Notes under the pieces: model-generated
Seen by the model: only the letters and a program-made list of their open reading frames with translations
What the model was told of the DNA's origin: nothing
Database searches by the model: none
Source of the DNA: Dehalococcoidia bacterium
GTDB taxonomy: Bacteria; Chloroflexota; Dehalococcoidia; Lucifugimonadales; UBA3495
Direction: 5' to 3'
DNA length: 64,000 nt
Assembly (NCBI GenBank): GCA_030740155.1
Contig: JASLXV010000069.1
Location: forward strand, 98,643 to 162,642
Made by a program: the position numbers and the translations under genes
Shown: piece by piece, positions 1-64,000 of the stretch
Layout: each line of letters starts with the position of its first letter
Position numbering within the stretch: position 1 is the first letter of the stretch

Positions 1-528
1 TGACACGCACTCTTTCCCGGTGAGGGGGAAGGTGCATTCCTCCACGATCTTGGGCCGGTCCTGGCGGTCGGTATGTTCCATCGCGACGATGACCTCCCTG
101 GCCCCGGCGGCCAGGTCCATGGCGCCGCCGACGTTGCCGACTCCCCGCGCCGGGAGCATCCAGTTGGCCAGGTCGCCTTTGGCCGAGACCTGATGGGAAC
201 CCAGGACAGTGACGTCGACGTGGCCGCCGCGGATCATGGCGAAGGCATCCGCCGAACTGAAAAAGGCCGCGCCAGGGACCGGTTTGAGGAACTGGCCGCC
301 GGCGTTTATCAGGTCGATATCCTCTTCCCCTTCGTCGGCCAGGGGCCCGCAGTTCAGTATTCCGCTCTCGCTGTGGTAGAAGACCACGTTGCCTTCCGGC
401 ACGAAGCTGGATACCAAAGTGGGGATACCGATGCCCAGGTTGACATAAGCGCCGTCGGGCAGCTCTTTGGCCACCCGCATGGCGATAATTTCCCGGCCCA
501 GGCGCTCTTTGTCTTCAGAATTGGTCAT
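1..528 (-). CDS. Family I CoA-transferase subunit B (ScoB/AtoA-like), 3' end outside window
   Basis: Not in ORF track. Manual translation from ATG 528: MTNSEDKERLGREIIAMRVAKELPDGAYVNLGIGIPT...HSESG (catalytic Glu)...GGHVDVTVLG...GGAMDL. Confidence 0.88.
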   Translation of the reverse strand, partial: MTNSEDKERLGREIIAMRVAKELPDGAYVNLGIGIPTLVSSFVPEGNVVFYHSESGILNCGPLADEGEEDIDLINAGGQFLKPVPGAAFFSSADAFAMIRGGHVDVTVLGSHQVSAKGDLANWMLPARGVGNVGGAMDLAAGAREVIVAMEHTDRQDRPKIVEECTFPLTGKECVS

Positions 529-670
529 AGGCCTTGGTTGCTCCGCCTAAGGTATTCTAGTAGTTCTCAAAGGGGTCAGCTAGCCAGGTCCGCATAGCAT
601 CGTATTTTCCCACGACACCCTTCGGCTCAGTCTATCAGCTAATGTTTTCTTCTCCTAGCCACCGCAGCTC

Positions 671-713
671 TTGACAAGAATCGAAGCGAAAGTTACACCT
701 GTAACACTGTTAC
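671..713 (+). promoter_or_regulatory. Putative promoter (-35 TTGACA) with a GTTAC/GTAAC/GTTAC operator array
   Basis: TTGACA 671-676; GTTAC 692-696, GTAAC 701-705, GTTAC 709-713, just upstream of the 729 ORF. Confidence 0.5.
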
Positions 714-728
714 TGAAGGTACGGTTCC

Positions 729-1298
729 TTGATGCCCATAATAAGAGTTGACGACGAAGTGTATTCCGAACTGCAAAGGCGCGCTGTCGAACTTAACCTC
801 GTGTTTGCTACTCCAAATCAAGTCCTGAGATCAGTACTTGGGCTTGCGGCGCGGACGGAGGCCAGTACAATCGTGAAAGAAAAACAACACCAACTTGCAA
901 CCACCCAAGAAATGCCAGCGGCGGCGACCTCAACCGGCAATGGCGCGCCGAGCAGCCTCAACCCAACTGTGCAAAGGCTTATTGATCGATTGCTACCTCC
1001 GCTCCAAGAGCTACTTCGCTCGTCGGGCAACATACTCAGGTACCACCCGATTTCTGGGAAATGGGTGGCCCATCCGAATAATTTTGTCGCTTTTAAAGTC
1101 CAAGAAGCGCGGGCGAACAACCTTTGCCTGTACGTGTATGGTAGACCGAATGACTTTACTAACCTTGGACCGTTACTACGAATCAAGCCAGAGCGGACGA
1201 ATTATTCTCGATTCAATATTGACACCCCTGAACAAGTGCGAGAGGCTTTGCTCGTGATGCGACCGGCGTACCAGGTTAAACTGCAGCGCGGCAGGTGA
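729..1298 (+). CDS. Hypothetical protein with N-terminal ribbon-helix-helix/SeqA-N-like domain and C-terminal alpha/beta (DUF5655-like) domain
   Basis: N-terminus MPIIRVDDEVYSELQRRA...TPNQVLRSVLGL has a beta-alpha-alpha RHH pattern; AT-richer than flanks. Confidence 0.65.
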   Translation: MMPIIRVDDEVYSELQRRAVELNLVFATPNQVLRSVLGLAARTEASTIVKEKQHQLATTQEMPAAATSTGNGAPSSLNPTVQRLIDRLLPPLQELLRSSGNILRYHPISGKWVAHPNNFVAFKVQEARANNLCLYVYGRPNDFTNLGPLLRIKPERTNYSRFNIDTPEQVREALLVMRPAYQVKLQRGR

Positions 1299-1344
1299 GC
1301 CTTCGGTATCCTGAGGAACACCTGTGCATAGCCGTGACAAAAAG

Positions 1345-2754
1345 TCACTGATAGGCGGAGAAGCCGGCGGGCCGCTTGACGATCCGGTCAACGTAAATGC
1401 CCGGAGTGACGATCTCCTCGGGGCTGAGGCTTCCCGGCTCCACTATCTCGTCCACCTCCATCACCGTGATTCGGGACGCCGTCGCCATCACCGGGTTGAA
1501 GTTTCGGGACGTGCCCTTGTAGACCACGTTGCCCAGGGTATCCGCCTTGTGCCCCCGGATCAGGCAAAAGTCGGCCGTCAACCCGGTCTCAAGCACGTAC
1601 TCTTTGCCGTCGATGACCCTCGTCTCCTTGCCCTCGGCCAGGAGGGTGCCGGCCCCGGTGGGCGTGTAAAAGGCGGCGACACCGGCCCCGCCGGCCCGCA
1701 GCCGCTCCGCCAGCGTGCCCTGGGGCACCAGTTCCAGCTCCACCTCACCTCGTTGGAAGGCCAACTCGAAGGAGCTTGGCTGGGAAGCTCGCGGCGAAAC
1801 CGGAAACGAGGAGATGGATTTCTTCACCTGCTTGTTGTCCACAAGGACGCTCTGATCGATGGCCAGACGCCCCGGTGGCGTGCCAAAATTCACCACCCGG
1901 GCTATCCCGGCGGTGTTGCTGATCATGGTCAAGTCTTTGGCTCCCTGGTCCCGGAGGGCCAACAACAGGTAGTGTGCCATGCCGCCGGGACCGGCGAAGC
2001 CGTCGATGTTCACCACCGCGCCGTCGGGCACGTCGCGGACCGCATCCCGGGCGGTGTAGACCTTGCTGGGAGGCTCCAGCCGGGGAATGTCGAAGCTCAT
2101 CTCCCGCAGGCCGACGGCTGCCTGCAGGGGCGCTCCGGTGATGGCGGCAACGCCGTCCACGGTCCAACCAGGAGCCAACTCGGCCAGCACCAGGCGGTCT
2201 GGCGTAACCCGTATCACAGCCACATCGGTGATGATCGTCTCGACACACCCTATCCCATCGACGGGTAGAGACGACCGGTCCACGATGTTGGGGCTGCCGT
2301 CCGGCCCGGTATGGGACATCATCGCAATTACGCGGCCCGCGCCCGAGGCCCAATCGACGGCCGAGGCGGGAGCGAACAGCCCCGGCGTTGCCCCGGCGGT
2401 CCAATGAGTGAAGTCGCCCCCGGCGGTCACCTGGGCGGGCTGAAGTACCGCGGCGCCGACACGTCCGCTTCGGACCAGGGCCGCCGTGTCGACCATGCTG
2501 AGCACCGCGCCGCCCGCCAGCAGGGCAACCCCCCGGCCGTCGGAGTCCACCGGGCCGGAGCCTGAAGCGGCGCCCGGAAGGCAGTAGCCCAGCGCGCCGC
2601 TGTCGGCCAGGAAGAAGACCGCCGGCGCCGCCGGCATCTCTCCGGGTATTCGGCTTGGCAGCCCCGGACCCAACCCGACGACTGATCCCGGAGAAAACTC
2701 CCGTGCCACCCGCCGGGCCATGGCCCGATCGTCGATTCTTGCCGCTCCGGGCAT
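1345..2754 (-). CDS. Fused CoA-transferase, B domain followed by A domain
   Basis: N-half VGLGPGLP...DITDVAV-type B-subunit features (ETIITDVAVI); C-half GFAGPGG, PQGTLAERLRAGGAG, DTLGN, NFNPVMA, TPGIYVD A-subunit motifs. Confidence 0.88.
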   Translation of the reverse strand: MPGAARIDDRAMARRVAREFSPGSVVGLGPGLPSRIPGEMPAAPAVFFLADSGALGYCLPGAASGSGPVDSDGRGVALLAGGAVLSMVDTAALVRSGRVGAAVLQPAQVTAGGDFTHWTAGATPGLFAPASAVDWASGAGRVIAMMSHTGPDGSPNIVDRSSLPVDGIGCVETIITDVAVIRVTPDRLVLAELAPGWTVDGVAAITGAPLQAAVGLREMSFDIPRLEPPSKVYTARDAVRDVPDGAVVNIDGFAGPGGMAHYLLLALRDQGAKDLTMISNTAGIARVVNFGTPPGRLAIDQSVLVDNKQVKKSISSFPVSPRASQPSSFELAFQRGEVELELVPQGTLAERLRAGGAGVAAFYTPTGAGTLLAEGKETRVIDGKEYVLETGLTADFCLIRGHKADTLGNVVYKGTSRNFNPVMATASRITVMEVDEIVEPGSLSPEEIVTPGIYVDRIVKRPAGFSAYQ

Positions 2755-2777
2755 GCTTGTGACGCCTCCAAAATCAA

Positions 2778-2860
2778 GCTATCAGCGATCAGCCATCAGC
2801 TTTCAGCACCCATCCCCTTTGGTGAAGCGGAGTGTACCTGACGGCTGACGGCTGACTGCT
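2778..2860. repeat. Inverted heptamer tandem repeat (TCAGC arrays facing GCTGA arrays)
   Basis: gctatcagcgatcagccatcagctttcagc ... ctgacggctgacggctgactgct between two CoA-transferase genes. Confidence 0.7.
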
Positions 2861-3635
2861 ATCCTGTTTTGACGATACGGTTGATGAAGATGCCGGGGGT
2901 GATGATCGTCTCAGGGTTCAGGTCCCCCGGTTCGAGGATCCGGCCCACCTCCGCGATGCTGACCCTGGCGGCCATGGCCATGACCGGGTTCCAGTTGCGT
3001 TGGGTGTCACGGTAGACCAGGTTGCCCAGGGTGTCGGCGGCATCGGCGCGGAGCAGGGCAAAGTCGGCGTGCAGCGCCGGCTCAAATACCTGGTCCCGAT
3101 CTCCGAATCTGCGGACCTCCCGGCCCTCTCCGAAGCGGGTACCGGCTCCGGCAGGGATAAACACGCCGCCCAGTCCCGCGCCGCCCGCCCGCAGCCGCTC
3201 GGCCAGGATTCCCTGAGGCGCCACCTCAATCTCCAGGTCGCCCGACCTCCATCGGGCTTCCACCGGCCCGCCGTGCCCCGGATAGAAAGGCAGCGGCGAG
3301 ATCAGCTTCCGGACCTGACCTCCTGCCACCAGCGCCTCGATTCCGCTGAGGGAAGGCTCGGAGGCTGCCGCGCCCGCGAGGGGGCCTGCGCCGGAGGGGA
3401 CCTGCCAAGCCCCGTGGCAGATGGCGGTCAGGTTAGCGGCCGCATTGGCGCGCAACGCCCCAAGGAGGCTTTCCGGGCAGCCGCACCCGGCGAAGCCGGC
3501 GATTAGCAACACAGCGCCGTCGAAGATATCCGCCACGGCGGCCTCCGGAGAAGCGAACACCTTTTTTCGGGCCGAAGGGCTTGCCGCTCCCTGGCCCGCA
3601 GCTTCCTGGTTAATGGTGGTTCCCCTGTCTTTCAT
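2859..3635 (-). CDS. CoA-transferase subunit A (ScoA/AtoD-like)
   Basis: GFAGCG, PQGILAERLRAGGAG, ADTLGNL, NWNPVMA, TPGIFI; start trimmed to ATG 3635 because the upstream extension overlaps a REP and moaD. Confidence 0.88.
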   Translation of the reverse strand: MKDRGTTINQEAAGQGAASPSARKKVFASPEAAVADIFDGAVLLIAGFAGCGCPESLLGALRANAAANLTAICHGAWQVPSGAGPLAGAAASEPSLSGIEALVAGGQVRKLISPLPFYPGHGGPVEARWRSGDLEIEVAPQGILAERLRAGGAGLGGVFIPAGAGTRFGEGREVRRFGDRDQVFEPALHADFALLRADAADTLGNLVYRDTQRNWNPVMAMAARVSIAEVGRILEPGDLNPETIITPGIFINRIVKTG

Positions 3636-3707
3636 GGGCCCCGTGGGGACCCGATTTCCAAGGCATTCTAGCCGCTCGCCCACCTCCGGTACAACCCCAC
3701 CGCCCGG

Positions 3708-3761
3708 GCCCTCACCCAGCCCAAGCTGCGCCACGGTATCCCTCTCCCAAAGGGCGAGGGC
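3708..3761. repeat. REP-like palindromic element, 68-bp family (partial copy)
   Basis: gccctcacccagcccaagctgcgccacggtatccctctcccaaagggcgaggg, similar to 21930-21997. Confidence 0.75.
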
Positions 3762-3894
3762 GACGGCCGCGAAATCGCGGGATTCGATGGATAATCGTTG
3801 ACAGAAGAATTCCGGATGGGTAGGCTGTGCAGAGCGAACATCGGCGCCGGTGCTCGAATGGGCTCCAATCGCCGGGTACTTTGAGGCGGGAACG

Positions 3895-4200
3895 ATGTTG
3901 ACGGTAAAGCTCGAGGTTTTGTCCTGGCTCACCCCTGCCTTCGAGACGGACCAGCGGGCCCGGCTCAAGTTGGAGCAGGAGGTCGAATCGGGGGCAACCA
4001 TGAGAGACCTCTTCAAGCAATTGGCGGACCAATTCCCCAAACTCCAGGGATTGATCTACGATCCCGATGATGGTGCGCTCACCGGGCAGGTAAGCATCAT
4101 CTTCAACAATCGGGTCCTGGAACTCGCGGGCGGTCTCGACGCCAAGATTCAGGATGGCGATAGCGTCGTGCTGCTCCCGGCCTACGCCGGAGGCAGCTAG
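3895..4200 (+). CDS. MoaD/ThiS-family ubiquitin-like sulfur carrier
   Basis: C-terminal DGDSVVLLPAYAGGS; directly upstream of AOR. Confidence 0.85.
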   Translation: MLTVKLEVLSWLTPAFETDQRARLKLEQEVESGATMRDLFKQLADQFPKLQGLIYDPDDGALTGQVSIIFNNRVLELAGGLDAKIQDGDSVVLLPAYAGGS

Positions 4201-4295
4201 ACCCCAGATTCTCTTCATATGTATGTCCAAGGGCGGCCGAAGACGGCCCCACGGATTCCGGTTTTCCAAAAACAACCTGCAAGGGGGTCCCCACC

Positions 4296-6170
4296 ATGGC
4301 GGCAACGATAAATGGATATGCGGGCAAGCTTCTTCGAGTCGACCTGACCCAGGAAAAGATCTGGGATGAGCCCCTCGATGAGGCTACCGCAAGGGCCTAT
4401 GTGGGCGGCGTCGGTTTGGGCGCCAAGATCCTCTATGACGAGGTCGCTCCGGGAGTCGAATGGTCCGACCCGGAGAACCGTCTGATCTTCGCCAGCGGCC
4501 CCTTGGGCGGGACCACTATGGGTGGCTCCGGCACTTTTTCCGTTATCACCAAAGGGGCCCTCACCGGCGGGGCTACCAGCACCCAGGCCAACGGTTTCTT
4601 CGGCGCCTTCATGAGGTTCTGCGGCTACGACGCCATCGTTGTCCAAGGGGCCGCCAGCCGGTGGCTCTACCTCCACATGACCGAAAACGGCTCCGAACTC
4701 CGCGATGCCAGCCATATCATGGGCCAGGACAGCTGGCAGATGGACGATACCCTCAAGGCGGAACACGGCAAGAAAGACCAACAGATGAGCGTCTTCGGCA
4801 TCGGGCCGGCCGGGGAGAACCTGGTGAGACTGGCCGCCATCGCCGGTGACAAGGGCCATGTGGCGGGCCACAACGGCACCGGCGCCGTCATGGGCTCCAA
4901 GAAGCTCAAGGCCATCGCCATCGACCGGACCCGGGGGCGAGTCTCCCTCCATAACCGGGAGGGGCTCGTGGAGGTGTCCCGGAGGCTCCTTGAACAGATC
5001 AAGACCAACCCCGGCTCCCGCTCAACCTACCTCTGGGGCACCCTGACCGGGCTGGTCGGAGCCGAGAAAGGGGGCTGGCTCCCCATCAAGAACTACTCCA
5101 CCAACGTCTATGACATCACCCCCGAGGAGTTGGATGCCTATAGTGCCGAGAATATCCGGGGCAACTTCGAGCCCACCCCCAATCCCTGCTGGGCCTGCCA
5201 GTTGCACCACTGCCACATGATGAAGATCACCGAGGGCCGCTACCGGGGCGAGATCGTGGAGGAGCCGGAGTACGAGGGTTTCGCCGCCTGGGGCCCCACC
5301 ACCGGACAGACCGATGTCGCCAGCACAATGGTCATATCCAACGAGGTGGACAAGCTTGGAATGGACCTCAACGAGGCCGGATACCTCATCGGCCTGGTGA
5401 TGGAGTGCTATGAAAAAGGCGTGATCACCGTTGAGGACACCGACGGCCTGGAGATGACCTGGGGCAACGCCGAGGCCACCCGGGCCATGCTGCGCAAGGT
5501 CGCCAACCGGGAAGGGTTCGGCGACATTCTCGCCGAGGGCACCATGCGCGCCGCCAAGCTCATCGGAGGGGAAGCGCCCAACATGGCCGTGCACACCATG
5601 AAGGGGAATACCCCCCGGGGCCACGACCACCGATCGCTGTGGCACGAGCTGTTCGACACTTGCGTTTCCAACACCAGCACCATCGAGACCGCCAGGCAGA
5701 CTTCCCGGACCATGTTCGGGCTCTCGGACAAGGGAGACCCCTTCGACCCCGAGGAGGTTGTAACCTTCACCGCCAAGACCAAGGGCTCCATGCAGTTCGA
5801 GGACGCCCTGGGGATCTGCCGCTTCAACACCCGCACCGATGTCCCCATTCTGTGCGAAGCCCTGTCGGAGGCCACCGGATGGGACTACACCCTGGACGAT
5901 GCCATGGATATGGGCCGCCGGACGGTCAACCTGCTGCGGGCCTTCAACCTGCGCCACGGCATCAGCCCGGAGCTGGACAAGCCATCTCCCAGGTACGGAT
6001 CCACCCCGGTGGACGGCGTGGTCGCGGGCGTCGGCATCGCGGAACACTGGGACAAGATGCAGGGTGACTACTACGAGCAGATGGGCTGGGACCGGGAGAC
6101 CAGCAAGCCCCTGCCCGAGACCCTTCGGAGCCTGGGACTGGAGCACGTGGTCGCCGACCTGTGGCCCTAA
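4296..6170 (+). CDS. aor: Aldehyde:ferredoxin oxidoreductase family (W/Mo-bis-pterin)
   Basis: GYAGKLLRVDL, GAVMGSKKLKAI, CWACQLHC, PEYE, DKLGMD, DALGIC motifs. Confidence 0.93.
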   Translation: MAATINGYAGKLLRVDLTQEKIWDEPLDEATARAYVGGVGLGAKILYDEVAPGVEWSDPENRLIFASGPLGGTTMGGSGTFSVITKGALTGGATSTQANGFFGAFMRFCGYDAIVVQGAASRWLYLHMTENGSELRDASHIMGQDSWQMDDTLKAEHGKKDQQMSVFGIGPAGENLVRLAAIAGDKGHVAGHNGTGAVMGSKKLKAIAIDRTRGRVSLHNREGLVEVSRRLLEQIKTNPGSRSTYLWGTLTGLVGAEKGGWLPIKNYSTNVYDITPEELDAYSAENIRGNFEPTPNPCWACQLHHCHMMKITEGRYRGEIVEEPEYEGFAAWGPTTGQTDVASTMVISNEVDKLGMDLNEAGYLIGLVMECYEKGVITVEDTDGLEMTWGNAEATRAMLRKVANREGFGDILAEGTMRAAKLIGGEAPNMAVHTMKGNTPRGHDHRSLWHELFDTCVSNTSTIETARQTSRTMFGLSDKGDPFDPEEVVTFTAKTKGSMQFEDALGICRFNTRTDVPILCEALSEATGWDYTLDDAMDMGRRTVNLLRAFNLRHGISPELDKPSPRYGSTPVDGVVAGVGIAEHWDKMQGDYYEQMGWDRETSKPLPETLRSLGLEHVVADLWP

Positions 6171-6250
6171 GACGGCCCCGATGACCGGGAACGGCGGGCA
6201 CTCGCGACGGAGGCCCGCCGTGTTAATGATCTTTGCATCGATGGTGAACG

Positions 6251-6296
6251 AAATCCCCCTCGGCCCCCCCCTGCAAAGGGGGATACAGGGGGATTT
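6251..6296. repeat. Palindromic intergenic repeat (CCCCC..AAAGGGGG family)
   Basis: AAATCCCCCT ... AGGGGGATTT terminal inverted repeat with internal hairpin; related sequence at 50009-50043. Confidence 0.6.
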
Positions 6297-6391
6297 CCTC
6301 GCGGTAGAGCTTGCCAGGGCGAGGCCATCAGGAAGTGCATTGGTCGATAGGCCGGCAGCCCTCAGGCTAGGTCTGCCCAGGGCGATCTCGG

Positions 6392-6420
6392 TTGACACAC
6401 GAGAATGGCGGGGATAGACT
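6392..6420 (+). promoter_or_regulatory. Sigma70-type promoter
   Basis: TTGACA-17 nt-TAGACT upstream of the 6544 operon. Confidence 0.55.
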
Positions 6421-6543
6421 TCGGGTAACTGGAGATCGGCGTCCGCAAAGCCTGCCGCTGGCCTGAAGCAGAAGATTCCGGCTGGAGGCAGGCGATTTTT
6501 TCGGGGCTCCCCTTCTCCGACACGGGAACACCAGGCTGGGATA

Positions 6544-8043
6544 ATGACGCGAGAATACGATGTGGCAGTGGTGGGCGGCGGGGTGGTTGGGTGCGCCATC
6601 GCACGGGAGTTGGCTCGCCACCAGGTTAAGGTGGTCCTTCTGGAGCGGGAGAGCGATGTCGCCAGGGGCACCAGCGGCAAGAACAGCGGCGTGGTCCACA
6701 CCGGCTTCAACGTGCCCACCGGCTCGGTAAAAGCGCGGCTGAACGTTTCCGGCGCCAGTGTTTTCGAAGAGTTTTGCGCCGAGTTGAGGGTACCTTTTCA
6801 CCGGGTGGGAAAACTGGTCGTCGCCCTCACCGAGCAAGAGGCCCCCGAACTGGAGAAATTGAAAGCCATCGGGGACGCCAACGGGGTTCCATCCCTCGAA
6901 ATCGTCGACGGTGAAACCGTCCGGCGCATGGAGCCCAATATTCAGGGCTATGCCGCGCTTCACGTGCCTACCGCAGCCATTACCTGCCCCTTCACTCTCA
7001 CCATAGCCCTGGCCGAATCCGCCAAGTCCATGGGGGCCGAGATTCTCTTCCTGTCCGAAGTGAAGCGGATCTCCGGCCACGCCGGCGCCTTTCGCCTCAC
7101 CACCGGGCAGGGCACGGTATACAGCAAACTGATCGTGAACTCCGCCGGGCTCTACGCCGACCACGTGGCCCGGCTGGCCGGGGTGCGCCGCTACAAGGTC
7201 TACCCCTGCCGGGGTGAGTACCTAATCATCGACAAGTCGAGAAGCGACCTTATCCAGCGGATGGTCTACCCGGTGCCGCCCAAAGGAGGACCCGGCCTCG
7301 GCGTGCACCTGACTCCGACCGTCGACGGGAACATCCTTATCGGCCCCAGTGCGGCCTACGTGCGGCACAAGGGCGACGAAGCCACCACCCGGACCATGTC
7401 CCGTGCCCTCCTCCGGGAAGCGCGGGAACTGCTTCCGCCGCTGAGTCCCCGGGACGTTGTCACCTCCTACTCCGGCATCAGGTCCAAGACCGTGAGTTCG
7501 GCGGAGGGAGGCTTCGGAGACTTCATCATCGAGGAGGCGCCGGAACTGCCTGGGATGATGCACCTGGTGGGTATCGAGTCCCCCGGCCTCACCTCGGCGC
7601 CCGCCATCGCGGCCGATGTGGCCCAGTGGGTGGGAAGCTACCTTCCACTGGGAAGCAACGGCAGCCCCCCAACGCCGAGCAGGCTTGCCGTCCCCTTCCG
7701 TGAGCTGCCGTCGGAGCAGCAGGCCGAGCTCGTGGAGGCGGACCCCGACTACGGCCAGATCGTATGCCGGTGTGAGATAGTGACGCGAAGAGAAGTGCTC
7801 GATGCTATCCACAATCCCCTTGGCGTGAACACCCTCAGCGGAATCAAGTACCGCTCCAGGGCAACAATGGGGCGCTGTCAGGGCGGCTTCTGTGGCCCGC
7901 GGATTGTGGAGATGCTGGAACAAGAACTCGGCCTAACGCCGGAGGATATCTCCCTCAAGGGGCCCGGATCGTGGCTCTTCCCCGGGACCACCAAGGGGCT
8001 CAGAAGCCCTCAGGCAGCCTCCGTTCGGCGCAACCAGGCATGA
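6544..8043 (+). CDS. FAD-dependent oxidoreductase, GlpA/L-2-hydroxyglutarate oxidase-like, with C-terminal BFD-like [2Fe-2S] domain
   Basis: GGGVVG, TSGKNSGVVHTG, GIESPGLTSAPAIA, CRCE...MGRCQGGFC. Confidence 0.9.
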   Translation: MTREYDVAVVGGGVVGCAIARELARHQVKVVLLERESDVARGTSGKNSGVVHTGFNVPTGSVKARLNVSGASVFEEFCAELRVPFHRVGKLVVALTEQEAPELEKLKAIGDANGVPSLEIVDGETVRRMEPNIQGYAALHVPTAAITCPFTLTIALAESAKSMGAEILFLSEVKRISGHAGAFRLTTGQGTVYSKLIVNSAGLYADHVARLAGVRRYKVYPCRGEYLIIDKSRSDLIQRMVYPVPPKGGPGLGVHLTPTVDGNILIGPSAAYVRHKGDEATTRTMSRALLREARELLPPLSPRDVVTSYSGIRSKTVSSAEGGFGDFIIEEAPELPGMMHLVGIESPGLTSAPAIAADVAQWVGSYLPLGSNGSPPTPSRLAVPFRELPSEQQAELVEADPDYGQIVCRCEIVTRREVLDAIHNPLGVNTLSGIKYRSRATMGRCQGGFCGPRIVEMLEQELGLTPEDISLKGPGSWLFPGTTKGLRSPQAASVRRNQA

Positions 8044-8176
8044 AGATTGGAAGGCCCGAATCGATTACCAGAGACCGCGAGATGCTGGCGGGACCGGTCT
8101 CGCGGAGCCGCAACTGCACCGTATCGCCGTCCATCAGGGACGGGCGTGCTCACGATGACATTTCCGGAGTGGTGAC

Positions 8177-9418
8177 GTGCGAACCGAAGACGTAGAGGTG
8201 GTGGTGATTGGTGGTGGTCCCGCCGGGATGGCCGCCGCCGTCGCGGCCCGGCAGGCCGGGGCGGAGGACGTGCTGCTGGTGGAGCGAGGGGAGCGGTTGG
8301 GGGGAATCCTGAACCAGTGCATCCACGACGGCTTCGGCACCAAGGTCTTTGGTGAAACGCTGACAGGGCCCGAGTACGCCCAGATCTACATCGATAAACT
8401 CCACGACGCCAAGGTCTCCTATTGCCTCGACACCATGGTCCTCGACCTGACGGCGGACCGGGAGTTGACGCTGTGTTCCACCGGCGGAATGCGGCGGGTA
8501 CGGGCCAAGGCGGTGGTCCTCACCATGGGGTGCCGGGAGCGTCCCCGGGGCGCCATAAACATCCCCGGTTCCCGCCCGGCCGGCGTCTACACCGCCGGTG
8601 TTGTCCAGGCTTACATGAACCTCCAGAACATCTCGGTTGGGAAACGGGTCGTGATCCTGGGTTCCGGCGACGTCGGCCTGATCATGGCGCGCCGTCTTAC
8701 CCTGGAGGGCGCCGAGGTCCCGTGCGTTGCCGAGATACTGCCCCATCCCAGCGGGCTGGGGCGAAACGTGGTCCAGTGTCTGGAAGACTTCGGTATCCCG
8801 CTCTACCTGAGCACTACGGTGGTCGAGATCCACGGGAATCAGCGAATCCACGGGGTGACCCTGGCCGAGATCGGGCCCAAGGGAGGGGTCGTGCGGGGCA
8901 CCAAGCGGTACGTCGCCTGCGATACCCTGATGCTCTCCGTGGGGTTGATTCCGGAGAACGAGCTTTCCAAGAAGGCCGGGACGGACCTCAGCCCGGTTAC
9001 CGGCGGGCCGGTCGTGGACGAGGACTACCACACGTCCATTCCCGGCATCTTCGCCGCCGGGAACGCCCTCCAGGTTCACGACCTGGTGGACTACGTGTCC
9101 CTGGAGGCCGCGGTGGCCGGGCAGAAGGCCGCCGAGTTTGCCGGGACGGGGAAGGGCCGGCAGGCGGGCATCACGGTAGGTGCGGGGCAGGGGATACGGT
9201 ACGTCGTGCCCCAGCGGATCAGCGGCGCCGCGGCGGTCGAATTCACCATGAGGGTGACGGCCCCGGATAACGACCGCAACATCGTTTTCAGCAGAGATGG
9301 CCAGGTGATCCGGAGGCTGAAGCAGTCCGTGCTGGCGCCTTCGTCGATGATCCGGCTCAGGGTCAGGGCCGACCGGTTCCAGGGTCTGGACGGTGACATG
9401 ATTGTGGAGGTCCGGTGA
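8177..9418 (+). CDS. NAD(P)/FAD-dependent oxidoreductase (pyridine nucleotide-disulfide family, partner of GlpA-like subunit)
   Basis: GGGPAGMAAA, GGILNQCIHDGFG, GCRER, GSGDVGLIMARR, GIFAAGN. Confidence 0.9.
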   Translation: MRTEDVEVVVIGGGPAGMAAAVAARQAGAEDVLLVERGERLGGILNQCIHDGFGTKVFGETLTGPEYAQIYIDKLHDAKVSYCLDTMVLDLTADRELTLCSTGGMRRVRAKAVVLTMGCRERPRGAINIPGSRPAGVYTAGVVQAYMNLQNISVGKRVVILGSGDVGLIMARRLTLEGAEVPCVAEILPHPSGLGRNVVQCLEDFGIPLYLSTTVVEIHGNQRIHGVTLAEIGPKGGVVRGTKRYVACDTLMLSVGLIPENELSKKAGTDLSPVTGGPVVDEDYHTSIPGIFAAGNALQVHDLVDYVSLEAAVAGQKAAEFAGTGKGRQAGITVGAGQGIRYVVPQRISGAAAVEFTMRVTAPDNDRNIVFSRDGQVIRRLKQSVLAPSSMIRLRVRADRFQGLDGDMIVEVR

Positions 9419-9783
9419 TGAAAGGCAATTTCACCTGCATTGTGTGCCCGACGAGTTGCCCAGTCAGCGCTGAGTGGAATGATACGGAGTTGCTGAACAT
9501 TGACCACGCCCAGTGCAAGCTTGCCTGGGACTTCATCCGAGGCGAGATTTTCGACCCCCGGAGGACGGTAACCACCACCGTCATCGTGGAAGGGGCCGAC
9601 CTGCCACTGGTCAGCGTGAAGACCGATGCTCCAGTGCCCAAGCAAGTGGTTCTGGAGGTGATGGACCACCTGGCCGGTGTTACCGTCCGTGCGCCCGTGG
9701 GTATTGGCGATGTCATCGTCTCCAATGTACTCGGAACCGGTTCCAACATCGTCGCGACCAGAGAGGCCCTGAAGACGGATTGA
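9415..9783 (+). CDS. DUF1667-family small metal-binding protein
   Basis: TCIVCPTSC...C...P.RTVTTTV...VSVKT...APVGIGDVI; overlaps upstream stop. Confidence 0.85.
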   Translation: MMKGNFTCIVCPTSCPVSAEWNDTELLNIDHAQCKLAWDFIRGEIFDPRRTVTTTVIVEGADLPLVSVKTDAPVPKQVVLEVMDHLAGVTVRAPVGIGDVIVSNVLGTGSNIVATREALKTD

Positions 9784-9875
9784 CTCCGGCCTCGCCCGGC
9801 CTACCCGGCGGCGGTACATTTTCGGATCATTAACGGACACCCCTCGACCGGGGCACGCCGCGTCATCCCCGTCTA

Positions 9876-9942
9876 GCCTCGCCCTCGTTACCTCTCCCGC
9901 GGGGCTGAGGATGCCTTGGCGCAGCCTGGGCCGAGCGAGGGC
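9876..9942. repeat. REP-like palindromic element, 68-bp family (degenerate copy)
   Basis: gcctcgccctcgttacctctcccgcggggctgaggatgccttggcgcagcctgggccgagcgagggc aligns with 13384-13451. Confidence 0.65.
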
Positions 9943-10306
9943 ATCGCCACCCGTTCACCCGGTCTTCTCAAGCCGTTACCGCTCGGGAGAACGAAGATGT
10001 TCCAGCCCGAGGGTCTCCGGATGGATGGACCGGGCAGCGTGCCGTAATAATGGCCGGAGACGGTCGGTCAGAGTGTTGCCACCGCAAAGAGCGGTGGTTA
10101 TAATTCACCGTGGCCCAATGGTGATGACGCCTTGTGGGCGCACTGTCGCCGCCATAAACGCATTACTTCGTCGACGCCCCGCTTTGGGGCCGACGATGCC
10201 CGGCGCTAGTGGCCCCAGCCGGATACCGGGGCCGGCGGCGACGCTGTTTCATTCAGGGATTGTTACAGGGATTTTTGCCAGAACATTCATTCTTGGGGGA
10301 CGACCT

Positions 10307-11179
10307 TTGGCGAGAGACCACGTTGAGCCGGTCGAAGTGGGGCTTGGTGGTTGGAGGGTTACCGAAGACTCGGTACAGGAATATCTGCGGGCGGCGGGCG
10401 ACACGCTGCCGGCGTACTTGCAGGCCGGCCTGACGCCACCTCTGGCTCTGGCGGCCCGCGCCCTTGGCTCCCTACTGCAGCACCTGGACCTGCCGCCGGG
10501 CGCCATCCACAGCCTTCAGGAGATCGAGACACTCCGGCCAGTCTCCTTTGGCCAGGACATCACCGGCACCGCCAGATTGGACCCGGTGAAGCTCCGCGGA
10601 GGCATGGAGTTCCTAACCGCCAGCGTTGCTCTAAATGACGAAGCAGGCCATGCGGTACTCGGCGGGAAAACCACCGTGCTGGTCGTCGATCCGGAGGCAA
10701 TCGCTCCGGCCGGGCGGGAATCTTCGGAACGAAGCGCCCCCTCTCGACCAGGCGTTCCGGCCGTGGCGGTTGAGGAGATATCCGGGGACGGGATTCTCAC
10801 GGGAGTGGTGAAGACCATCAACCAGGAGCAGCTAAACGCCTACGCCCGGGTGTCGGGGGACCACAATCCCCTTCACCTTGACGCCGAGTTCGCCGCCACC
10901 ACCCAGTACGGCGGCATCATCGCCCACGGCATGCTGACACTGGCTTTCATCTCTGAGATGATGACCGAGAAATTCGGGCCGGCGTGGCTTCAGAACGGAG
11001 CCCTGAGGGTCCGCTTCAAGGGCGCAGCCTACGTGGGGGATCAGGTGGAAACCCGAGGCAGGATCAACAAAGAGGCTGTCGTGTCCGAGGGCCGCCAGGT
11101 TGGGTGCGCCGTCGGGTTGAGCAACTGCCAGACCGGGCAGGAGTTGATCAGCGGCACCGCGACCGTGGTATTGCCGTAG
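10307..11179 (+). CDS. Double hot-dog MaoC-family (R)-specific dehydratase
   Basis: C-terminal hydratase-2 motif YARVSGDHNPLHLD...IAHGM; N-terminal degenerate hot-dog domain; TTG 10307 after GGGGGA chosen as start (uncertain). Confidence 0.85.
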   Translation: MARDHVEPVEVGLGGWRVTEDSVQEYLRAAGDTLPAYLQAGLTPPLALAARALGSLLQHLDLPPGAIHSLQEIETLRPVSFGQDITGTARLDPVKLRGGMEFLTASVALNDEAGHAVLGGKTTVLVVDPEAIAPAGRESSERSAPSRPGVPAVAVEEISGDGILTGVVKTINQEQLNAYARVSGDHNPLHLDAEFAATTQYGGIIAHGMLTLAFISEMMTEKFGPAWLQNGALRVRFKGAAYVGDQVETRGRINKEAVVSEGRQVGCAVGLSNCQTGQELISGTATVVLP

Positions 11180-11299
11180 CGTTGGTATCGGCCCAGCACC
11201 GAAGGCGGCGAGGGCGCCGAGATTTTCAGTTGATGCCGTGGTCCCGTGACCAGGTGGCGACACCGGCGAGGGCCATAGGATATTCGAGGAAGACGAAGC

Positions 11300-12367
11300 A
11301 TGCCCAGTGATCGAAGCCGGGGCACTCGCCCAGTCCGGGTGGTCGTGGATGCGATGGGAGGCGACTTCGCCCCTGAGGAAGCGGTAAAAGGGGCGGTCCA
11401 GGCACTGGGAGTCGAAAACATCGAACTCACCCTGGTGGGAGATCGCCACCTGGTAGAGGATCAACTGGCTCGATGCGATGTGGACGACAAGCCGGTGACA
11501 GTGGTCCCCTCGGTGGGCAAGATCGGTGACGACGAACACCCGGTGCAAGGGCTGCGGCAGAAGCCCCAGGCATCGATTCTCGTCGCGACCAATCTATTGA
11601 AAAGCGGCGATGCAGACGTGCTGGTATCCATGGGGTCCACCGGAGCGTCGATGGCCAGCGCCGTACTCGCGTTGGGCTTGATGGACGGCCTGGACCGTCC
11701 CTGCCTCGGCGGCCCATTCCTGGGCCTAGCGCCCCGAACGGTGCTGGTGGACATCGGGAGCAGCGTGGATTGCCGGCCCGCGATGATGCTCAACTTCGCC
11801 GCCCTGGGCGCGGTGTTCGCCCGCAAGGTCCTGGACATCAAAGACCCAAGAATCGCCCTGCTGAGCACCGGCGCCGAGGAGGCCAAGGGCAACCGGCAGG
11901 TGCAGGAAAGCGGTCAGCTTCTGAAGGAGAGCCACCTCAACTTCATCGGTAACGTGGAGGGGATGGACTTTTTTACCGGCCGGGCCGATGTCATCGTCTG
12001 TGACGGGTTCGTGGGAAATATCTTAATGAAGTTTACCGAAGGGATCGGCAAAGCCTTGGCTCCTTTCCTGGCGCGGCAGCTTTCATCGAGCATTCCTCAG
12101 GATGAACTCAACCGGATAACCTCCGAGTTGTGGCACCTGACAAACCTGCCCAGGACCATGGGCGGGCCTTTGTTCGGCATCAACGGGGTGGTAGTCGTGG
12201 GCCACGGCTCTTGCAAAGCCGACGGCATCGCCGGGGCCATAAACACCGCCATCCGGTGTGTGAAGATTGACCTGGTGGAGAGCATGCGGGAGGAGCTATC
12301 GCAGATGCGCGGTCTCGGGAAGACCTCCATTTCCAGCTTGCAGCGGTCGCCCCAGGCTCCCGGTTGA
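11300..12367 (+). CDS. plsX: Phosphate acyltransferase PlsX
   Basis: VDAMGGDFAP, GSTGA, GAEEAKGN, FIGNVEG, VCDGFVGN, GHGS. Confidence 0.95.
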   Translation: MPSDRSRGTRPVRVVVDAMGGDFAPEEAVKGAVQALGVENIELTLVGDRHLVEDQLARCDVDDKPVTVVPSVGKIGDDEHPVQGLRQKPQASILVATNLLKSGDADVLVSMGSTGASMASAVLALGLMDGLDRPCLGGPFLGLAPRTVLVDIGSSVDCRPAMMLNFAALGAVFARKVLDIKDPRIALLSTGAEEAKGNRQVQESGQLLKESHLNFIGNVEGMDFFTGRADVIVCDGFVGNILMKFTEGIGKALAPFLARQLSSSIPQDELNRITSELWHLTNLPRTMGGPLFGINGVVVVGHGSCKADGIAGAINTAIRCVKIDLVESMREELSQMRGLGKTSISSLQRSPQAPG

Positions 12368-12540
12368 AGAAACATTCATCCAATACTCCGGCAACACTCC
12401 GGCGTTGGGCGCAAGAACCCGGAGCCCAACCACCAATCGAACCTCTTTTCAGCGGGCGCAGGCGCCGGTAATATGCAGCAGGAAGAACCCACAAACCGGG
12501 CAGTTGGCTGCCAAATTACGGCAGTGGTATGAGGGAAGCT

Positions 12541-13332
12541 ATGAACGACCTTAGCGGGAAAGTAGCGATCGTCACGGGGGCGGGCCGGCGAAGGGGCATC
12601 GGCCGGACCATTGCCCTCGGGCTGGCCCAGGCCGGGGCCGACGTGGTCGTGTCCGACATCGAGACGGGGCCGGAGGCCATGACGCCCGAGGAACGCGAGG
12701 CCGGGTGGCAGGGGCTGCCCAGCGTGGTAAGCGAGATCGAAGCCCTTGGCCGGAAGGGCCTGGCGTTGTTTACCAACATCGCCGACGCCGAGCAGGTGCC
12801 CGAGATGGTCAAACAAACGATCGACCAGTTCGGCCACGTCGACATCCTGATCAACAATGCCGGAATAACCCGGGACCGCCTGTTGCTACGCATGACCCCA
12901 GATGACTTCGACAGGGTCGTTGCGGTGAACCTGCGGGGGGCCTTCCTGTGCACCAAGTACGTGATGCCTCACCTGCTGAAGCAACGGGGGGGCCGGATCG
13001 TCAACATCTCGTCGGTCGTCGGATTGAGTGGCAACCCCGGCCAGGCCAACTACGCCGCCGCCAAGGCGGGCATAGTCGGCCTCACCAAGGCGGTGGCCCG
13101 GGAAGTGGCGTCGCGAAACATAACGGTCAATGCCCTGGCGCCCGGATTTGTCGCCACCGGGATGATAGAGGTGCTGCCCGAGGAGACTCGCAAGGCGATC
13201 TTGGCCCGCATCCCCATGGGCCGTCTGGGCACCGTCGACGACGTCGCCGGGGCCGCGCTGTTCCTATGCAGCGAGAGCGCCAGCTACATCACCGGCCAGG
13301 TGATAACCATCGACGGCGGGATGATCGCCTGA
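12541..13332 (+). CDS. fabG: 3-oxoacyl-ACP/CoA reductase (SDR)
   Basis: TGAGRRRGIG, NNAGITRD, GNPGQANYAAAK, YITGQVITIDGG; follows plsX. Confidence 0.9.
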   Translation: MNDLSGKVAIVTGAGRRRGIGRTIALGLAQAGADVVVSDIETGPEAMTPEEREAGWQGLPSVVSEIEALGRKGLALFTNIADAEQVPEMVKQTIDQFGHVDILINNAGITRDRLLLRMTPDDFDRVVAVNLRGAFLCTKYVMPHLLKQRGGRIVNISSVVGLSGNPGQANYAAAKAGIVGLTKAVAREVASRNITVNALAPGFVATGMIEVLPEETRKAILARIPMGRLGTVDDVAGAALFLCSESASYITGQVITIDGGMIA

Positions 13333-13383
13333 GCCGGCCTATTGCTTTCGGGGTATGCTGCATGCCTGATACCACCCGGGAAC

Positions 13384-13451
13384 GCCCTCACCCTCGTTCC
13401 CTCTCCCACCGGGAGAGGGATACCCTGGCGTAGCCTGGGCTGGGTGAGGGC
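13384..13451. repeat. REP-like palindromic element, 68-bp family
   Basis: GCCCTCACCC...CCCTCTCCC-acc-GGGAGAGGG...GGGTGAGGGC; near reverse complement of 21930-21997. Confidence 0.85.
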
Positions 13452-13608
13452 ATCGTCTATTCGCTCGCCCCGGTATATCGCGGCAAATCCTTTGTACTGT
13501 CGGTCAAACATGCCCCGAATCTAGCCCGGTGGAGTGGGCGTTGTCCCGGACCGGCGTGCCAGGGGCGCGAGGTATTCGTTTCAGCCTGATCCGGGGCCGG
13601 AGGGAGAT

Positions 13609-14502
13609 ATGCGAAACACCATGACCGCGGCGGGCCGCCTGCGGCAGTTGCTTCGGGAGCCGGGAATCATCATGGCGCCCGGTGCGTATGACTGCCTGAC
13701 CGCCGCAATCATTCAAAGGGCCGGATTTCCCGCGGTGTACATGACCGGGGCAGGAACCTCGATCTCCCGGCTGGGTTACCCTGACCTGGCCCTAGCGACG
13801 ATGACCGAGATGATCGCCAACGCCGCCAGCATCTCCGGGACGGTGGACGTTCCGGTTATCGCCGACGCCGACACCGGTTACGGGGGTGTCCTGAACGTGC
13901 AACGCACCGTGCGCCAGTACGAGCGCGCCGGCGTGGCGGCCATTCACATTGAGGACCAGGAGTCCCCCAAGCGCTGCGGGCACCTGGAGGACAAGCGGGT
14001 GATTCCTCCCGGGGACATGGTGCAGAAGATCCGCGCCGCCGTTGACGCCCGCACCGACCCCGATTTCATCCTCATCGTGCGCACCGACGCCTTGGCCGTG
14101 ACCGGCTGGGATGACACCATGGGGCGCTGCCGGGACTACATCCAAGCCGGGGCCGATGTACTCTTCGTGGAGGCCCTGCGGACTCCCGAAGAAGCGGAGC
14201 TGGCGGCCCGGACCCTCAGCGTGCCGCTGTTGTACAACTTCGTCGAAACCGGCAAGTCGCCCCTCCTTCCGGCGGCGGAGTTGGAGCGGCTGGGCTTCAA
14301 GCTGGTGATCTATCCGAGCAGCGCCATACTGACGGTGTGCCGGGCGGTGGGAGACCTGATGCAGGAGTTGAAGGGGCAGGGCACCACCGCCTCCGCGATG
14401 GACCGGATGGTCAGCTTGCAAGAGTGCTTCGACACGGTCAAACATACCGAGATGCTGGCCCAGGCCGCCGGCTATGCCGATGAGCCCGAGGCAGCGCCCT
14501 AG
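13609..14502 (+). CDS. Isocitrate lyase/PEP mutase family enzyme (methylisocitrate or 2,3-dimethylmalate lyase-like)
   Basis: DADTGYG, HIEDQ, KRCGH, RTDA, GADVLFVE; GGAGGG SD before ATG 13609. Confidence 0.9.
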   Translation: MRNTMTAAGRLRQLLREPGIIMAPGAYDCLTAAIIQRAGFPAVYMTGAGTSISRLGYPDLALATMTEMIANAASISGTVDVPVIADADTGYGGVLNVQRTVRQYERAGVAAIHIEDQESPKRCGHLEDKRVIPPGDMVQKIRAAVDARTDPDFILIVRTDALAVTGWDDTMGRCRDYIQAGADVLFVEALRTPEEAELAARTLSVPLLYNFVETGKSPLLPAAELERLGFKLVIYPSSAILTVCRAVGDLMQELKGQGTTASAMDRMVSLQECFDTVKHTEMLAQAAGYADEPEAAP

Positions 14503-14693
14503 CTCTCGCACCCCGGCTTGCAGACCTCGGCCCGGCCGCGTGGTCTGACCGCTGAGGGCCGGCTCCTTTCTTTTTTGCCCTTGCGGCGGCGATACAGGAC
14601 CGCTTGACTGGTAAACGGAATGAGGCTACCGTCAGTTCCGAGGACGACCGGGCAAGAAGTTGCCTCATTCCGGGTTGAAATAGGGATTCTCGA

Positions 14694-15230
14694 ATGAACT
14701 ATTTCAAAAAAATGAAAGGGACCGCCAAGAGCCCGCCGAGGGTGAATCTGTCTGAGATTATCTGGTCGTGGGTGGGCGCCTTCCTCGGTGTTACCGCAGT
14801 GGCGATTATCAACTACAATACCCTTCTGGAGACCGATCTGGTCTTGCTCATCGGCTCTTTCGGGGCTTCCGCCGCGCTCGTTTATGGCGCCATCGATAGT
14901 TCATTGGCCCAGCCAAGGAACCTCATCGGTGGGCACGTCTTTTCCGCCGTGGTCGGAGTGGCTGCCTATCAATTGCTCCAGGAGCCTCTATGGCTGTCGG
15001 CTGCCGTGGCGGTCGCCACTTCTATTGCCGTCATGCATGCCACCAGAACCATGCATCCTCCCGGTGGCGCCACCGCCCTGATCGCGGTCATCGGAAGCGC
15101 CAAGATTCATGAATTGGGCTACCTGTATGCGCTAATGCCGGCCGGAGCCGGGGCCATTGTCATGCTGGTGGTTGCACTTTTGGTCAACAATATTCCCAAG
15201 GGCAGGAAGTACCCTGAGTATTGGTACTGA
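14694..15230 (+). CDS. HPP family membrane protein
   Basis: SFGASA, AQPRNLIGGH, HPPGGATAL. Confidence 0.92.
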   Translation: MNYFKKMKGTAKSPPRVNLSEIIWSWVGAFLGVTAVAIINYNTLLETDLVLLIGSFGASAALVYGAIDSSLAQPRNLIGGHVFSAVVGVAAYQLLQEPLWLSAAVAVATSIAVMHATRTMHPPGGATALIAVIGSAKIHELGYLYALMPAGAGAIVMLVVALLVNNIPKGRKYPEYWY

Positions 15231-15553
15231 GCTGCCAGAAGCTTCGCTGATTCCGTAGAGCCTCACCCCAGATTCCTCCGGCCCACCGCTCGGCATAACA
15301 ACTTCGCAGCATTGGCATTCTCAGAGGACTCCTGTATCCTCCGAAGGCTGACCTCGGCGGCCGGAATTAGGCAGACCTTTGCAGGCGCGATCCCTTCTTG
15401 AGCATAGTGGCCGGCCCACGCCCGTCCGGTGTCCGGAGCCGAAACCTGTTGGTCCCGGAGCTTGTGCCACTTGGCTGAGGCCGGAATGTCCCGATACAAT
15501 TGCTCAGGTACGATTGCTGAGTCCGGCGCTCAGTCCGGATTTGGAGGCCAGGG

Positions 15554-16864
15554 TTGGAGTCGACTCCACAGGAAGAGCGTGAGGTCCCACCGGTCCCCGC
15601 AACACCGCCGACGGATACCGGGGAATCTTTCCTGGCCCGGCTGCCGGCAGAAGTGGAGCGCTGGCGGAGCCGCGGCATCATCACGCCGGAGCAGGGCCGG
15701 GGTATAATCGCCAGCTACGAAGCGCCGGGCGTTTCCGCTCCCGGGACCGCGGCCCACGGCCGGTTGGTGACCATCGTGGCCACCCTCGGTTCGGTGCTAC
15801 TGGGCCTGGGTGTGATCCTCTTCTTCGCCGCCAACTGGGAGGAGTTCCCCCGGGCCGGCAAGCTCTCCCTCATCCTGGTGGCCATCATCGCGGCCTACGC
15901 CACCGGGTACTGGCTTCGGTACCTGCGGGGCTACCAGCGGGTTGGCACCGCGGTCATCTTCCTGGCGTGCTTGTTCTACGGGTCCGGCATCCACCTGGTT
16001 GCCCAGGTCTATCACGTCGATCTAAACGACCCCAGCCTGTTTCTGTACTGGTTCCTGGGGGTATTGCCCATGGCGTACCTCATCCGCTCCCAGGTGGTGC
16101 TGGCTCTGGCGGTCGGTCTCTTCCTGGGCGCGATGGGCTTCCGCCTGCCGGAATGGCTGGAGGCCGCTTCCACCGGTGAGGCCGTTGCTATATTTGGGTT
16201 GTACCTGGCATTGGGCTTGATGATCTACGGGCTTGGCAAGGTGCAGGGGCTCTTTGGGCCAACCCGGATATTTGCCGGAGTCTATGAGGCTGTCGGGTTA
16301 CTCACCACCCTCTGCGCTCTATACCTGCTGACCTTCCGGACCTGGTACGAGAGCCACGCCTATCAGGATGCCGGGATTTCCCGGGAGCTGGACCCGGAGT
16401 TCTGGCTGGTCTTCTTCCTGGCGACGGCGCTGGCCGTGGTTCTGTTGGCCGGTGCGCTCGTATTCCGCATGAAGCAGAGGGTCCCATTGCTGGAGTTGCC
16501 GTACGAGGGCGCCGCCGCCTTCCTGCTGCTGACGGCGGTGTACCTGGTGGTCTACGTGCCCGTTGGAAACGACGTCGCCTACCCCGTCGCGTTCAATGTG
16601 CTTTTGCTATTGGCCACAGTGGGGCTGGTATTTGCTGGATACTACCGGTCCCAGGAGGCGATCATCAACTTCGCCCTGGGGCTTTTTGCCGTGAACGTAG
16701 TGACCCGGTATTTCGAGCTGAGCTGGACGCTGCTGGACCGGTCGGTGGTTTTCATCGTGGCCGGGGCGCTGTTACTGGGTGTGGGATTCGCCCTGGAACA
16801 CGGGCGGCGGCGGGTCTTGAGTGGGATGCGCCAGGCCGGAGATGTCCCCGGAGAAATCCAATGA
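15554..16864 (+). CDS. DUF2157-family membrane protein
   Basis: W...GIITPEQ, LGLGVILFFAANW, LVAQVYH; many TM helices. Confidence 0.85.
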   Translation: MESTPQEEREVPPVPATPPTDTGESFLARLPAEVERWRSRGIITPEQGRGIIASYEAPGVSAPGTAAHGRLVTIVATLGSVLLGLGVILFFAANWEEFPRAGKLSLILVAIIAAYATGYWLRYLRGYQRVGTAVIFLACLFYGSGIHLVAQVYHVDLNDPSLFLYWFLGVLPMAYLIRSQVVLALAVGLFLGAMGFRLPEWLEAASTGEAVAIFGLYLALGLMIYGLGKVQGLFGPTRIFAGVYEAVGLLTTLCALYLLTFRTWYESHAYQDAGISRELDPEFWLVFFLATALAVVLLAGALVFRMKQRVPLLELPYEGAAAFLLLTAVYLVVYVPVGNDVAYPVAFNVLLLLATVGLVFAGYYRSQEAIINFALGLFAVNVVTRYFELSWTLLDRSVVFIVAGALLLGVGFALEHGRRRVLSGMRQAGDVPGEIQ

Positions 16865-17430
16865 GCCGCCGATTCAAGGTGGGTTTCTGGATCGTGGTGG
16901 CCGGGCAGCTGGCCCTCCTCCTGACGGTGATTGGCGTCAAGGAGCAAACCTACCGCACCGGCGACACCGTGGTGTTGCAGGCGATGCCGGTGGACCCCCG
17001 GTCGCTGCTTCAAGGCGACTACGTGGAGCTGAACTACGAGATTGCGCTGCTGCCCCAATTCCCGTCGGAGCCCCCCATCGGCTCCAAGATGTTCGTATCC
17101 CTGGTGGAAAAGGACGATGCATGGGAGGCTATCGGGTACGGCACCAGCAAGCCGGGTGGAAAAGAGGTGTTCATCAAGGGTATTGTCGGCCCCAACGGGC
17201 GGTTGGATTTTGGCATTGGCACTTATTTTGTGCCTGAGGGAACCGGGCGTGTCATCGAGCGGTCTCAGGACCTCAAGGTCCGGGTGGCCATCAGCGGCGG
17301 CGGCGACGCGTTGATCAAAGAGGTGCTGGTCGACGGGCAACCCTTCGACCCTCGGGCCCCCGATCTCCGAGAGCCGCGCCGGCCCCCGAGAGAATTACCG
17401 ACCCCCGCGACGCCCCAACAGGCCCCCTAG
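16861..17430 (+). CDS. GDYXXLXY domain protein
   Basis: PVDPRSLLQGDYVELNY, YFVPEGTG; ATGA overlap with DUF2157 gene. Confidence 0.9.
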   Translation: MSRRFKVGFWIVVAGQLALLLTVIGVKEQTYRTGDTVVLQAMPVDPRSLLQGDYVELNYEIALLPQFPSEPPIGSKMFVSLVEKDDAWEAIGYGTSKPGGKEVFIKGIVGPNGRLDFGIGTYFVPEGTGRVIERSQDLKVRVAISGGGDALIKEVLVDGQPFDPRAPDLREPRRPPRELPTPATPQQAP

Positions 17431-18067
17431 CGCTCGCTTGCCAGACGCTAGACACCTGCCTGCCCGGATTCATCGGTGCCGTCGCCCGGCCCGTGGTCTG
17501 CCAGGTACCGGATACGGAAGGTTTCCAGCGTCGGGCTTCGGGGCGTGGCAAGAAAGCTGGAATTCGCCAGTTCCGGATCAACGATCCGCTCCAGCATTTC
17601 CAGCTCTGCGGCCACCAGCTCCTCGCACTGGGGTAGGTGCTCACTGGTGTGGGCCCCGAGTGACCAGAGGGAGATCAACGACTGGCGGACTACCAAGTCC
17701 AGCTTGTATTTCGCTGCCTGGGTGCCGACGCGCCGCAGGGAACCCGCCACTTGCCGGGTCGAGCCTGCCAGGCCCCGCCGGGATGTCTCTTAGCTCAGAT
17801 AAGCCAGGCCCTAGAGCAACTTTGGCGGTTGGCAACTACTACATCTAGCCAGGAGCCCTCGATAACATCTTCAGCTGAGGCAGCGTAGCTTCTTCGGTAA
17901 CAGTTTCTATTGAGGCAATACGGCTCAGGGCCCGTGATGGCTCCCGGCGCTCCGCAACGAGCCCCTTGAATGCCGGGTCCCACCGGGTTTAGAGTATCGG
18001 TAATGAACACGGTAAAGCTGGCCGCCTGGCGCGCGGCGAGGGAAACACCATCATCCGAGCCAAAACG

Positions 18068-18106
18068 CCCCCCTCGCCCTCCGGGAGAGGGGCCGGGGGT
18101 GAGGGC
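18068..18106. repeat. Short REP-like palindrome
   Basis: cccctcgccctccgggagaggggccgggggtgagggc, core of the 68-bp family. Confidence 0.65.
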
Positions 18107-18143
18107 GCGCCTTGGCGATTCTGCATAATCGGAAAGGAGACCC

Positions 18144-18665
18144 ATGTCCAACGTGGTATTGGTGGTGGATATGGTCAGGGGATTCCTGGAGCCGGGGCAC
18201 AACCTTTACTGCGGCGACGACGCCCGGGAGATAATCCCCAACGTCCGGGAGCTTTTGGAGCGGGAGCGGCAGGTCGGCTCCGCCGTCCTCTTCATCTCGG
18301 ACCATCACGATCCGGACGACCTGGAGTTCCAGATGTTCCCGGTCCACTGCGTGAAGGGCACCGAAGAGCCCGACGTGGTCCCCGAGTTGGCCGGGTTCCT
18401 CACCGGCTCCAACGTGGTGCCGAAGAACCGGTACAGCGGCTTCTACAACACCGACCTGGCCGAGCGGCTGGAGCGGCTGAAGCCGGACAAGCTAGTGATC
18501 TGCGGCGTCTGCACCGATATCTGCGTCCTGCACACCACCGCCGACGCCCGCAACCGGGACTATCCGGTGGAGGTGCCCGCCGATTGTGTCGCCAGCTTTG
18601 ACCCCGGCGCACACGCCTGGGCCCTGGGCCACCTGGAGAAGATTCTGGGCGCGAAAATCGTGTAG
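18144..18665 (+). CDS. Isochorismatase/nicotinamidase-family cysteine hydrolase
   Basis: VVDM, D.H...D, HCVKGT, KNRYSGF, GVCTDICV. Confidence 0.9.
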   Translation: MSNVVLVVDMVRGFLEPGHNLYCGDDAREIIPNVRELLERERQVGSAVLFISDHHDPDDLEFQMFPVHCVKGTEEPDVVPELAGFLTGSNVVPKNRYSGFYNTDLAERLERLKPDKLVICGVCTDICVLHTTADARNRDYPVEVPADCVASFDPGAHAWALGHLEKILGAKIV

Positions 18666-18743
18666 GGGAGGGTTTCGTACCCGCCCCCTGGGTGGCACAA
18701 ACACCGCCCTTAGAAAACAGGGCAGGCTCCTACCCGCCCCTAC
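18662..18743. repeat. GTAG-type REP doublet between convergent genes
   Basis: GTAGGGGAGGGTTTCGTACCCGCCCC ... GGGCAGGCTCCTACCCGCCCCTAC in inverted orientation. Confidence 0.65.
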
Positions 18744-19559
18744 CTACAATGGCTGCCAGATGCGCCGTCCCTCCACCCGGACCAGCGTTCCGAACGAGGG
18801 AGACGGGAAGTGGCCGGCGGCCACCGTCAATCCCTCCCGTTCGATCCGGTCGAAGACCGTGTGGCGGGTGGCCCGGGACTGGTCCTGAACAATGTCGAAG
18901 CCGGGATTCCAGTCGGTCTCGTGGGCCTGGGCCGGGGTATGGGCCACGTCGCCCAGGATGACGCCCTTTTCCCCGGCGGAGTTGATCAGGATACTGACGT
19001 GCCCCGGCGTGTGGCCGGGCGTCGACCAGACTCGCAGCTCCGAGGTGATGTCTGCCTCCGGCTCGATGTAGTCCACCAGGCCCAGTTCCACCAGCGGCAA
19101 CACCTGCTCCTTGATATAGGGGAATTGCTCCAGGCTCGCCTCGCTGGTGAAAAAGTCGAAGTCAGCCTTGGGGCACAGGTAGCGGGCGTTGGGAAAAGTC
19201 GGCCTGGATTTGCCCCCTTCGGTGATCATGTTCCAGCCCACGTGGTCGGGATGCAGGTGGGTGAAGGTGACCGTCGTGACATCCTCGACGCTAATTCCAC
19301 TGGCCTTCATGGCGTTAAAAAGGTTGCCGTCCAGGCCGGGGCCGTATCCCGTGTCCACCATGATGGTGCGCCCCGAGGAGCGGACCACGAAACACCCCAT
19401 GTTCGGGTGCCAGTTTCCGTCATCTCCCAGATACTGCTTGTTGGCGGCCCATGCTTCGGCGGACACCTCGGGCCAGGCGTTGGCTGGCGGGAAGTTCCCC
19501 ACGGCATCGGAAAAGGACAAGATCTCGACGTTGCCGATGCGAATAGAATTCTTGGCCAT
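18744..19559 (-). CDS. Metallo-beta-lactamase fold hydrolase (AHL-lactonase/methyl-parathion hydrolase-like)
   Basis: VDTG, THLHPDHVG, PGHTPGH, GD, GHF. Confidence 0.9.
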   Translation of the reverse strand: MAKNSIRIGNVEILSFSDAVGNFPPANAWPEVSAEAWAANKQYLGDDGNWHPNMGCFVVRSSGRTIMVDTGYGPGLDGNLFNAMKASGISVEDVTTVTFTHLHPDHVGWNMITEGGKSRPTFPNARYLCPKADFDFFTSEASLEQFPYIKEQVLPLVELGLVDYIEPEADITSELRVWSTPGHTPGHVSILINSAGEKGVILGDVAHTPAQAHETDWNPGFDIVQDQSRATRHTVFDRIEREGLTVAAGHFPSPSFGTLVRVEGRRIWQPL

Positions 19560-19875
19560 GGCTTACCCCCTTCTCGAGATATGGCGGCGTGGTCTCCGGG
19601 GAGTCCTGCTCTTGCAGCGGCGCGGCGCCGGCGGAAGAGCGCCAGCCTCCAGCCGGTGTCCAATGATTCTCATACTTTATGGCGCCGTTGGCAAGGGGGA
19701 GCGGAGAAGTCCGACGATGTCATGCTCGACCCGCTTCCGAATCCGCGATCCAATAACGGCTCATTAAACCGCGCCTTCCTCCGGCCTTGACTAGGCCGGC
19801 ATCCTTGATGTAGCTCAAGGCAAACCTGTATCATGAGATAAATCTCCATTACGACGGACAATTGGGCGAGGCGAC

Positions 19876-21906
19876 ATGCTGTATCGCACCTATCGTTACT
19901 CTCGGTGGGACGGCACTCAAAGAATATTCGACATCGACGCCGACGAGTTGATGGAGCTTCTCGGGGACGATGTGCTGCAAGAGGGCGACATGACCCGGGC
20001 CCTTCGGGAGATGTTCCGCCGGGGGTTCCAGACCCGGGACGGCCAGCGGTTGACCGGCCTTCGGGACCTGATGGAGCAGCTGAAAAACCGGCGCCGCCAG
20101 CAGCTGGAACAGTACAACATGGACTCGGTGGCGGACGACATCAAGGAGCGGCTGGATGACATCATTCAGACCGAGCGAGAGGGCATCGACCGGCGTCTGG
20201 AGGAGGCCCGCGGTCAGGTAAACGAATCGGAAGAAGCCGAACGCGCCCAGCGGGAGGACCTCTACAAGCTTCTGGAGCAAAGGGTGGAGCGAAACCGGGA
20301 GCGGCTGGACAACCTGCCCGAGGGAGTCGGCGGCCGGATCAAAGAGCTGATGGAATACGACTTCGTGGCACCGGAGGCTCAGCAGAAATTCCAGGAACTG
20401 TTGGATATGCTGAAGAGCCAGATGGCCCAGAACATCTCTGAGCAGATGATGCAGCAGATCCAGGGTATGTCTCCCGATGAGATGGCGGCCATGCGGGAGA
20501 TGATTGGCGAACTCAGCCAGATGATGCGGGACAAGATGCAGGGGCGGGAGCCCAACTTCGAGGAGTTCATGGAGCGGTTCGGCTCCATGTTCGGCCCCGA
20601 CGCTCCCCAGAGCTTCGACGACTTGATGGAGCGGCTTCAGCAGCAGATGTCCCAGATGCAATCCATGCTGGATAGCATGTCCTCCGAGGCGCGCCGGGAG
20701 TTGGAGGAGGCCCTGGGCTCGGCCCTGGACCCACAGACCCAGGGCGCCATGGCCGATTTCGCCTCCCTGATGGAGCAGCTAATGCCCATGGACGAGATGC
20801 GCCGCCAGTACCCTTTCCTGGGCGACGACAGCCTTACCATGGAGCGGGCCATGGAACTGATGCGCCATCTTCAGGAGCAGGACCGCCTGGAAGACTCCCT
20901 TCGGGAGGCGATGCGCACCGGTAACCTGGAGGACGTGGACCCGGAGAAGTTGGCCGAGCTGTTGGGAGAGAAGGCCCGCCGGGCTTGGGAGGAGATGGAC
21001 CGGCTGCGCAAGCTCCTGCAGGAGGCGGGCTACGTCACCGCCGACGACAAGATGGACCTGACCGCCCGGGGCATCCGCCGCATCGGCCAGAAGGCGCTGC
21101 GGGAGGTCTTCGCCCACCTGAAAAAGGACCGGATGGGGCATCACCTGACCGATATCCGGGGCGCCAACGGGGACCTCTTGGCCGACACCAAGCGGTATGA
21201 GTTTGGCGATCCCTTCCAGGTCGACCTGCAGGCTACGCTCAAGAACGCGGTCCTACGGGCCGGGCCCCAGGTGCCGGTCTCGCTGACCCCCGATGACTTC
21301 GAGATTTATCGGACCGAGCACATGACGAAGACGGCCACCGCCGTCTTGCTGGACCAGAGCCGGTCCATGGGGCTCTACGGCAACTTTCAGGCCGCCAAGA
21401 AGGTTACCCTGGCCCTCCTGGCTTTGATCCGCACCCAGTACCCCCGTGACACCCTTTATATCGTCGGATTTTCCGACTACGCCAGAGAGATCAAGGAGGA
21501 AGACCTGGCCAAGATAAGCTGGAACTCCTGGGTCTCGGGCACCAACCTGCACCACGCGCTGATGCTGTCGCGGAAGCTGCTGTCCAAGGAGAAGGGCGGG
21601 TCTCGCCAGATACTTCTGATCACCGACGGTGAACCGACCACTCATCTGGAAGGGGACCAAGCGTATTTCAGCTACCCGCCCAGCTACCGCACCGAGCAGG
21701 AGACTTTGAAGGAAGTCAAACGGTGCACCCAAGAAGACATCGTGATCAACACCTTCATGCTGGAAAACTCCTATCTGTTGGTGAACTTCGTCGACCGGAT
21801 GACCCGGATCAACCGGGGCCGGGTCTTCTACAGCAGCGCCGACAACCTGGGGGAGTACGTCCTGGTGGACTACGTGAACCAGCGTAGGAAGCGGGTCACG
21901 TCGTAA
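19876..21906 (+). CDS. VWA domain-containing protein with long helical N-terminus
   Basis: YRYSRWDGTQ, MIDAS DQSRSM, GTNLHHAL, ITDGEPT. Confidence 0.88.
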   Translation: MLYRTYRYSRWDGTQRIFDIDADELMELLGDDVLQEGDMTRALREMFRRGFQTRDGQRLTGLRDLMEQLKNRRRQQLEQYNMDSVADDIKERLDDIIQTEREGIDRRLEEARGQVNESEEAERAQREDLYKLLEQRVERNRERLDNLPEGVGGRIKELMEYDFVAPEAQQKFQELLDMLKSQMAQNISEQMMQQIQGMSPDEMAAMREMIGELSQMMRDKMQGREPNFEEFMERFGSMFGPDAPQSFDDLMERLQQQMSQMQSMLDSMSSEARRELEEALGSALDPQTQGAMADFASLMEQLMPMDEMRRQYPFLGDDSLTMERAMELMRHLQEQDRLEDSLREAMRTGNLEDVDPEKLAELLGEKARRAWEEMDRLRKLLQEAGYVTADDKMDLTARGIRRIGQKALREVFAHLKKDRMGHHLTDIRGANGDLLADTKRYEFGDPFQVDLQATLKNAVLRAGPQVPVSLTPDDFEIYRTEHMTKTATAVLLDQSRSMGLYGNFQAAKKVTLALLALIRTQYPRDTLYIVGFSDYAREIKEEDLAKISWNSWVSGTNLHHALMLSRKLLSKEKGGSRQILLITDGEPTTHLEGDQAYFSYPPSYRTEQETLKEVKRCTQEDIVINTFMLENSYLLVNFVDRMTRINRGRVFYSSADNLGEYVLVDYVNQRRKRVTS

Positions 21907-21929
21907 TCGTGCCTTCCGGGTAAGACGTC

Positions 21930-21997
21930 GCCCTCACCCAGCCCAGGCTGCGCCAGGGCATCCCTCTCCCAATGGGAGAGGGAACGAGGGTGAGGGC
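21930..21997. repeat. REP-like palindromic element, 68-bp family
   Basis: GCCCTCACCCAGCCCAGGCTGCGCCAGGGCATCCCTCTCCCAATGGGAGAGGGAACGAGGGTGAGGGC. Confidence 0.85.
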
Positions 21998-22105
21998 CCC
22001 GCAAGAGGTCTGGATGACCCTTCCGCGACCCGAGAAACTCTGGTAAGATACCGGGGACCAGAATACAACACGGGGGCCATATGGCTGTCCGGGGACGGGC
22101 GGCCT

Positions 22106-22140
22106 GGCTTTTAAGGCAGTCCAGTGAGGCTGGCAAAGCT
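22106..22140 (+). promoter_or_regulatory. PyrR binding loop (anti-antiterminator RNA)
   Basis: CTTTTAA..AGTCCAGTGAGGCT..CAAAG matches ARUCCNGNGAGGYU consensus; upstream of pyrR. Confidence 0.9.
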
Positions 22141-22190
22141 TAGCGCCCAACCGGCGGCGGGCCGACCTTCGCGGAGGGTCCTGGCCCATG

Positions 22191-22223
22191 ACTCCTTGCC
22201 AGCACGTGGCAGGGAGTTTTTTT
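22191..22223 (+). terminator. Attenuator terminator of the pyrR leader
   Basis: ACTCCTTGCCA-gcacg-TGGCAGGGAGT followed by a T run; 5' arm can alternatively pair with GCTGGCAAAG (22129-22138). Confidence 0.88.
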
Positions 22224-22316
22224 GTGCGGGCGAGGCCACGCCCAACACTCTCCGAACTCCTTGATCCGCTCAAGGTGACGGGCCGGAAAATAGCACTGCG
22301 GACCGGCGGGGGATGA

Positions 22317-22868
22317 ATGGCTGAACGGCAGATAATGAACCAAGAGGATATTCGCCGCGCCCTGGCCCGGGTAGCCCACCAGATACTGGAGCGCAACCGG
22401 GGCACCGAAGAGTTGGTCATTGTGGGCATCTACACCAGGGGGGTCCTGCTGGCCCACCGGCTGGCGGGAAACCTGGCGGAGTTCGAGGGGAACCAGGTGC
22501 CGGTGGCGGCGCTGGACATTAATCTGTACCGCGACGACATCCAGGACCGGCCGCCCACCGTGGTACGTCCAACCAACATGCCGGTGAGCATCCACCAGAG
22601 AAATGTGGTGCTAGTCGATGACGTTCTCTACACCGGGCGCACCATCCGGGCGGCAATGGACGCATTGAACGACTTCGGCAGACCCAAGGAGGTCCAGTTG
22701 GCCATTCTGTTGGACCGGGGTCACCGGGAGTTGCCCATCCGGTCCGACTACATCGGCAAACACATCCCCACCGCCCAGGACGAGCGGGTCAAGGTCCGCC
22801 TGGTGGAGACCGATGGGGTTGACGAGGTGGCGATAATTCACGCCGACCCTTCAACGGGCCCAAGGTGA
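22317..22868 (+). CDS. pyrR: Pyrimidine operon regulator/uracil phosphoribosyltransferase PyrR
   Basis: [46 protein letters not shown]. Confidence 0.96.
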
Positions 22869-22961
22869 ACCCAAGGGAGTACCCGCGCTGGGCAGGCTCG
22901 GCATCTATTCAGGAATAACCCGGACCGGCTCGTTGAGCCAACGTAGGGAGGACCAAGGGAT

Positions 22962-23981
22962 ATGAGTCTCTCGCATCCGACCGAGACTGCGTCGCTGGCC
23001 GCGACGGTGAACGCGGTGGATTTGCCGCCCCGGAAGCACGTCCTGGACCTGGACGATTTCTCGCCGGGGGAAATCGCGGCGGTGTTGGAGTCCACGCGGG
23101 GCATGGCGGAGATCCTGCATCGTGACATCAAGAAGGTCCCGGCCCTGAGAGGCCGGCTCGTCGTTACCCTCTTCTACGAGTCCAGCACCCGCACCCGCAT
23201 CTCTTTCGAAGAAGCCGGTAAAGTGCTCAGCGCCGACGTCATCAACATGTCAGCCTCGGGCAGCAGCGTCGACAAAGGTGAGTCCCTGCTCAATACCGGA
23301 TTGACCCTGCAGGCCATGGGAGTTGACATAATCGTGACGCGGCACCCCCATTCCGGCGCGCCCCACCTGCTGACCCGGCACCTGGAGCGCGTTGGGATCA
23401 TCAACGCCGGAGACGGGATTCACGCCCACCCAACCCAGGCGCTATTGGACCTGTATACCGTGCAAGAAATGCTGGGACGGCTCAAGGGGTTGAAGGTCGT
23501 GATCGTGGGAGATGTCCTGCACAGCAGGGTAGCCCGGTCCAACATCTGGGGCTTCGCCAAGATGGGCGCCCGGGTGGTCCTCTGCGGGCCGCCCACCCTG
23601 CTCCCGGTGGACTTGCTGCGCCGCGGAGAACAGAACGGGGAACACCACCCGGCTTTGGACTCGGTGGAAGTGGATACAGACCTCGACCGGGCGATCCGGG
23701 ATGCCGACGTGGTAATGGCCCTCCGGCTACAGGCGGAGCGGCAGGGGGGAGGCTTTCTGCCCAGCTTGCGGGAATACGTCCGGCGTTGGCAGGTAACCGA
23801 GGAACGGCTGGCCCTGGCCAAGCCCGAGGCCCTGGTAATGCACCCTGGCCCCATGAACGAGGGGATCGAGATCAGCTCCAGCATCGCCCATGGCGGCAGA
23901 TCGGTCATCGAGAAGCAGGTGGCCAACGGTGTGGCGGTCCGCATGGCCCTGCTGCATCAGCTCTCCGCCGGCCGAAGGTGA
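22962..23981 (+). CDS. pyrB: Aspartate carbamoyltransferase catalytic subunit
   Basis: FYESSTRTRISFE, KGESL, NAGDG.HAHPTQALLD, MHPGP. Confidence 0.96.
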   Translation: MSLSHPTETASLAATVNAVDLPPRKHVLDLDDFSPGEIAAVLESTRGMAEILHRDIKKVPALRGRLVVTLFYESSTRTRISFEEAGKVLSADVINMSASGSSVDKGESLLNTGLTLQAMGVDIIVTRHPHSGAPHLLTRHLERVGIINAGDGIHAHPTQALLDLYTVQEMLGRLKGLKVVIVGDVLHSRVARSNIWGFAKMGARVVLCGPPTLLPVDLLRRGEQNGEHHPALDSVEVDTDLDRAIRDADVVMALRLQAERQGGGFLPSLREYVRRWQVTEERLALAKPEALVMHPGPMNEGIEISSSIAHGGRSVIEKQVANGVAVRMALLHQLSAGRR

Positions 23982-24227
23982 GCCCGAGCTAGAAAGTCCC
24001 TCTGCGCCCCGTTTGGGCTTCGCTACAGAAACGTCATTCCGAAGGGCGATGCCGCAAGGAACCTGGTACGGTGTTCTTCCGTCGCGGCCCGGCCCCACCA
24101 CCCCAGGCCCCCCACTTCACGCGAGGCGACATAATCCCAGTTACTTTTGAGGCAAGGCTTTATTGGGGAGTGCTGCTGCTTCTGGGCCACGATGCGAGCG
24201 CAGGTCAGGGGCCAGGAGGCCGCCAGG

Positions 24228-24530
24228 CTATCGTCCGGCCAACCCGTCCTCGTGCCGCCTTTTCCCATAGGGACGAAAGTCGGACATCGAGGGAGGAACC
24301 GGCCGTCGCGACGAAGTAAGCGTGGTAACTAGCAAGTGGATAGCGCCGGCAAGCACGATCCCCACAACTAATCCCAACGGGATGATGATGATGCTCACCG
24401 CGGCGCCATAGAAAAGCACGCCCACGTCGATTATGGATCCCGGGACAGTGCGGTCCAAATGCATGATGTAGAAGATAGCTGTCGGGGAGATTGCCCCGAG
24501 GAGCCCCATGCCTACGTACAGCCACTTCAT
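24228..24530 (-). CDS. Small hypothetical membrane protein
   Basis: Two hydrophobic helices; no recognisable family. Confidence 0.45.
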   Translation of the reverse strand: MKWLYVGMGLLGAISPTAIFYIMHLDRTVPGSIIDVGVLFYGAAVSIIIIPLGLVVGIVLAGAIHLLVTTLTSSRRPVPPSMSDFRPYGKRRHEDGLAGR

Positions 24531-24753
24531 TCCAGACCATCAGTGCCCAGGTCAGATTGCGCGCGCCCGGTAGGAACGCCATGCTCGACAAAACTAATTG
24601 TAGGTGTGCCTTCGGAAGCCGTCAAGCGGCAGTTACTGATCTTGCCCGCCTCGGCGGGGGACCGGCCCCTTGGCGGCGGCGGCCGGAGCGTACCGGCAAG
24701 CGTTGCGCCGTACCACACCTGGCGTTATAGTGGCCCCGGAAGGGGGCAGTGCC

Positions 24754-25539
24754 ATGAACATAGCCAGGTTCCGGGCCGAGGGCCGGGTTCGCTATGGTGT
24801 GGTCGAGGGGGACTCTGTAACGGACATCCTCGGCAGCCCATTTCAGGGTGAGGTCCGGATGAGTTCCCGCAGCCGACGCCTGGCCGAGGTGGCCCTGCTT
24901 CCCGTGACCTCCCCCAGTCAGGTGTTCGGAGGGGTGGGGGTCAACTACCGCGACCATCTGGCCCAGGCCCAGGAATCCAGCGACATCCCTTTCAGCAACG
25001 TGGGTATCCAGCCATTTCCCAAGAGCAACGCGTCTCTAACCGGGAGTGGTTCTCCGATCGTGCTGACGCCGGAAGCCGGCGCAGTGCACTACGAGGGGGA
25101 GTTGGTCGTGGTGATCGGCCGCCGGGCCCGCCGGGTAAGCTGGGAATGTGCTCTGGACTACGTTCTGGGATATACCTGCGGCAACGATGTCACCGAGAAA
25201 TCGATCTGGGAGAAAGATTACTCCGACTGGCGCTCCAAGGGCCTTCCCACCTGGGGCCCGGTGGGACCTTGGATCGCAACCCACCTGGAACCCAGCAACC
25301 TGGATGTAACCGAGCGCTTAAACGGCCTGGTGGAGCACCGGTTCAATACCGGGGACATGATCCATGACGTGGCGTCAATCGTCAGCTACAACAGCCAGTA
25401 CACCACGCTGTTTCCGGGCGACCTCATCTTCACGGGAACCTCGGGTTCCACCAGAGCGATGAAACCTGGCGATGTGGTGGAGGTGGAGATATCCGGCATC
25501 GGCACACTGAAGAATCCGGTCTCAATGGAGAAGGTGTAG
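24754..25539 (+). CDS. Fumarylacetoacetate hydrolase family protein
   Basis: GVNYRDH, HYEGELVVVIG, GYTCGNDVT, GPVGPWI, PGDLIFTGT. Confidence 0.92.
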   Translation: MNIARFRAEGRVRYGVVEGDSVTDILGSPFQGEVRMSSRSRRLAEVALLPVTSPSQVFGGVGVNYRDHLAQAQESSDIPFSNVGIQPFPKSNASLTGSGSPIVLTPEAGAVHYEGELVVVIGRRARRVSWECALDYVLGYTCGNDVTEKSIWEKDYSDWRSKGLPTWGPVGPWIATHLEPSNLDVTERLNGLVEHRFNTGDMIHDVASIVSYNSQYTTLFPGDLIFTGTSGSTRAMKPGDVVEVEISGIGTLKNPVSMEKV

Positions 25540-25599
25540 GCCGCGCCCGGCACCGCATTGAGCCAGCGGCAAGACTCGTGGAAACAAGGAGTGGCATAT

Positions 25600-26007
25600 A
25601 TGGATAGCGAAGTCAGAGGGCTACAGGAAGACCTGCGGAAGATGGAAGAGGTCGCGGGCGAGAGCCTGGGCAGCGTCCGAGAATCAAGTCTTGACCTGGC
25701 GATCGAAGACGGGCGCACCCTCCGGCAGGTGATCTACGACTTGACCGATCATTACCGGGAGCATATCGAGCAGTTGCTCTGGTCCAAGTGGGGCCAGAAG
25801 ATCGGGCGGACTGAAATCAGGCGGGCCCTGGCGGAGCTTCAGAGTGTCCGCTCCCAATTCGCGGCTTATTTCACGGACCTGCAAGACGCGCAGTTGGATG
25901 TTTCCAGCGCCTCCGCCCAGGATTCCTCACCCCGGGAGATCATTCTTCACGCGCTGGAGGAGGAAGACCGGGTCATGAAGGCCATTGACAAAGTCCTCGG
26001 GGAGTAA
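25600..26007 (+). CDS. DinB/YfiT-like four-helix-bundle protein
   Basis: TLRQVIYDLTDHYREHIEQL; paralogous to next gene; AGGAG SD. Confidence 0.7.
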   Translation: MDSEVRGLQEDLRKMEEVAGESLGSVRESSLDLAIEDGRTLRQVIYDLTDHYREHIEQLLWSKWGQKIGRTEIRRALAELQSVRSQFAAYFTDLQDAQLDVSSASAQDSSPREIILHALEEEDRVMKAIDKVLGE

Positions 26008-26141
26008 AGAAGGGCGGACTCCCTGCTCCCCCTCGTTCGGGAAGATTATCCGGCCCACCCAAAGGGTACGCCCAAAACAACCAACAGTAAGCTATTAAAC
26101 GTCCCGTGATTTCAGGGACGCCATCTAGGAGGAGGTTTCTC

Positions 26142-26636
26142 ATGGACACCGAGGTGCGCGAATTGATCGAGAAGCTGGAGACCCAGCGGCGGGAGGGCAT
26201 GGAGCTTCTCCTCACCTTGACCGATGACCAACTGAACAGGCCTTTCACCGACGAGCGCTCTACGGAAGAAGGCCCGTTCACCATTCGGCGCCTGCTTCAC
26301 CGGATATCGACCCATCATACCGACCATATCCAGCACATCCTCAAGGTCCGCCGGGCCATGGGTTTGCCCCGCAGCGAGACCACCCGGGCCCTCGCCGAGA
26401 TGCAGGCGATCCGGGCCGAGCTTGTCACCAGCCTGACGGACCTGAACGACGAGGACTTGCATCGAGACGCCTCCGAGGGCAACGAGATGGGGAACCTCAA
26501 GCAGCGTACCGGGGAAGAGCCAGAATACACGATACGCCGCATCGTGGAGCACGTGGTGGAGATGGAGGAGATACGACTGACCCACATTCGGATGGCCCTC
26601 ACCAGCGACAAGGGCGTCAATCCGGAAATCCATTAG
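26142..26636 (+). CDS. DinB/YfiT-like protein with internal repeat
   Basis: TIRRLLHRISTHHTDHIQHI and TIRRIVEHVVEME; AGGAGG SD. Confidence 0.78.
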   Translation: MDTEVRELIEKLETQRREGMELLLTLTDDQLNRPFTDERSTEEGPFTIRRLLHRISTHHTDHIQHILKVRRAMGLPRSETTRALAEMQAIRAELVTSLTDLNDEDLHRDASEGNEMGNLKQRTGEEPEYTIRRIVEHVVEMEEIRLTHIRMALTSDKGVNPEIH

Positions 26637-26798
26637 CCGGCCCGCCTGGGCGCCTGGGTCCTGTCGATTCAGAATCAACGCGCCGACCGCGGCCTCACGG
26701 CCATTCCGGCGCCGGTGGCGTCCGGCCCGGTTGATTGGCTCGCAGTTTCCGGAGGCGGAAATCCCGGAAACCCCGGAAATCGATGAACGGGAGATTCG

Positions 26799-28043
26799 AT
26801 GGAATTAGCTTCCACCACCGTGGGTGAGATCGAACCCTCTGAACGCAGATATCGTTGGGTGATGTTGGCCGGCCTCTGGCTGGCCTACACCTCGTTTGGA
26901 CTGGTCTCCGGCGGAATTCCGCCAATGGTCGGGACCATAAGCGACTCTCTGCACCTGAGCCCATCGGCCATGGGAAGTATCTTGGGGGCTTGGCCGTTGG
27001 TCTACATCGCAACATCCGCCCCCGCCGGCGCCTTGATCGACCGCTTCGGGCTGCGCCGGTCCATGGCCGCGGGCATCGTCCTGGTGGCCCTCTCCGGAGT
27101 ACTGAGAGCCGTAGCGGTCAACCATGCCACCATGTTCCTGGCCGTCGCCGTCTTCGGCCTGGGCGGGCCTTTCATCTCCATCGGAGCGCCGAAGCTCATC
27201 AGCGTATGGTTCAACCGGAAGGACCGGGGCCTGGCGATGGGCATCTACATGACGGCTTCAAGCACCGGGCGTATCTTGGCCCTGGCGACGGCCAATAGCA
27301 TCTTGATGCCCCTCTACCGATCCAGTTGGCGGCTCACCCTGGCCACCTATGGAGGCGTGGCTTTGCTGAGCGCGTTCATCTGGTGGTTCATGGCCCGGGA
27401 CCTGGAAAATTCAAGGGAGGAGGCGGGGGGCTCGCACCACTCGCTCCTCGCCGGTATGAAAGTGTTCCCCTTGCTGCTCCGAATTCCAGTCATGAAGATC
27501 ACCCTGGTCGTAAGCCTGGGCGGTTTTTTCTTCCGGCACGGCCTTAACGACTGGTTACCCGAGATCCTTCGAGACGGTGGCATGACGGCGGCGGCGGCCG
27601 GGCTCTGGGCGGTCTTGCCCATCGTCGTGGGGATTGGAACCACTCTGGTTGTCCCCCCAATGGCGAAGCCCAGCCGCCGCATTCCGATGCTGATTGCGTT
27701 CTTTCTGGCATCGGGGGGCGCCGCGCTGATGGTGGGTAACTCCACGGGCGTACAGCTTACCCTGGGGCTGGTCATCATGGGGGCGGCAAGCCGGGCCGTC
27801 TCGCCCATAATCATGCTGATCCTCATGGATGCTCCTCAGGTCGGTCCCCAGCGAATGGGCGCCGCCGGAGGGCTGTACTTCATGGTTGGGGAAGTGGGAG
27901 GTGTGTTGGGGCCAGTGTTCCTGGGTGTCATCGCCGATCTGTCTGGCGGATTCCTGGCCTCATTGATCATGCTGGCAGCCATGAGCGTTGTCCTGGCCGC
28001 CTTTTCCCTGCGGCTGGGATTTCTGCTTCGCAAAATGGATTAA
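26799..28043 (+). CDS. MFS transporter (CynX-like), copy 1
   Basis: 12 TM pattern, G.LIDRFGLRR motif A, WF..KDRGLAMG. Confidence 0.9.
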   Translation: MELASTTVGEIEPSERRYRWVMLAGLWLAYTSFGLVSGGIPPMVGTISDSLHLSPSAMGSILGAWPLVYIATSAPAGALIDRFGLRRSMAAGIVLVALSGVLRAVAVNHATMFLAVAVFGLGGPFISIGAPKLISVWFNRKDRGLAMGIYMTASSTGRILALATANSILMPLYRSSWRLTLATYGGVALLSAFIWWFMARDLENSREEAGGSHHSLLAGMKVFPLLLRIPVMKITLVVSLGGFFFRHGLNDWLPEILRDGGMTAAAAGLWAVLPIVVGIGTTLVVPPMAKPSRRIPMLIAFFLASGGAALMVGNSTGVQLTLGLVIMGAASRAVSPIIMLILMDAPQVGPQRMGAAGGLYFMVGEVGGVLGPVFLGVIADLSGGFLASLIMLAAMSVVLAAFSLRLGFLLRKMD

Positions 28044-28164
28044 ACCATTGTCTCCGGGCTGCCAATCCAGGCCCCGAGGCGGCTCATCGCGGGTTTCCGG
28101 TCCGCCTTCCGCCTGCCGGCAGGGGGATGTGGCGGATTCCGGGTCCGGCGTGAGCCGAAGAGCA

Positions 28165-28196
28165 GGGTTGACAGCCCTGTAGGCGCTGACTATGAT
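28165..28196 (+). promoter_or_regulatory. Sigma70 promoter with palindrome over -35 (copy 1)
   Basis: GGGTTGACAGCCC; TTGACA(28168)-17 nt-TATGAT(28191). Confidence 0.75.
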
Positions 28197-28685
28197 GCCG
28201 AAGGTGTGCAAATCGGTAGTATTCGAGCTAGCGCCGGGAATCTCTGCGCCTTGCGGGACCTCGAGTCCGGGGCCGTCAGTGCGGTTTGACGAGGGCGCAA
28301 GCGGGTTAATCCCTGGATGAATTCCAGTTCGCCGGTGGGACCTGCCGCCGATTCCGGGCGGGCGTTGGCTGGTTAAGAACCGGCCAACGGGTCCGGCCCG
28401 GCCATCCTTGGCCTCCAGGTACGGTCCTCCCGGGGCATGTGGCCCGGTTACCCAAGTGATGCGGGCTCCCGGAGCCAACAGCCGTCACCGAGGCTCCCTC
28501 CAGTTCAGCCCTTGCTGCCGTCTGTCGCAACAGGGGGCGCTCTGAGCACGATCATCGAGGCGATGCCCATTACACCGGTGCCATCGTCTAATGGGACACC
28601 GTTGCAGCTCGGGAGCGAGCTGCCGGGAAAGCCTTCGGCAGAGGCGCGGCCGGCGGTTGGCGGACAACTATAATCGGGAGACTCG

Positions 28686-29930
28686 ATGGATTCAGCATCC
28701 ACCACCGCCGGTGAGGTTGCCCCTTCCGAGCGAGGGCAGCGTTGGGTCATGCTGGCCGGCCTGTGGCTGGCCTACACCTCGTTTGGCCTGGTGTCCGGCG
28801 GCATACCTCCCCTCGTTGGACGGGTGAGCAGTGACCTGAACCTGAGCCGCTCGGCCATGGGCAGCGTCATGGGGGCCTGGCCCCTGGTCTACATAGCCGT
28901 GTCCGTTCCCGCCGGTGCTTTGATCGACCGCTTCGGGCTGCGGCGCTCTCTGGCCGTGGGAATCATCCTGGTGGCCCTCTCCGGGATACTTAGGGCCGTA
29001 GCGGTCAACTATGCCACCATGTTCTTGGCCGTCGCCATCTTCGGCGTGGGTGGGCCCTTCATCTCCATCGGCGCGCCAAAGCTCATCAGCGTTTGGTTCA
29101 ACCGTAAGGACCGGGGGCTGGCGATGGGCATCTACATGACAGCGTCGAACACCGGACGCATCCTGGCCCTGGCAACTGCCAACAGCGTCCTGATGCCCCT
29201 CTACCGGTCGAGCTGGCGGCTCACCATGGCCACTTACGCGGGGGTGGCGTTGCTGAGCGCGTTCCTCTGGTGGTTCATGGCCCGCGATCTGGAGCAATCA
29301 AGCGATTCAGCCAAGGGTTCCGGCAAAGACCTCGCCGCCAGCATGAAGGTGTTCCCCATGCTGCTCCGAATTGGGGTGGTGCGGATCGTCTTGGTCATCA
29401 CCGTCGGCTCCTTCTTCTTCAGCCATGGATTCAACAACTGGCTGCCTGAGATCCTTCGGGCCGGAGGCATGACCGCGGCCCAGGCCGGTTTTTGGGCGAT
29501 ATTGCCGATTGTGGTCGGGATCGCAACCACCCTGGTCGTCCCCATGGTAGCGAAGCCCGGCCGGCGCATACCGATGCTCGTGAGCATCTTCATGGCGGCG
29601 GCGGTGGCCGCGCTGATGGTGGCCACCACCACGGGAGCGCCGCTGACCCTGGGGCTGATTCTGCAGGGCGCCGCGAGCCGAGGGGTGATGCCTGTTATCA
29701 TGCTGATCCTCATGGATGCCCCCCAGGTTGGTCCCGAGCGCATGGGAGCCGCCGGCGGGCTGTACTTCACCGCAGGTGAGGTGGGTGGCGTGCTGGGACC
29801 GTTACTGCTGGGGGTCGCCGCCGACCTGACCGGAAGCTTCAGGGAAGGGTTGTTCATGCTGGTGGGTCTGAGCGTGGCTCTGGCTATCATCTCGTTTCGG
29901 CTGGGGTTCTCACTACGCCGGCAGGCCTAG
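28686..29930 (+). CDS. MFS transporter (CynX-like), copy 2
   Basis: Same length (414 aa) and long identical stretches with copy 1. Confidence 0.9.
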   Translation: MDSASTTAGEVAPSERGQRWVMLAGLWLAYTSFGLVSGGIPPLVGRVSSDLNLSRSAMGSVMGAWPLVYIAVSVPAGALIDRFGLRRSLAVGIILVALSGILRAVAVNYATMFLAVAIFGVGGPFISIGAPKLISVWFNRKDRGLAMGIYMTASNTGRILALATANSVLMPLYRSSWRLTMATYAGVALLSAFLWWFMARDLEQSSDSAKGSGKDLAASMKVFPMLLRIGVVRIVLVITVGSFFFSHGFNNWLPEILRAGGMTAAQAGFWAILPIVVGIATTLVVPMVAKPGRRIPMLVSIFMAAAVAALMVATTTGAPLTLGLILQGAASRGVMPVIMLILMDAPQVGPERMGAAGGLYFTAGEVGGVLGPLLLGVAADLTGSFREGLFMLVGLSVALAIISFRLGFSLRRQA

Positions 29931-30082
29931 TGCTTCATCATCCAAGACTGTCCTCTTCTCCGGAAGCCCCGGTAGCATTACAATGGTCTCGCCCCATGGG
30001 TCCTCCTCCTTGCCCTTTTTCGCGCTCTACTGATAGAAGGCGGATAAGGCTAAAAGGACTGCCCTCGAGGGGCGGGACCGAA

Positions 30083-30114
30083 GGGTTGACAGCCCCAAAG
30101 GCTCAAACTATGAT
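30083..30114 (+). promoter_or_regulatory. Sigma70 promoter with palindrome over -35 (copy 2)
   Basis: GGGTTGACAGCCC; TTGACA(30086)-17 nt-TATGAT(30109). Confidence 0.75.
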
Positions 30115-30252
30115 TCCGAAGTCGGTGCCTGTTTGCCCGATTTGGAACGGGGCCGGGGATCGATACGTCCCCGGCGGACTTCGGGCCTCGGGCCGGCCAC
30201 CAAGGGGCCGGCGCCGGGAAAAAGACAAGAAGATCTGCTGGAAGGAGACGCC

Positions 30253-31590
30253 ATGATATACGAATCGGAGTCGGGCGACATCCTGATCGCCCTCACCGGC
30301 GAGGCGCTTATCGCCCGCAAGCTAGACGTGTTCAAAGAGGACCAGTTTCTGGCATTGCGGGAAAAGCTGATCAATGCCGACGTCACCTTCGGGAATGCCG
30401 AGTGCCTTTTCGAGGACTACTCGGACAGTCCGAACACCTACGCCGGTGGAGGGTCCGGCAGAGGGACCTACATGGCGGCGCCACCCGAGAGCATCGAACA
30501 GCTTCAGTGGATGGGCATCGACATCGTGTCGACGGCCAACAACCACTGTTCGGATTTCGGGGAAGGCGGCGTTCTGACCAACCTTGAGTTCCTCAACGAG
30601 TACGGGATGGCCCACGCCGGGACGGGCGCCAACTTAACGGAAGCCAGGGCGCCGGGGTACCTGGACACGCCCAAAGGCCGCGTGGCCCTCGTTGCCGCCG
30701 CCGACTGGGGCCCCAGAGGCACCGGCGGCTCGCCTTGGCCGTTTCCCATGGGTGTAATGGCGGGAGAACAAGCCCCCTACTCTCTGGGAAGGCCCGGGTG
30801 CAACCTGATCCGGCACAAGCCCAGGTTCACCGTGCCCAAGGATGTGTTCGACTCGCTAAAACGCATGGCCGGTGAGCTACATTTCGAGAATCAAGCCGGC
30901 GCCGGTGAAACCGAGTTCCTCTTCATGGGAAGTGAAGTCGTCTTGGGCGAGGATTTTTATCTGAGCACGGTGGCCGAACTGGATGACCTGGAGGACAATT
31001 TCCGTTGGGTTAGAGAGGCCCGCCGCCAGGCCGACTGGGTGATGTTCAGCTTCCACAACCACGGCGCCAGCAGGTCCGCCGAGACTCCCTCGGACCACAC
31101 CAGGATCCTGGCCCACGGCGTCATCGACAACGGCGCCGACCTGTTCATTGGCCACGGCCCGCACCGGGACCGGGGCATCGAGATCTATAACGGCAAGCCC
31201 ATTTTCTACGCCTTGGGCGACTTCATCTTGCAGAACGATAGCCTCCTGTGGGCGCCCTACGACGTCATGAAGCGGTTCGGGCTGGGCTACGAGCACACCC
31301 CAGCCGATTTCTACGACGAGCGGATCCGGCACGGCTGGAACGACAAGGTGGAAGGCTGGGAGAGTGTGGCGGTTACCTGCAAGTACGAGGCAAAGCAGCT
31401 GAAGGAGATCCGGCTGTATCCCGTGGACCTCGGCATGGGACGTCCCCGGGGCCAGGCGGGCCGTCCGGTTCTGGCGCAGCCCGGCAGCGAGGTGAACCAG
31501 CGGGTGCTGGAGCGGTTCCAGAGCATGTCGGCGACCTATGGGACGACGATTGAAATCGAGAGCGGAGTGGGCGTCATCTCAGTGTCCTAA
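30253..31590 (+). CDS. CapA/PgsA-family metallophosphoesterase-fold protein (cytoplasmic)
   Basis: GNAE, STANNHCSDFG, HNH, IGHGPH, YALGDF; no signal peptide; AAGGAG SD. Confidence 0.88.
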   Translation: MIYESESGDILIALTGEALIARKLDVFKEDQFLALREKLINADVTFGNAECLFEDYSDSPNTYAGGGSGRGTYMAAPPESIEQLQWMGIDIVSTANNHCSDFGEGGVLTNLEFLNEYGMAHAGTGANLTEARAPGYLDTPKGRVALVAAADWGPRGTGGSPWPFPMGVMAGEQAPYSLGRPGCNLIRHKPRFTVPKDVFDSLKRMAGELHFENQAGAGETEFLFMGSEVVLGEDFYLSTVAELDDLEDNFRWVREARRQADWVMFSFHNHGASRSAETPSDHTRILAHGVIDNGADLFIGHGPHRDRGIEIYNGKPIFYALGDFILQNDSLLWAPYDVMKRFGLGYEHTPADFYDERIRHGWNDKVEGWESVAVTCKYEAKQLKEIRLYPVDLGMGRPRGQAGRPVLAQPGSEVNQRVLERFQSMSATYGTTIEIESGVGVISVS

Positions 31591-32000
31591 GGTTCCACTC
31601 CCCTGGCGCCGGCCGGCGAGCGTTGGGCCCCGCCGGCGGTCCCGCGGCCCGCGAGCGCGAGTCCGGCTTCGAAAAGCCGTCGATTCACCGGGAAGGGTGT
31701 CCAAGCGGCCGGGATGGTTCACCAATGAGTATCATCCCGGTCCACATGTTTGGAGAGGTGCCGTGCTTCCACGACGCCGCTCTAATGCTACATTTTGTCA
31801 CTCAGCCCGGCGCTACCGGTACTTTCAAGTCGCCAGAGCTGTTCCAATGATGCTACCCACCCGGTGCCGCGGCAACCACGGCCAGAGCCTATGACTTCGA
31901 CCGCGCTCTCTGAGGTGGCCCGGAACGCATGGTCCTCCGATGCTAGCTAGCCCATAGGCCCGAGACGACTCCCTTTGAAAGCACCTTTTCAGATAGTCGC

Positions 32001-35000
32001 TTAGGCGTCCAATAGTTCTCGCAGTTTGCGCGTCAAGGCTTCGGATAGAAATGGCTTTTGCAGGAAGGCGATCCCGGGTTCCGGCGCCGCGTAGTCGAAG
32101 ACGGCTTTATCGGTATAACCAGACATAAAGATCACCTTGGAGTTCTGCCGCCCGGCCTTGAACCGTTCCGCTAGCTCTATGCCGCCCATTCGGGGCATCA
32201 CGATATCGGTCACCAGGGCGTGAATTACATTTCCGTTGTTTCCCTCGGCCATCCTCAGGGCTTCTTCGCCATTGGCCGCCTCCAGCACGTGGTAGCCCCG
32301 GTCTCGAAGCTCATAGCTGACGAGGCTGAGCAACAGCGGTTCGTCTTCGGCCAAGAGCACCGTCTCGGTCCCCTGGGGAGCGCAGTCGTAACCGGCGCTG
32401 ATCTCCGGAGGTTTGGCAAGTTCCTCGGCCCGGGGGATGTAAATCTTGAAGGTGGTCCCTCGGCCCGGATCACTCCGAACCTCGATGTGGCCGCCATTCT
32501 GTTTAATTGCACCGTAGCAGGTAGCCAAACCCAGGCCGGTGCCCTTTCCGACCTCTTTGGTGGTGAAGAACGGCTCGAAAATCCGGCCTCTTACCTCGTC
32601 GGTCATCCCCTTGCCGGTATCGCTCACGGTCAGCGTCACGTATTCGCCCGGAGAGATGCCGCCCAGTTGGCTGGCTTGCTCCGCACCCAAGGCCACGTTG
32701 GCCGTCTCGATCATGAACTTGCCACCGTCCGGCATGGAATCCCGGGCGTTGATCGCCAGGTTCATCAGGACCTGCTCCATCTGGGTCGGGTCCGATTTGA
32801 GCGGCACCGGATCGGTAGCCAGCAAGATCACCAATTCAATCTCGGCTTCCAAGAGGCACCGGAGCATCTTGTCGAAATCGATGACAAGGTCGTTGAGGTC
32901 AAATACTTTCGGTTCGATTGGCTGGCGCCGGGAGAAGACCAGCAACTGGCGAGTTAGCTTGGTGGCGCGGTCGGCAGCCTGCATGATTGACTGAAGGTGG
33001 TCGGAAATCGGATGGCTTGGCGGAAGGGCTGCGCCGCTCATCCGGGCATAGCCGACGATGGCGGTGAGCATGTTGTTGAAGTCGTGAGCCACCCCACTTG
33101 CCAGCTGTCCCATGGATTCCATCTTCCGGGACTGGAGCAGCTGCTCCTCCAGGGACTTGCGCTCGGTGATGTCCTCCTGGACGGCGACGAAGTGGGTAAT
33201 GGCTCCCTGGGGATCCCTGACGGGAGAAATGGTCTCCATCGCCCAATAGAGGCCCCCATCTTTCTGGCGGTTACGAAGCTCGCCGCGCCATTCGTCGCCG
33301 GCGAGGATCGTGTTCCAAAGCTGATGGTATTGATCTTGTGTCGTCCAGCCGGATTTTAAGATTCGAGGAGTCTTTCCTCGAACCTCTTCCACTGTGTAGC
33401 CGGTGATTCGGGTGTAGGAGGGGTTGATGTACTCTATAGTTCCATTGACATCGGTGATCACCACCGCGAAGGGGCTTTGGTCCACGGCCTGGGATACCTT
33501 GCGGAGTTGCTCCTCAAGGGACTTGCGCTCAGTGATGTCGCGTACCAGAGCCACTATGCAGGTCCTACCTCCAATATCGATGGATGAAGCCGAGATTTCA
33601 GCCGATAGCGAGTCGCCGGCTCTCGTCACACAGTTGAGGTGGTCCGTCCATCCATCACCGGTCTCGATGACCCCGCGGAAGAACTCTCGTAGCTGAGGCA
33701 AATCGTTGCCGTGGATAGCGGCAGGATGAAGATTGAACAATTCTCCCGGGGAATATCCGAGCATGGCAGATGCCTGGTGATTCGCGTCGATAATCCGGTC
33801 GAGCCTCGGGTCGACCAGTAGTATGGCGTCATTGGAGTGCTCGAAGATCTTACGGAACCGCTCCTCGCCCTCGCGGAGCGCCTCTTCCGCCCGCTTTCGC
33901 TCGGCGTAAAGCTGGGCGATGGCGATGGTGCCGGCTATCTGGTTCGCCACGCTCTCAAGAAGTGCGATGTGGCGGTCTGAGTAGGCGTTTGGGTCGCTCG
34001 ATCTCAGGTTCAGAACCCCGATCACACGCTCGCTCGACACCAAAGGGACGGAGAGAAAGGACCGCATTCCGGCGTCAAAGTTCCCAGCCAAGCCGGGGAA
34101 CCGGCTTACCAGCTCTGACCTATCCTCCGCCCGGATGTGCAGGCTTGCCTTGGCGCGGACAACGGCTTCGGCCTGGGTTCCGGCGAGGGGCCGGGGCACT
34201 GAGGGCCCCCGGTCTGTGACGTCCGTCCCGCCGAAGTATAGCTTCGTGAAGGTATTTTGTTCGAGATCAACGACGTTGACCCGGATTCTCTCGAAGTGGA
34301 ATAGAGTACGAAGTTGCTCGGCAAAGTGTTCGAAGACCTCGTCCAGGTTAAGGGAAGAGCTGACGATGCGGCCGATGGCGGCGATCACCTCATTCTCATG
34401 GGCCAACTGCCGCGCCGATTCCTCGCTCTGCTTCAGGGCATCCTCCGCTGCCTTCCGGTCGGTGATGTCGCTACCATATACCTGACCGATGCCAAGGTCT
34501 GGTTCGCCCCTGAAAACGAAATGAAAATACCGGTCACCCACCTGGGCCGAATGCGACATGACCAGGCCCCGTTGAATACACTTCTTCAGGTCCAAGGCTG
34601 CCGTGCTGGGCAGCAGCGATACCAGCGGCATCCGCTCGTTCGACCCCTCTCCCAGAATGGCGACGGCGGCAGGGTTGGCGGTAAGGACCAAGCCGTCGGA
34701 ATCAAAGCGCAGCACGGGAGCCGGGTTCAGTTGGGGAAAGAGGGCCAACTCCCTGATACGGTGCTCCAGTTGGCCCTCGGCCCACTTGCGCTCGGTGATG
34801 TTTTCCACGGTACCCACATAGCCGGTCAGCTTGCCTTCAGAGGAGAACAAACACCGGCCCCGCTCGGAAACCCAAAGTACTGCTCCCTGTCGCGTCGCCA
34901 ACTGGTACTCGGCCGAGAACTCACGGTTATCCGCGACCGCCTCGGTCCGCGCTTTGAACACCCATTCCCGGTCATCCGGATGAGCCACCTGGCTCCAGTC

Positions 35001-35843
35001 GCCTGCCAGGCACTCTTCAAGGGTTAGCCCGAATATGGTCTGCAGCGCCTTGTTAGCGTAAGTGAACCCACCGGCGGCGTCCGTCCGAAAGATACCGATG
35101 GGCGCCGCGGCGCTGAGGGTGCGGAACCGCTCTTCGCTCTCTCGCAGCGCCATCTCGGCCTGCTTGCGCTGCGTGATATCGCGGATCACGCTGAGAAGCG
35201 CCGGTGTGCCCGCATAATCGATGAGCCGCGACATGATTTCCACGGGAAGGATGCGCCCATCCTTCTTCAAAATGCGATACTCAGCGAAGGAGACAGGCTC
35301 CCCCTTAAAGAGGGCGAGCATTCGCTTCGAGGCGTGCTCCCGGTCCTCTGGAACGACGAAGCCTTCCGGGGGCCGGCCCAGCATCTCTCCCGCGGGGTAC
35401 CCGGTCAGCAGGCACAAAGCGGGATTGGCATACACGATGCTTCGCTCAACGGTCAAAGCGATGCCGTCGGGGTAGTTCTGCAGCAATATGCCCTGCTGCT
35501 TCTCCGTCGCCCGCAACGAAGCCTCGGCCCGCTTGCGGTACAGAACCAGCGATGCGGCAACCCAGATCACGAACACGGCGAGAGTGCGGTTGAAGATTAC
35601 TTTCCACTCCTCGCCACCGGGGGGAGACAAGGAAAATCCCAGGACGGTCAGCGCCGTGCCCGCGATGGCGAAACCGACGGCGTACCGTCGCTGGGGCAAC
35701 CAAAGGGAGAGCAACACGGGAGCCATGTACGGCACGCCACCCGCCACACCCAAGGGAATGGACATGTCCAGCAAGAAGGTCGCAGCGAACAGAAGGGCAG
35801 CCAAGGGATACAGCCATTTGACGCTCTTCTTTGCGGTGTTCAT
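32001..35843 (-). CDS. Membrane-bound multi-PAS/GAF hybrid sensor histidine kinase with receiver domain
   Basis: N-terminal TM helices, repeated DITERK PAC ends, GAF, H-box VAHDFNN, NARDSM, FFTTK, GTGLGL, receiver AEDE...TDIVMP...QKPF. Confidence 0.95.
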
Positions 35844-36671
35844 AACGTCCGTCTCCTGGCCGCCCAAGATTCCATCAGAATATCCGCCAGAATATCCGCG
35901 AATTGTCTTCCTCCCCTAACCCCACCTTCGTACCCGCTACCTTGCTGGAAACGCAATCATGAACTCCACCCCGGCGTAGCCTCAGGGGTCGACGGTGCCG
36001 CCCCCTCTTCCACCAACTCTGCCGCTTCGAAAGGGAAACAGATCCTGTCGGAGAATGAGCAATGGTGCCATCGCAACTATTTCGCCCAACCCGATGAGGC
36101 GTTACCGGTTCGCATACCAAATTCCCTCCTCGGCGGTCGCAATAAGGCAGGACGATTCGACACGAAGAGCCTCGTCTTCCGGCCCTGGACTCCACCAAGG
36201 AGAGGTAACATCGTCCTTGGTTTAATCCAGACCTCGGAGCCAACGTGGCGTTGCGAGTCGTCTTCGGCGCAGCGCCATTGCTTGGGGACGGTTGGGCGTC
36301 GCACCCTTGATGGACCCAGGCGTCCGATTGTTTGGGCCTACGGGGGGTGGACCCGGAACAGGACCAGAAAGGGCGCCGCCTGCTTTTCGCTCCTTCTTCA
36401 CAATGTGTTCACAATTTGACGTTACTATCCAAGAAAGGTGCCCGGCAGTGTGCCTGTACCCTTCCGGGAGAGTGGTGTTCCCCTAACGAGGTGATTCGGT
36501 CCATGTTGGGGTTCGAGGGCAGGTTGCCGGCAGAACCTTCACCTGGGCTCCCTTGGCTGCGGAAGCTCCCGCTTGCTCTCCAGTGGCGGAGAAGATAAGG
36601 TTGCCTTGACTGAATTTCAGGACCCTTAAACCTGACATTCTCCCAGACCTACGATAAAGGGGGCAGCCATT

Positions 36672-38342
36672 GTGGTTGCGATAGAGGTGCTTAATCCGGT
36701 GGCGCAACGGCTTGCCGATTTCCGTAGAGCTGCGGGCGCCCCTCGCCCATCGAACTTGGAAGGGAAGCGCATTGGGCTGCTGTGGAACTCGAAACGCGGT
36801 GGCGACGTGGCGCTGGAAACCATCGGAACAGCCCTGCAGGACCGGTTTCCGGGGACGGCCCTGGTGAAGGTCTGGGGAGTTATGGGCAATCCTGAGCCAA
36901 CGTTCACCAAGGTAGTGCGGGAGTGTGATGTTGTCATCGGGGCCACGGGCGATTGAGGCTACTGCACGGTCAGCCTTGTGCAAGACCTGATTAAGATCGA
37001 GGGGAGAGGGATTCCTACAGTAGCCATAGTTGCCAAATCCTTCGAGGCCCAAACCAGAGCATCAGCGCATGGACTCGGATTGCTGGGCTTTCCTTACGCC
37101 ATGGTGAAAGACTGTTTGACGGGGCTGTCTCCGGAGGAGATCACGAGACAGGCCGGCGAAGCTGTCCCAGCGGTAATCGAGGGACTCACAAAGAGCCTCG
37201 GCGACGAGGCGGTCAGCATCGACGTCCTTCGGCCTGAACCCACGGCAGCGGAGCGGTTCGAGGCGGGGGACCATTTCAAGGCTTTCCAGGCAATCAACAG
37301 AGCGTTCCTGGAGCGCGGCTGGGCCGATGGGTTTCCCCTTTGGCCTGCAACGCGAGAAGCCACTGACGAGATGTTAGCTGGGACTACCCGGCCGCCTCAG
37401 GACATCGTCGGGATCCTCAGCCCCGGTCACGGCTTAGCAACGGTGGAGAAAATCGCGGTAAATGCGGTTATGGCCGGATGCTCGCCGTCGCACATGCCGG
37501 TCCTGATTGCCATTGTCGAGGCGGTTTCAAATCCGCCATTCCCTCTTGGGCCAGTGTCCTGCTCCACCGGCCCCCATGCTCCTCTCGTGCTGATCAACGG
37601 CCCCATTGCCAAACAGCTTGGAATCAATGCTGGCGGCTGTGCGCTGGGACCGGGCGCCCAGTCGAAAGTCAACATTGCTATCGGGAGGGCCCTGAGGCTC
37701 ATCATCATGAACATTGGCCACGCCTACCCCGGGCAGGGCGACATGGATACTCTGGGGAGCGCTTGTAAGTTCAGTCTATGCCTCGCGGAGAACGAAGAGG
37801 CCAGCCCGTGGCCGCCGTACCACGTCACTCAAGGGTTTTCTCCCGAGTCCAGTACGGTGACCGTGTTTGGCATCCGCGACATGATAGACATCAATGAAAT
37901 GTGGAACCATACCGCGGAGGGGATCGTTACGACGGTGGCGGCGTTCGCCTCGATACCGGGCGGAGAGTACTTGACAGGCCGCTTCGCCGAGAACGACTCG
38001 ATACCGCTGATCGCCTGGCACGCTTTACTGATTCTATGCCCGGACCATGCACGGTCTATTTATCGGAGCGGGTGGACCAGGGAGCACGTGGAAGAGTTTT
38101 TCTATCATCGGGCCCAGGCGCCTCTGAAGAACCTGCTCAGCCGGGTGAAGGCGACTCCCTCGGAGATTCGACCGATTTATCGCTGGACCTTGGACGCGCC
38201 ACCCGAGATGACCATGCCGGTGCTCCAGTCACCCAAGGACCTGCACGTGGTGGTAGCCGGCGCCTCCAGCAGCGCCGGCAAATCTCAGTACGTGCGGCTC
38301 ATTGGGCAACCGTCGGCCACAGTGGAGATTATGGCCTGGTGA
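36672..38342 (+). CDS. UGSC-family selenoprotein (Sec at TGA 36954-36956, U-G-Y-C) fused to its conserved partner domain
   Basis: ORFs 36672-36956 and 36978-38342 are in frame across one TGA: VIGATGD-U-GYCTVSLVQDLIKIEGRGIPTV; partner motifs GWADGFP, EKIAVNAVMAGC, IGRALRL. Confidence 0.85.
36957..36982 (+). other. Candidate bacterial SECIS hairpin
   Basis: TGCAC-GG-tcag-CC-tt-GTGCA stem starting 6 nt after the TGA. Confidence 0.5.
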
Positions 38343-38593
38343 ACGAAAGGGTTGCGGGGCAGTCAACGGCGTGCGCTGGACAAAGCATGTAGAGGCCACC
38401 CTCGCGATGTCTGAGATGGCCCGCTGGCTGGCCCGACTGGCTGCGCAAGATGATGAATATACTATGATGTCCCCGGCTGGACCGCTCCCGCCGGAGGTCC
38501 CACCGTTGTCTGAAGGTGGGCCATGGGATGCCAATTGCCGGCTCCGCCCCAAACCTGCGCCGTTCTTCGGCGCCCCGGATGGAGGGTGATTCC

Positions 38594-39916
38594 ATGACGT
38601 GCTCAAGCTGTGAGAGGGAAAACCGTCGAGACGCCAATTACTGTGACGCTTGCGGAATGAAACTAGCCGCACCCATGAATGGCGACGGCGGGATCGCAGG
38701 CAAAACGGGGCCGCTGGACGGCATTCGGGTAATTGACTGGACAGCGTACCAGTTCGGCCCGGTATCCACCATGATGTTGGCGGACCTGGGCGCCGAGGTC
38801 ATCAAGGTGGAGTCCTTGAATGGCGACCCCGGCAGGAATACCAACCGGATCAGCCAATTGCCCTCGCAACTCCCTGCCGGCGTCAGCGCCTATTTCGAGT
38901 CTTTGAACCGGCAGAAGAAGAGTATCGCCCTGGACCTCAAGAACCCAAAGGGTGTCGAAGTCATGTACCGGCTGGTGGCGAAATCGGACGTATTTGTCCA
39001 GAACTTCCGCCAAGGTGTCGCGGAACGGTTGGGCTTGGGATATGAAGACCTGGTCGAGCACAACCCGAAGATCGTATACGGCGCCGCTACCGGCTACGGC
39101 CCGAAGGGCCCCGATTCCCGTAAGCCCGCGTTCGCGCTAACCGGTGAAGCCAGGTCTGGGTCCCTGTGGTGGGGCGGCCCGGACGATGATCTACCCTACA
39201 ACCTTGGAAGTATTGCCGACCAGATGGCCGGGATAATGCTCTCCTACGGGATATTGGGCGGTCTGGTCGCCAGAGAGAGGCTTGGAATTGGCCAGAAAGT
39301 CGACGCGTCCCACCTCGGAGGCATGATGTGGCTGGGTGGCAAACGGTATGGCATGGCCTTGATTACGAAGAACGCGCCGCTGCGTCAGACCCGCGCCTCG
39401 GCCCGCAATCCCCTGTGGAATTACTACAAGTGCAAGGACGGCCGGTGGATAGCGCTTTCCATGAATCAGACCGACCGCTATATGCCTTTATTCTGCAAAG
39501 CCATCAGCAGGCCTCACCTTGCCGAAGACGAGCGGTTCAACAACATGGCGGCCCTCCTCGAGAATAGTAAGGAGTTGATCGACATCCTGGACGACATATT
39601 TGCCACCAAGACCCAGGGTGAATGGAAAAAAGTGCTGTCTGAAGCGGAAGGGATCATCTGGGAGCTGGTTCAGGACGTGTTTGACCTGCCGGATGACCCC
39701 CAAGTAATTGCGAATAACTACATCGTCGACTTCGACCACCCTGCGCTGGGTCCCTCCAAATGGCTGCAAACTCCGGTGGGCTACAGCAAGATGCCACTGT
39801 CTACCAGAAAGATGGCTCCGGCCCACGGCGAGCATACAGCGGAGGTCCTGATCGATATGCTGGGGTACGACCGGGATGACATCGCGACGCTACGTGATGA
39901 AAGAGTCATTTTATAA
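38594..39916 (+). CDS. Family III CoA-transferase (CaiB/BaiF) with N-terminal zinc ribbon
   Basis: CSSC...CDAC N-terminus; PLDGIRVID, LADLGAEVIKVE, NRQKKSIALDLK, NFRQG, catalytic D in IADQ, AP.HGEH. Confidence 0.9.
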   Translation: MTCSSCERENRRDANYCDACGMKLAAPMNGDGGIAGKTGPLDGIRVIDWTAYQFGPVSTMMLADLGAEVIKVESLNGDPGRNTNRISQLPSQLPAGVSAYFESLNRQKKSIALDLKNPKGVEVMYRLVAKSDVFVQNFRQGVAERLGLGYEDLVEHNPKIVYGAATGYGPKGPDSRKPAFALTGEARSGSLWWGGPDDDLPYNLGSIADQMAGIMLSYGILGGLVARERLGIGQKVDASHLGGMMWLGGKRYGMALITKNAPLRQTRASARNPLWNYYKCKDGRWIALSMNQTDRYMPLFCKAISRPHLAEDERFNNMAALLENSKELIDILDDIFATKTQGEWKKVLSEAEGIIWELVQDVFDLPDDPQVIANNYIVDFDHPALGPSKWLQTPVGYSKMPLSTRKMAPAHGEHTAEVLIDMLGYDRDDIATLRDERVIL

Positions 39917-40151
39917 AGCCAGGCGCCGCAGCCGGGTTTGATCGCATCGGCACTAGATCCATGGCTTCGGGCGGCTCCACTACCTGGGGAAACTACCACT
40001 TGCTCTCCAGAGTTGGAGAGGATACAGTTGCCCTGACCAATTCGCTGAACAGTTAACCCTGACATCTACCCTGGTCCACGACACGACCGGGTGTTTTGAA
40101 TTCCTGGCTCCACGTAGGGAGCCCGGGAGGCGCGGGGCCGAGGAGCGGCAA

Positions 40152-41414
40152 ATAGACGCACGTACCCAACTGTCCCGGCTGGCCCGCATCCGGACCTTCG
40201 ATTCTCTGCGACTATTCCGGGACTACCGTTACCTGTGGGCGGGCAACTTTTGTGCCAACTGCGCCCAGTGGCTTCAACTACTTTCGGTAGGCTGGCTGGT
40301 ACGGGACCTCACCGTTTCTTCAGGGTCTTCAGCGCTTCTGGTGGTAAGCGCCGGGGGATTGAACACCCTTCCTATATTATTCTTGGGTCCCTGGGGCGGA
40401 GTCCTGGGCGACCGCCTCAGCCGCAGGAACCTGGTGATGGCGTTCCAAGCCTTCATGGCCTGCGCGGCCCTCTTATTCGCCTTCCTGGTGTGGTCTGGGC
40501 ACGTGGAGTGGTGGCATGCCTACGTGTATGTGATCATCGGCGGTTCATGCCGGGCCGTCACCCACTCCATGAGGCTGGCGTTGGTGGCGAATACCGTTCC
40601 CAGGGAATATGTTGTCAATGCAGTTGCCGCCAACGTGTTCACGATCGGGGGGACCCGCATGATCGGCCCGTTTATCGGTGGCTTCCTGATCGCTACTCTG
40701 GGGTTCTTCTGGAACTTCGTTTTCGAGTCCGCGTTGTATGCGGGCACAGTGTTGGCTTTTTGGCACATGAGGACACCGTACTCCTTCCGAAGCGCTTCCA
40801 CGGTGAGGGTCTCCCCGCTGGCCAGCTTGAAAGAGGGGCTCAGGTACGTGTGGAAGGGGGAAAGGGTGATCTTCAACCTCATTGTGCTGGGTTTCATCCC
40901 CAACGCAATCCTCCATCCGGTCCTGTTCCTGCTGCCCGTATTCACCGCCGAGGTGCTGCACGGCGGTCCCGGCATCGGAGGGATCCTCCTGTCAACCACC
41001 GGGCTCGGCGGTTTCATCGCCGCCCTCGCCATAGCCTCTGGCGGGTTCCAGTCCAGGAGGGGATTCATCTGTCTGGGGGCGATAGCCGCGAGTTCCATCT
41101 TCGCCATTCTCTTCTCCCAGGCCAGCTGGGTGGTGGCGGCGATGCTGCTGGTCGGGTTGATGTCGTTCGCCCAGGCGACCTTTCGCACGACTTCGGGCTC
41201 AGTGATCCAGCTCATGACGCCCGATGCGCTACGGGGACGGGTAACCTCGTTACAGCAGTTTGGCCAGGGGTTCTTGATTCTAACCACCTTGCTCATCGGC
41301 TGGTTCGCAGACTTGACCACGGTCGTCATCGCGATCATGAGCATCGGCGCCATGGGTTTGGGCTTGGCGATTTTCTCCGGCATCGCCCTCCCCCGGGTGC
41401 GCCAGCTAGCGTAG
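40152..41414 (+). CDS. MFS transporter (EntS/MefA-like), probable non-canonical start
   Basis: Frame stays open upstream of 40341 and encodes TM1 (RDYRYLWAGNFCANCAQWLQLLSVGWLV); G.LGDRLSRR; PDALRGRV; AGGAG then ATA at 40152. Confidence 0.8.
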   Translation: MDARTQLSRLARIRTFDSLRLFRDYRYLWAGNFCANCAQWLQLLSVGWLVRDLTVSSGSSALLVVSAGGLNTLPILFLGPWGGVLGDRLSRRNLVMAFQAFMACAALLFAFLVWSGHVEWWHAYVYVIIGGSCRAVTHSMRLALVANTVPREYVVNAVAANVFTIGGTRMIGPFIGGFLIATLGFFWNFVFESALYAGTVLAFWHMRTPYSFRSASTVRVSPLASLKEGLRYVWKGERVIFNLIVLGFIPNAILHPVLFLLPVFTAEVLHGGPGIGGILLSTTGLGGFIAALAIASGGFQSRRGFICLGAIAASSIFAILFSQASWVVAAMLLVGLMSFAQATFRTTSGSVIQLMTPDALRGRVTSLQQFGQGFLILTTLLIGWFADLTTVVIAIMSIGAMGLGLAIFSGIALPRVRQLA

Positions 41415-41499
41415 CGTAAGGGCATGGGAAAGAAGAAGCCGGTCTCGCAAATGCAGTCCAACTGACTGAACCCACCTCAGGGCTGCGCCCGGCCAGTGG

Positions 41500-42837
41500 C
41501 TAGGGCCGGGTTGCCAGCTTGTCCATCAGGGCGCCGATCCGAGGCATCTCCTCCAGGGCCATGAGCATCTCCGCGGTTTCTTTAGCAGCATCCGCTCCCA
41601 GGACCGGCTGGACGTTGGCCAGGTACTTGGCCCGGACCTCTTCCAGGGCCACGGGGCGGCCGGCGTCACCGGTGGCTACTTCGATGGGCTGGACCACCTC
41701 CTGGGCCGGCCAGCGGGCCGTCAAGACCCCGTGGGGCCGGGAATCCGGGTCCTCGGCGACGGCGGATTTCCGGAGCAGGTCTTGGAGTTCTCGGCGCTGA
41801 AAGCTCTCGTCGGAGAAGGACCATTTGGTGACCCGCCCGTCCAGCAGGGCGCAGGCTACGGGGAACTGGTAGCTGAACTTGCCCGACACGTCGCCCGTGG
41901 GCGCCACCTGGAAGTAGGGCTCGAGGTGGGGGACTCGAACTTCCAGGGAAGAAAGTTCTGACATGGGTAGAGGAGCGCGTCCTTGAAGCCTCAACGCGGC
42001 GTCGATGGCTCCCTGGGCAATGGAACCGCAGGGGTACTTCTTTAGGCACCAGGTGCTGACGATGTGTCCCGCGCCCAGTTCCTTCAGGGCGGTCCGGTAA
42101 TCCACCCGGTCCATATCCCCGGCGGCCACCACACTGTAGAAGAAACCCAGGGGAGCATCCAAAGCGTTGGGGTTGGCGGTAAAATCGTCCCTGGCCAGCT
42201 CAGCGGCCAGAACCCCGGCCTGGGAGGCGATGCCGGCGTGCAGGGGTTTGGCGTGGGTGCCGAAGTTGCCGATTATGCCTCCGGCTTGGGAGGCGGCGAT
42301 GCCCCAGGCGTAGCGCATACGGGTGGAGTTCAGGCCCATGATCTTTGCCGACGCCGTGGCCGAGGTGAGGGGGCCGAAGACGCTGGTCATGTGCAGGCCG
42401 TGAAGCTGGTCCGCCTTGCGCGGAACCACTTGGCCCAGGGCCACGCCTACCTCGTAGGCGGCCACGTAGGCCTCCAGGAGCATCCTACCGCTGCAGTCCA
42501 GGTACTCTCCCGTAGCCAGGGCAGCGGGCAGAATCACCACGCTAGGGTGGCCGAAGCCGCCGGTGTCGTCGAAGTCCAGCGAGTGGCCCAGTGTGCCGTT
42601 GACCAAGGCGGCCAGCCAGGTGGTAGTCTTCTGGGGCCGGCCCAGGATGCTCGCCTCGGCGGCAGGGTTGCGGGCCAGGCGGCCACTCAGAATTCGCTCC
42701 GGCGCCTCACCGATGCCGGCAAAGGCCACCCCTACCTGGTCCAGGATAGCCGCCTTGGCAGCCTTCGCCTCCGAGGGAGAGACTGCGCTGAGCTTAACGT
42801 CCGCTACGTATTGGGCCAGGGTTTCGCCGAGTTCCAT
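41500..42837 (-). CDS. MmgE/PrpD family protein
   Basis: NGTLGHSLDFDD, GHP, KPLHAG, KKYPCG, KFS. Confidence 0.92.
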   Translation of the reverse strand: MELGETLAQYVADVKLSAVSPSEAKAAKAAILDQVGVAFAGIGEAPERILSGRLARNPAAEASILGRPQKTTTWLAALVNGTLGHSLDFDDTGGFGHPSVVILPAALATGEYLDCSGRMLLEAYVAAYEVGVALGQVVPRKADQLHGLHMTSVFGPLTSATASAKIMGLNSTRMRYAWGIAASQAGGIIGNFGTHAKPLHAGIASQAGVLAAELARDDFTANPNALDAPLGFFYSVVAAGDMDRVDYRTALKELGAGHIVSTWCLKKYPCGSIAQGAIDAALRLQGRAPLPMSELSSLEVRVPHLEPYFQVAPTGDVSGKFSYQFPVACALLDGRVTKWSFSDESFQRRELQDLLRKSAVAEDPDSRPHGVLTARWPAQEVVQPIEVATGDAGRPVALEEVRAKYLANVQPVLGADAAKETAEMLMALEEMPRIGALMDKLATRP

Positions 42838-42986
42838 TGGTCCGCCTCCTTCCATCAGTCGTGGGGCCGAGACCGGCGCCGCCAGTGCTCATCGGAATAA
42901 GCCGGGGATCTCCCAGATCAGATGGATTCCACCAGCCGGGTGACCCCGTGGAATGCCACAGCCTATATAACTGCATCCCGAGCCCG

Positions 42987-44285
42987 TCAATACTGCACGC
43001 CCGTCAGCTTTCCGAATCCCAGAGGGCTGGTCGACGCGTAGATGTAGCGCAGGGACAGAGGGAGGCTGCCCGCGGCATCTAGCTCTGGAACCGACAGCGT
43101 CGCGCCGCCAAGGACCTCACCGGCCGGGGGCAGGTTTATCTTCATCTCATAGTTCCCGGTGCTGACGATGGCATCGGCCTCGGGGACGAAGTGGACGAAG
43201 CCGGGGTCATCAGGGGTCAGGGCCATCTCGGGGCTAAGCAGGGTAGTCATGATTCCGGCGTTCTCGCACTTCTGGCACAGCATCATAATATCCACGCCGG
43301 AGTGTCCATCGCCGATCCAGGTCATCACGACCCCGTCGGCGCTCAGCATCTTGAGCAGCTTGACCCCGCTGTCCAGAGTGCGCTCCTTTTCCCACACCGC
43401 CGTGCGGCCGTAAAACCACAGCACCAGGCCCAGGAAGTTCAGGTCCACCCCGTGGCGGCGGTACATCTCCCGGACTATCGCGTGGTTCTGGTAGATGTAA
43501 GAGGAGTCCCGGGAGTTGGCAGGTCCCATAAAGCTGCTGTACATCGCGCCATCCATCATCTCGTTGGGGTGGAGGAGGACGGGCTGCCACCCGATCTTCT
43601 CGCCGTATACCCACCGGTTCACGTGTACCTGGCAGGCGTAGGCCACCCTGGGCAAGGAGGGATCTACCTTGGCCAGTTCGAACACCTCCACCTCCTCCGG
43701 CTCCTGCCCCGTGGTCGCCGAAGCCAGGTAATCGGCCACCCTGAACCCCGCGGCCCTAGCCGCGAGGTTGTACTCCTGGGAATACTTGGAACCGCCTATC
43801 AAGTCCACCGTCTCCAGGTCCGCCTGCTCCTCCGGCGAGAAATCCACCCTCCCCTTTAGCTGTAGCACCAGGTTGATGGTGCTTGAAAAGGGAGTGTACC
43901 GGGCACCGGCGCCCCACATATCGATGATGCCGTCACGCCAGTACACGCCCTCGCCGGGGGACGGCACCCCGGTGGTGATCAAGGCCATGCCTTCCAGCCG
44001 GTGGTTCCTCCCCTGGCCCACGGTTACCGTGGGTCCGATAACGGCGGGGAAGACCGTGCCGGGGCCGGAGACCTTGTGCCTGGGCTCCACCGCATCCAGA
44101 ATATTGATGATGCGGGTATTGTCCCCGGGCCGCGCCACGTTCACTTCCACATCGATGAAGTGGCTGTCTTGCAAAACCTTCCCGCGAAGCTCTTCCTTGC
44201 TGACGTATAAGACACCGCCGGAGAAGCGGGTGGTGTTGGAGAAGACAATGTCCTTGACCCGAAAAGTGGCCTGCTCAAGCCTCAC
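42987..44285 (-). CDS. Glycine/sarcosine/betaine reductase component B large (alpha/beta proprotein) subunit homologue
   Basis: LE...F.VKDI.F, ARPGD.TRI...LDAVEPR.K, IIDMWG.GA.YTPFS, LHPNEMMDGA, HGVDLNF.G, EADAIVSTGN; GGAGG SD before GTG 44285. Confidence 0.88.
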   Translation of the reverse strand: MRLEQATFRVKDIVFSNTTRFSGGVLYVSKEELRGKVLQDSHFIDVEVNVARPGDNTRIINILDAVEPRHKVSGPGTVFPAVIGPTVTVGQGRNHRLEGMALITTGVPSPGEGVYWRDGIIDMWGAGARYTPFSSTINLVLQLKGRVDFSPEEQADLETVDLIGGSKYSQEYNLAARAAGFRVADYLASATTGQEPEEVEVFELAKVDPSLPRVAYACQVHVNRWVYGEKIGWQPVLLHPNEMMDGAMYSSFMGPANSRDSSYIYQNHAIVREMYRRHGVDLNFLGLVLWFYGRTAVWEKERTLDSGVKLLKMLSADGVVMTWIGDGHSGVDIMMLCQKCENAGIMTTLLSPEMALTPDDPGFVHFVPEADAIVSTGNYEMKINLPPAGEVLGGATLSVPELDAAGSLPLSLRYIYASTSPLGFGKLTGVQY

Positions 44286-44496
44286 TTCGTTTCCTCCCTT
44301 GCTGGATGATCTTTCCCAGGGGTGCGCCACACGAGCCCACCCGAAGATGAGAATCGCCCCGGCCCATCTTTCGAAAAGGGGGCGAGGGGTATTCTCTCCC
44401 GTTCACGGTCCGTCCTAGTCTGAATGCGGCATCATACACCCGGATAGATTCCGGCCGCCCCTGATTCGGAAGTCTGGCTCTTCGGGACAGGCTGCA

Positions 44497-45825
44497 CTAC
44501 CGCCAGGAAGCCGCCGCTCTCTGGAACACCGTGGGGCCCTCCACCCGGGTTTCCAGGGCTTCCAAGGCCTCCTGAACAACCTGTTTACGGAACTTCTTCT
44601 CCTCGCCAAGGGAGTAGCTGGGGTCGCCGACAGGATAGGGAACCGCCTTCCCCTCCACGATGCGGCTGGCGCCGACTCCCTCCGCCAGGTTGTAGAGGGG
44701 TGTTATGAGGGCGGTGGGAAGACCGGCCCGCTCCAACTCCTTGGCCAGCGTAGCTCCGCTACGCGTCCCCGTCCCTCAAGTGGCGGTGAGGATTATTCCC
44801 TCAACTCCCGCCGCCGTAAGCTCAGTCGCCATCTCCTGCCCGAACTTCCTGAAGCTGACCAGGGGTCCCATGTTGCCGGTGGTGCTGTAGAGGTAATCGT
44901 GCAGTCCACCTATGGCCCCCTCCTTTTCCAGGTCCCGGGCGACATCCAGGGGGACCATGCGATTGGGCTCGGCGCTGGCCGCCGTGGTGTCGTAGCCCCC
45001 ATGGATGCTCTGGTACTTCTCGGAGGACATGGAGGGCTCATTGGCGATGTCAAACTTTAGCCACTTGCTCGCCCAGCTCGACTCCAGCTTATCCGGGTTG
45101 CCTCGTTGGACTATGCCGCCTTCGGTTACCAGCGCTATGGTAGCCTTGGCTGGATTCTCAAGAGGGGGCGCCGGGGCCACATCATCGTACTGAGGCAGGG
45201 GCCATTCCGTATTGGGGGCCTCGCCTCTCAGCTTCCCCAGCAGCATCGCGACGGCCCGTTCGGCCGCGGTCTTCTCGGAGAACTCGTTCTCGCGGCGGCC
45301 CGTGGGCAGATAGCCTTCCTGGTTGGCCGGCCCCAGTTTCTCCTGGCCGGCAAGCTTCACCGCCAGTCTTGCCATCACCGACATGGCATCGCCCATGCCC
45401 GCGGCGGTCTCACTGGTAGAGACCATCAGTGCCTTGCCCCGAAAGACCGCCGCCGCCGGGCTGTCCCGGTGAACCCCGGTCACCGCCGGCACTTTCAGTC
45501 TCTCTCGCACTGCGGCGCAGACTTGACCGCAGGCGAGGCCGTACCGCCCGGCGCCGAAAGCCGGCCCCGCTACCACCACATCCGGGTTGAACTGCTCAAT
45601 GAGTTCCACTACCTTACCGGTGGCTTCCTCGGCATCCTGGGTCATGCGGTTGTCGCCGCAATATACCGTCCCCACCACCTCACCGGCCTCGCCCAGTGCT
45701 ATCTTCAGGGCGGCCCCCGGCCCCACGGGTCCGTCTCTGCCGGCCGGCGTCGCGCTGGCTTGCTCCTCACCGCCCGCACCGGCGAAAAACTGGTTTAGAT
45801 AGTGGACAACCCTCAGTGTGGCCAT
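44497..45825 (-). CDS. Glycine/betaine/sarcosine reductase selenoprotein B homologue (Sec at TGA 44778-44776)
   Basis: VVHYLNQFFAG.GGEE, GPAFGAGRYGLACG, HGGYD, PNRMVPLD, STTGN; in-frame read-through LTAT-U-GTGTRSGATLAKELERAGLP joins the 44497-44736 ORF. Confidence 0.92.
44748..44764 (-). other. Bacterial SECIS-like hairpin
   Basis: GCGTAGC-GGA-GCTACGC perfect 7-bp stem 11 nt 3' of the UGA. Confidence 0.75.
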
Positions 45826-46113
45826 GGCGACCTCCTACTTCCCGTGATTGCCAGCTTAGTATGGCGGCTTTAACAAGTCAATCACGGTTCCCGGCAACCG
45901 GAGATGACGCAACGCTTGGCGGCCGGGGGAGCCGGGTAGCCTATCGCCCTGATAGAATCCATGTGAGCCGGCGCTGGGAGCTTGCTTGGACTCTTAGCAA
46001 CGCCGGCAGGGCAATCGTAATGTAGATACTGTCAAACTTGGCCGGGCGCGCGGTCGAACACCGGGGATTGCGAAGCAAGCTATACTGGTGCCATTACCCA
46101 AAAGGGAAAGCGA

Positions 46114-48465
46114 ATGAAACAGCCTCGGTTCCACGTAGTGGGGAAGGTAACCCCCCGGAAAGACGGCATCGCCATCGTGACGGGGCAGGAACGCTACTCG
46201 GTCGACATCCGCCTGCCGCGAATGCTGCATGGGCGCATTCTCTCCAGCCCCTACGCCCACGCCCGCGTCAAGAGCATCGATGTGAGTGAGGCCGAGGCGA
46301 TGGGCGCGGTCTGCCTGACCTTCGCGGAGATCCCTCAGGTCCGCTACAACGAGCGTATCATCACCGTCCCTGCGGCGCTGCACAAGGACCACTACGTTCT
46401 CGCCGACAAGGTGCGGCGTATGGGAGAGGCGGTCGCCGCCGTGGCCGCGGAAACCGAGGCCCTGGCCGAGAAGGCCGTACGGGCCATCAAGGTTGAGTAC
46501 GAGGTCTTGCCGGTGATCACCGGCCCCGCCGAGGCCATGAAGCCCGGCGCGGAGCCCATCTACGATTCGGTGCTCTGGGGCAGCGAGCTGGTGAAGATCG
46601 AGAGGAACATCGCCTGCACCCGGAACATCGAAGAAGGGAACGTGGACCGGGCCTTTGCCGAAGCGGACCTGGTCGTTCAGGGAACGTTCACAACCCCCAA
46701 GATTTATCACATGCAACTGGAGCCCAAGTCTGCGGTCTGCCGCCCGGAGAGCGACGGCGGCCTCACCGTCTGGGCGGCAACCCAGTCCATCCACAACGTT
46801 CGGATTTTGCTGGGCGAGATATTCGGCATTCCCTTCAGCAAGATCGATGTGAGGCGCGTGCCCGTGGGTGGCACTTTCGGGTCCAGCATCCAGATGAACC
46901 CGCCCATCCCCATCTGCGCCGCCCTGGCGCTGAAAGCCCGCCGTCCGGTGAAGCTGGAACTCACGCGGGAAGAGGATATGCACGATCACTCCAAGTATCC
47001 CACGGAGATTCGGCTCCGGTTGGCGGCCGGGCGGGACGGCACGCTGACCGGCGCGGAAATGGAGCTGACCACCGACATAGGGGCCCACAACATTCAGGCT
47101 TACTCTTTTCTTGGCGTGTGTCCCGGATGGCTGGTCTCCTTGTACAGATTGCCCAACCTGCGCTACCGGGGAACGGCCGTCTACACGAACAAGGCGCCCT
47201 CCTGCGCCATGCGGGGGTTTGGCAACCCTCAGGTCACCTTCGCGGTGGAGTCGCTGGTGGACGAGCTGGCGGAGAGGCTGAGAATGGACCCAATCGAACT
47301 CCGGCTCAAGAACTACATCAGCCTTGGGGATACGTTCTGGGGGCAGGGGCCGCTGGTACGCTCGATCGTGCGGAGCGACGGGGTGCCAGAGCTGCTCCGC
47401 CGCGGCGCCGAGATGATCGGCTGGGACCAACGTCCTGCGCCCGGATCGCAAACGGGACGGTACCGCCGGGGCGTAGGCCTGGCCCGTGGCTTCCACACCT
47501 CCAGCGCCGGCGCGCCGCGGCCGGGGGACGTGATCGACTTCTCCGGAGCAATGGTCAAGGTCAACACCGACGGCTCGGTGGACGTGGTGACGGCGCTGAT
47601 GGACCACGGCGGCGGCACGCTGGATGCAGTGGCCAAGCTGGTGGCCGAGGAGCTGTGCGTGCCGCTGGATAAGGTCAACGTCGCCCCCGCCGGGACCCGG
47701 TCGACGGTCTACGACGTCAACACCCACGCTTCACGGGGGGTCTATGCCGGCGGCGGCGCCGCGTTGGAGGCGGCACGGCTGGTGCGGAAGGAGCTGTTAG
47801 AGGCGGCTGCCGGCTATCTGGACGTGATGCCGGCCGCGCTGGCCCTCGAGCCCGGCGAGGCATCAGGCCAGGGGGTCGCCGCCGCTCCATCGGTTCCAGA
47901 CCGGAGTATGACCATCGGCGAGATCGCCACCCGGTGCTGGGCCGAGAGCCGGAGGACCATCGCCACCGTGACCAGCTACCGGGCGGTCAACTGCCCGCCG
48001 GCCTACGTCGCCGTGTTCGTGGAGGTGGAGGTCGACACCTGGACCGGTGCGGTGCGCACTACGCGTGCCGCGACGGGCTGCGACTGCGGGACGGTGATCA
48101 GCCCCGACCTGGCCGCCGGGCAGCTCGAGGGAGGACTGTTGCAAGGCGCGGGCTTTGCTCTGTACGAGGACAACGAATGGGACTCCAGCGGGCAACTGGC
48201 GTCGGCCGGCTATATGACCGACACCAAGACGCCGGGCTTCAGCGAGAGTGCGTATCCGGATAACCTTGCCGTCTATTTCGCGCCGACCTACGAGCCCAGC
48301 GGCCCCTTTGGCGCCAAAGGCATCGGAGAGGCAGCGACCAACCCGGTGGCGGCGGCCTATGCCAACGCCATCCACAACGCCACCGGCATCCGCTTCTACG
48401 GGCTGCCGGTTACGCCGGAGAAAGTCCTGGCGGCCCTGGCTGGTCAGAAGGAGCGTTCCGCGTGA
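46114..48465 (+). CDS. Xanthine dehydrogenase family molybdopterin-binding subunit (1)
   Basis: HMQLEP, GGTFGSS, AMRGFGNPQ, GQLEGG, GAKGIGE. Confidence 0.93.
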   Translation: MKQPRFHVVGKVTPRKDGIAIVTGQERYSVDIRLPRMLHGRILSSPYAHARVKSIDVSEAEAMGAVCLTFAEIPQVRYNERIITVPAALHKDHYVLADKVRRMGEAVAAVAAETEALAEKAVRAIKVEYEVLPVITGPAEAMKPGAEPIYDSVLWGSELVKIERNIACTRNIEEGNVDRAFAEADLVVQGTFTTPKIYHMQLEPKSAVCRPESDGGLTVWAATQSIHNVRILLGEIFGIPFSKIDVRRVPVGGTFGSSIQMNPPIPICAALALKARRPVKLELTREEDMHDHSKYPTEIRLRLAAGRDGTLTGAEMELTTDIGAHNIQAYSFLGVCPGWLVSLYRLPNLRYRGTAVYTNKAPSCAMRGFGNPQVTFAVESLVDELAERLRMDPIELRLKNYISLGDTFWGQGPLVRSIVRSDGVPELLRRGAEMIGWDQRPAPGSQTGRYRRGVGLARGFHTSSAGAPRPGDVIDFSGAMVKVNTDGSVDVVTALMDHGGGTLDAVAKLVAEELCVPLDKVNVAPAGTRSTVYDVNTHASRGVYAGGGAALEAARLVRKELLEAAAGYLDVMPAALALEPGEASGQGVAAAPSVPDRSMTIGEIATRCWAESRRTIATVTSYRAVNCPPAYVAVFVEVEVDTWTGAVRTTRAATGCDCGTVISPDLAAGQLEGGLLQGAGFALYEDNEWDSSGQLASAGYMTDTKTPGFSESAYPDNLAVYFAPTYEPSGPFGAKGIGEAATNPVAAAYANAIHNATGIRFYGLPVTPEKVLAALAGQKERSA

Positions 48466-49943
48466 ACGAGGATTTCGCTCGAGCGGCCGGCATGACGAAC
48501 TCGCATATCCTGGTGCCCGACTTCGATTACCTGGAACCCGCGTCGTTGGAGGAGGCGGTGGCCCTGCTGACCCGGCACGGGGATGGAGTCCGGGTGCTGG
48601 CCGGCGGCACCGACCTGATCGTCCGGATGAAGCTGGAACGGCTGGCTCCCAGATACTTGCTCAGCATCCAGAAGATTCCCGGTCTTGGTGGAATAGTGTC
48701 GGAGAACGGCGGTGTACGCATCGGCGCGCGCACCCCCATTCGAGAGTTGCGCAACGACCCCCGAGTCCGGGCCTGGTACCCGGCGCTGGCGGAGGCGTGC
48801 GCCGCGTTCAGCTCAACGCCGGTCCAGGTGATGGGCACCATTGGCGGGAACCTGTGCAACGCCTCACCGGCGTCCGATTGCGCTCCGCCGCTGATCGCCT
48901 TCGGCGCGGAGGCGGTTATTTTTGGTCCGGGGGGTGAGCGGTGGCTCCCGCTCGACGAGTTCTTCCTGGGACCCGGCCGGACGGCGCTACGAATGGGCGA
49001 ACTGCTGGTCGCGGTTGCTCTCCGGCAGCCTCGGCAGGGAACCGGAAGTGCGTTCCTGAAGGTCTCCCGGGTGGCCGCCGACATCGCCAAGGTAAACGGG
49101 GCGTTCACAGTCGTGCGGGAGGGGGACCGTGTCGTCGACTGCCGGCTGGCTTTTGGGTCGGTGGCGCCAACACCAGTCCGCGCGCGTGGGGCGGAGGCGT
49201 TTCTCACGGGACGGGCCTTCGGCACGGAACTGGTGGCCGAGATAGCCGGGGCCGCAATGGAAGAGGTCTCGCCCATCGATGACGTGCGCTCGGCCGCGTG
49301 GTACCGCCGGGAAATGGTCCGGGTGCTGACCCACGACGGCCTGCACCGGGCCTGGGAGCAGGCCTCGAAAGAGCCGCCCGACTCGCCTCTTGAACCCAAC
49401 GGGGCGGCCTCAAGTTCACCGGGAGGTATCGAATCGCGGCAGGCGGCCGGTGTCCGGGCGGCGGCTCAACGGCACGGCATCGACCTGACCTTGAACGGCG
49501 AGCGGCGCCGGGCCTGGGTGATGCCGAACGACCTGCTGCTGAACGTGCTTCGGGAAGACCTGGCGTTGACCGGCTGCAAGTACGGGTGCGGCATCGGGGA
49601 GTGCGGCGCCTGCACGGTCCACCTGGACGGGGAGCCGGTGCTTTCGTGCCTGGTGCCGGCCGTGGCGGCCGATGGCGGCGAAATCGTGACCGTGGAGGGG
49701 CTTCAGAAGCCGGACGGCGAGCTGGACCCTCTCCAGCGAGCGTTCATCGAGCACGGGGCCTTCCAATGTGGTTTTTGCACTCCGGGCATGTTGATGACGG
49801 CCAAGAGCCTGCTTGGTGAGAATCCGCATCCAACGGAGGAGCAGGTGCGGGACTACTTGAAGGGTAGCTTCTGCCGCTGCACCGGGTACGCCGGCATCCT
49901 GCGCGCCGTGATGAGCTGCGCGGCCTCGGAGGGCGGCCAGTGA
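48462..49943 (+). CDS. Fused FAD-binding (CoxM-like) and 2[2Fe-2S] (CoxS-like) subunit
   Basis: AGGTDL, TIGGNLCNASPASD, PIDDVR; then GCGIGECGAC, QCGFCTPG, CRCTGY. Confidence 0.93.
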   Translation: MNEDFARAAGMTNSHILVPDFDYLEPASLEEAVALLTRHGDGVRVLAGGTDLIVRMKLERLAPRYLLSIQKIPGLGGIVSENGGVRIGARTPIRELRNDPRVRAWYPALAEACAAFSSTPVQVMGTIGGNLCNASPASDCAPPLIAFGAEAVIFGPGGERWLPLDEFFLGPGRTALRMGELLVAVALRQPRQGTGSAFLKVSRVAADIAKVNGAFTVVREGDRVVDCRLAFGSVAPTPVRARGAEAFLTGRAFGTELVAEIAGAAMEEVSPIDDVRSAAWYRREMVRVLTHDGLHRAWEQASKEPPDSPLEPNGAASSSPGGIESRQAAGVRAAAQRHGIDLTLNGERRRAWVMPNDLLLNVLREDLALTGCKYGCGIGECGACTVHLDGEPVLSCLVPAVAADGGEIVTVEGLQKPDGELDPLQRAFIEHGAFQCGFCTPGMLMTAKSLLGENPHPTEEQVRDYLKGSFCRCTGYAGILRAVMSCAASEGGQ

Positions 49944-50008
49944 TGCCCGCGCTGCGGCCTGAGCCATGAATAGACCGCTAACCCATACGAGGAACAACTT
50001 CCTCTCGC

Positions 50009-50043
50009 TCCCCCTTTGTTAAAGGGGGATAATAGGGGATTTT
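50009..50043. repeat. Palindromic intergenic repeat (CCCCCTTT..AAAGGGGG family)
   Basis: TCCCCCTTTGTTAAAGGGGGA..AGGGGATTT. Confidence 0.55.
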
Positions 50044-50065
50044 GCCCGCTACGACGGAGGCACTA

Positions 50066-50935
50066 ATGCTGCCAGGGTTTGACCTATTGATGCCGGAAAC
50101 GTTGCCTGAAGCGCTCGACTTGCTGGCCGAAAGCGCGCGCGAGGTCACGCCGGTGTCGGGTGGCACGAATCTGATCGTGGATATGCGGAGCGGACGCCGC
50201 CGGCCCGGCACGCTGATGAACATCGCCGGGATAAAAGAGCTGGGCGGCATCCGGCGTGAGGACGGACACCTGGTCATCGGTGGCGGCGTCACCATTGCCG
50301 ATCTGTTGGATGAGCCCCTGGTGGCCCAGCATGCCTCGATTCTGAAAGAAGCCGCCTCGGTTTTCGGAAGCCCCCTGGTGCGGAACCGGGCCACGGTGGG
50401 GGGTAACTTAGCGGACGCCTCACCGGCGGCGGACCTGGCTCCCCCCTTTCTGGCCCTGGACGCAGAGGTCGAGCTGGCCAGCGCGGAAGGACAACGCCGG
50501 GTGCCGCTGGAGGAGTTCATGGTTGGGGTGAGGGAGACACTCCTTCAACCTCAGGAGCTTCTGGTTGCGGTGCGCTGCCCCGTGCCGCCGCCACACAGCG
50601 CGGGGGCTTTCTGCAAACTGGGGCTACGAAAGGCGGATGCCATCTCGGTGGTAAGCGTCGCCGTGATGCTGGAGGGCGATGGCGACGGCCGCTTCCGCCA
50701 GGCGCGCATCGCAATGGGCGCGGTAGCTCCTCGTCCCATTCGAGCCCACGCCGCCGAAGACCTGTTGCGCGGCCGGCCGTTTGATCCCGCAACCATAGCC
50801 GAGGCTGCCCGCCTGGCGTCCGAGCCGGCCAGCCCCATCGACGACATCCGGGGCTCGGCAGCCTATCGACGGCGGATGATAGGCGTGCTGGTGCGGCGTC
50901 TGCTGACCGCGGCCGCCGCCGGTGCGCGCAATTAG
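50066..50935 (+). CDS. Xanthine dehydrogenase family FAD-binding subunit
   Basis: SGGTNL, RNRATVGGNLADASPAAD, PIDDIRGSA.YR; GGAGG SD. Confidence 0.93.
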   Translation: MLPGFDLLMPETLPEALDLLAESAREVTPVSGGTNLIVDMRSGRRRPGTLMNIAGIKELGGIRREDGHLVIGGGVTIADLLDEPLVAQHASILKEAASVFGSPLVRNRATVGGNLADASPAADLAPPFLALDAEVELASAEGQRRVPLEEFMVGVRETLLQPQELLVAVRCPVPPPHSAGAFCKLGLRKADAISVVSVAVMLEGDGDGRFRQARIAMGAVAPRPIRAHAAEDLLRGRPFDPATIAEAARLASEPASPIDDIRGSAAYRRRMIGVLVRRLLTAAAAGARN

Positions 50936-50949
50936 ACTGGGGAGAAGCG

Positions 50950-51423
50950 ATGCAATCAATGGTTGTGACGTTCAACATCAACGGGCGCGAGCACCGGGTG
51001 GCGCTGGCCCCCAACGTGACCCTGCTCCGTGCCCTGCGCGATCTGGGCTACACCGATGTCAAGAACGGCTGCGAGAAAGGGGACTGCGGAGCATGCGCCG
51101 TGCTGTTGGACGGCAGGGCCGTCAATAGCTGCCTGGCGCTGGCCTGGCAGGCTGGCCAGTCGCGGATCGTCACCAACGCCGGCCTGGGGACGCCGGACAA
51201 CCCCCACACCCTCCAAGAGGCTTTCGCCGATGCGGCGGCCGCCCAGTGCGGTTACTGCCCGCCGGGCATGATCATCGCGGCGAAGGCGCTGCTGGACCGG
51301 ACCCCGCACCCTGATGAGGAAGAGGTCCGGGAGGCCCTCTCGGGCAACCTGTGCCGCTGCACCGGATATGGGCCGATCCTCGAGGCGGTGCTGGCCGCCG
51401 CCGCGGAGGGAATCGGCGCATGA
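50950..51423 (+). CDS. Xanthine dehydrogenase family 2[2Fe-2S] subunit
   Basis: GCEKGDCGAC, QCGYCPPG, GNLCRCTGY. Confidence 0.93.
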   Translation: MQSMVVTFNINGREHRVALAPNVTLLRALRDLGYTDVKNGCEKGDCGACAVLLDGRAVNSCLALAWQAGQSRIVTNAGLGTPDNPHTLQEAFADAAAAQCGYCPPGMIIAAKALLDRTPHPDEEEVREALSGNLCRCTGYGPILEAVLAAAAEGIGA

Positions 51424-53750
51424 TATACCAGGCCAAGCCGCTGCCTCCCGTGGACTTGCCCAAGCTGCGTCAGGTGGGCAAGCCGCTTCGCCGGGTGGAT
51501 GCCCTCGGCAAAGCAGCGGGCGCCACCGTGTACGCGGGGGACTACGCGATGCCGAACATGCTCCACGGCAAGGTTCTCCGGAGCACCCACGCTTCGGCGC
51601 GCATCGGGCGCGTGGACGCAAGCAAGGCGCGGGCGCTGCCGGGCGTGGCCTGCGTCCTGACGGCGGAGGACCTGCCGGGCGGTAAGCTGGTCAGCGACAT
51701 GCCGGGCCAGACAGGGCAACGGCGGCGCTCCGGCTCCGACGTGCCGGTGTTGGCCTCCGGCGTGGTCCGCTTCGTGGGCGAGCCCATCGCGCTGGTGGCC
51801 GCGGAATCGGAGGAGATCGCGCAACGTGCGCTGGAGTTGGTTGGCATCGAGTATGAGCCGCTGCCGGGGGTGTTCAGCCCCGCCGCGGCGATGGGGCCGG
51901 GCGCGCCCATCGTCCACGAGCCGGACAACATCGTGGCCCGGCAGAGGATACGCAAGGGCGACCCGGAGGCCGGCATGGCGGCGGCGGACCTCATCGTGGA
52001 AAACACCTTCCGCATGCCCTTTATCGAGCACGCTTACCTGGAGCCCGAGGCCGGCGTGGCCTGGGTGGATGAGCAGGGGGTGATCAACATCCGGACCTCG
52101 ACCCAGGTTATCGAGCACTTCCGCAGCATCGCCATGGCTGTGGGGGTCCCCCAGAACAAAATACGCGTGCAGGGGGCGATGTTGGGTGGCGGATTTGGTG
52201 GGAAGGAAGACATTACGGTCGAGATATTCCTGGCGCTGCTGGCCAAGAGTACCCGCCGCCCGGTGCGCCTGGCGTATACCCGGGAGGAGTCTTTCATGGC
52301 CCACTCCAAGCGCCATCCGTTCACGATCACCCATCGCACCGGTGTCAAACGCGATGGACGCATCACGGCTGCCCAGATCGAGTTGACCTCGGACTCCGGC
52401 GCCTACCCCTACCTGAGCCCCTACGTGTTGCTCTACGCGGTGGCCGCGGCCTGCGGACCTTACCGGGTGGACAACCTCCACGTGGACGGCGTGGCCGTCG
52501 CCACCAACAATCCCTTCACCAGCGCTTTCCGCGGCTTTGGCGCCGCCCAGGCCTGCGTGGCTTACGAGCAGCAGATGGACGAGATCGCGAGGGCGCTGAA
52601 GATGGACCCGCTGGAGCTGCGGTGCGTGAACTACCTCAAGACCGGAGACCGGAACGGCACCGGGCAGGAGATCGAGAGCGCCGCCTGGTTGGAGGAAACG
52701 GCCACACGGGCGCTTGCGGCGCTGGGCGAGAAGACGCCGGACCGGGGCCCGGTGAAAGTGGGGCGGGGCTTCGCCTCTTACGTGCAGAGCTACGGCCGCA
52801 TCACCTGGCTGCACGATACCAGCCGCGCTTGGGTCGGCGTGGAACTGGATGGCACGGTGTTGGTCCGGTCCAGCGCGCCCGACTTGGGGGCCGGGCAGGC
52901 GTCTGCCCTGTGCCAGGTCGCCGGCGAGGTGCTCGGGGTGCCGCTGGCGGAGGTGGTCATCCACAGCATGGACTCAGCGCTGACGCCCCTGGCGGGCACG
53001 ACCACCGCCACCCGGCAGACCTACATGTCGGGCAACGCCGTCCTACAGGCTGCCACCGCGGTGCGCGACGTTCTGCTCGAACGCGCCTCCAGGCACTTCG
53101 AGGAGAAGTCCGAGCGCCTGGATATGGCCGATGGCCGGGTGTTCGTCAAGGATCGGCCGCAAGAATCGCTGCCGTTGTCGGAATTGGCCGCGATGTGCGC
53201 CGCCGAGGGCCTGCCGCTGGCTGACCTGGCTCAATTCGAAGCCCCCTTCAGCGACCCTATCGACCCGGAGACCGGACAGGGCCGGGTCTACCCGGACTTC
53301 ACCTTTGGCGCGCAAGCGGTCGAAGTGGCCGTGGATACCGAGACGGGCGAGGTCAGCGTACTCAAGAGCGTCGCCTGCCACGACATCGGCCGGGCGATCA
53401 ACCCGGTTTCGGTGGAAGGGCAGATACAGGGAGGCAGCGCTCAAGGGCTCGCCTACGCGCTGCTGGAGGAGCTGGTGGTCAAGGAAGGCGTGATCCAGAC
53501 GCCATCGCTGTCCGAGTACCTGATCCCCACGGCCTGCGATCTTCCCACGACCAAGGCGATCCTCCTGGAATCGGGCACCGGCCTGGGGCCGTTCGGGGCC
53601 AAGGGAATCGGAGAGCCGTCGCTAACCCCGGCCGCGCCGGCCCTTGCCAACGCCGTGGCCAACGCCATCGGGACGCGCGTTCACGACCTGCCGCTGACCC
53701 TCGAGAAGGTGCTGGCGGCGGTGGACCGCGTTGCGGGCGGCGCCGCGTAG
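51420..53750 (+). CDS. Xanthine dehydrogenase family molybdopterin-binding subunit (2)
   Basis: HAYLEPE, GGGFGGK, AFRGFG, GQIQGG, GAKGIGE; ATGA coupling at 51420. Confidence 0.93.
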   Translation: MIYQAKPLPPVDLPKLRQVGKPLRRVDALGKAAGATVYAGDYAMPNMLHGKVLRSTHASARIGRVDASKARALPGVACVLTAEDLPGGKLVSDMPGQTGQRRRSGSDVPVLASGVVRFVGEPIALVAAESEEIAQRALELVGIEYEPLPGVFSPAAAMGPGAPIVHEPDNIVARQRIRKGDPEAGMAAADLIVENTFRMPFIEHAYLEPEAGVAWVDEQGVINIRTSTQVIEHFRSIAMAVGVPQNKIRVQGAMLGGGFGGKEDITVEIFLALLAKSTRRPVRLAYTREESFMAHSKRHPFTITHRTGVKRDGRITAAQIELTSDSGAYPYLSPYVLLYAVAAACGPYRVDNLHVDGVAVATNNPFTSAFRGFGAAQACVAYEQQMDEIARALKMDPLELRCVNYLKTGDRNGTGQEIESAAWLEETATRALAALGEKTPDRGPVKVGRGFASYVQSYGRITWLHDTSRAWVGVELDGTVLVRSSAPDLGAGQASALCQVAGEVLGVPLAEVVIHSMDSALTPLAGTTTATRQTYMSGNAVLQAATAVRDVLLERASRHFEEKSERLDMADGRVFVKDRPQESLPLSELAAMCAAEGLPLADLAQFEAPFSDPIDPETGQGRVYPDFTFGAQAVEVAVDTETGEVSVLKSVACHDIGRAINPVSVEGQIQGGSAQGLAYALLEELVVKEGVIQTPSLSEYLIPTACDLPTTKAILLESGTGLGPFGAKGIGEPSLTPAAPALANAVANAIGTRVHDLPLTLEKVLAAVDRVAGGAA

Positions 53751-53890
53751 GGGGCTGTCGACCCAGCCTTTGTATCTGAATCTCGGCCCGGCACGGGTCA
53801 AGATTCAGATTTCTTCACAACCTCCGGGGCGGACCGGCCAGCCTTGGTACCTTCCCCGCCGTCTCAAATATGGCGGGCGGGTCTGCCAGG

Positions 53891-53918
53891 TTGACACCCG
53901 CACTTCACCGGCTATACT
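53891..53918 (+). promoter_or_regulatory. Sigma70-type promoter
   Basis: TTGACA-16 nt-TATACT upstream of the aminotransferase/hydantoinase operon. Confidence 0.6.
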
Positions 53919-54065
53919 TTGTCAGGTTGAGCCAGGCCAGGGAGATAGCGTCCGGCGTAGCCCCGGTGGATTTCACGGCCACACCTGGCAGCCTGGCCCG
54001 AATGGCGGTGCCGCGCTTCGAAGCGAGGCCTCTCAACGCCGACGCGCACACGGAGGTGTCACCCA

Positions 54066-55028
54066 ATGGTTACCTCAGCCGACCTGTGGGCCCACATCAA
54101 TGGCGAGTTGGTCCGTGGCAAGGACGCCGTCATCCCCATCTACGACCGTGGAATCCAGTGGGGAGATGCCGTCTACGACTCCATCCGCACCTATAACGGC
54201 GCCCCCTTCCGAATGGAGGAGCGCATCGACCGCTTCCTCCGCTCTCTCTACTATGCCCGCATCGACCCGGGGCTCACCAGGGACGCGATCAAGAAGGCCA
54301 GTGAGGAGGTGCTCGAAGCTAACGTGCCCCTCTTGCAGGCCAACGAAGACCTGTCGATGAACTACTACGTCTCCCGGGGTTCCATGAAGGTCACCGACGG
54401 CCTCACGCCCGCCGGCACCGTGGCCATCTTCTGCCGGCCCCTCGCTTTTGCGTCATTCGCCCGCTTCTACGTGAAAGGGGCGCCCGGGGTCACCCCGTCC
54501 ACTCGCCGCACCCCTCCCGAGTGCCTTTCTCCCAAGGCCAAGGCCGCCAACAAGATGAACCACTTTATGGCCGAGTTGGAAGCCAAAGCTTTCAACCCTG
54601 ACGCCTATCCCATCATCCTGGACCTGGATGGCAACATCACGGAGAGCAGCGCCGCCAACTTTCTCTTTGTCTCCGGAGGAAGGATCAAGATCCCTGACAC
54701 CCGCATGGTGCTCAGCGGCGCGGATATGGGCGCCGCTCTGGAACTTACTTCCGGAATGGGAATTCCGGCCGACGAAGGCTCCTACACCACCTACGATGTT
54801 TACAATGCCCAAGAAGCCTTTCTTACCACCAACAGTTTCGGCGTCCTACCCATCGTGAGCCTCAACGGCCTTCCCATCGGATCCGGCAAGGTGGGGCCGG
54901 TTACGCGACGGTTGACAGAGGCGTGGATGGACCTGGTCGGCACGGACTTCGTTTCCCAGGCGCTCAGCCACCTCCCGGATGGCGAAAAGGACGAACTGAT
55001 GGAAGAGTGGGCGGTGGCGAGGGATTAG
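54066..55028 (+). CDS. PLP-dependent aminotransferase class IV (branched-chain/D-amino acid type)
   Basis: DRGIQWGDAVYDSIR, PLP Lys in KAKAAN, ITESSAANFL, EAFLT, G.VGPVT. Confidence 0.9.
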   Translation: MVTSADLWAHINGELVRGKDAVIPIYDRGIQWGDAVYDSIRTYNGAPFRMEERIDRFLRSLYYARIDPGLTRDAIKKASEEVLEANVPLLQANEDLSMNYYVSRGSMKVTDGLTPAGTVAIFCRPLAFASFARFYVKGAPGVTPSTRRTPPECLSPKAKAANKMNHFMAELEAKAFNPDAYPIILDLDGNITESSAANFLFVSGGRIKIPDTRMVLSGADMGAALELTSGMGIPADEGSYTTYDVYNAQEAFLTTNSFGVLPIVSLNGLPIGSGKVGPVTRRLTEAWMDLVGTDFVSQALSHLPDGEKDELMEEWAVARD

Positions 55029-55050
55029 GCCTCAAGGTGAAGGCAACAAG

Positions 55051-57081
55051 ATGATCATCGGCATCGACGTGGGCGGCACCTTCACCGACCTCGTGGCCGT
55101 TGACGATGCCGGCCGGGTGGTCATCGACAAAGTCCCCTCGACTCCCCACAATGAAGGCCAGGCGGTCCTGAACGGCCTCAAGAACCTGAAAATCCCCCAC
55201 TCCGCGGTAGAGCGCCTGGTCCACGGGACCACTGTAGGCACCAACGCTGTCATTCAGCGGAACGGCGCAACCGTCGCCTTCGTTACCACCTATGGCTTCC
55301 GGGACCTTCTGGAAATCGGCCGGGCGAAGCGGGTGACCCCCGGCACCTTGTTCAAGCCTTTCTTTGTCCGCCCCAAACCTCTGGTGCCTCGCTCCCGGTC
55401 CTTTGAAATGAAGGAGCGTACTCTCCATGACGGTCAAATCCTTCACCCGGTGCAGCAAGGGGACATCGCCGAACTGTGCCGCCGGATCAAGGAGTCCGGC
55501 GTGGAGGCGGTAGCAATCTGTTTCCTTCACTCCTACGCCAATTCCACCAACGAAGAGCAGACCGAGAGGCTCATCCGGGAGGCCCTGGGCTCGATATGCA
55601 TCTCCATCTCTTCCAGCGTGGTACCCGAGTACCGGGAGTATGAGCGGTTCTCCACCACCGTGCTCAACGCCTATCTCCAGCCACTGATGGAGCGATACTT
55701 GCCCAGCTTGGAGCGCACCTTGGCCCAGTCGGGTTACAGCAACGAAGTCCTCACCATCGCTTCCAGTGGGGGTTTTATGACCATGGAAACGGCGTTGCGG
55801 TACCCCATCCGCTCCATCTTGTCCGGGCCAGCGGGAGGTATCGTCCAGTGCATCTTCCTGGCCCAGAGGCTGGGCTTCGAAAACATCATCACCTACGACA
55901 TGGGCGGCACCAGCACTGACGTGTGTCTGGTCAAGTCTTACAGCCCCATCATCTCCACCGACAACCTTGTGGGCACCTTTCCTCTGAAGATACCCCAGAT
56001 AGACATCAATACCGTCGGCGCCGGGGGAGGGAGTATCGCCTGGACCGACGTGGATGGTTCCCTGCAGGTCGGCCCGGACAGCGCCGGCGTGGACCCGGGG
56101 CCTGCCGCCTACGGGCACGGTGGGTTACAACCCACGGTAACGGATGCGAACCTTGTTCTGAACCGGGGGAGCGCCCGCCGGCTATTGGGAGGCTCGATCC
56201 GCCTTAAGCTCGAGCCGGCCCAGGTTTCCTTCGAAGCCCTGCTGGCCCATTTGCCTCAGTTGAGCCTTCACCAACTGGCCGAGGGTGTGGTCCGGCTGGC
56301 CGTCGCCCGGATGAGCAGCGCCATCCGGGAGGTCTCCATCCAGCGCGGGCACGACCCCCGGGAGTTCGTCCTGTTCGCCTTCGGTGGCGCCGGTCCCATG
56401 CACGCCACCCAGGTTGCTGAAGAGCTGGGAATCCAAAAGGTCCTGATTCCACGCTACCCCGGCAACGTGTCCGCGATGGGGCTGGTCAACTGCGACTTGA
56501 AGCATGACTATGTGAAGACCGGTCTCTGTCGTTTCGGCGATCTCTCAGTTAGCCACCTGGCCGGCGAACTCGGAGAGCTGCAGGAGCGTGCCGTCGCCCA
56601 ACTCGTCAGAGAAGGGGTGGCGCCGGAATCCATCATGTGCCACCCGACCCTGGACATACGCTACTTGGGCCAGGCCTTCGAACTCAGCATACCGGTGCGT
56701 CTGGCGGACCCCTCTCCGGAGGACATCGCCGGGGATTTTCACCGGCAACACCAGACCACCTACGGCCACTCGGACCCGGGGGCCCAACTTGAGCTGGTGA
56801 ACTACCGCCTTGCCGCCGTGGGCGCGGTGCCGAAGTCGGAGCCGTCTCGCTACGAGAGCCCATCCACCTCCCTGGGCGATGCTGAGATTGAAAGACGGCC
56901 GGTGTTCTTTCAAGGGCAGTTTCTGGACTGCCCTGTGTACGAGCGGGAGAAACTTCCGGTATCGGCCTCCTTCGCCGGGCCGGCCATAATAGAGGAGTTC
57001 GGCGCCACCACCGTTGTGTTTCCTTCTTGGCAGGCAAAGGTTGACGACTACGGCAACCTGACACTGGATTACCTGGCATGA
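55051..57081 (+). CDS. Hydantoinase A/oxoprolinase family ATP-binding subunit
   Basis: DVGGTFTD, HGTTVGTN, REYER, SGPAGG, DMGGTSTD, GAGGGS, FGGAGP.H. Confidence 0.94.
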   Translation: MIIGIDVGGTFTDLVAVDDAGRVVIDKVPSTPHNEGQAVLNGLKNLKIPHSAVERLVHGTTVGTNAVIQRNGATVAFVTTYGFRDLLEIGRAKRVTPGTLFKPFFVRPKPLVPRSRSFEMKERTLHDGQILHPVQQGDIAELCRRIKESGVEAVAICFLHSYANSTNEEQTERLIREALGSICISISSSVVPEYREYERFSTTVLNAYLQPLMERYLPSLERTLAQSGYSNEVLTIASSGGFMTMETALRYPIRSILSGPAGGIVQCIFLAQRLGFENIITYDMGGTSTDVCLVKSYSPIISTDNLVGTFPLKIPQIDINTVGAGGGSIAWTDVDGSLQVGPDSAGVDPGPAAYGHGGLQPTVTDANLVLNRGSARRLLGGSIRLKLEPAQVSFEALLAHLPQLSLHQLAEGVVRLAVARMSSAIREVSIQRGHDPREFVLFAFGGAGPMHATQVAEELGIQKVLIPRYPGNVSAMGLVNCDLKHDYVKTGLCRFGDLSVSHLAGELGELQERAVAQLVREGVAPESIMCHPTLDIRYLGQAFELSIPVRLADPSPEDIAGDFHRQHQTTYGHSDPGAQLELVNYRLAAVGAVPKSEPSRYESPSTSLGDAEIERRPVFFQGQFLDCPVYEREKLPVSASFAGPAIIEEFGATTVVFPSWQAKVDDYGNLTLDYLA

Positions 57082-57163
57082 AGTACCGGGCGAATCAGGC
57101 GAACCAAGCGAACTGAGCGGCCGCACGGCCTCCCCAGACGGCCCCTAAGGAAAGGTTCTTGCC

Positions 57164-59236
57164 ATGGTTGATATCATCACTTTGGAGCTGGTGCGAGAGA
57201 ACCTCATTTCCGCTGTCCAGGAGATGAGAGTCAATCTGACCCGTACCGCATACTCCTCCATTCTGTACGAAGGGGAGGACTTTTCCTGCGTCCTCATGGA
57301 CCCCGATACCCAGATCGTGGCCATGTCCAAAGGCAAGGACAACCCCATCCATATCTTCCCCATCTCGGTCTCCATGAAGACCATCCAAGAGCGATTCGGA
57401 GATGACATAAACCCCGGCGACCTTTTCCTCCACAACGATACCTACACCGGGGGGACCCATCTGAACGACATCGCGATGGTATACCCGGTGTTCTTGGACG
57501 ATGAGCTTTTTCTGCTCCCAGTGGTCCGGGCCCACTGGGCCGACGTCGGCGGAATGACCTACGGCAGTATTTCCGGCCAGGCGACGGAGGTGTATCAGGA
57601 AGGGGTCCGCATACCGCCGATCCGCATTTACGACCGGGGGAAGCCCAACGAGGCGGCCCTGGAACTTCTCTTTAGCAATATGCGCATTCGCGGGGACCGG
57701 GAGGGGGATTTCCGGGCCATGCTGGGCACCTGCCGGATGGCCGAGGCACGCGTGCGCCAGATAGCGGACCGCTTCGGCAAGGAAACCCTCAAAGAAAGTA
57801 TCCGCGAACTCTTGGACCGGAATGAACGGCGCATGCGGCAGGGCATAGGCCGGTTGCCCCCTGGTGAGTACGTCCATGAAACTTACCTGGAGGGCGGCAA
57901 GACGGAACTCCAGCCCTTGCTGATGCACCTGAAGCTGACGGTTGGGGAAGATAGGATCGCCGCGGACTTCACCGGCTCCTCCGCTCAGGCCCCCGGCCCC
58001 AGCAATGTCGGTCCCGGCCTCCTGTCTACCGGGGTCTTCGTCGCCGCCAAGTGTTTCCTGGACCCGGAGGCCGACATCGATCACGGTTCCCTTCGACCCA
58101 TCCAGGTCACCGCCCCGGAAGGCACGCTGGTCAACTGCCGCCTCCCGGCGGCCTGCGGCGGCTCCGGTGAGGTTACCCGGATCATGGAAACCGTGGCCAT
58201 GGCCGCCATCGCCCCTGCTCTGGAAGGAAGAATAACCGGGGACATCAAGGGCGGCTCCAACCATGTTTACGTGGGTGGTATTGACCCAACCACCGGAGGT
58301 CCTTTCGTTTTCTATGAATACCCCGCGGCCGGAGTGGGGGCATTCCACGGTGATGACGGTAACGATGTGGTCAGAAGCTGCTTTGAAAGCGACACCAGCA
58401 GTATGCAGCCCATCGAGGCGATGGAGCAAAAGTACCCTCTGAGGGTTGAGCACTTCGGCCTGCGGGAGGACTCCGGCGGCGACGGCCGGTGGCGAGGCGG
58501 GCTGGGATGCCGGCGTGCCTTGCGCGTCCTCAGCCTCGACGCCCAGTTTTCCGTACTCTCAGACCACAACATCATCCCACCCTTCGGGGTCTGCGGCGGG
58601 GGCGCCGGGGCGCCCAACCGTTTCAGCGTAATTCGTGAAGGCAAGGAGAACCTTCCCCCTTCCCTGCCGGGCAAGGTCAGCGGTTTCCCCCTCCAGGGGG
58701 GTGACATCGTCCTCTGCCAGACTTCCGGCGGCGGGGGATACGGTAACCCTTTGGACCGCGACCGGCAAGCGGTGCTTCAGGACATCGCCGAAGGCTACGT
58801 CACTCGAGAGAAGGCGGAGCGGGTGTATGGGGTGGCCCTGGTGGGAGATGAGGTGGACTCTTCTGCAACCGAGGCCCAACGGGAACAGATAAAGGCCCGG
58901 CCGGTGGCCGCGGCCGTCAAGCCATGGAAGGGAGCTGAGTACTCCGGTGAGGCCCGGCTCTGGCTGATCAGCCCAGAGGCCGCAGGACAGCTAGGCGTCG
59001 AGGAAGGCGGCCTCATCGAAGCGGTTAACCCTCTCGGAGCGCCGCTGCGCGGCTGGACGAGAATCGTGCCGGAGAGCACTCCGTCCGGTGCTACGTGTTA
59101 CCTGGGGCCTGTGGGCAAGCGCATCCTGCGAGTCCGGGAGGGCGAAATGGTGACGCTCGGCTCTTTGCGCTTCGAAGCGGATGATATCGCTCAAAGCGTG
59201 CTCCCTTACGTTTCCTGGCGCTCGGAGACCGGCTAG
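57164..59236 (+). CDS. Hydantoinase B/oxoprolinase family subunit with C-terminal extension
   Basis: RTAYS, ND.YTGGTHLND, HWADVGG, EVYQEG, DSGGDG.WRGG.G, GGGGYG.P..R. Confidence 0.93.
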   Translation: MVDIITLELVRENLISAVQEMRVNLTRTAYSSILYEGEDFSCVLMDPDTQIVAMSKGKDNPIHIFPISVSMKTIQERFGDDINPGDLFLHNDTYTGGTHLNDIAMVYPVFLDDELFLLPVVRAHWADVGGMTYGSISGQATEVYQEGVRIPPIRIYDRGKPNEAALELLFSNMRIRGDREGDFRAMLGTCRMAEARVRQIADRFGKETLKESIRELLDRNERRMRQGIGRLPPGEYVHETYLEGGKTELQPLLMHLKLTVGEDRIAADFTGSSAQAPGPSNVGPGLLSTGVFVAAKCFLDPEADIDHGSLRPIQVTAPEGTLVNCRLPAACGGSGEVTRIMETVAMAAIAPALEGRITGDIKGGSNHVYVGGIDPTTGGPFVFYEYPAAGVGAFHGDDGNDVVRSCFESDTSSMQPIEAMEQKYPLRVEHFGLREDSGGDGRWRGGLGCRRALRVLSLDAQFSVLSDHNIIPPFGVCGGGAGAPNRFSVIREGKENLPPSLPGKVSGFPLQGGDIVLCQTSGGGGYGNPLDRDRQAVLQDIAEGYVTREKAERVYGVALVGDEVDSSATEAQREQIKARPVAAAVKPWKGAEYSGEARLWLISPEAAGQLGVEEGGLIEAVNPLGAPLRGWTRIVPESTPSGATCYLGPVGKRILRVREGEMVTLGSLRFEADDIAQSVLPYVSWRSETG

Positions 59237-59268
59237 TTTCTGGTCTTGGCAACAGCCCTTGGTATTAT

Positions 59269-59331
59269 CCGTTCACCCTGGGCCTGTTGAAGGGCGCGGG
59301 GGCGGTGGTTCGACAAACTCACGGCGAACGG
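59269..59331. repeat. REP-like palindrome between convergent genes
   Basis: CCGTTC..CTG.GCCTGTTGAA ... TTCGACAAACTCA..CGAACGG. Confidence 0.65.
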
Positions 59332-59461
59332 CAATTGTGACGCCGATTATTGCAAGAAAGTACTAGCTCTGCCGGGAGAAGCGCCCAAGGCCCCGGTGAC
59401 GGTGTCTCAGGGACAGCACTGAATCACCGGAAGTCCGGCCCGGCATGGTCTACATGTTTCA

Positions 59462-60466
59462 TCAGCGGAAATGGGCGATTACCTTCTGGCCGAAACGCCG
59501 GATGGTCTCCTCCTGCTGCGTGCCATAGGACGTGACGAACAGCACCTCCACTCCCGCTTGGTGAATGGCCTCTGTCTTCTCCCGGCACTGGGCGGGCGTG
59601 CCGGCCACGGCGAACCGGTCCGCCAGGTAGTCGGTCAACCCCAACTCATCGCTCAGGACGGCGTTTCGCGTCCGGCCCAGCTGCTCGTGTTGAGCCGGTA
59701 CGTACTCGCGGTACAGGGTCGATATGGGCTCCCGGAGTTCTTCGGGCACGTGCTTCCCTTCTAGCGTGAAGCGAAAGGCGTGATGCGCGCTGCCGGCCAG
59801 GGCCATCTTGATCTCGTCGATGGCCTGCTCCCGTTGGTCGGCGATGCTGCATTTGGCGAAAGCCCACACCTCTGTCGAACCCTCCCGTTTTCCAGCGGCT
59901 CGCTCCCCTTCCCGAATCCGTTCCACCGAGTGTCGAAGCACCTCGGGGGTCAACCCGGTGTGGACCAGCACCGCGTCGGCCTCCGCCCCGGCCATGGCCA
60001 GGGTCCTGGGCCCTTCCGCCGACACCATGAACGGTACTGCCGTGCGGGACCAACTCACGTGAATATTCCGCCCTTGGTACCGGTGGGACTGCCCCGATAG
60101 CACGGCCCGGACCGCATCCATGTACTCTTTGAGCTGGGCCAGGCGGGCCGGGCGGAGGTCCAAGTTGAGCACCGCGCTGTCGCCGGTGCCGATTCCCAGA
60201 AAAGCCCGTCCCCCGGAGAGGTCGTTGATCGAAGCGATGGCCGAGGCAGTTACCGCGGGGTGGCGGGTCAGGGGGTTGGTGACCGTCGGCCCGATTCGCG
60301 CCTTCTGGGTCGCCTGGGCCACCACGCTCAGGCTGACGTAGAGTTCCCGGGCCAACGACTGGGACTCGGCGACTCCCAGGTAGTCGAATCCCACCGCTTC
60401 GGCAAGGCGGGCCCGCTCAGGGAGCAGGGCAAGGTCGTCGGGCTGAAGGATAACGCCGAACTTCAT
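59462..60466 (-). CDS. LLM-class flavin/F420-dependent oxidoreductase (Mer-like)
   Basis: AEAVGFD, VTNPLTRHP.VTAS, SGGRAFLGIGTGDS, AEGPRTL, AGTP..C. Confidence 0.9.
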   Translation of the reverse strand: MKFGVILQPDDLALLPERARLAEAVGFDYLGVAESQSLARELYVSLSVVAQATQKARIGPTVTNPLTRHPAVTASAIASINDLSGGRAFLGIGTGDSAVLNLDLRPARLAQLKEYMDAVRAVLSGQSHRYQGRNIHVSWSRTAVPFMVSAEGPRTLAMAGAEADAVLVHTGLTPEVLRHSVERIREGERAAGKREGSTEVWAFAKCSIADQREQAIDEIKMALAGSAHHAFRFTLEGKHVPEELREPISTLYREYVPAQHEQLGRTRNAVLSDELGLTDYLADRFAVAGTPAQCREKTEAIHQAGVEVLFVTSYGTQQEETIRRFGQKVIAHFR

Positions 60467-60774
60467 GGTTTCCCTCCACACCTTAATGTTGACCGCCCGT
60501 CAAAAGGCCGTAGCTTGAGATCGACTCCATCGTTTGGGCAACATGTGTGCGATACCAAACGAGGTCCAGTCGCCTCAGGAGCATCCCGGGAGAGTCAGGG
60601 ACGACTTCCAGCGGCGTTGCGGCACTGGATTACTCCCGACGATGGGAAACTCCCGTTATTGTCAACTACTGGGCAAGCGGAAAAGTTCGTGGGCAAGCTG
60701 TGGACATTCGAAGACAGGGTATTCCCCGATGGCGGGAAAGGGGGCCTGAAGTCTTAATTTCCTAGCTAAGAACC

Positions 60775-60799
60775 TGGTGCCGAAGGTCGGATTCGAGCC
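60775..60799 (-). mobile_element. tRNA 3'-end fragment (probably tRNA-Leu), att junction of an integrated element
   Basis: Minus strand GGCTCGAATCCGACCTTCGGCACCA = T-loop, acceptor 3' strand and CCA; no 5' half of a tRNA; base composition shifts to AT-richer to the right. Confidence 0.75.
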
Positions 60800-60909
60800 T
60801 CAGCGTACTAACCTGTCCCTTTGTATCTGCGGACGTCCAGTGTCGTATACACGACTCCGACCTTCTTGTATCTGCCGTCCCGTCTTGTCCCGTTCTGTTC
60901 CTAGGCGTT

Positions 60910-60928
60910 TGTCAGCAGAATGTCAGCA
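60910..60928. repeat. Tandem TGTCAGCA direct repeat, candidate integrase arm-type sites
   Basis: TGTCAGCA-gaa-TGTCAGCA about 110 bp from the att core. Confidence 0.5.
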
Positions 60929-60971
60929 AATTCCCATAGCGGACTCAGATACGAATGGCGAGGGAGCTTGG

Positions 60972-61118
60972 CTACTTGAACAGCTTCCGCATCGCCTTGC
61001 CGGTTACCTTCCCCGCCGCACGGCGTCCCGCCCGTTTGCCTACCTTGCCCTTCTTGACGGCGTTATAGTCCCCCATCAGCTTGGCCAGGGTATACAAGAG
61101 TCCTCTAAATCCTGCCAT
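60972..61118 (-). CDS. 48-aa cationic small protein (unannotated)
   Basis: GGAGG SD; MAGFRGLLYTLAKLMGDYNAVKKGKVGKRAGRRAAGKVTGKAMRKLFK*; second copy differs only at synonymous sites over 23 codons. Confidence 0.8.
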   Translation of the reverse strand: MAGFRGLLYTLAKLMGDYNAVKKGKVGKRAGRRAAGKVTGKAMRKLFK

Positions 61119-61280
61119 ATCGAACCTCCAGAGATACTACCTAATTAATTGCCCAATCCTGGTCATCCTCGTTCATCACCGACTGGTATTCAGCAGTGGA
61201 GATGTACCTGCGACACGCTTCCTCGTGGGTGAAGGTTTCTACGTCTTTTTCGGATGCCCTCCGAGGCCAACTGGTGGTCA

Positions 61281-63152
61281 TTACGCTACCTCCTCCGGTT
61301 CCACATCTTCGACCTCTGGATCAGCATCCACTTCCTGTTCGTTGGTCCCTTGGTCTTCTACCACGGCTTTTCCCATAGCATTGGCCACCAGCGATACAAG
61401 GGAACTTTGTCTAGCCTCGTAGAACGCCTCGAAATCGTCATTCCTCAGATGCTCAGGCTCAATCAGATGAGTACGCAGAATCTGGTCCAGGGCTTCGGGA
61501 TCCAATCCCTGCTGTTGTTCAATCCGTTTCAGGTATTCCGACGGGGCGCGACCGCCTATTATGATATTGGAGCGCTTGGAGAGAGGCGTCTTGTTGATTA
61601 TCGAATTAAAAACCTTCTCGGGTATCCTCTGTTTATTGCACCAATCTCTAGGAAAGACGTGATGAATGTCGATGTTCTCTACAAAGAACGTCATAATGTC
61701 AGTTGGCTTTCCGGTAATGAAATCTAGGCAACCATTTTGCATCAAGAGAGCGTGGAGCCCTTTATAAGCAGCCGAAATGCGAATCTGGAGCGACCTCAGT
61801 CGGCTACGCTGGAACAATGCTTCATCTATGGAACGTGGTTTGTCTCCAGTCCCAGAGATCCAGTCCACTAGCTGCGGCACATCCCGAGCGATTCGCGTGT
61901 CAGTTGCCGACCCGTATAGTTCGCCGAAAGTAACATTCCAAAACCACAGGGCAAGTTTTTCTTTGGCGGCATGAGTCTCAGCGCCATGCCCGAGAATAGC
62001 GAATGTCGATGCCAGCGCCATGACTTGAGGTGGATACGGCACGTCCCGGTTCCAGATAATCTTCAACTCATTTAGAAAATTACTGGCTTCGATGAATCCT
62101 TGCTCTACTGAATCTGCATGCTTGCGGTAGGCTTCCAGTGGCAATGCCAGCAATGCATTTCTACGGCAGGTGACTTGCGGTAGATCGCTGCTTGGAGCGC
62201 CTTGGTTGGCTTTGGCAAGCCGCTGTTCACGGCTGTAGAGCAAAGTGCAAGCTTGTAGAAAATCCGTGCTAGCTGTTTTTGTCAGAACGTCCCGTCTATT
62301 CGGCGAACCAATCATATTGGCCCGCCGACCTGGCTTGGGCGGTTCTTGGGATCCGCCCCAGTCTTCCCTCAAGTCAAACTTGTGGGCGGCGTAGACAGCA
62401 GTAAGCAATTCAAATGCATCGAGTTTCTTCCCGCCGACGTTGACCTTCTCGAAGACCAAACAGATGGCTTCTCGACTATTGTCTTTGTCCAGCTTTATGA
62501 TCGGCATCTCATAACGCTCGATCCGCTCCAATACCCCTTTGTAGAAATCACGATCAAGGATATTGACCTCTGACTCCCGTCCATTATCCTTCCAGTAATC
62601 CCGCCATTCGAAGAACCAATCGCGGCTATCGAAGGCCTGATTCAGGGGAAATAAATCATTTTGGAACTCTGACTCCCGAGTTGAGACATCGAGTTCAATC
62701 GTCTTGCCAAAGTTGGACCGTACGATCTTATCTTCCGGGACTCCAATAATTGCGTCCCCAATGTCCGCTTCCGCCTCAAGCGCCTTTTTTATATTTATGT
62801 AGTAATACCTCTGAATTTTCGTGTTGCGGGAGGTCTTAGTTTGAGTTGGACGCTTGGAATACATCGTTTGAAACAACGATGTCATTCTCTGTTGGCCATC
62901 CAGTAAAAGCTCGACAGGCTTCACATTTTTCGCATCAACACCGGCGATGAGACGTGGTCTGAAATCAACCTGACCACCGGTTTGCAGCGTTAATAACGCG
63001 CCGATGGGATAGCCCTTGGCAACAGAGCCGATGAGGTTTCTTACGTCGTCATCATCCCAGATGTAGTCCCGCTGGAAATCCGGGAGTTGCAAATGCCCGG
63101 CATCTATGTCCTTGAGCATATCTTTGAGGTCTTTTTTCGTTGAATCAAACAT
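61281..63152 (-). CDS. DUF262 + HNH (DUF1524-like) GmrSD/SspE-family nuclease, putative type IV restriction/defence
   Basis: LPDFQRDYIW, GYPIG, LLDGQQR, FEKVN.GG..L; C-terminal DIHHVFP...NSIINKTPL...N. Confidence 0.88.
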   Translation of the reverse strand: MFDSTKKDLKDMLKDIDAGHLQLPDFQRDYIWDDDDVRNLIGSVAKGYPIGALLTLQTGGQVDFRPRLIAGVDAKNVKPVELLLDGQQRMTSLFQTMYSKRPTQTKTSRNTKIQRYYYINIKKALEAEADIGDAIIGVPEDKIVRSNFGKTIELDVSTRESEFQNDLFPLNQAFDSRDWFFEWRDYWKDNGRESEVNILDRDFYKGVLERIERYEMPIIKLDKDNSREAICLVFEKVNVGGKKLDAFELLTAVYAAHKFDLREDWGGSQEPPKPGRRANMIGSPNRRDVLTKTASTDFLQACTLLYSREQRLAKANQGAPSSDLPQVTCRRNALLALPLEAYRKHADSVEQGFIEASNFLNELKIIWNRDVPYPPQVMALASTFAILGHGAETHAAKEKLALWFWNVTFGELYGSATDTRIARDVPQLVDWISGTGDKPRSIDEALFQRSRLRSLQIRISAAYKGLHALLMQNGCLDFITGKPTDIMTFFVENIDIHHVFPRDWCNKQRIPEKVFNSIINKTPLSKRSNIIIGGRAPSEYLKRIEQQQGLDPEALDQILRTHLIEPEHLRNDDFEAFYEARQSSLVSLVANAMGKAVVEDQGTNEQEVDADPEVEDVEPEEVA

Positions 63153-63356
63153 TGGAAGAAATCTCCCCGGCTTCGACTCGCACAGATTGATTAGCTCGTC
63201 GGACTTTGACTGAATCTGATAGGCGTCGGCAAACTCTGCTAACCGCCTCGACCGAACTGGCCCAGGTTATTAACCACTGGTACCCAATCGGTTTCCGTGG
63301 TGGCTTGTTTCTCCCCGGCGTCTTCCCGACGGCACCCCTTAATCTAGACTATGAGA

Positions 63357-63452
63357 TTAAAAAGGTCGGCGTGTCCATCCAACCTTTTTGACGGCGTTAT
63401 AGTCCCCCATCAGCTTTGCCAGGGTGTACAAGAGGCCTCTGAATCCTGCCAT
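63357..63452 (-). pseudogene. Truncated/rearranged second copy of the cationic small protein
   Basis: GGGAGG SD; MAGFRGLLYTLAKLMGDYNAVKK then unrelated VGWTRRPF*. Confidence 0.7.
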
Positions 63453-63796
63453 GTCATCCCTCCCTTGTGTTGTACCATGCGTCGCGTTTGGGCTACGCCC
63501 AGCCTACCCCCTTTGTTAGGTTTATCTTTCATCCTCCCCAGCATAGCCCTTTATTGGCCTGCCGTCACCGCTTTACTAAGTAAAACCTCCGGGGTGTGCT
63601 GTCGGTTGGTTGCATCATGGACATTACGAAACATTCCGATTAGGATTGTAGCACCAGCGGAGCCTTGTGTTGGTCAGGATATGTTATTGGTTTTCAATTC
63701 GCCGTAATCTAGTTGATTTCATTAAGTAATTAGCTTTGCAAGAAACCGGTTAGTACACATTGGAATTCCTGAGTGGACTAGCTGCGAGGCTAAGGC

Positions 63797-63991
63797 ATGG
63801 CAGCAACAAAGCCCTCCAATCCGATGGAACTACTCGCTCTTTGGGCCAAGACCTCCCGCGACTATCCGGACGTGCATCATCCTTTGTTGTTCCACATGCT
63901 CGACGTCGGGCTTGTCGCCAGGTGTTGGCAACCAGCACAAATGGGACAGTTTGGGACCCGAGAGATCAGAGGTGTGGAAGAGCTTGGGTGA
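63797..63991 (+). pseudogene. cas3: N-terminal fragment of a CRISPR-associated Cas3 HD nuclease domain
   Basis: LWAKTS...HPLLFHMLDVGLVA..W is the typical Cas3 HD N-terminus; frame stops at 63991 before the HD motif. Confidence 0.65.
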
Positions 63992-64000
63992 GCTGCCTGA

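Follow-up and report, generated by a model that had tools for sequence, protein, structure and literature searches.

The two TGA-interrupted genes that lie within 9 kb of each other in the window, a 64,000-nucleotide stretch of Dehalococcoidia DNA, appear to belong to two separate sets rather than to one pathway. On balance, we favor a model in which an orphan protein B, acting on a substrate other than glycine, would pass its product to GrdA and then to a GrdC that works without GrdD, with acetyl-CoA as the probable, predicted product. With TGA read as selenocysteine (U), the first gene (36672..38342, + strand; Sec codon 36954-36956) gives a 556-aa UGSC/Unknown_1 fusion (PF24696) with U95 within GD-U-GYC, and the second (44497..45825, − strand; Sec codon 44776-44778) a 442-aa GrdB-type selenoprotein B with U350 within TAT-U-GTGTRS. 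As the preliminary description had it, these genes converge around a CaiB/family III CoA-transferase with an N-terminal zinc ribbon (38594..39916, +; start inferred from the RBS), an MFS transporter (40152..41414, +) and an MmgE/PrpD-family protein (41500..42837, −); a GrdE/GrdI/FarE-type protein B partner (PF09338; 42987..44285, −) lies there too. The CaiB gene is one of about 67 CaiB-like loci. The MFS frame stays open upstream of its first GTG (40341), with a putative ATA start near 40152.

The locus is likely organized as two convergent gene sets that work separately, grdB-grdE(-prpD) on one side and UGSC-fusion/CaiB/MFS on the other. The latter set has an upstream element of its own, with TGAC repeats about 13 bp apart (36522..36661, +), which recurs ahead of the MFS gene (39961..40109, +) and is likely an operator or promoter; an Rfam search returned no match to it and nothing else of relevance, and a promoter and terminator scan of the locus gave signal at chance level only. 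The codon use of this set is also odd, scoring 0.07 against 0.36-0.49 in eight fused paralogues. Contigs from RNA runs fall on both halves of the locus, some spanning the grdE-prpD gap, and are too few, short and low in depth to show transcription or operon structure.

The genome encodes the Sec machinery on which a selenoprotein reading depends (SelA, SelB, SelD and tRNA-Sec), and an independent DNA run gave no alternative letter at either TGA. A single TGA occupies the U95 site in 28/28 full UGSC matches, one of which (the C20 copy) also carries a TAG. Among 119 aligned homologues, the U95 column holds Cys in 36, Thr in 3 and no residue in 80, of which 68 begin at query positions 100-109. 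In all seven GrdB/PrdB-type genes, the UGA is followed at 18 nt by a hairpin whose 3-nt loop begins with G; that of the window grdB (44748..44764, −) is SECIS-like and its offset is identical in six paralogues. The hairpin of the UGSC fusion gene is weaker and off register, and neither hairpin beats shuffles in stability (z 0.63 to −1.28). Both genes are thus predicted from sequence to encode selenoproteins, with Sec presumably incorporated in vivo. The likeness between their Sec regions held up in profile-profile comparison by HHalign (95.7%, E 8.5e-9, 98 columns), which fell to 70.8% with the motif masked and compares with 6.2% or less for unrelated, shuffled and reversed controls, indicating that the two regions are remote homologues beyond chance.

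The window protein B probably acts on a substrate other than glycine, as first proposed. It belongs to the selenoprotein B family (TIGR01918, 502 vs 65 bits), with its Sec at the family position, and falls below the equivalog cut-offs for glycine reductase GrdB (462.6 vs 602), sarcosine GrdF (486.6 vs 800) and betaine GrdH (423 vs 775). The published substrate motifs of GrdB (PMC9751293) and GrdF are likewise absent, in contrast to the glycine and sarcosine reductases, and UxxCxxC is replaced by UGTGTRS with loss of both flanking cysteines. Its GrdE partner has Met and Asn at the two Cys columns of the GrdE/GrdG pyruvoyl processing motif. Precedent for an orphan, Cys-less protein B comes from the fluoroacetate reductase FarB/FarE of Cloacibacillus porcorum MFA1 which, as described (PMC10838667), shares with the present locus an operon with an MFS gene, a Sec subunit without CxxC, a partner without the two processing cysteines and a predicted supply of shared GrdA/C. 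The two systems nevertheless differ: the radical SAM gene of the Far-type operon was not found at our locus, the window GrdE scores 127 against a FarE cut-off of 675, and the host here has COX1 and lacks detectable GrdD, acetate kinase and Pta. The neighboring PrpD-like protein, whose best solved relatives are iminodisuccinate epimerase and cis-aconitate decarboxylase, scores only 16-30 bits with the 2-methylcitrate dehydratase PrpD equivalog models (cut-offs 458-950), and its epimerase likeness is only a hint of the substrate. Four other loci with the UGTGTRS motif (L066-L068 and L072) were considered as a guide to substrate and set aside; they form another clade than the window GrdB, and their flanks are unconserved except for an MFS gene in two.

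The preliminary description took the locus to have no canonical reductase partners. GrdA, GrdC and GrdD are indeed absent from the window, and GrdD was not found anywhere in the source assembly (93.7% complete, 7.65% contaminated; all genomes compared are uncultured assemblies), but contig C54 carries the genome's single GrdA (190 bits, cut-off 130) and, at 21598-23046, a GrdC (655 bits, cut-off 450), and thioredoxin and TrxB homologues are encoded as well. GrdA, GrdC, protein B pairs (six GrdB/E pairs in this genome) and the thioredoxin system are thus as in the glycine, sarcosine and betaine reductases (GrdA, GrdB/F/H, GrdE/G/I, GrdC, GrdD, Trx), from which the present system differs in that GrdD was not found, GrdC lacks its C-terminal tail and the ExxxP motif of GrdC has His at the Gln position in most cases. 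GrdB tracks these partners: among 41 genomes, 12 have GrdB and 11 of these have GrdA and GrdC, always together, the exception being 67% complete (G022). In one genome (G018), grdC is interrupted.

GrdD was detected in 0/41 and 0/401 genomes, of which 11 and 16, respectively, have GrdC, and in 0/26 GrdC-bearing genomes of the Chloroflexota lineage, against 3/3 positive controls. Acetate kinase is present in 5/27 and Pta in 2/27 of the GrdD-less genomes, and both are in 0/12 genomes of the order; COX1 is present in 5/5. The C-terminal tail of GrdC spans 1-16 residues in 42/42 GrdD-less sequences, all of which miss about 30 residues, vs 35-38 in the three GrdD-paired controls compared. The C54 GrdC was modeled with a pLDDT of 91.6 and its top Foldseek matches are FabH/thiolase, so that it is predicted to have that fold and a nucleophilic Cys; the FabH-type Cys is invariant in 45/45 GrdC and aligns with the catalytic Cys of FabH (KAS III). 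The TM score against FabH/thiolase is about 0.5 by target at 13-18% identity, and use of CoA is a prediction. Because the same Cys occurs equally in GrdD-paired, acetyl-phosphate-making GrdC, it is not by itself a sign of CoA transfer; acetyl-CoA is proposed as the product because GrdD, acetate kinase and Pta were not found. The GrdA/GrdC route could instead yield acetyl phosphate or acetate, if PlsX or an unrecognized protein replaces GrdD or if the acetyl-enzyme is hydrolyzed. PlsX, a homologue of GrdD, is present and scores weakly with the GrdD profile, characterized protein C forms acetyl phosphate according to PMC9908766, and acetate kinase does occur in the five genomes noted above. The plsX gene, however, lies among fatty-acid genes, compact grdE-grdB-grdC-trx-grdA operons include no such gene, and the 12 genomes of the order lack both downstream enzymes, which together make this outcome unlikely.

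The preliminary description proposed a single selenium-dependent module, in which the UGSC fusion replaces GrdA/thioredoxin, either taking over a carboxymethyl group from the Cys-less GrdB or re-reducing that protein, with processing of the product left to CaiB and PrpD. Such a module gains support from the homology between the two Sec domains, from the intact state of the whole 9.5-kb block across 16 marine runs, from contig C33 of genome G415, where a grd cluster encloses a UGSC fusion (grdE-grdB-grdA-grdC, grdB-grdE, UGSC fusion and grdB-grdE in one block), and from loci L116, L077 and L079, at which grd genes lie within 3-10 kb of UGSC+Unknown_1. Against it, GrdA and GrdC are present and track GrdB, whereas all 24 family genomes have UGSC and 14 of them lack GrdB. 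UGSC is linked to grdB at 2/25 loci of relatives (0.92 expected, P about 0.23) and at 1/81 further loci, and no prpD adjoins grdB at any of the 20 loci in relatives or at the 81 others. The window GrdB has one orthologue among 400 genomes of the order (67% identity, in G415; 1/36 in its family) and none in 202 other genomes of the source family; a contig scan with the single GrdB as query gave only two loci, both weak and irrelevant. On the 17.5-kb contig of this orthologue, the only one with long flanks, grdE and MFS genes accompany grdB, UGSC, CaiB and PrpD are missing, and GrdA/GrdC are encoded elsewhere in that genome. Moreover, 23 GrdB clusters exist at 66-90% identity, yet no UGSC fusion exceeds 57%. 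A grd set is therefore largely present elsewhere without conserved UGSC linkage, save for the missing GrdD and the G415 cluster, and we regard the single module as very improbable. We give as little credence to a reaction like that of D-proline reductase, in which a thiol or thioredoxin cleaves the selenoether directly without GrdA/GrdC and the reduced acid may go to the PrpD-like and CoA enzymes; although the window GrdB forms a clade apart from its five paralogues and is distant, with GrdE, from grdA/grdC, and the genome has a PrdB-like gene without PrdA, the protein has full-length GrdB architecture with GrdE instead of PrdB/PrdA, has lost both resolving cysteines and co-occurs with GrdA/GrdC in both genomes that carry its clade.

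Under the favored GrdA/GrdC route, by analogy with glycine, betaine and fluoroacetate reductase chemistry, Sec350 would attack C2 of an X-CH2-COO− substrate from which X can leave without the help of a pyruvoyl Schiff base; candidate classes are betaine-, thetin-, halo- or N-carboxymethyl-type compounds. The carboxymethyl group would then move from protein B to GrdA, which thioredoxin would re-reduce. In the least certain step, the acetyl group would pass to Cys262 of GrdC and then to CoA, and the acetyl-CoA may be oxidized in an oxygen-respiring cell.

The UGSC domain, rather than being the reductant of GrdB, may join with Unknown_1 in a separate enzyme, of which it would be the catalytic half. 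The fusion matches PF24696 (123.5 bits vs cut-off 25), with UxxC and the Unknown_1 partner present, and falls below the NF041046 equivalog cut-off (100.3 vs 125). All 28 UGSC genes in the genome are fused to or adjoin Unknown_1. Family, fusion and UxxC motif agree with the proteins described in 2008 (PMC2398784); our protein differs from these in its UGYC motif, the 28 copies in one genome and the remote homology to GrdB/PrdB. The thioredoxin-like fold suggested there also appears to differ from our model, in which the N-terminal domain (about 27-179) is an alternating five-strand alpha/beta structure whose listed matches are flavodoxin/Rossmann-like, with no thioredoxins among them (best listed Z 11.9, rmsd 3.3, 127 aligned). 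The C-terminal Unknown_1 domain, modeled within the fusion, has no fold match among those listed and no homology to GrdE, GrdB or GrdC (profile probabilities 0.1-0.4%), and sequence searches of solved structures with the fusion and GrdB returned nothing significant.

The locus itself amounts to a modest annotation fix of two truncated selenoprotein genes, and the UGSC-GrdB homology is a mechanistic lead for the UGSC family, which has long lacked an assigned function. Glycine-type reductases are described, in PMC10298544, PMC9908766 and bioRxiv 2022.07.06.499078, as anaerobic, acetyl-phosphate-forming and ATP-yielding. In a literature search that reached few subscription papers and not the classic biochemical work on protein C, no publication came up that treats SAR202 reductases or a system without GrdD. 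We tentatively suggest, as a possibility somewhat short of even, that oxygen-respiring marine SAR202-type and soil bacteria use the GrdD-less system for carbon entry, with many Sec protein B pairs stripping carboxymethyl groups from N-, S- and halogen-linked osmolytes and imino acids, FabH-fold GrdC yielding acetyl-CoA, and UGSC/Unknown_1 constituting a second, remotely related protein-B-like family that may supply the same GrdA/GrdC. If true, a version in cytochrome-oxidase-bearing bacteria that consistently does without GrdD, acetate kinase and Pta would alter both the product and the purpose of these reductases, would give GrdC a role of its own and would point to ocean and soil sinks of dissolved organic compounds that have gone unnoticed.

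Two genes of the window each comprise a pair of short reading frames joined by a TGA read as selenocysteine (Sec): the UGSC fusion (UGSC, PF24696, plus a 370-residue domain; 36672-38342, plus strand, 556 residues, Sec at U95) and selenoprotein B, or GrdB (TIGR01918; 44497-45825, minus strand, 442 residues, Sec at U350). Between them lie genes for CaiB, an MFS transporter, MmgE/PrpD, and a GrdE-family protein. The genome (G000; Chloroflexota, SAR202-like, a label taken from the names of homologues) encodes SelA, SelB, tRNA-Sec, and a SelD that itself contains a TGA. At the U95 column, the 119 aligned fusion homologues comprise 36 with Cys, 3 with Thr, and 80 without a residue; among those 80, 68 start just past it. 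A SECIS-like hairpin has an identical offset in all seven GrdB/PrdB-type genes and is weak and off register in the window UGSC gene; folding energies alone gave the hairpins no higher stability than shuffles. At least 92% of the stretch is present in 16 marine DNA runs, and leaving out three possible source runs still leaves 13 from seven studies; the one run compared letter by letter showed nine differences, none at either TGA.

The preliminary description had noted that the two Sec regions resemble each other, which our profile comparison bears out. Profiles from 27 of 28 UGSC paralogues and 100 GrdB rows matched at 95.7% (E 8.5e-9, 98 columns, Sec on Sec) and at 70.8% with the motif masked, against at most 2.4% for 30 column shuffles, 2.7% for the reversed profile, and at most 6.2% for other families; as judged from sequence profiles, the resemblance is real. 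In a structure predicted with AlphaFold (pLDDT 94.3), the N-domain of the fusion folds as a five-strand alpha/beta unit. Its matches are flavodoxin/Rossmann-like chains (best Z 11.9, rmsd 3.3, 127 aligned), none of which is a clear solved relative. The available text of PMC2398784 already describes the "UGSC/Unknown_1" fusion and guesses a thioredoxin-like fold for UGSC, and that of PMC13188914 still terms its function uncharacterised; both selenoprotein families and the Cys-less orphan protein B are likewise already known. Full UGSC genes number 28 in the genome, of which 9 are intact fusions, 2 are fusions with frameshifts, and 17 stand alone, all 17 adjoined by Unknown_1. The frameshifted copies (C20:48941-50528, also with an in-frame TAG, and C61:8319-9906) are pseudogenes or assembly errors. 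The window UGSC gene has atypical codon use and shares with the MFS gene an upstream element of ~110 nt (36522-36661 and 39961-40109) with TGAC repeats ~13 bp apart and no Rfam match. Elsewhere in the genome this element has three more long (C32:18832-18942, C7:14246-14357, C13:20795-20890) and five partial matches, none before grdB; one copy sits between selD and a divergent gene.

It had also been proposed that the UGSC fusion, Cys-less GrdB, CaiB, and PrpD form a single pathway lacking the usual partners. At genome level, GrdA (with Sec; 190 bits, cut-off 130) and GrdC (655 bits, cut-off 450) are encoded on contig C54 beside another grdB-grdE pair, and thioredoxin and TrxB homologues are present; the absence stands for GrdD, which Pfam, NCBIfam, and tblastn failed to find in G000. 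The genome has six GrdB/GrdE pairs, 14 PrpD-like loci, 67 CaiB-like loci, and one PrdB-like selenoprotein gene (UPRC; C59:42819-43547, L007) with no PrdA neighbour and an amidohydrolase gene after it. The single pathway now seems very improbable. UGSC is found in 34 of 41 genomes and in every one of the 24 from the family; in 14 of those 24, no match to GrdB was seen. GrdB (12/41) instead tracks GrdA and GrdC (the same 11). The synteny is not conserved, with UGSC in 2 of 25 grd loci of relatives (0.92 expected, P ~0.23 under a crude uniform model). A further 81 GrdB loci, often on short stretches, include UGSC in 1 and PrpD in 0, against GrdC in 33 and GrdA in 23. Within G000, a UGSC gene lies ≤10 kb from one of six GrdB genes, where chance gives ~10% per locus. 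The window GrdB forms a clade of its own, found in 0 of 202 other family genomes and 1 of 400 order genomes (G415, 67% identity), where the orthologue's 17.5-kb contig carries grdE and MFS and no UGSC, CaiB, or PrpD. Scoring 8000 database candidates per query gave 23 GrdB clusters (66-90% identity) and 3 PrpD clusters (82-90%), whereas for the UGSC fusion nothing exceeded 57%. Wholly separate UGSC and grd systems are in turn opposed by a 13-kb block in G415 (C33 4625-18036, L193) that unites three grdB-grdE pairs, grdA, grdC, and a UGSC/Unknown_1 fusion, and by UGSC plus Unknown_1 near grd genes at loci L116, L077, and L079. The two families may be functionally tied, for example through UGSC enzymes feeding the same GrdA/GrdC.

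The window GrdB lacks both cysteines after Sec, as in 15 of the 26 GrdB genes of the 12 genomes with GrdB, and fails both the GrdB and GrdF motifs in the available text of PMC9751293; its GrdE has Met and Asn at the columns of the two processing cysteines of the A. noterae protein. The pyruvoyl group originates from GrdE residue 242 (PMC9908766, available text). Both losses are also reported for fluoroacetate reductase FarB/FarE, and that of the processing cysteines for betaine GrdI, in the accessible part of PMC10838667, which also describes one A/C system fed by several protein B complexes. By analogy, the substrate of the window protein B would be a compound that donates a carboxymethyl group and carries its own leaving group. 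Of the matches to the co-oriented PrpD-family protein, iminodisuccinate epimerase ranks first (E 2.5e-41) and cis-aconitate decarboxylase next (4e-38), which hints weakly at an N-carboxymethyl imino acid. Two xanthine-dehydrogenase-family molybdoenzyme sets (46114-53750) diverge from grdB, and a similar gene flanks grdB at L067 and L075; two tandem similar MFS (CynX-like) genes (26862-29930) are followed by one for a CapA/MslH-like protein (30253-31590).

GrdD exceeded the cut-off in 0 of 41 genomes, with weak matches at PlsX regions only, and was not found in any of the 401 phylum genomes, 16 of them GrdC-bearing; the distinct GrdC-bearing genomes screened number 26, several being single-contig, and the same search recovered GrdD in three of three named records. 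It was also not found in the stretches of G415 examined. No paper on a GrdD-less system came up in the literature searches; the available text of PMC9751293 refers to reductases of Dehalococcoidia from anoxic springs, and its supplement may be relevant to their subunits. Pairs of grdC and grdA without grdD recur across Chloroflexota (G000 C54:21598-23761, L002; L049-L059; L174-L188), their GrdC having no C-terminal tail and, in most cases, an ExxxP motif with His in place of Gln. Ten metagenome contigs have a compact grdE-grdB-grdC-trx-grdA order with no GrdD match, L106 being without the grdE end. Compact operons of this order on high-GC metagenome contigs (L108, L110, L120, L123, L124, L130, L135, L145, L148, L150; motif UGTGTRC) often lie after a gene for an IclR regulator or for a protein resembling dimethylglycine/sarcosine dehydrogenase (GCV_T + DAO), neighbours hinting at sarcosine or glycine-derived substrates. 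At L168:2531-5439, a tandem pair of grdC paralogues is accompanied by grdA, trx, grdE, and grdB and by no grdD; in G018 (L088) insertion-sequence genes appear to interrupt grdC, and in G023 (L087:7530-8012) a truncated 161-residue GrdB N-terminal fragment adjoins grdA-grdC.

We kept 45 full GrdC sequences, leaving out matches under 380 columns, unterminated sequences, and duplicates. Loci without GrdD supplied 42 of them (21 in genomes and 21 on metagenome contigs, where the absence is only local); these extend 1-16 residues past the last conserved position, against 35-38 in the three GrdD-paired enzymes. One Cys, aligned to the catalytic Cys of FabH, is invariant in all 45, the GrdD-paired enzymes included, and a structure search with the GrdC model (pLDDT 91.6) returned chains of FabH and of the thiolase fold (E 1e-10, TM ~0.5). 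COX1 was present in all five genomes examined. Acetate kinase occurs in 5 and Pta in 2 of 27 GrdC-bearing genomes, and both are absent from the 12 of this order. Work by Kohlstock and colleagues in 2001 is said to place the acetyl-phosphate-forming cysteine on GrdD; the accessible portion of PMC3091704 has nothing on that residue. With GrdD missing and acetate kinase and Pta scarce, the predicted product of the GrdD-less system would be acetyl-CoA.
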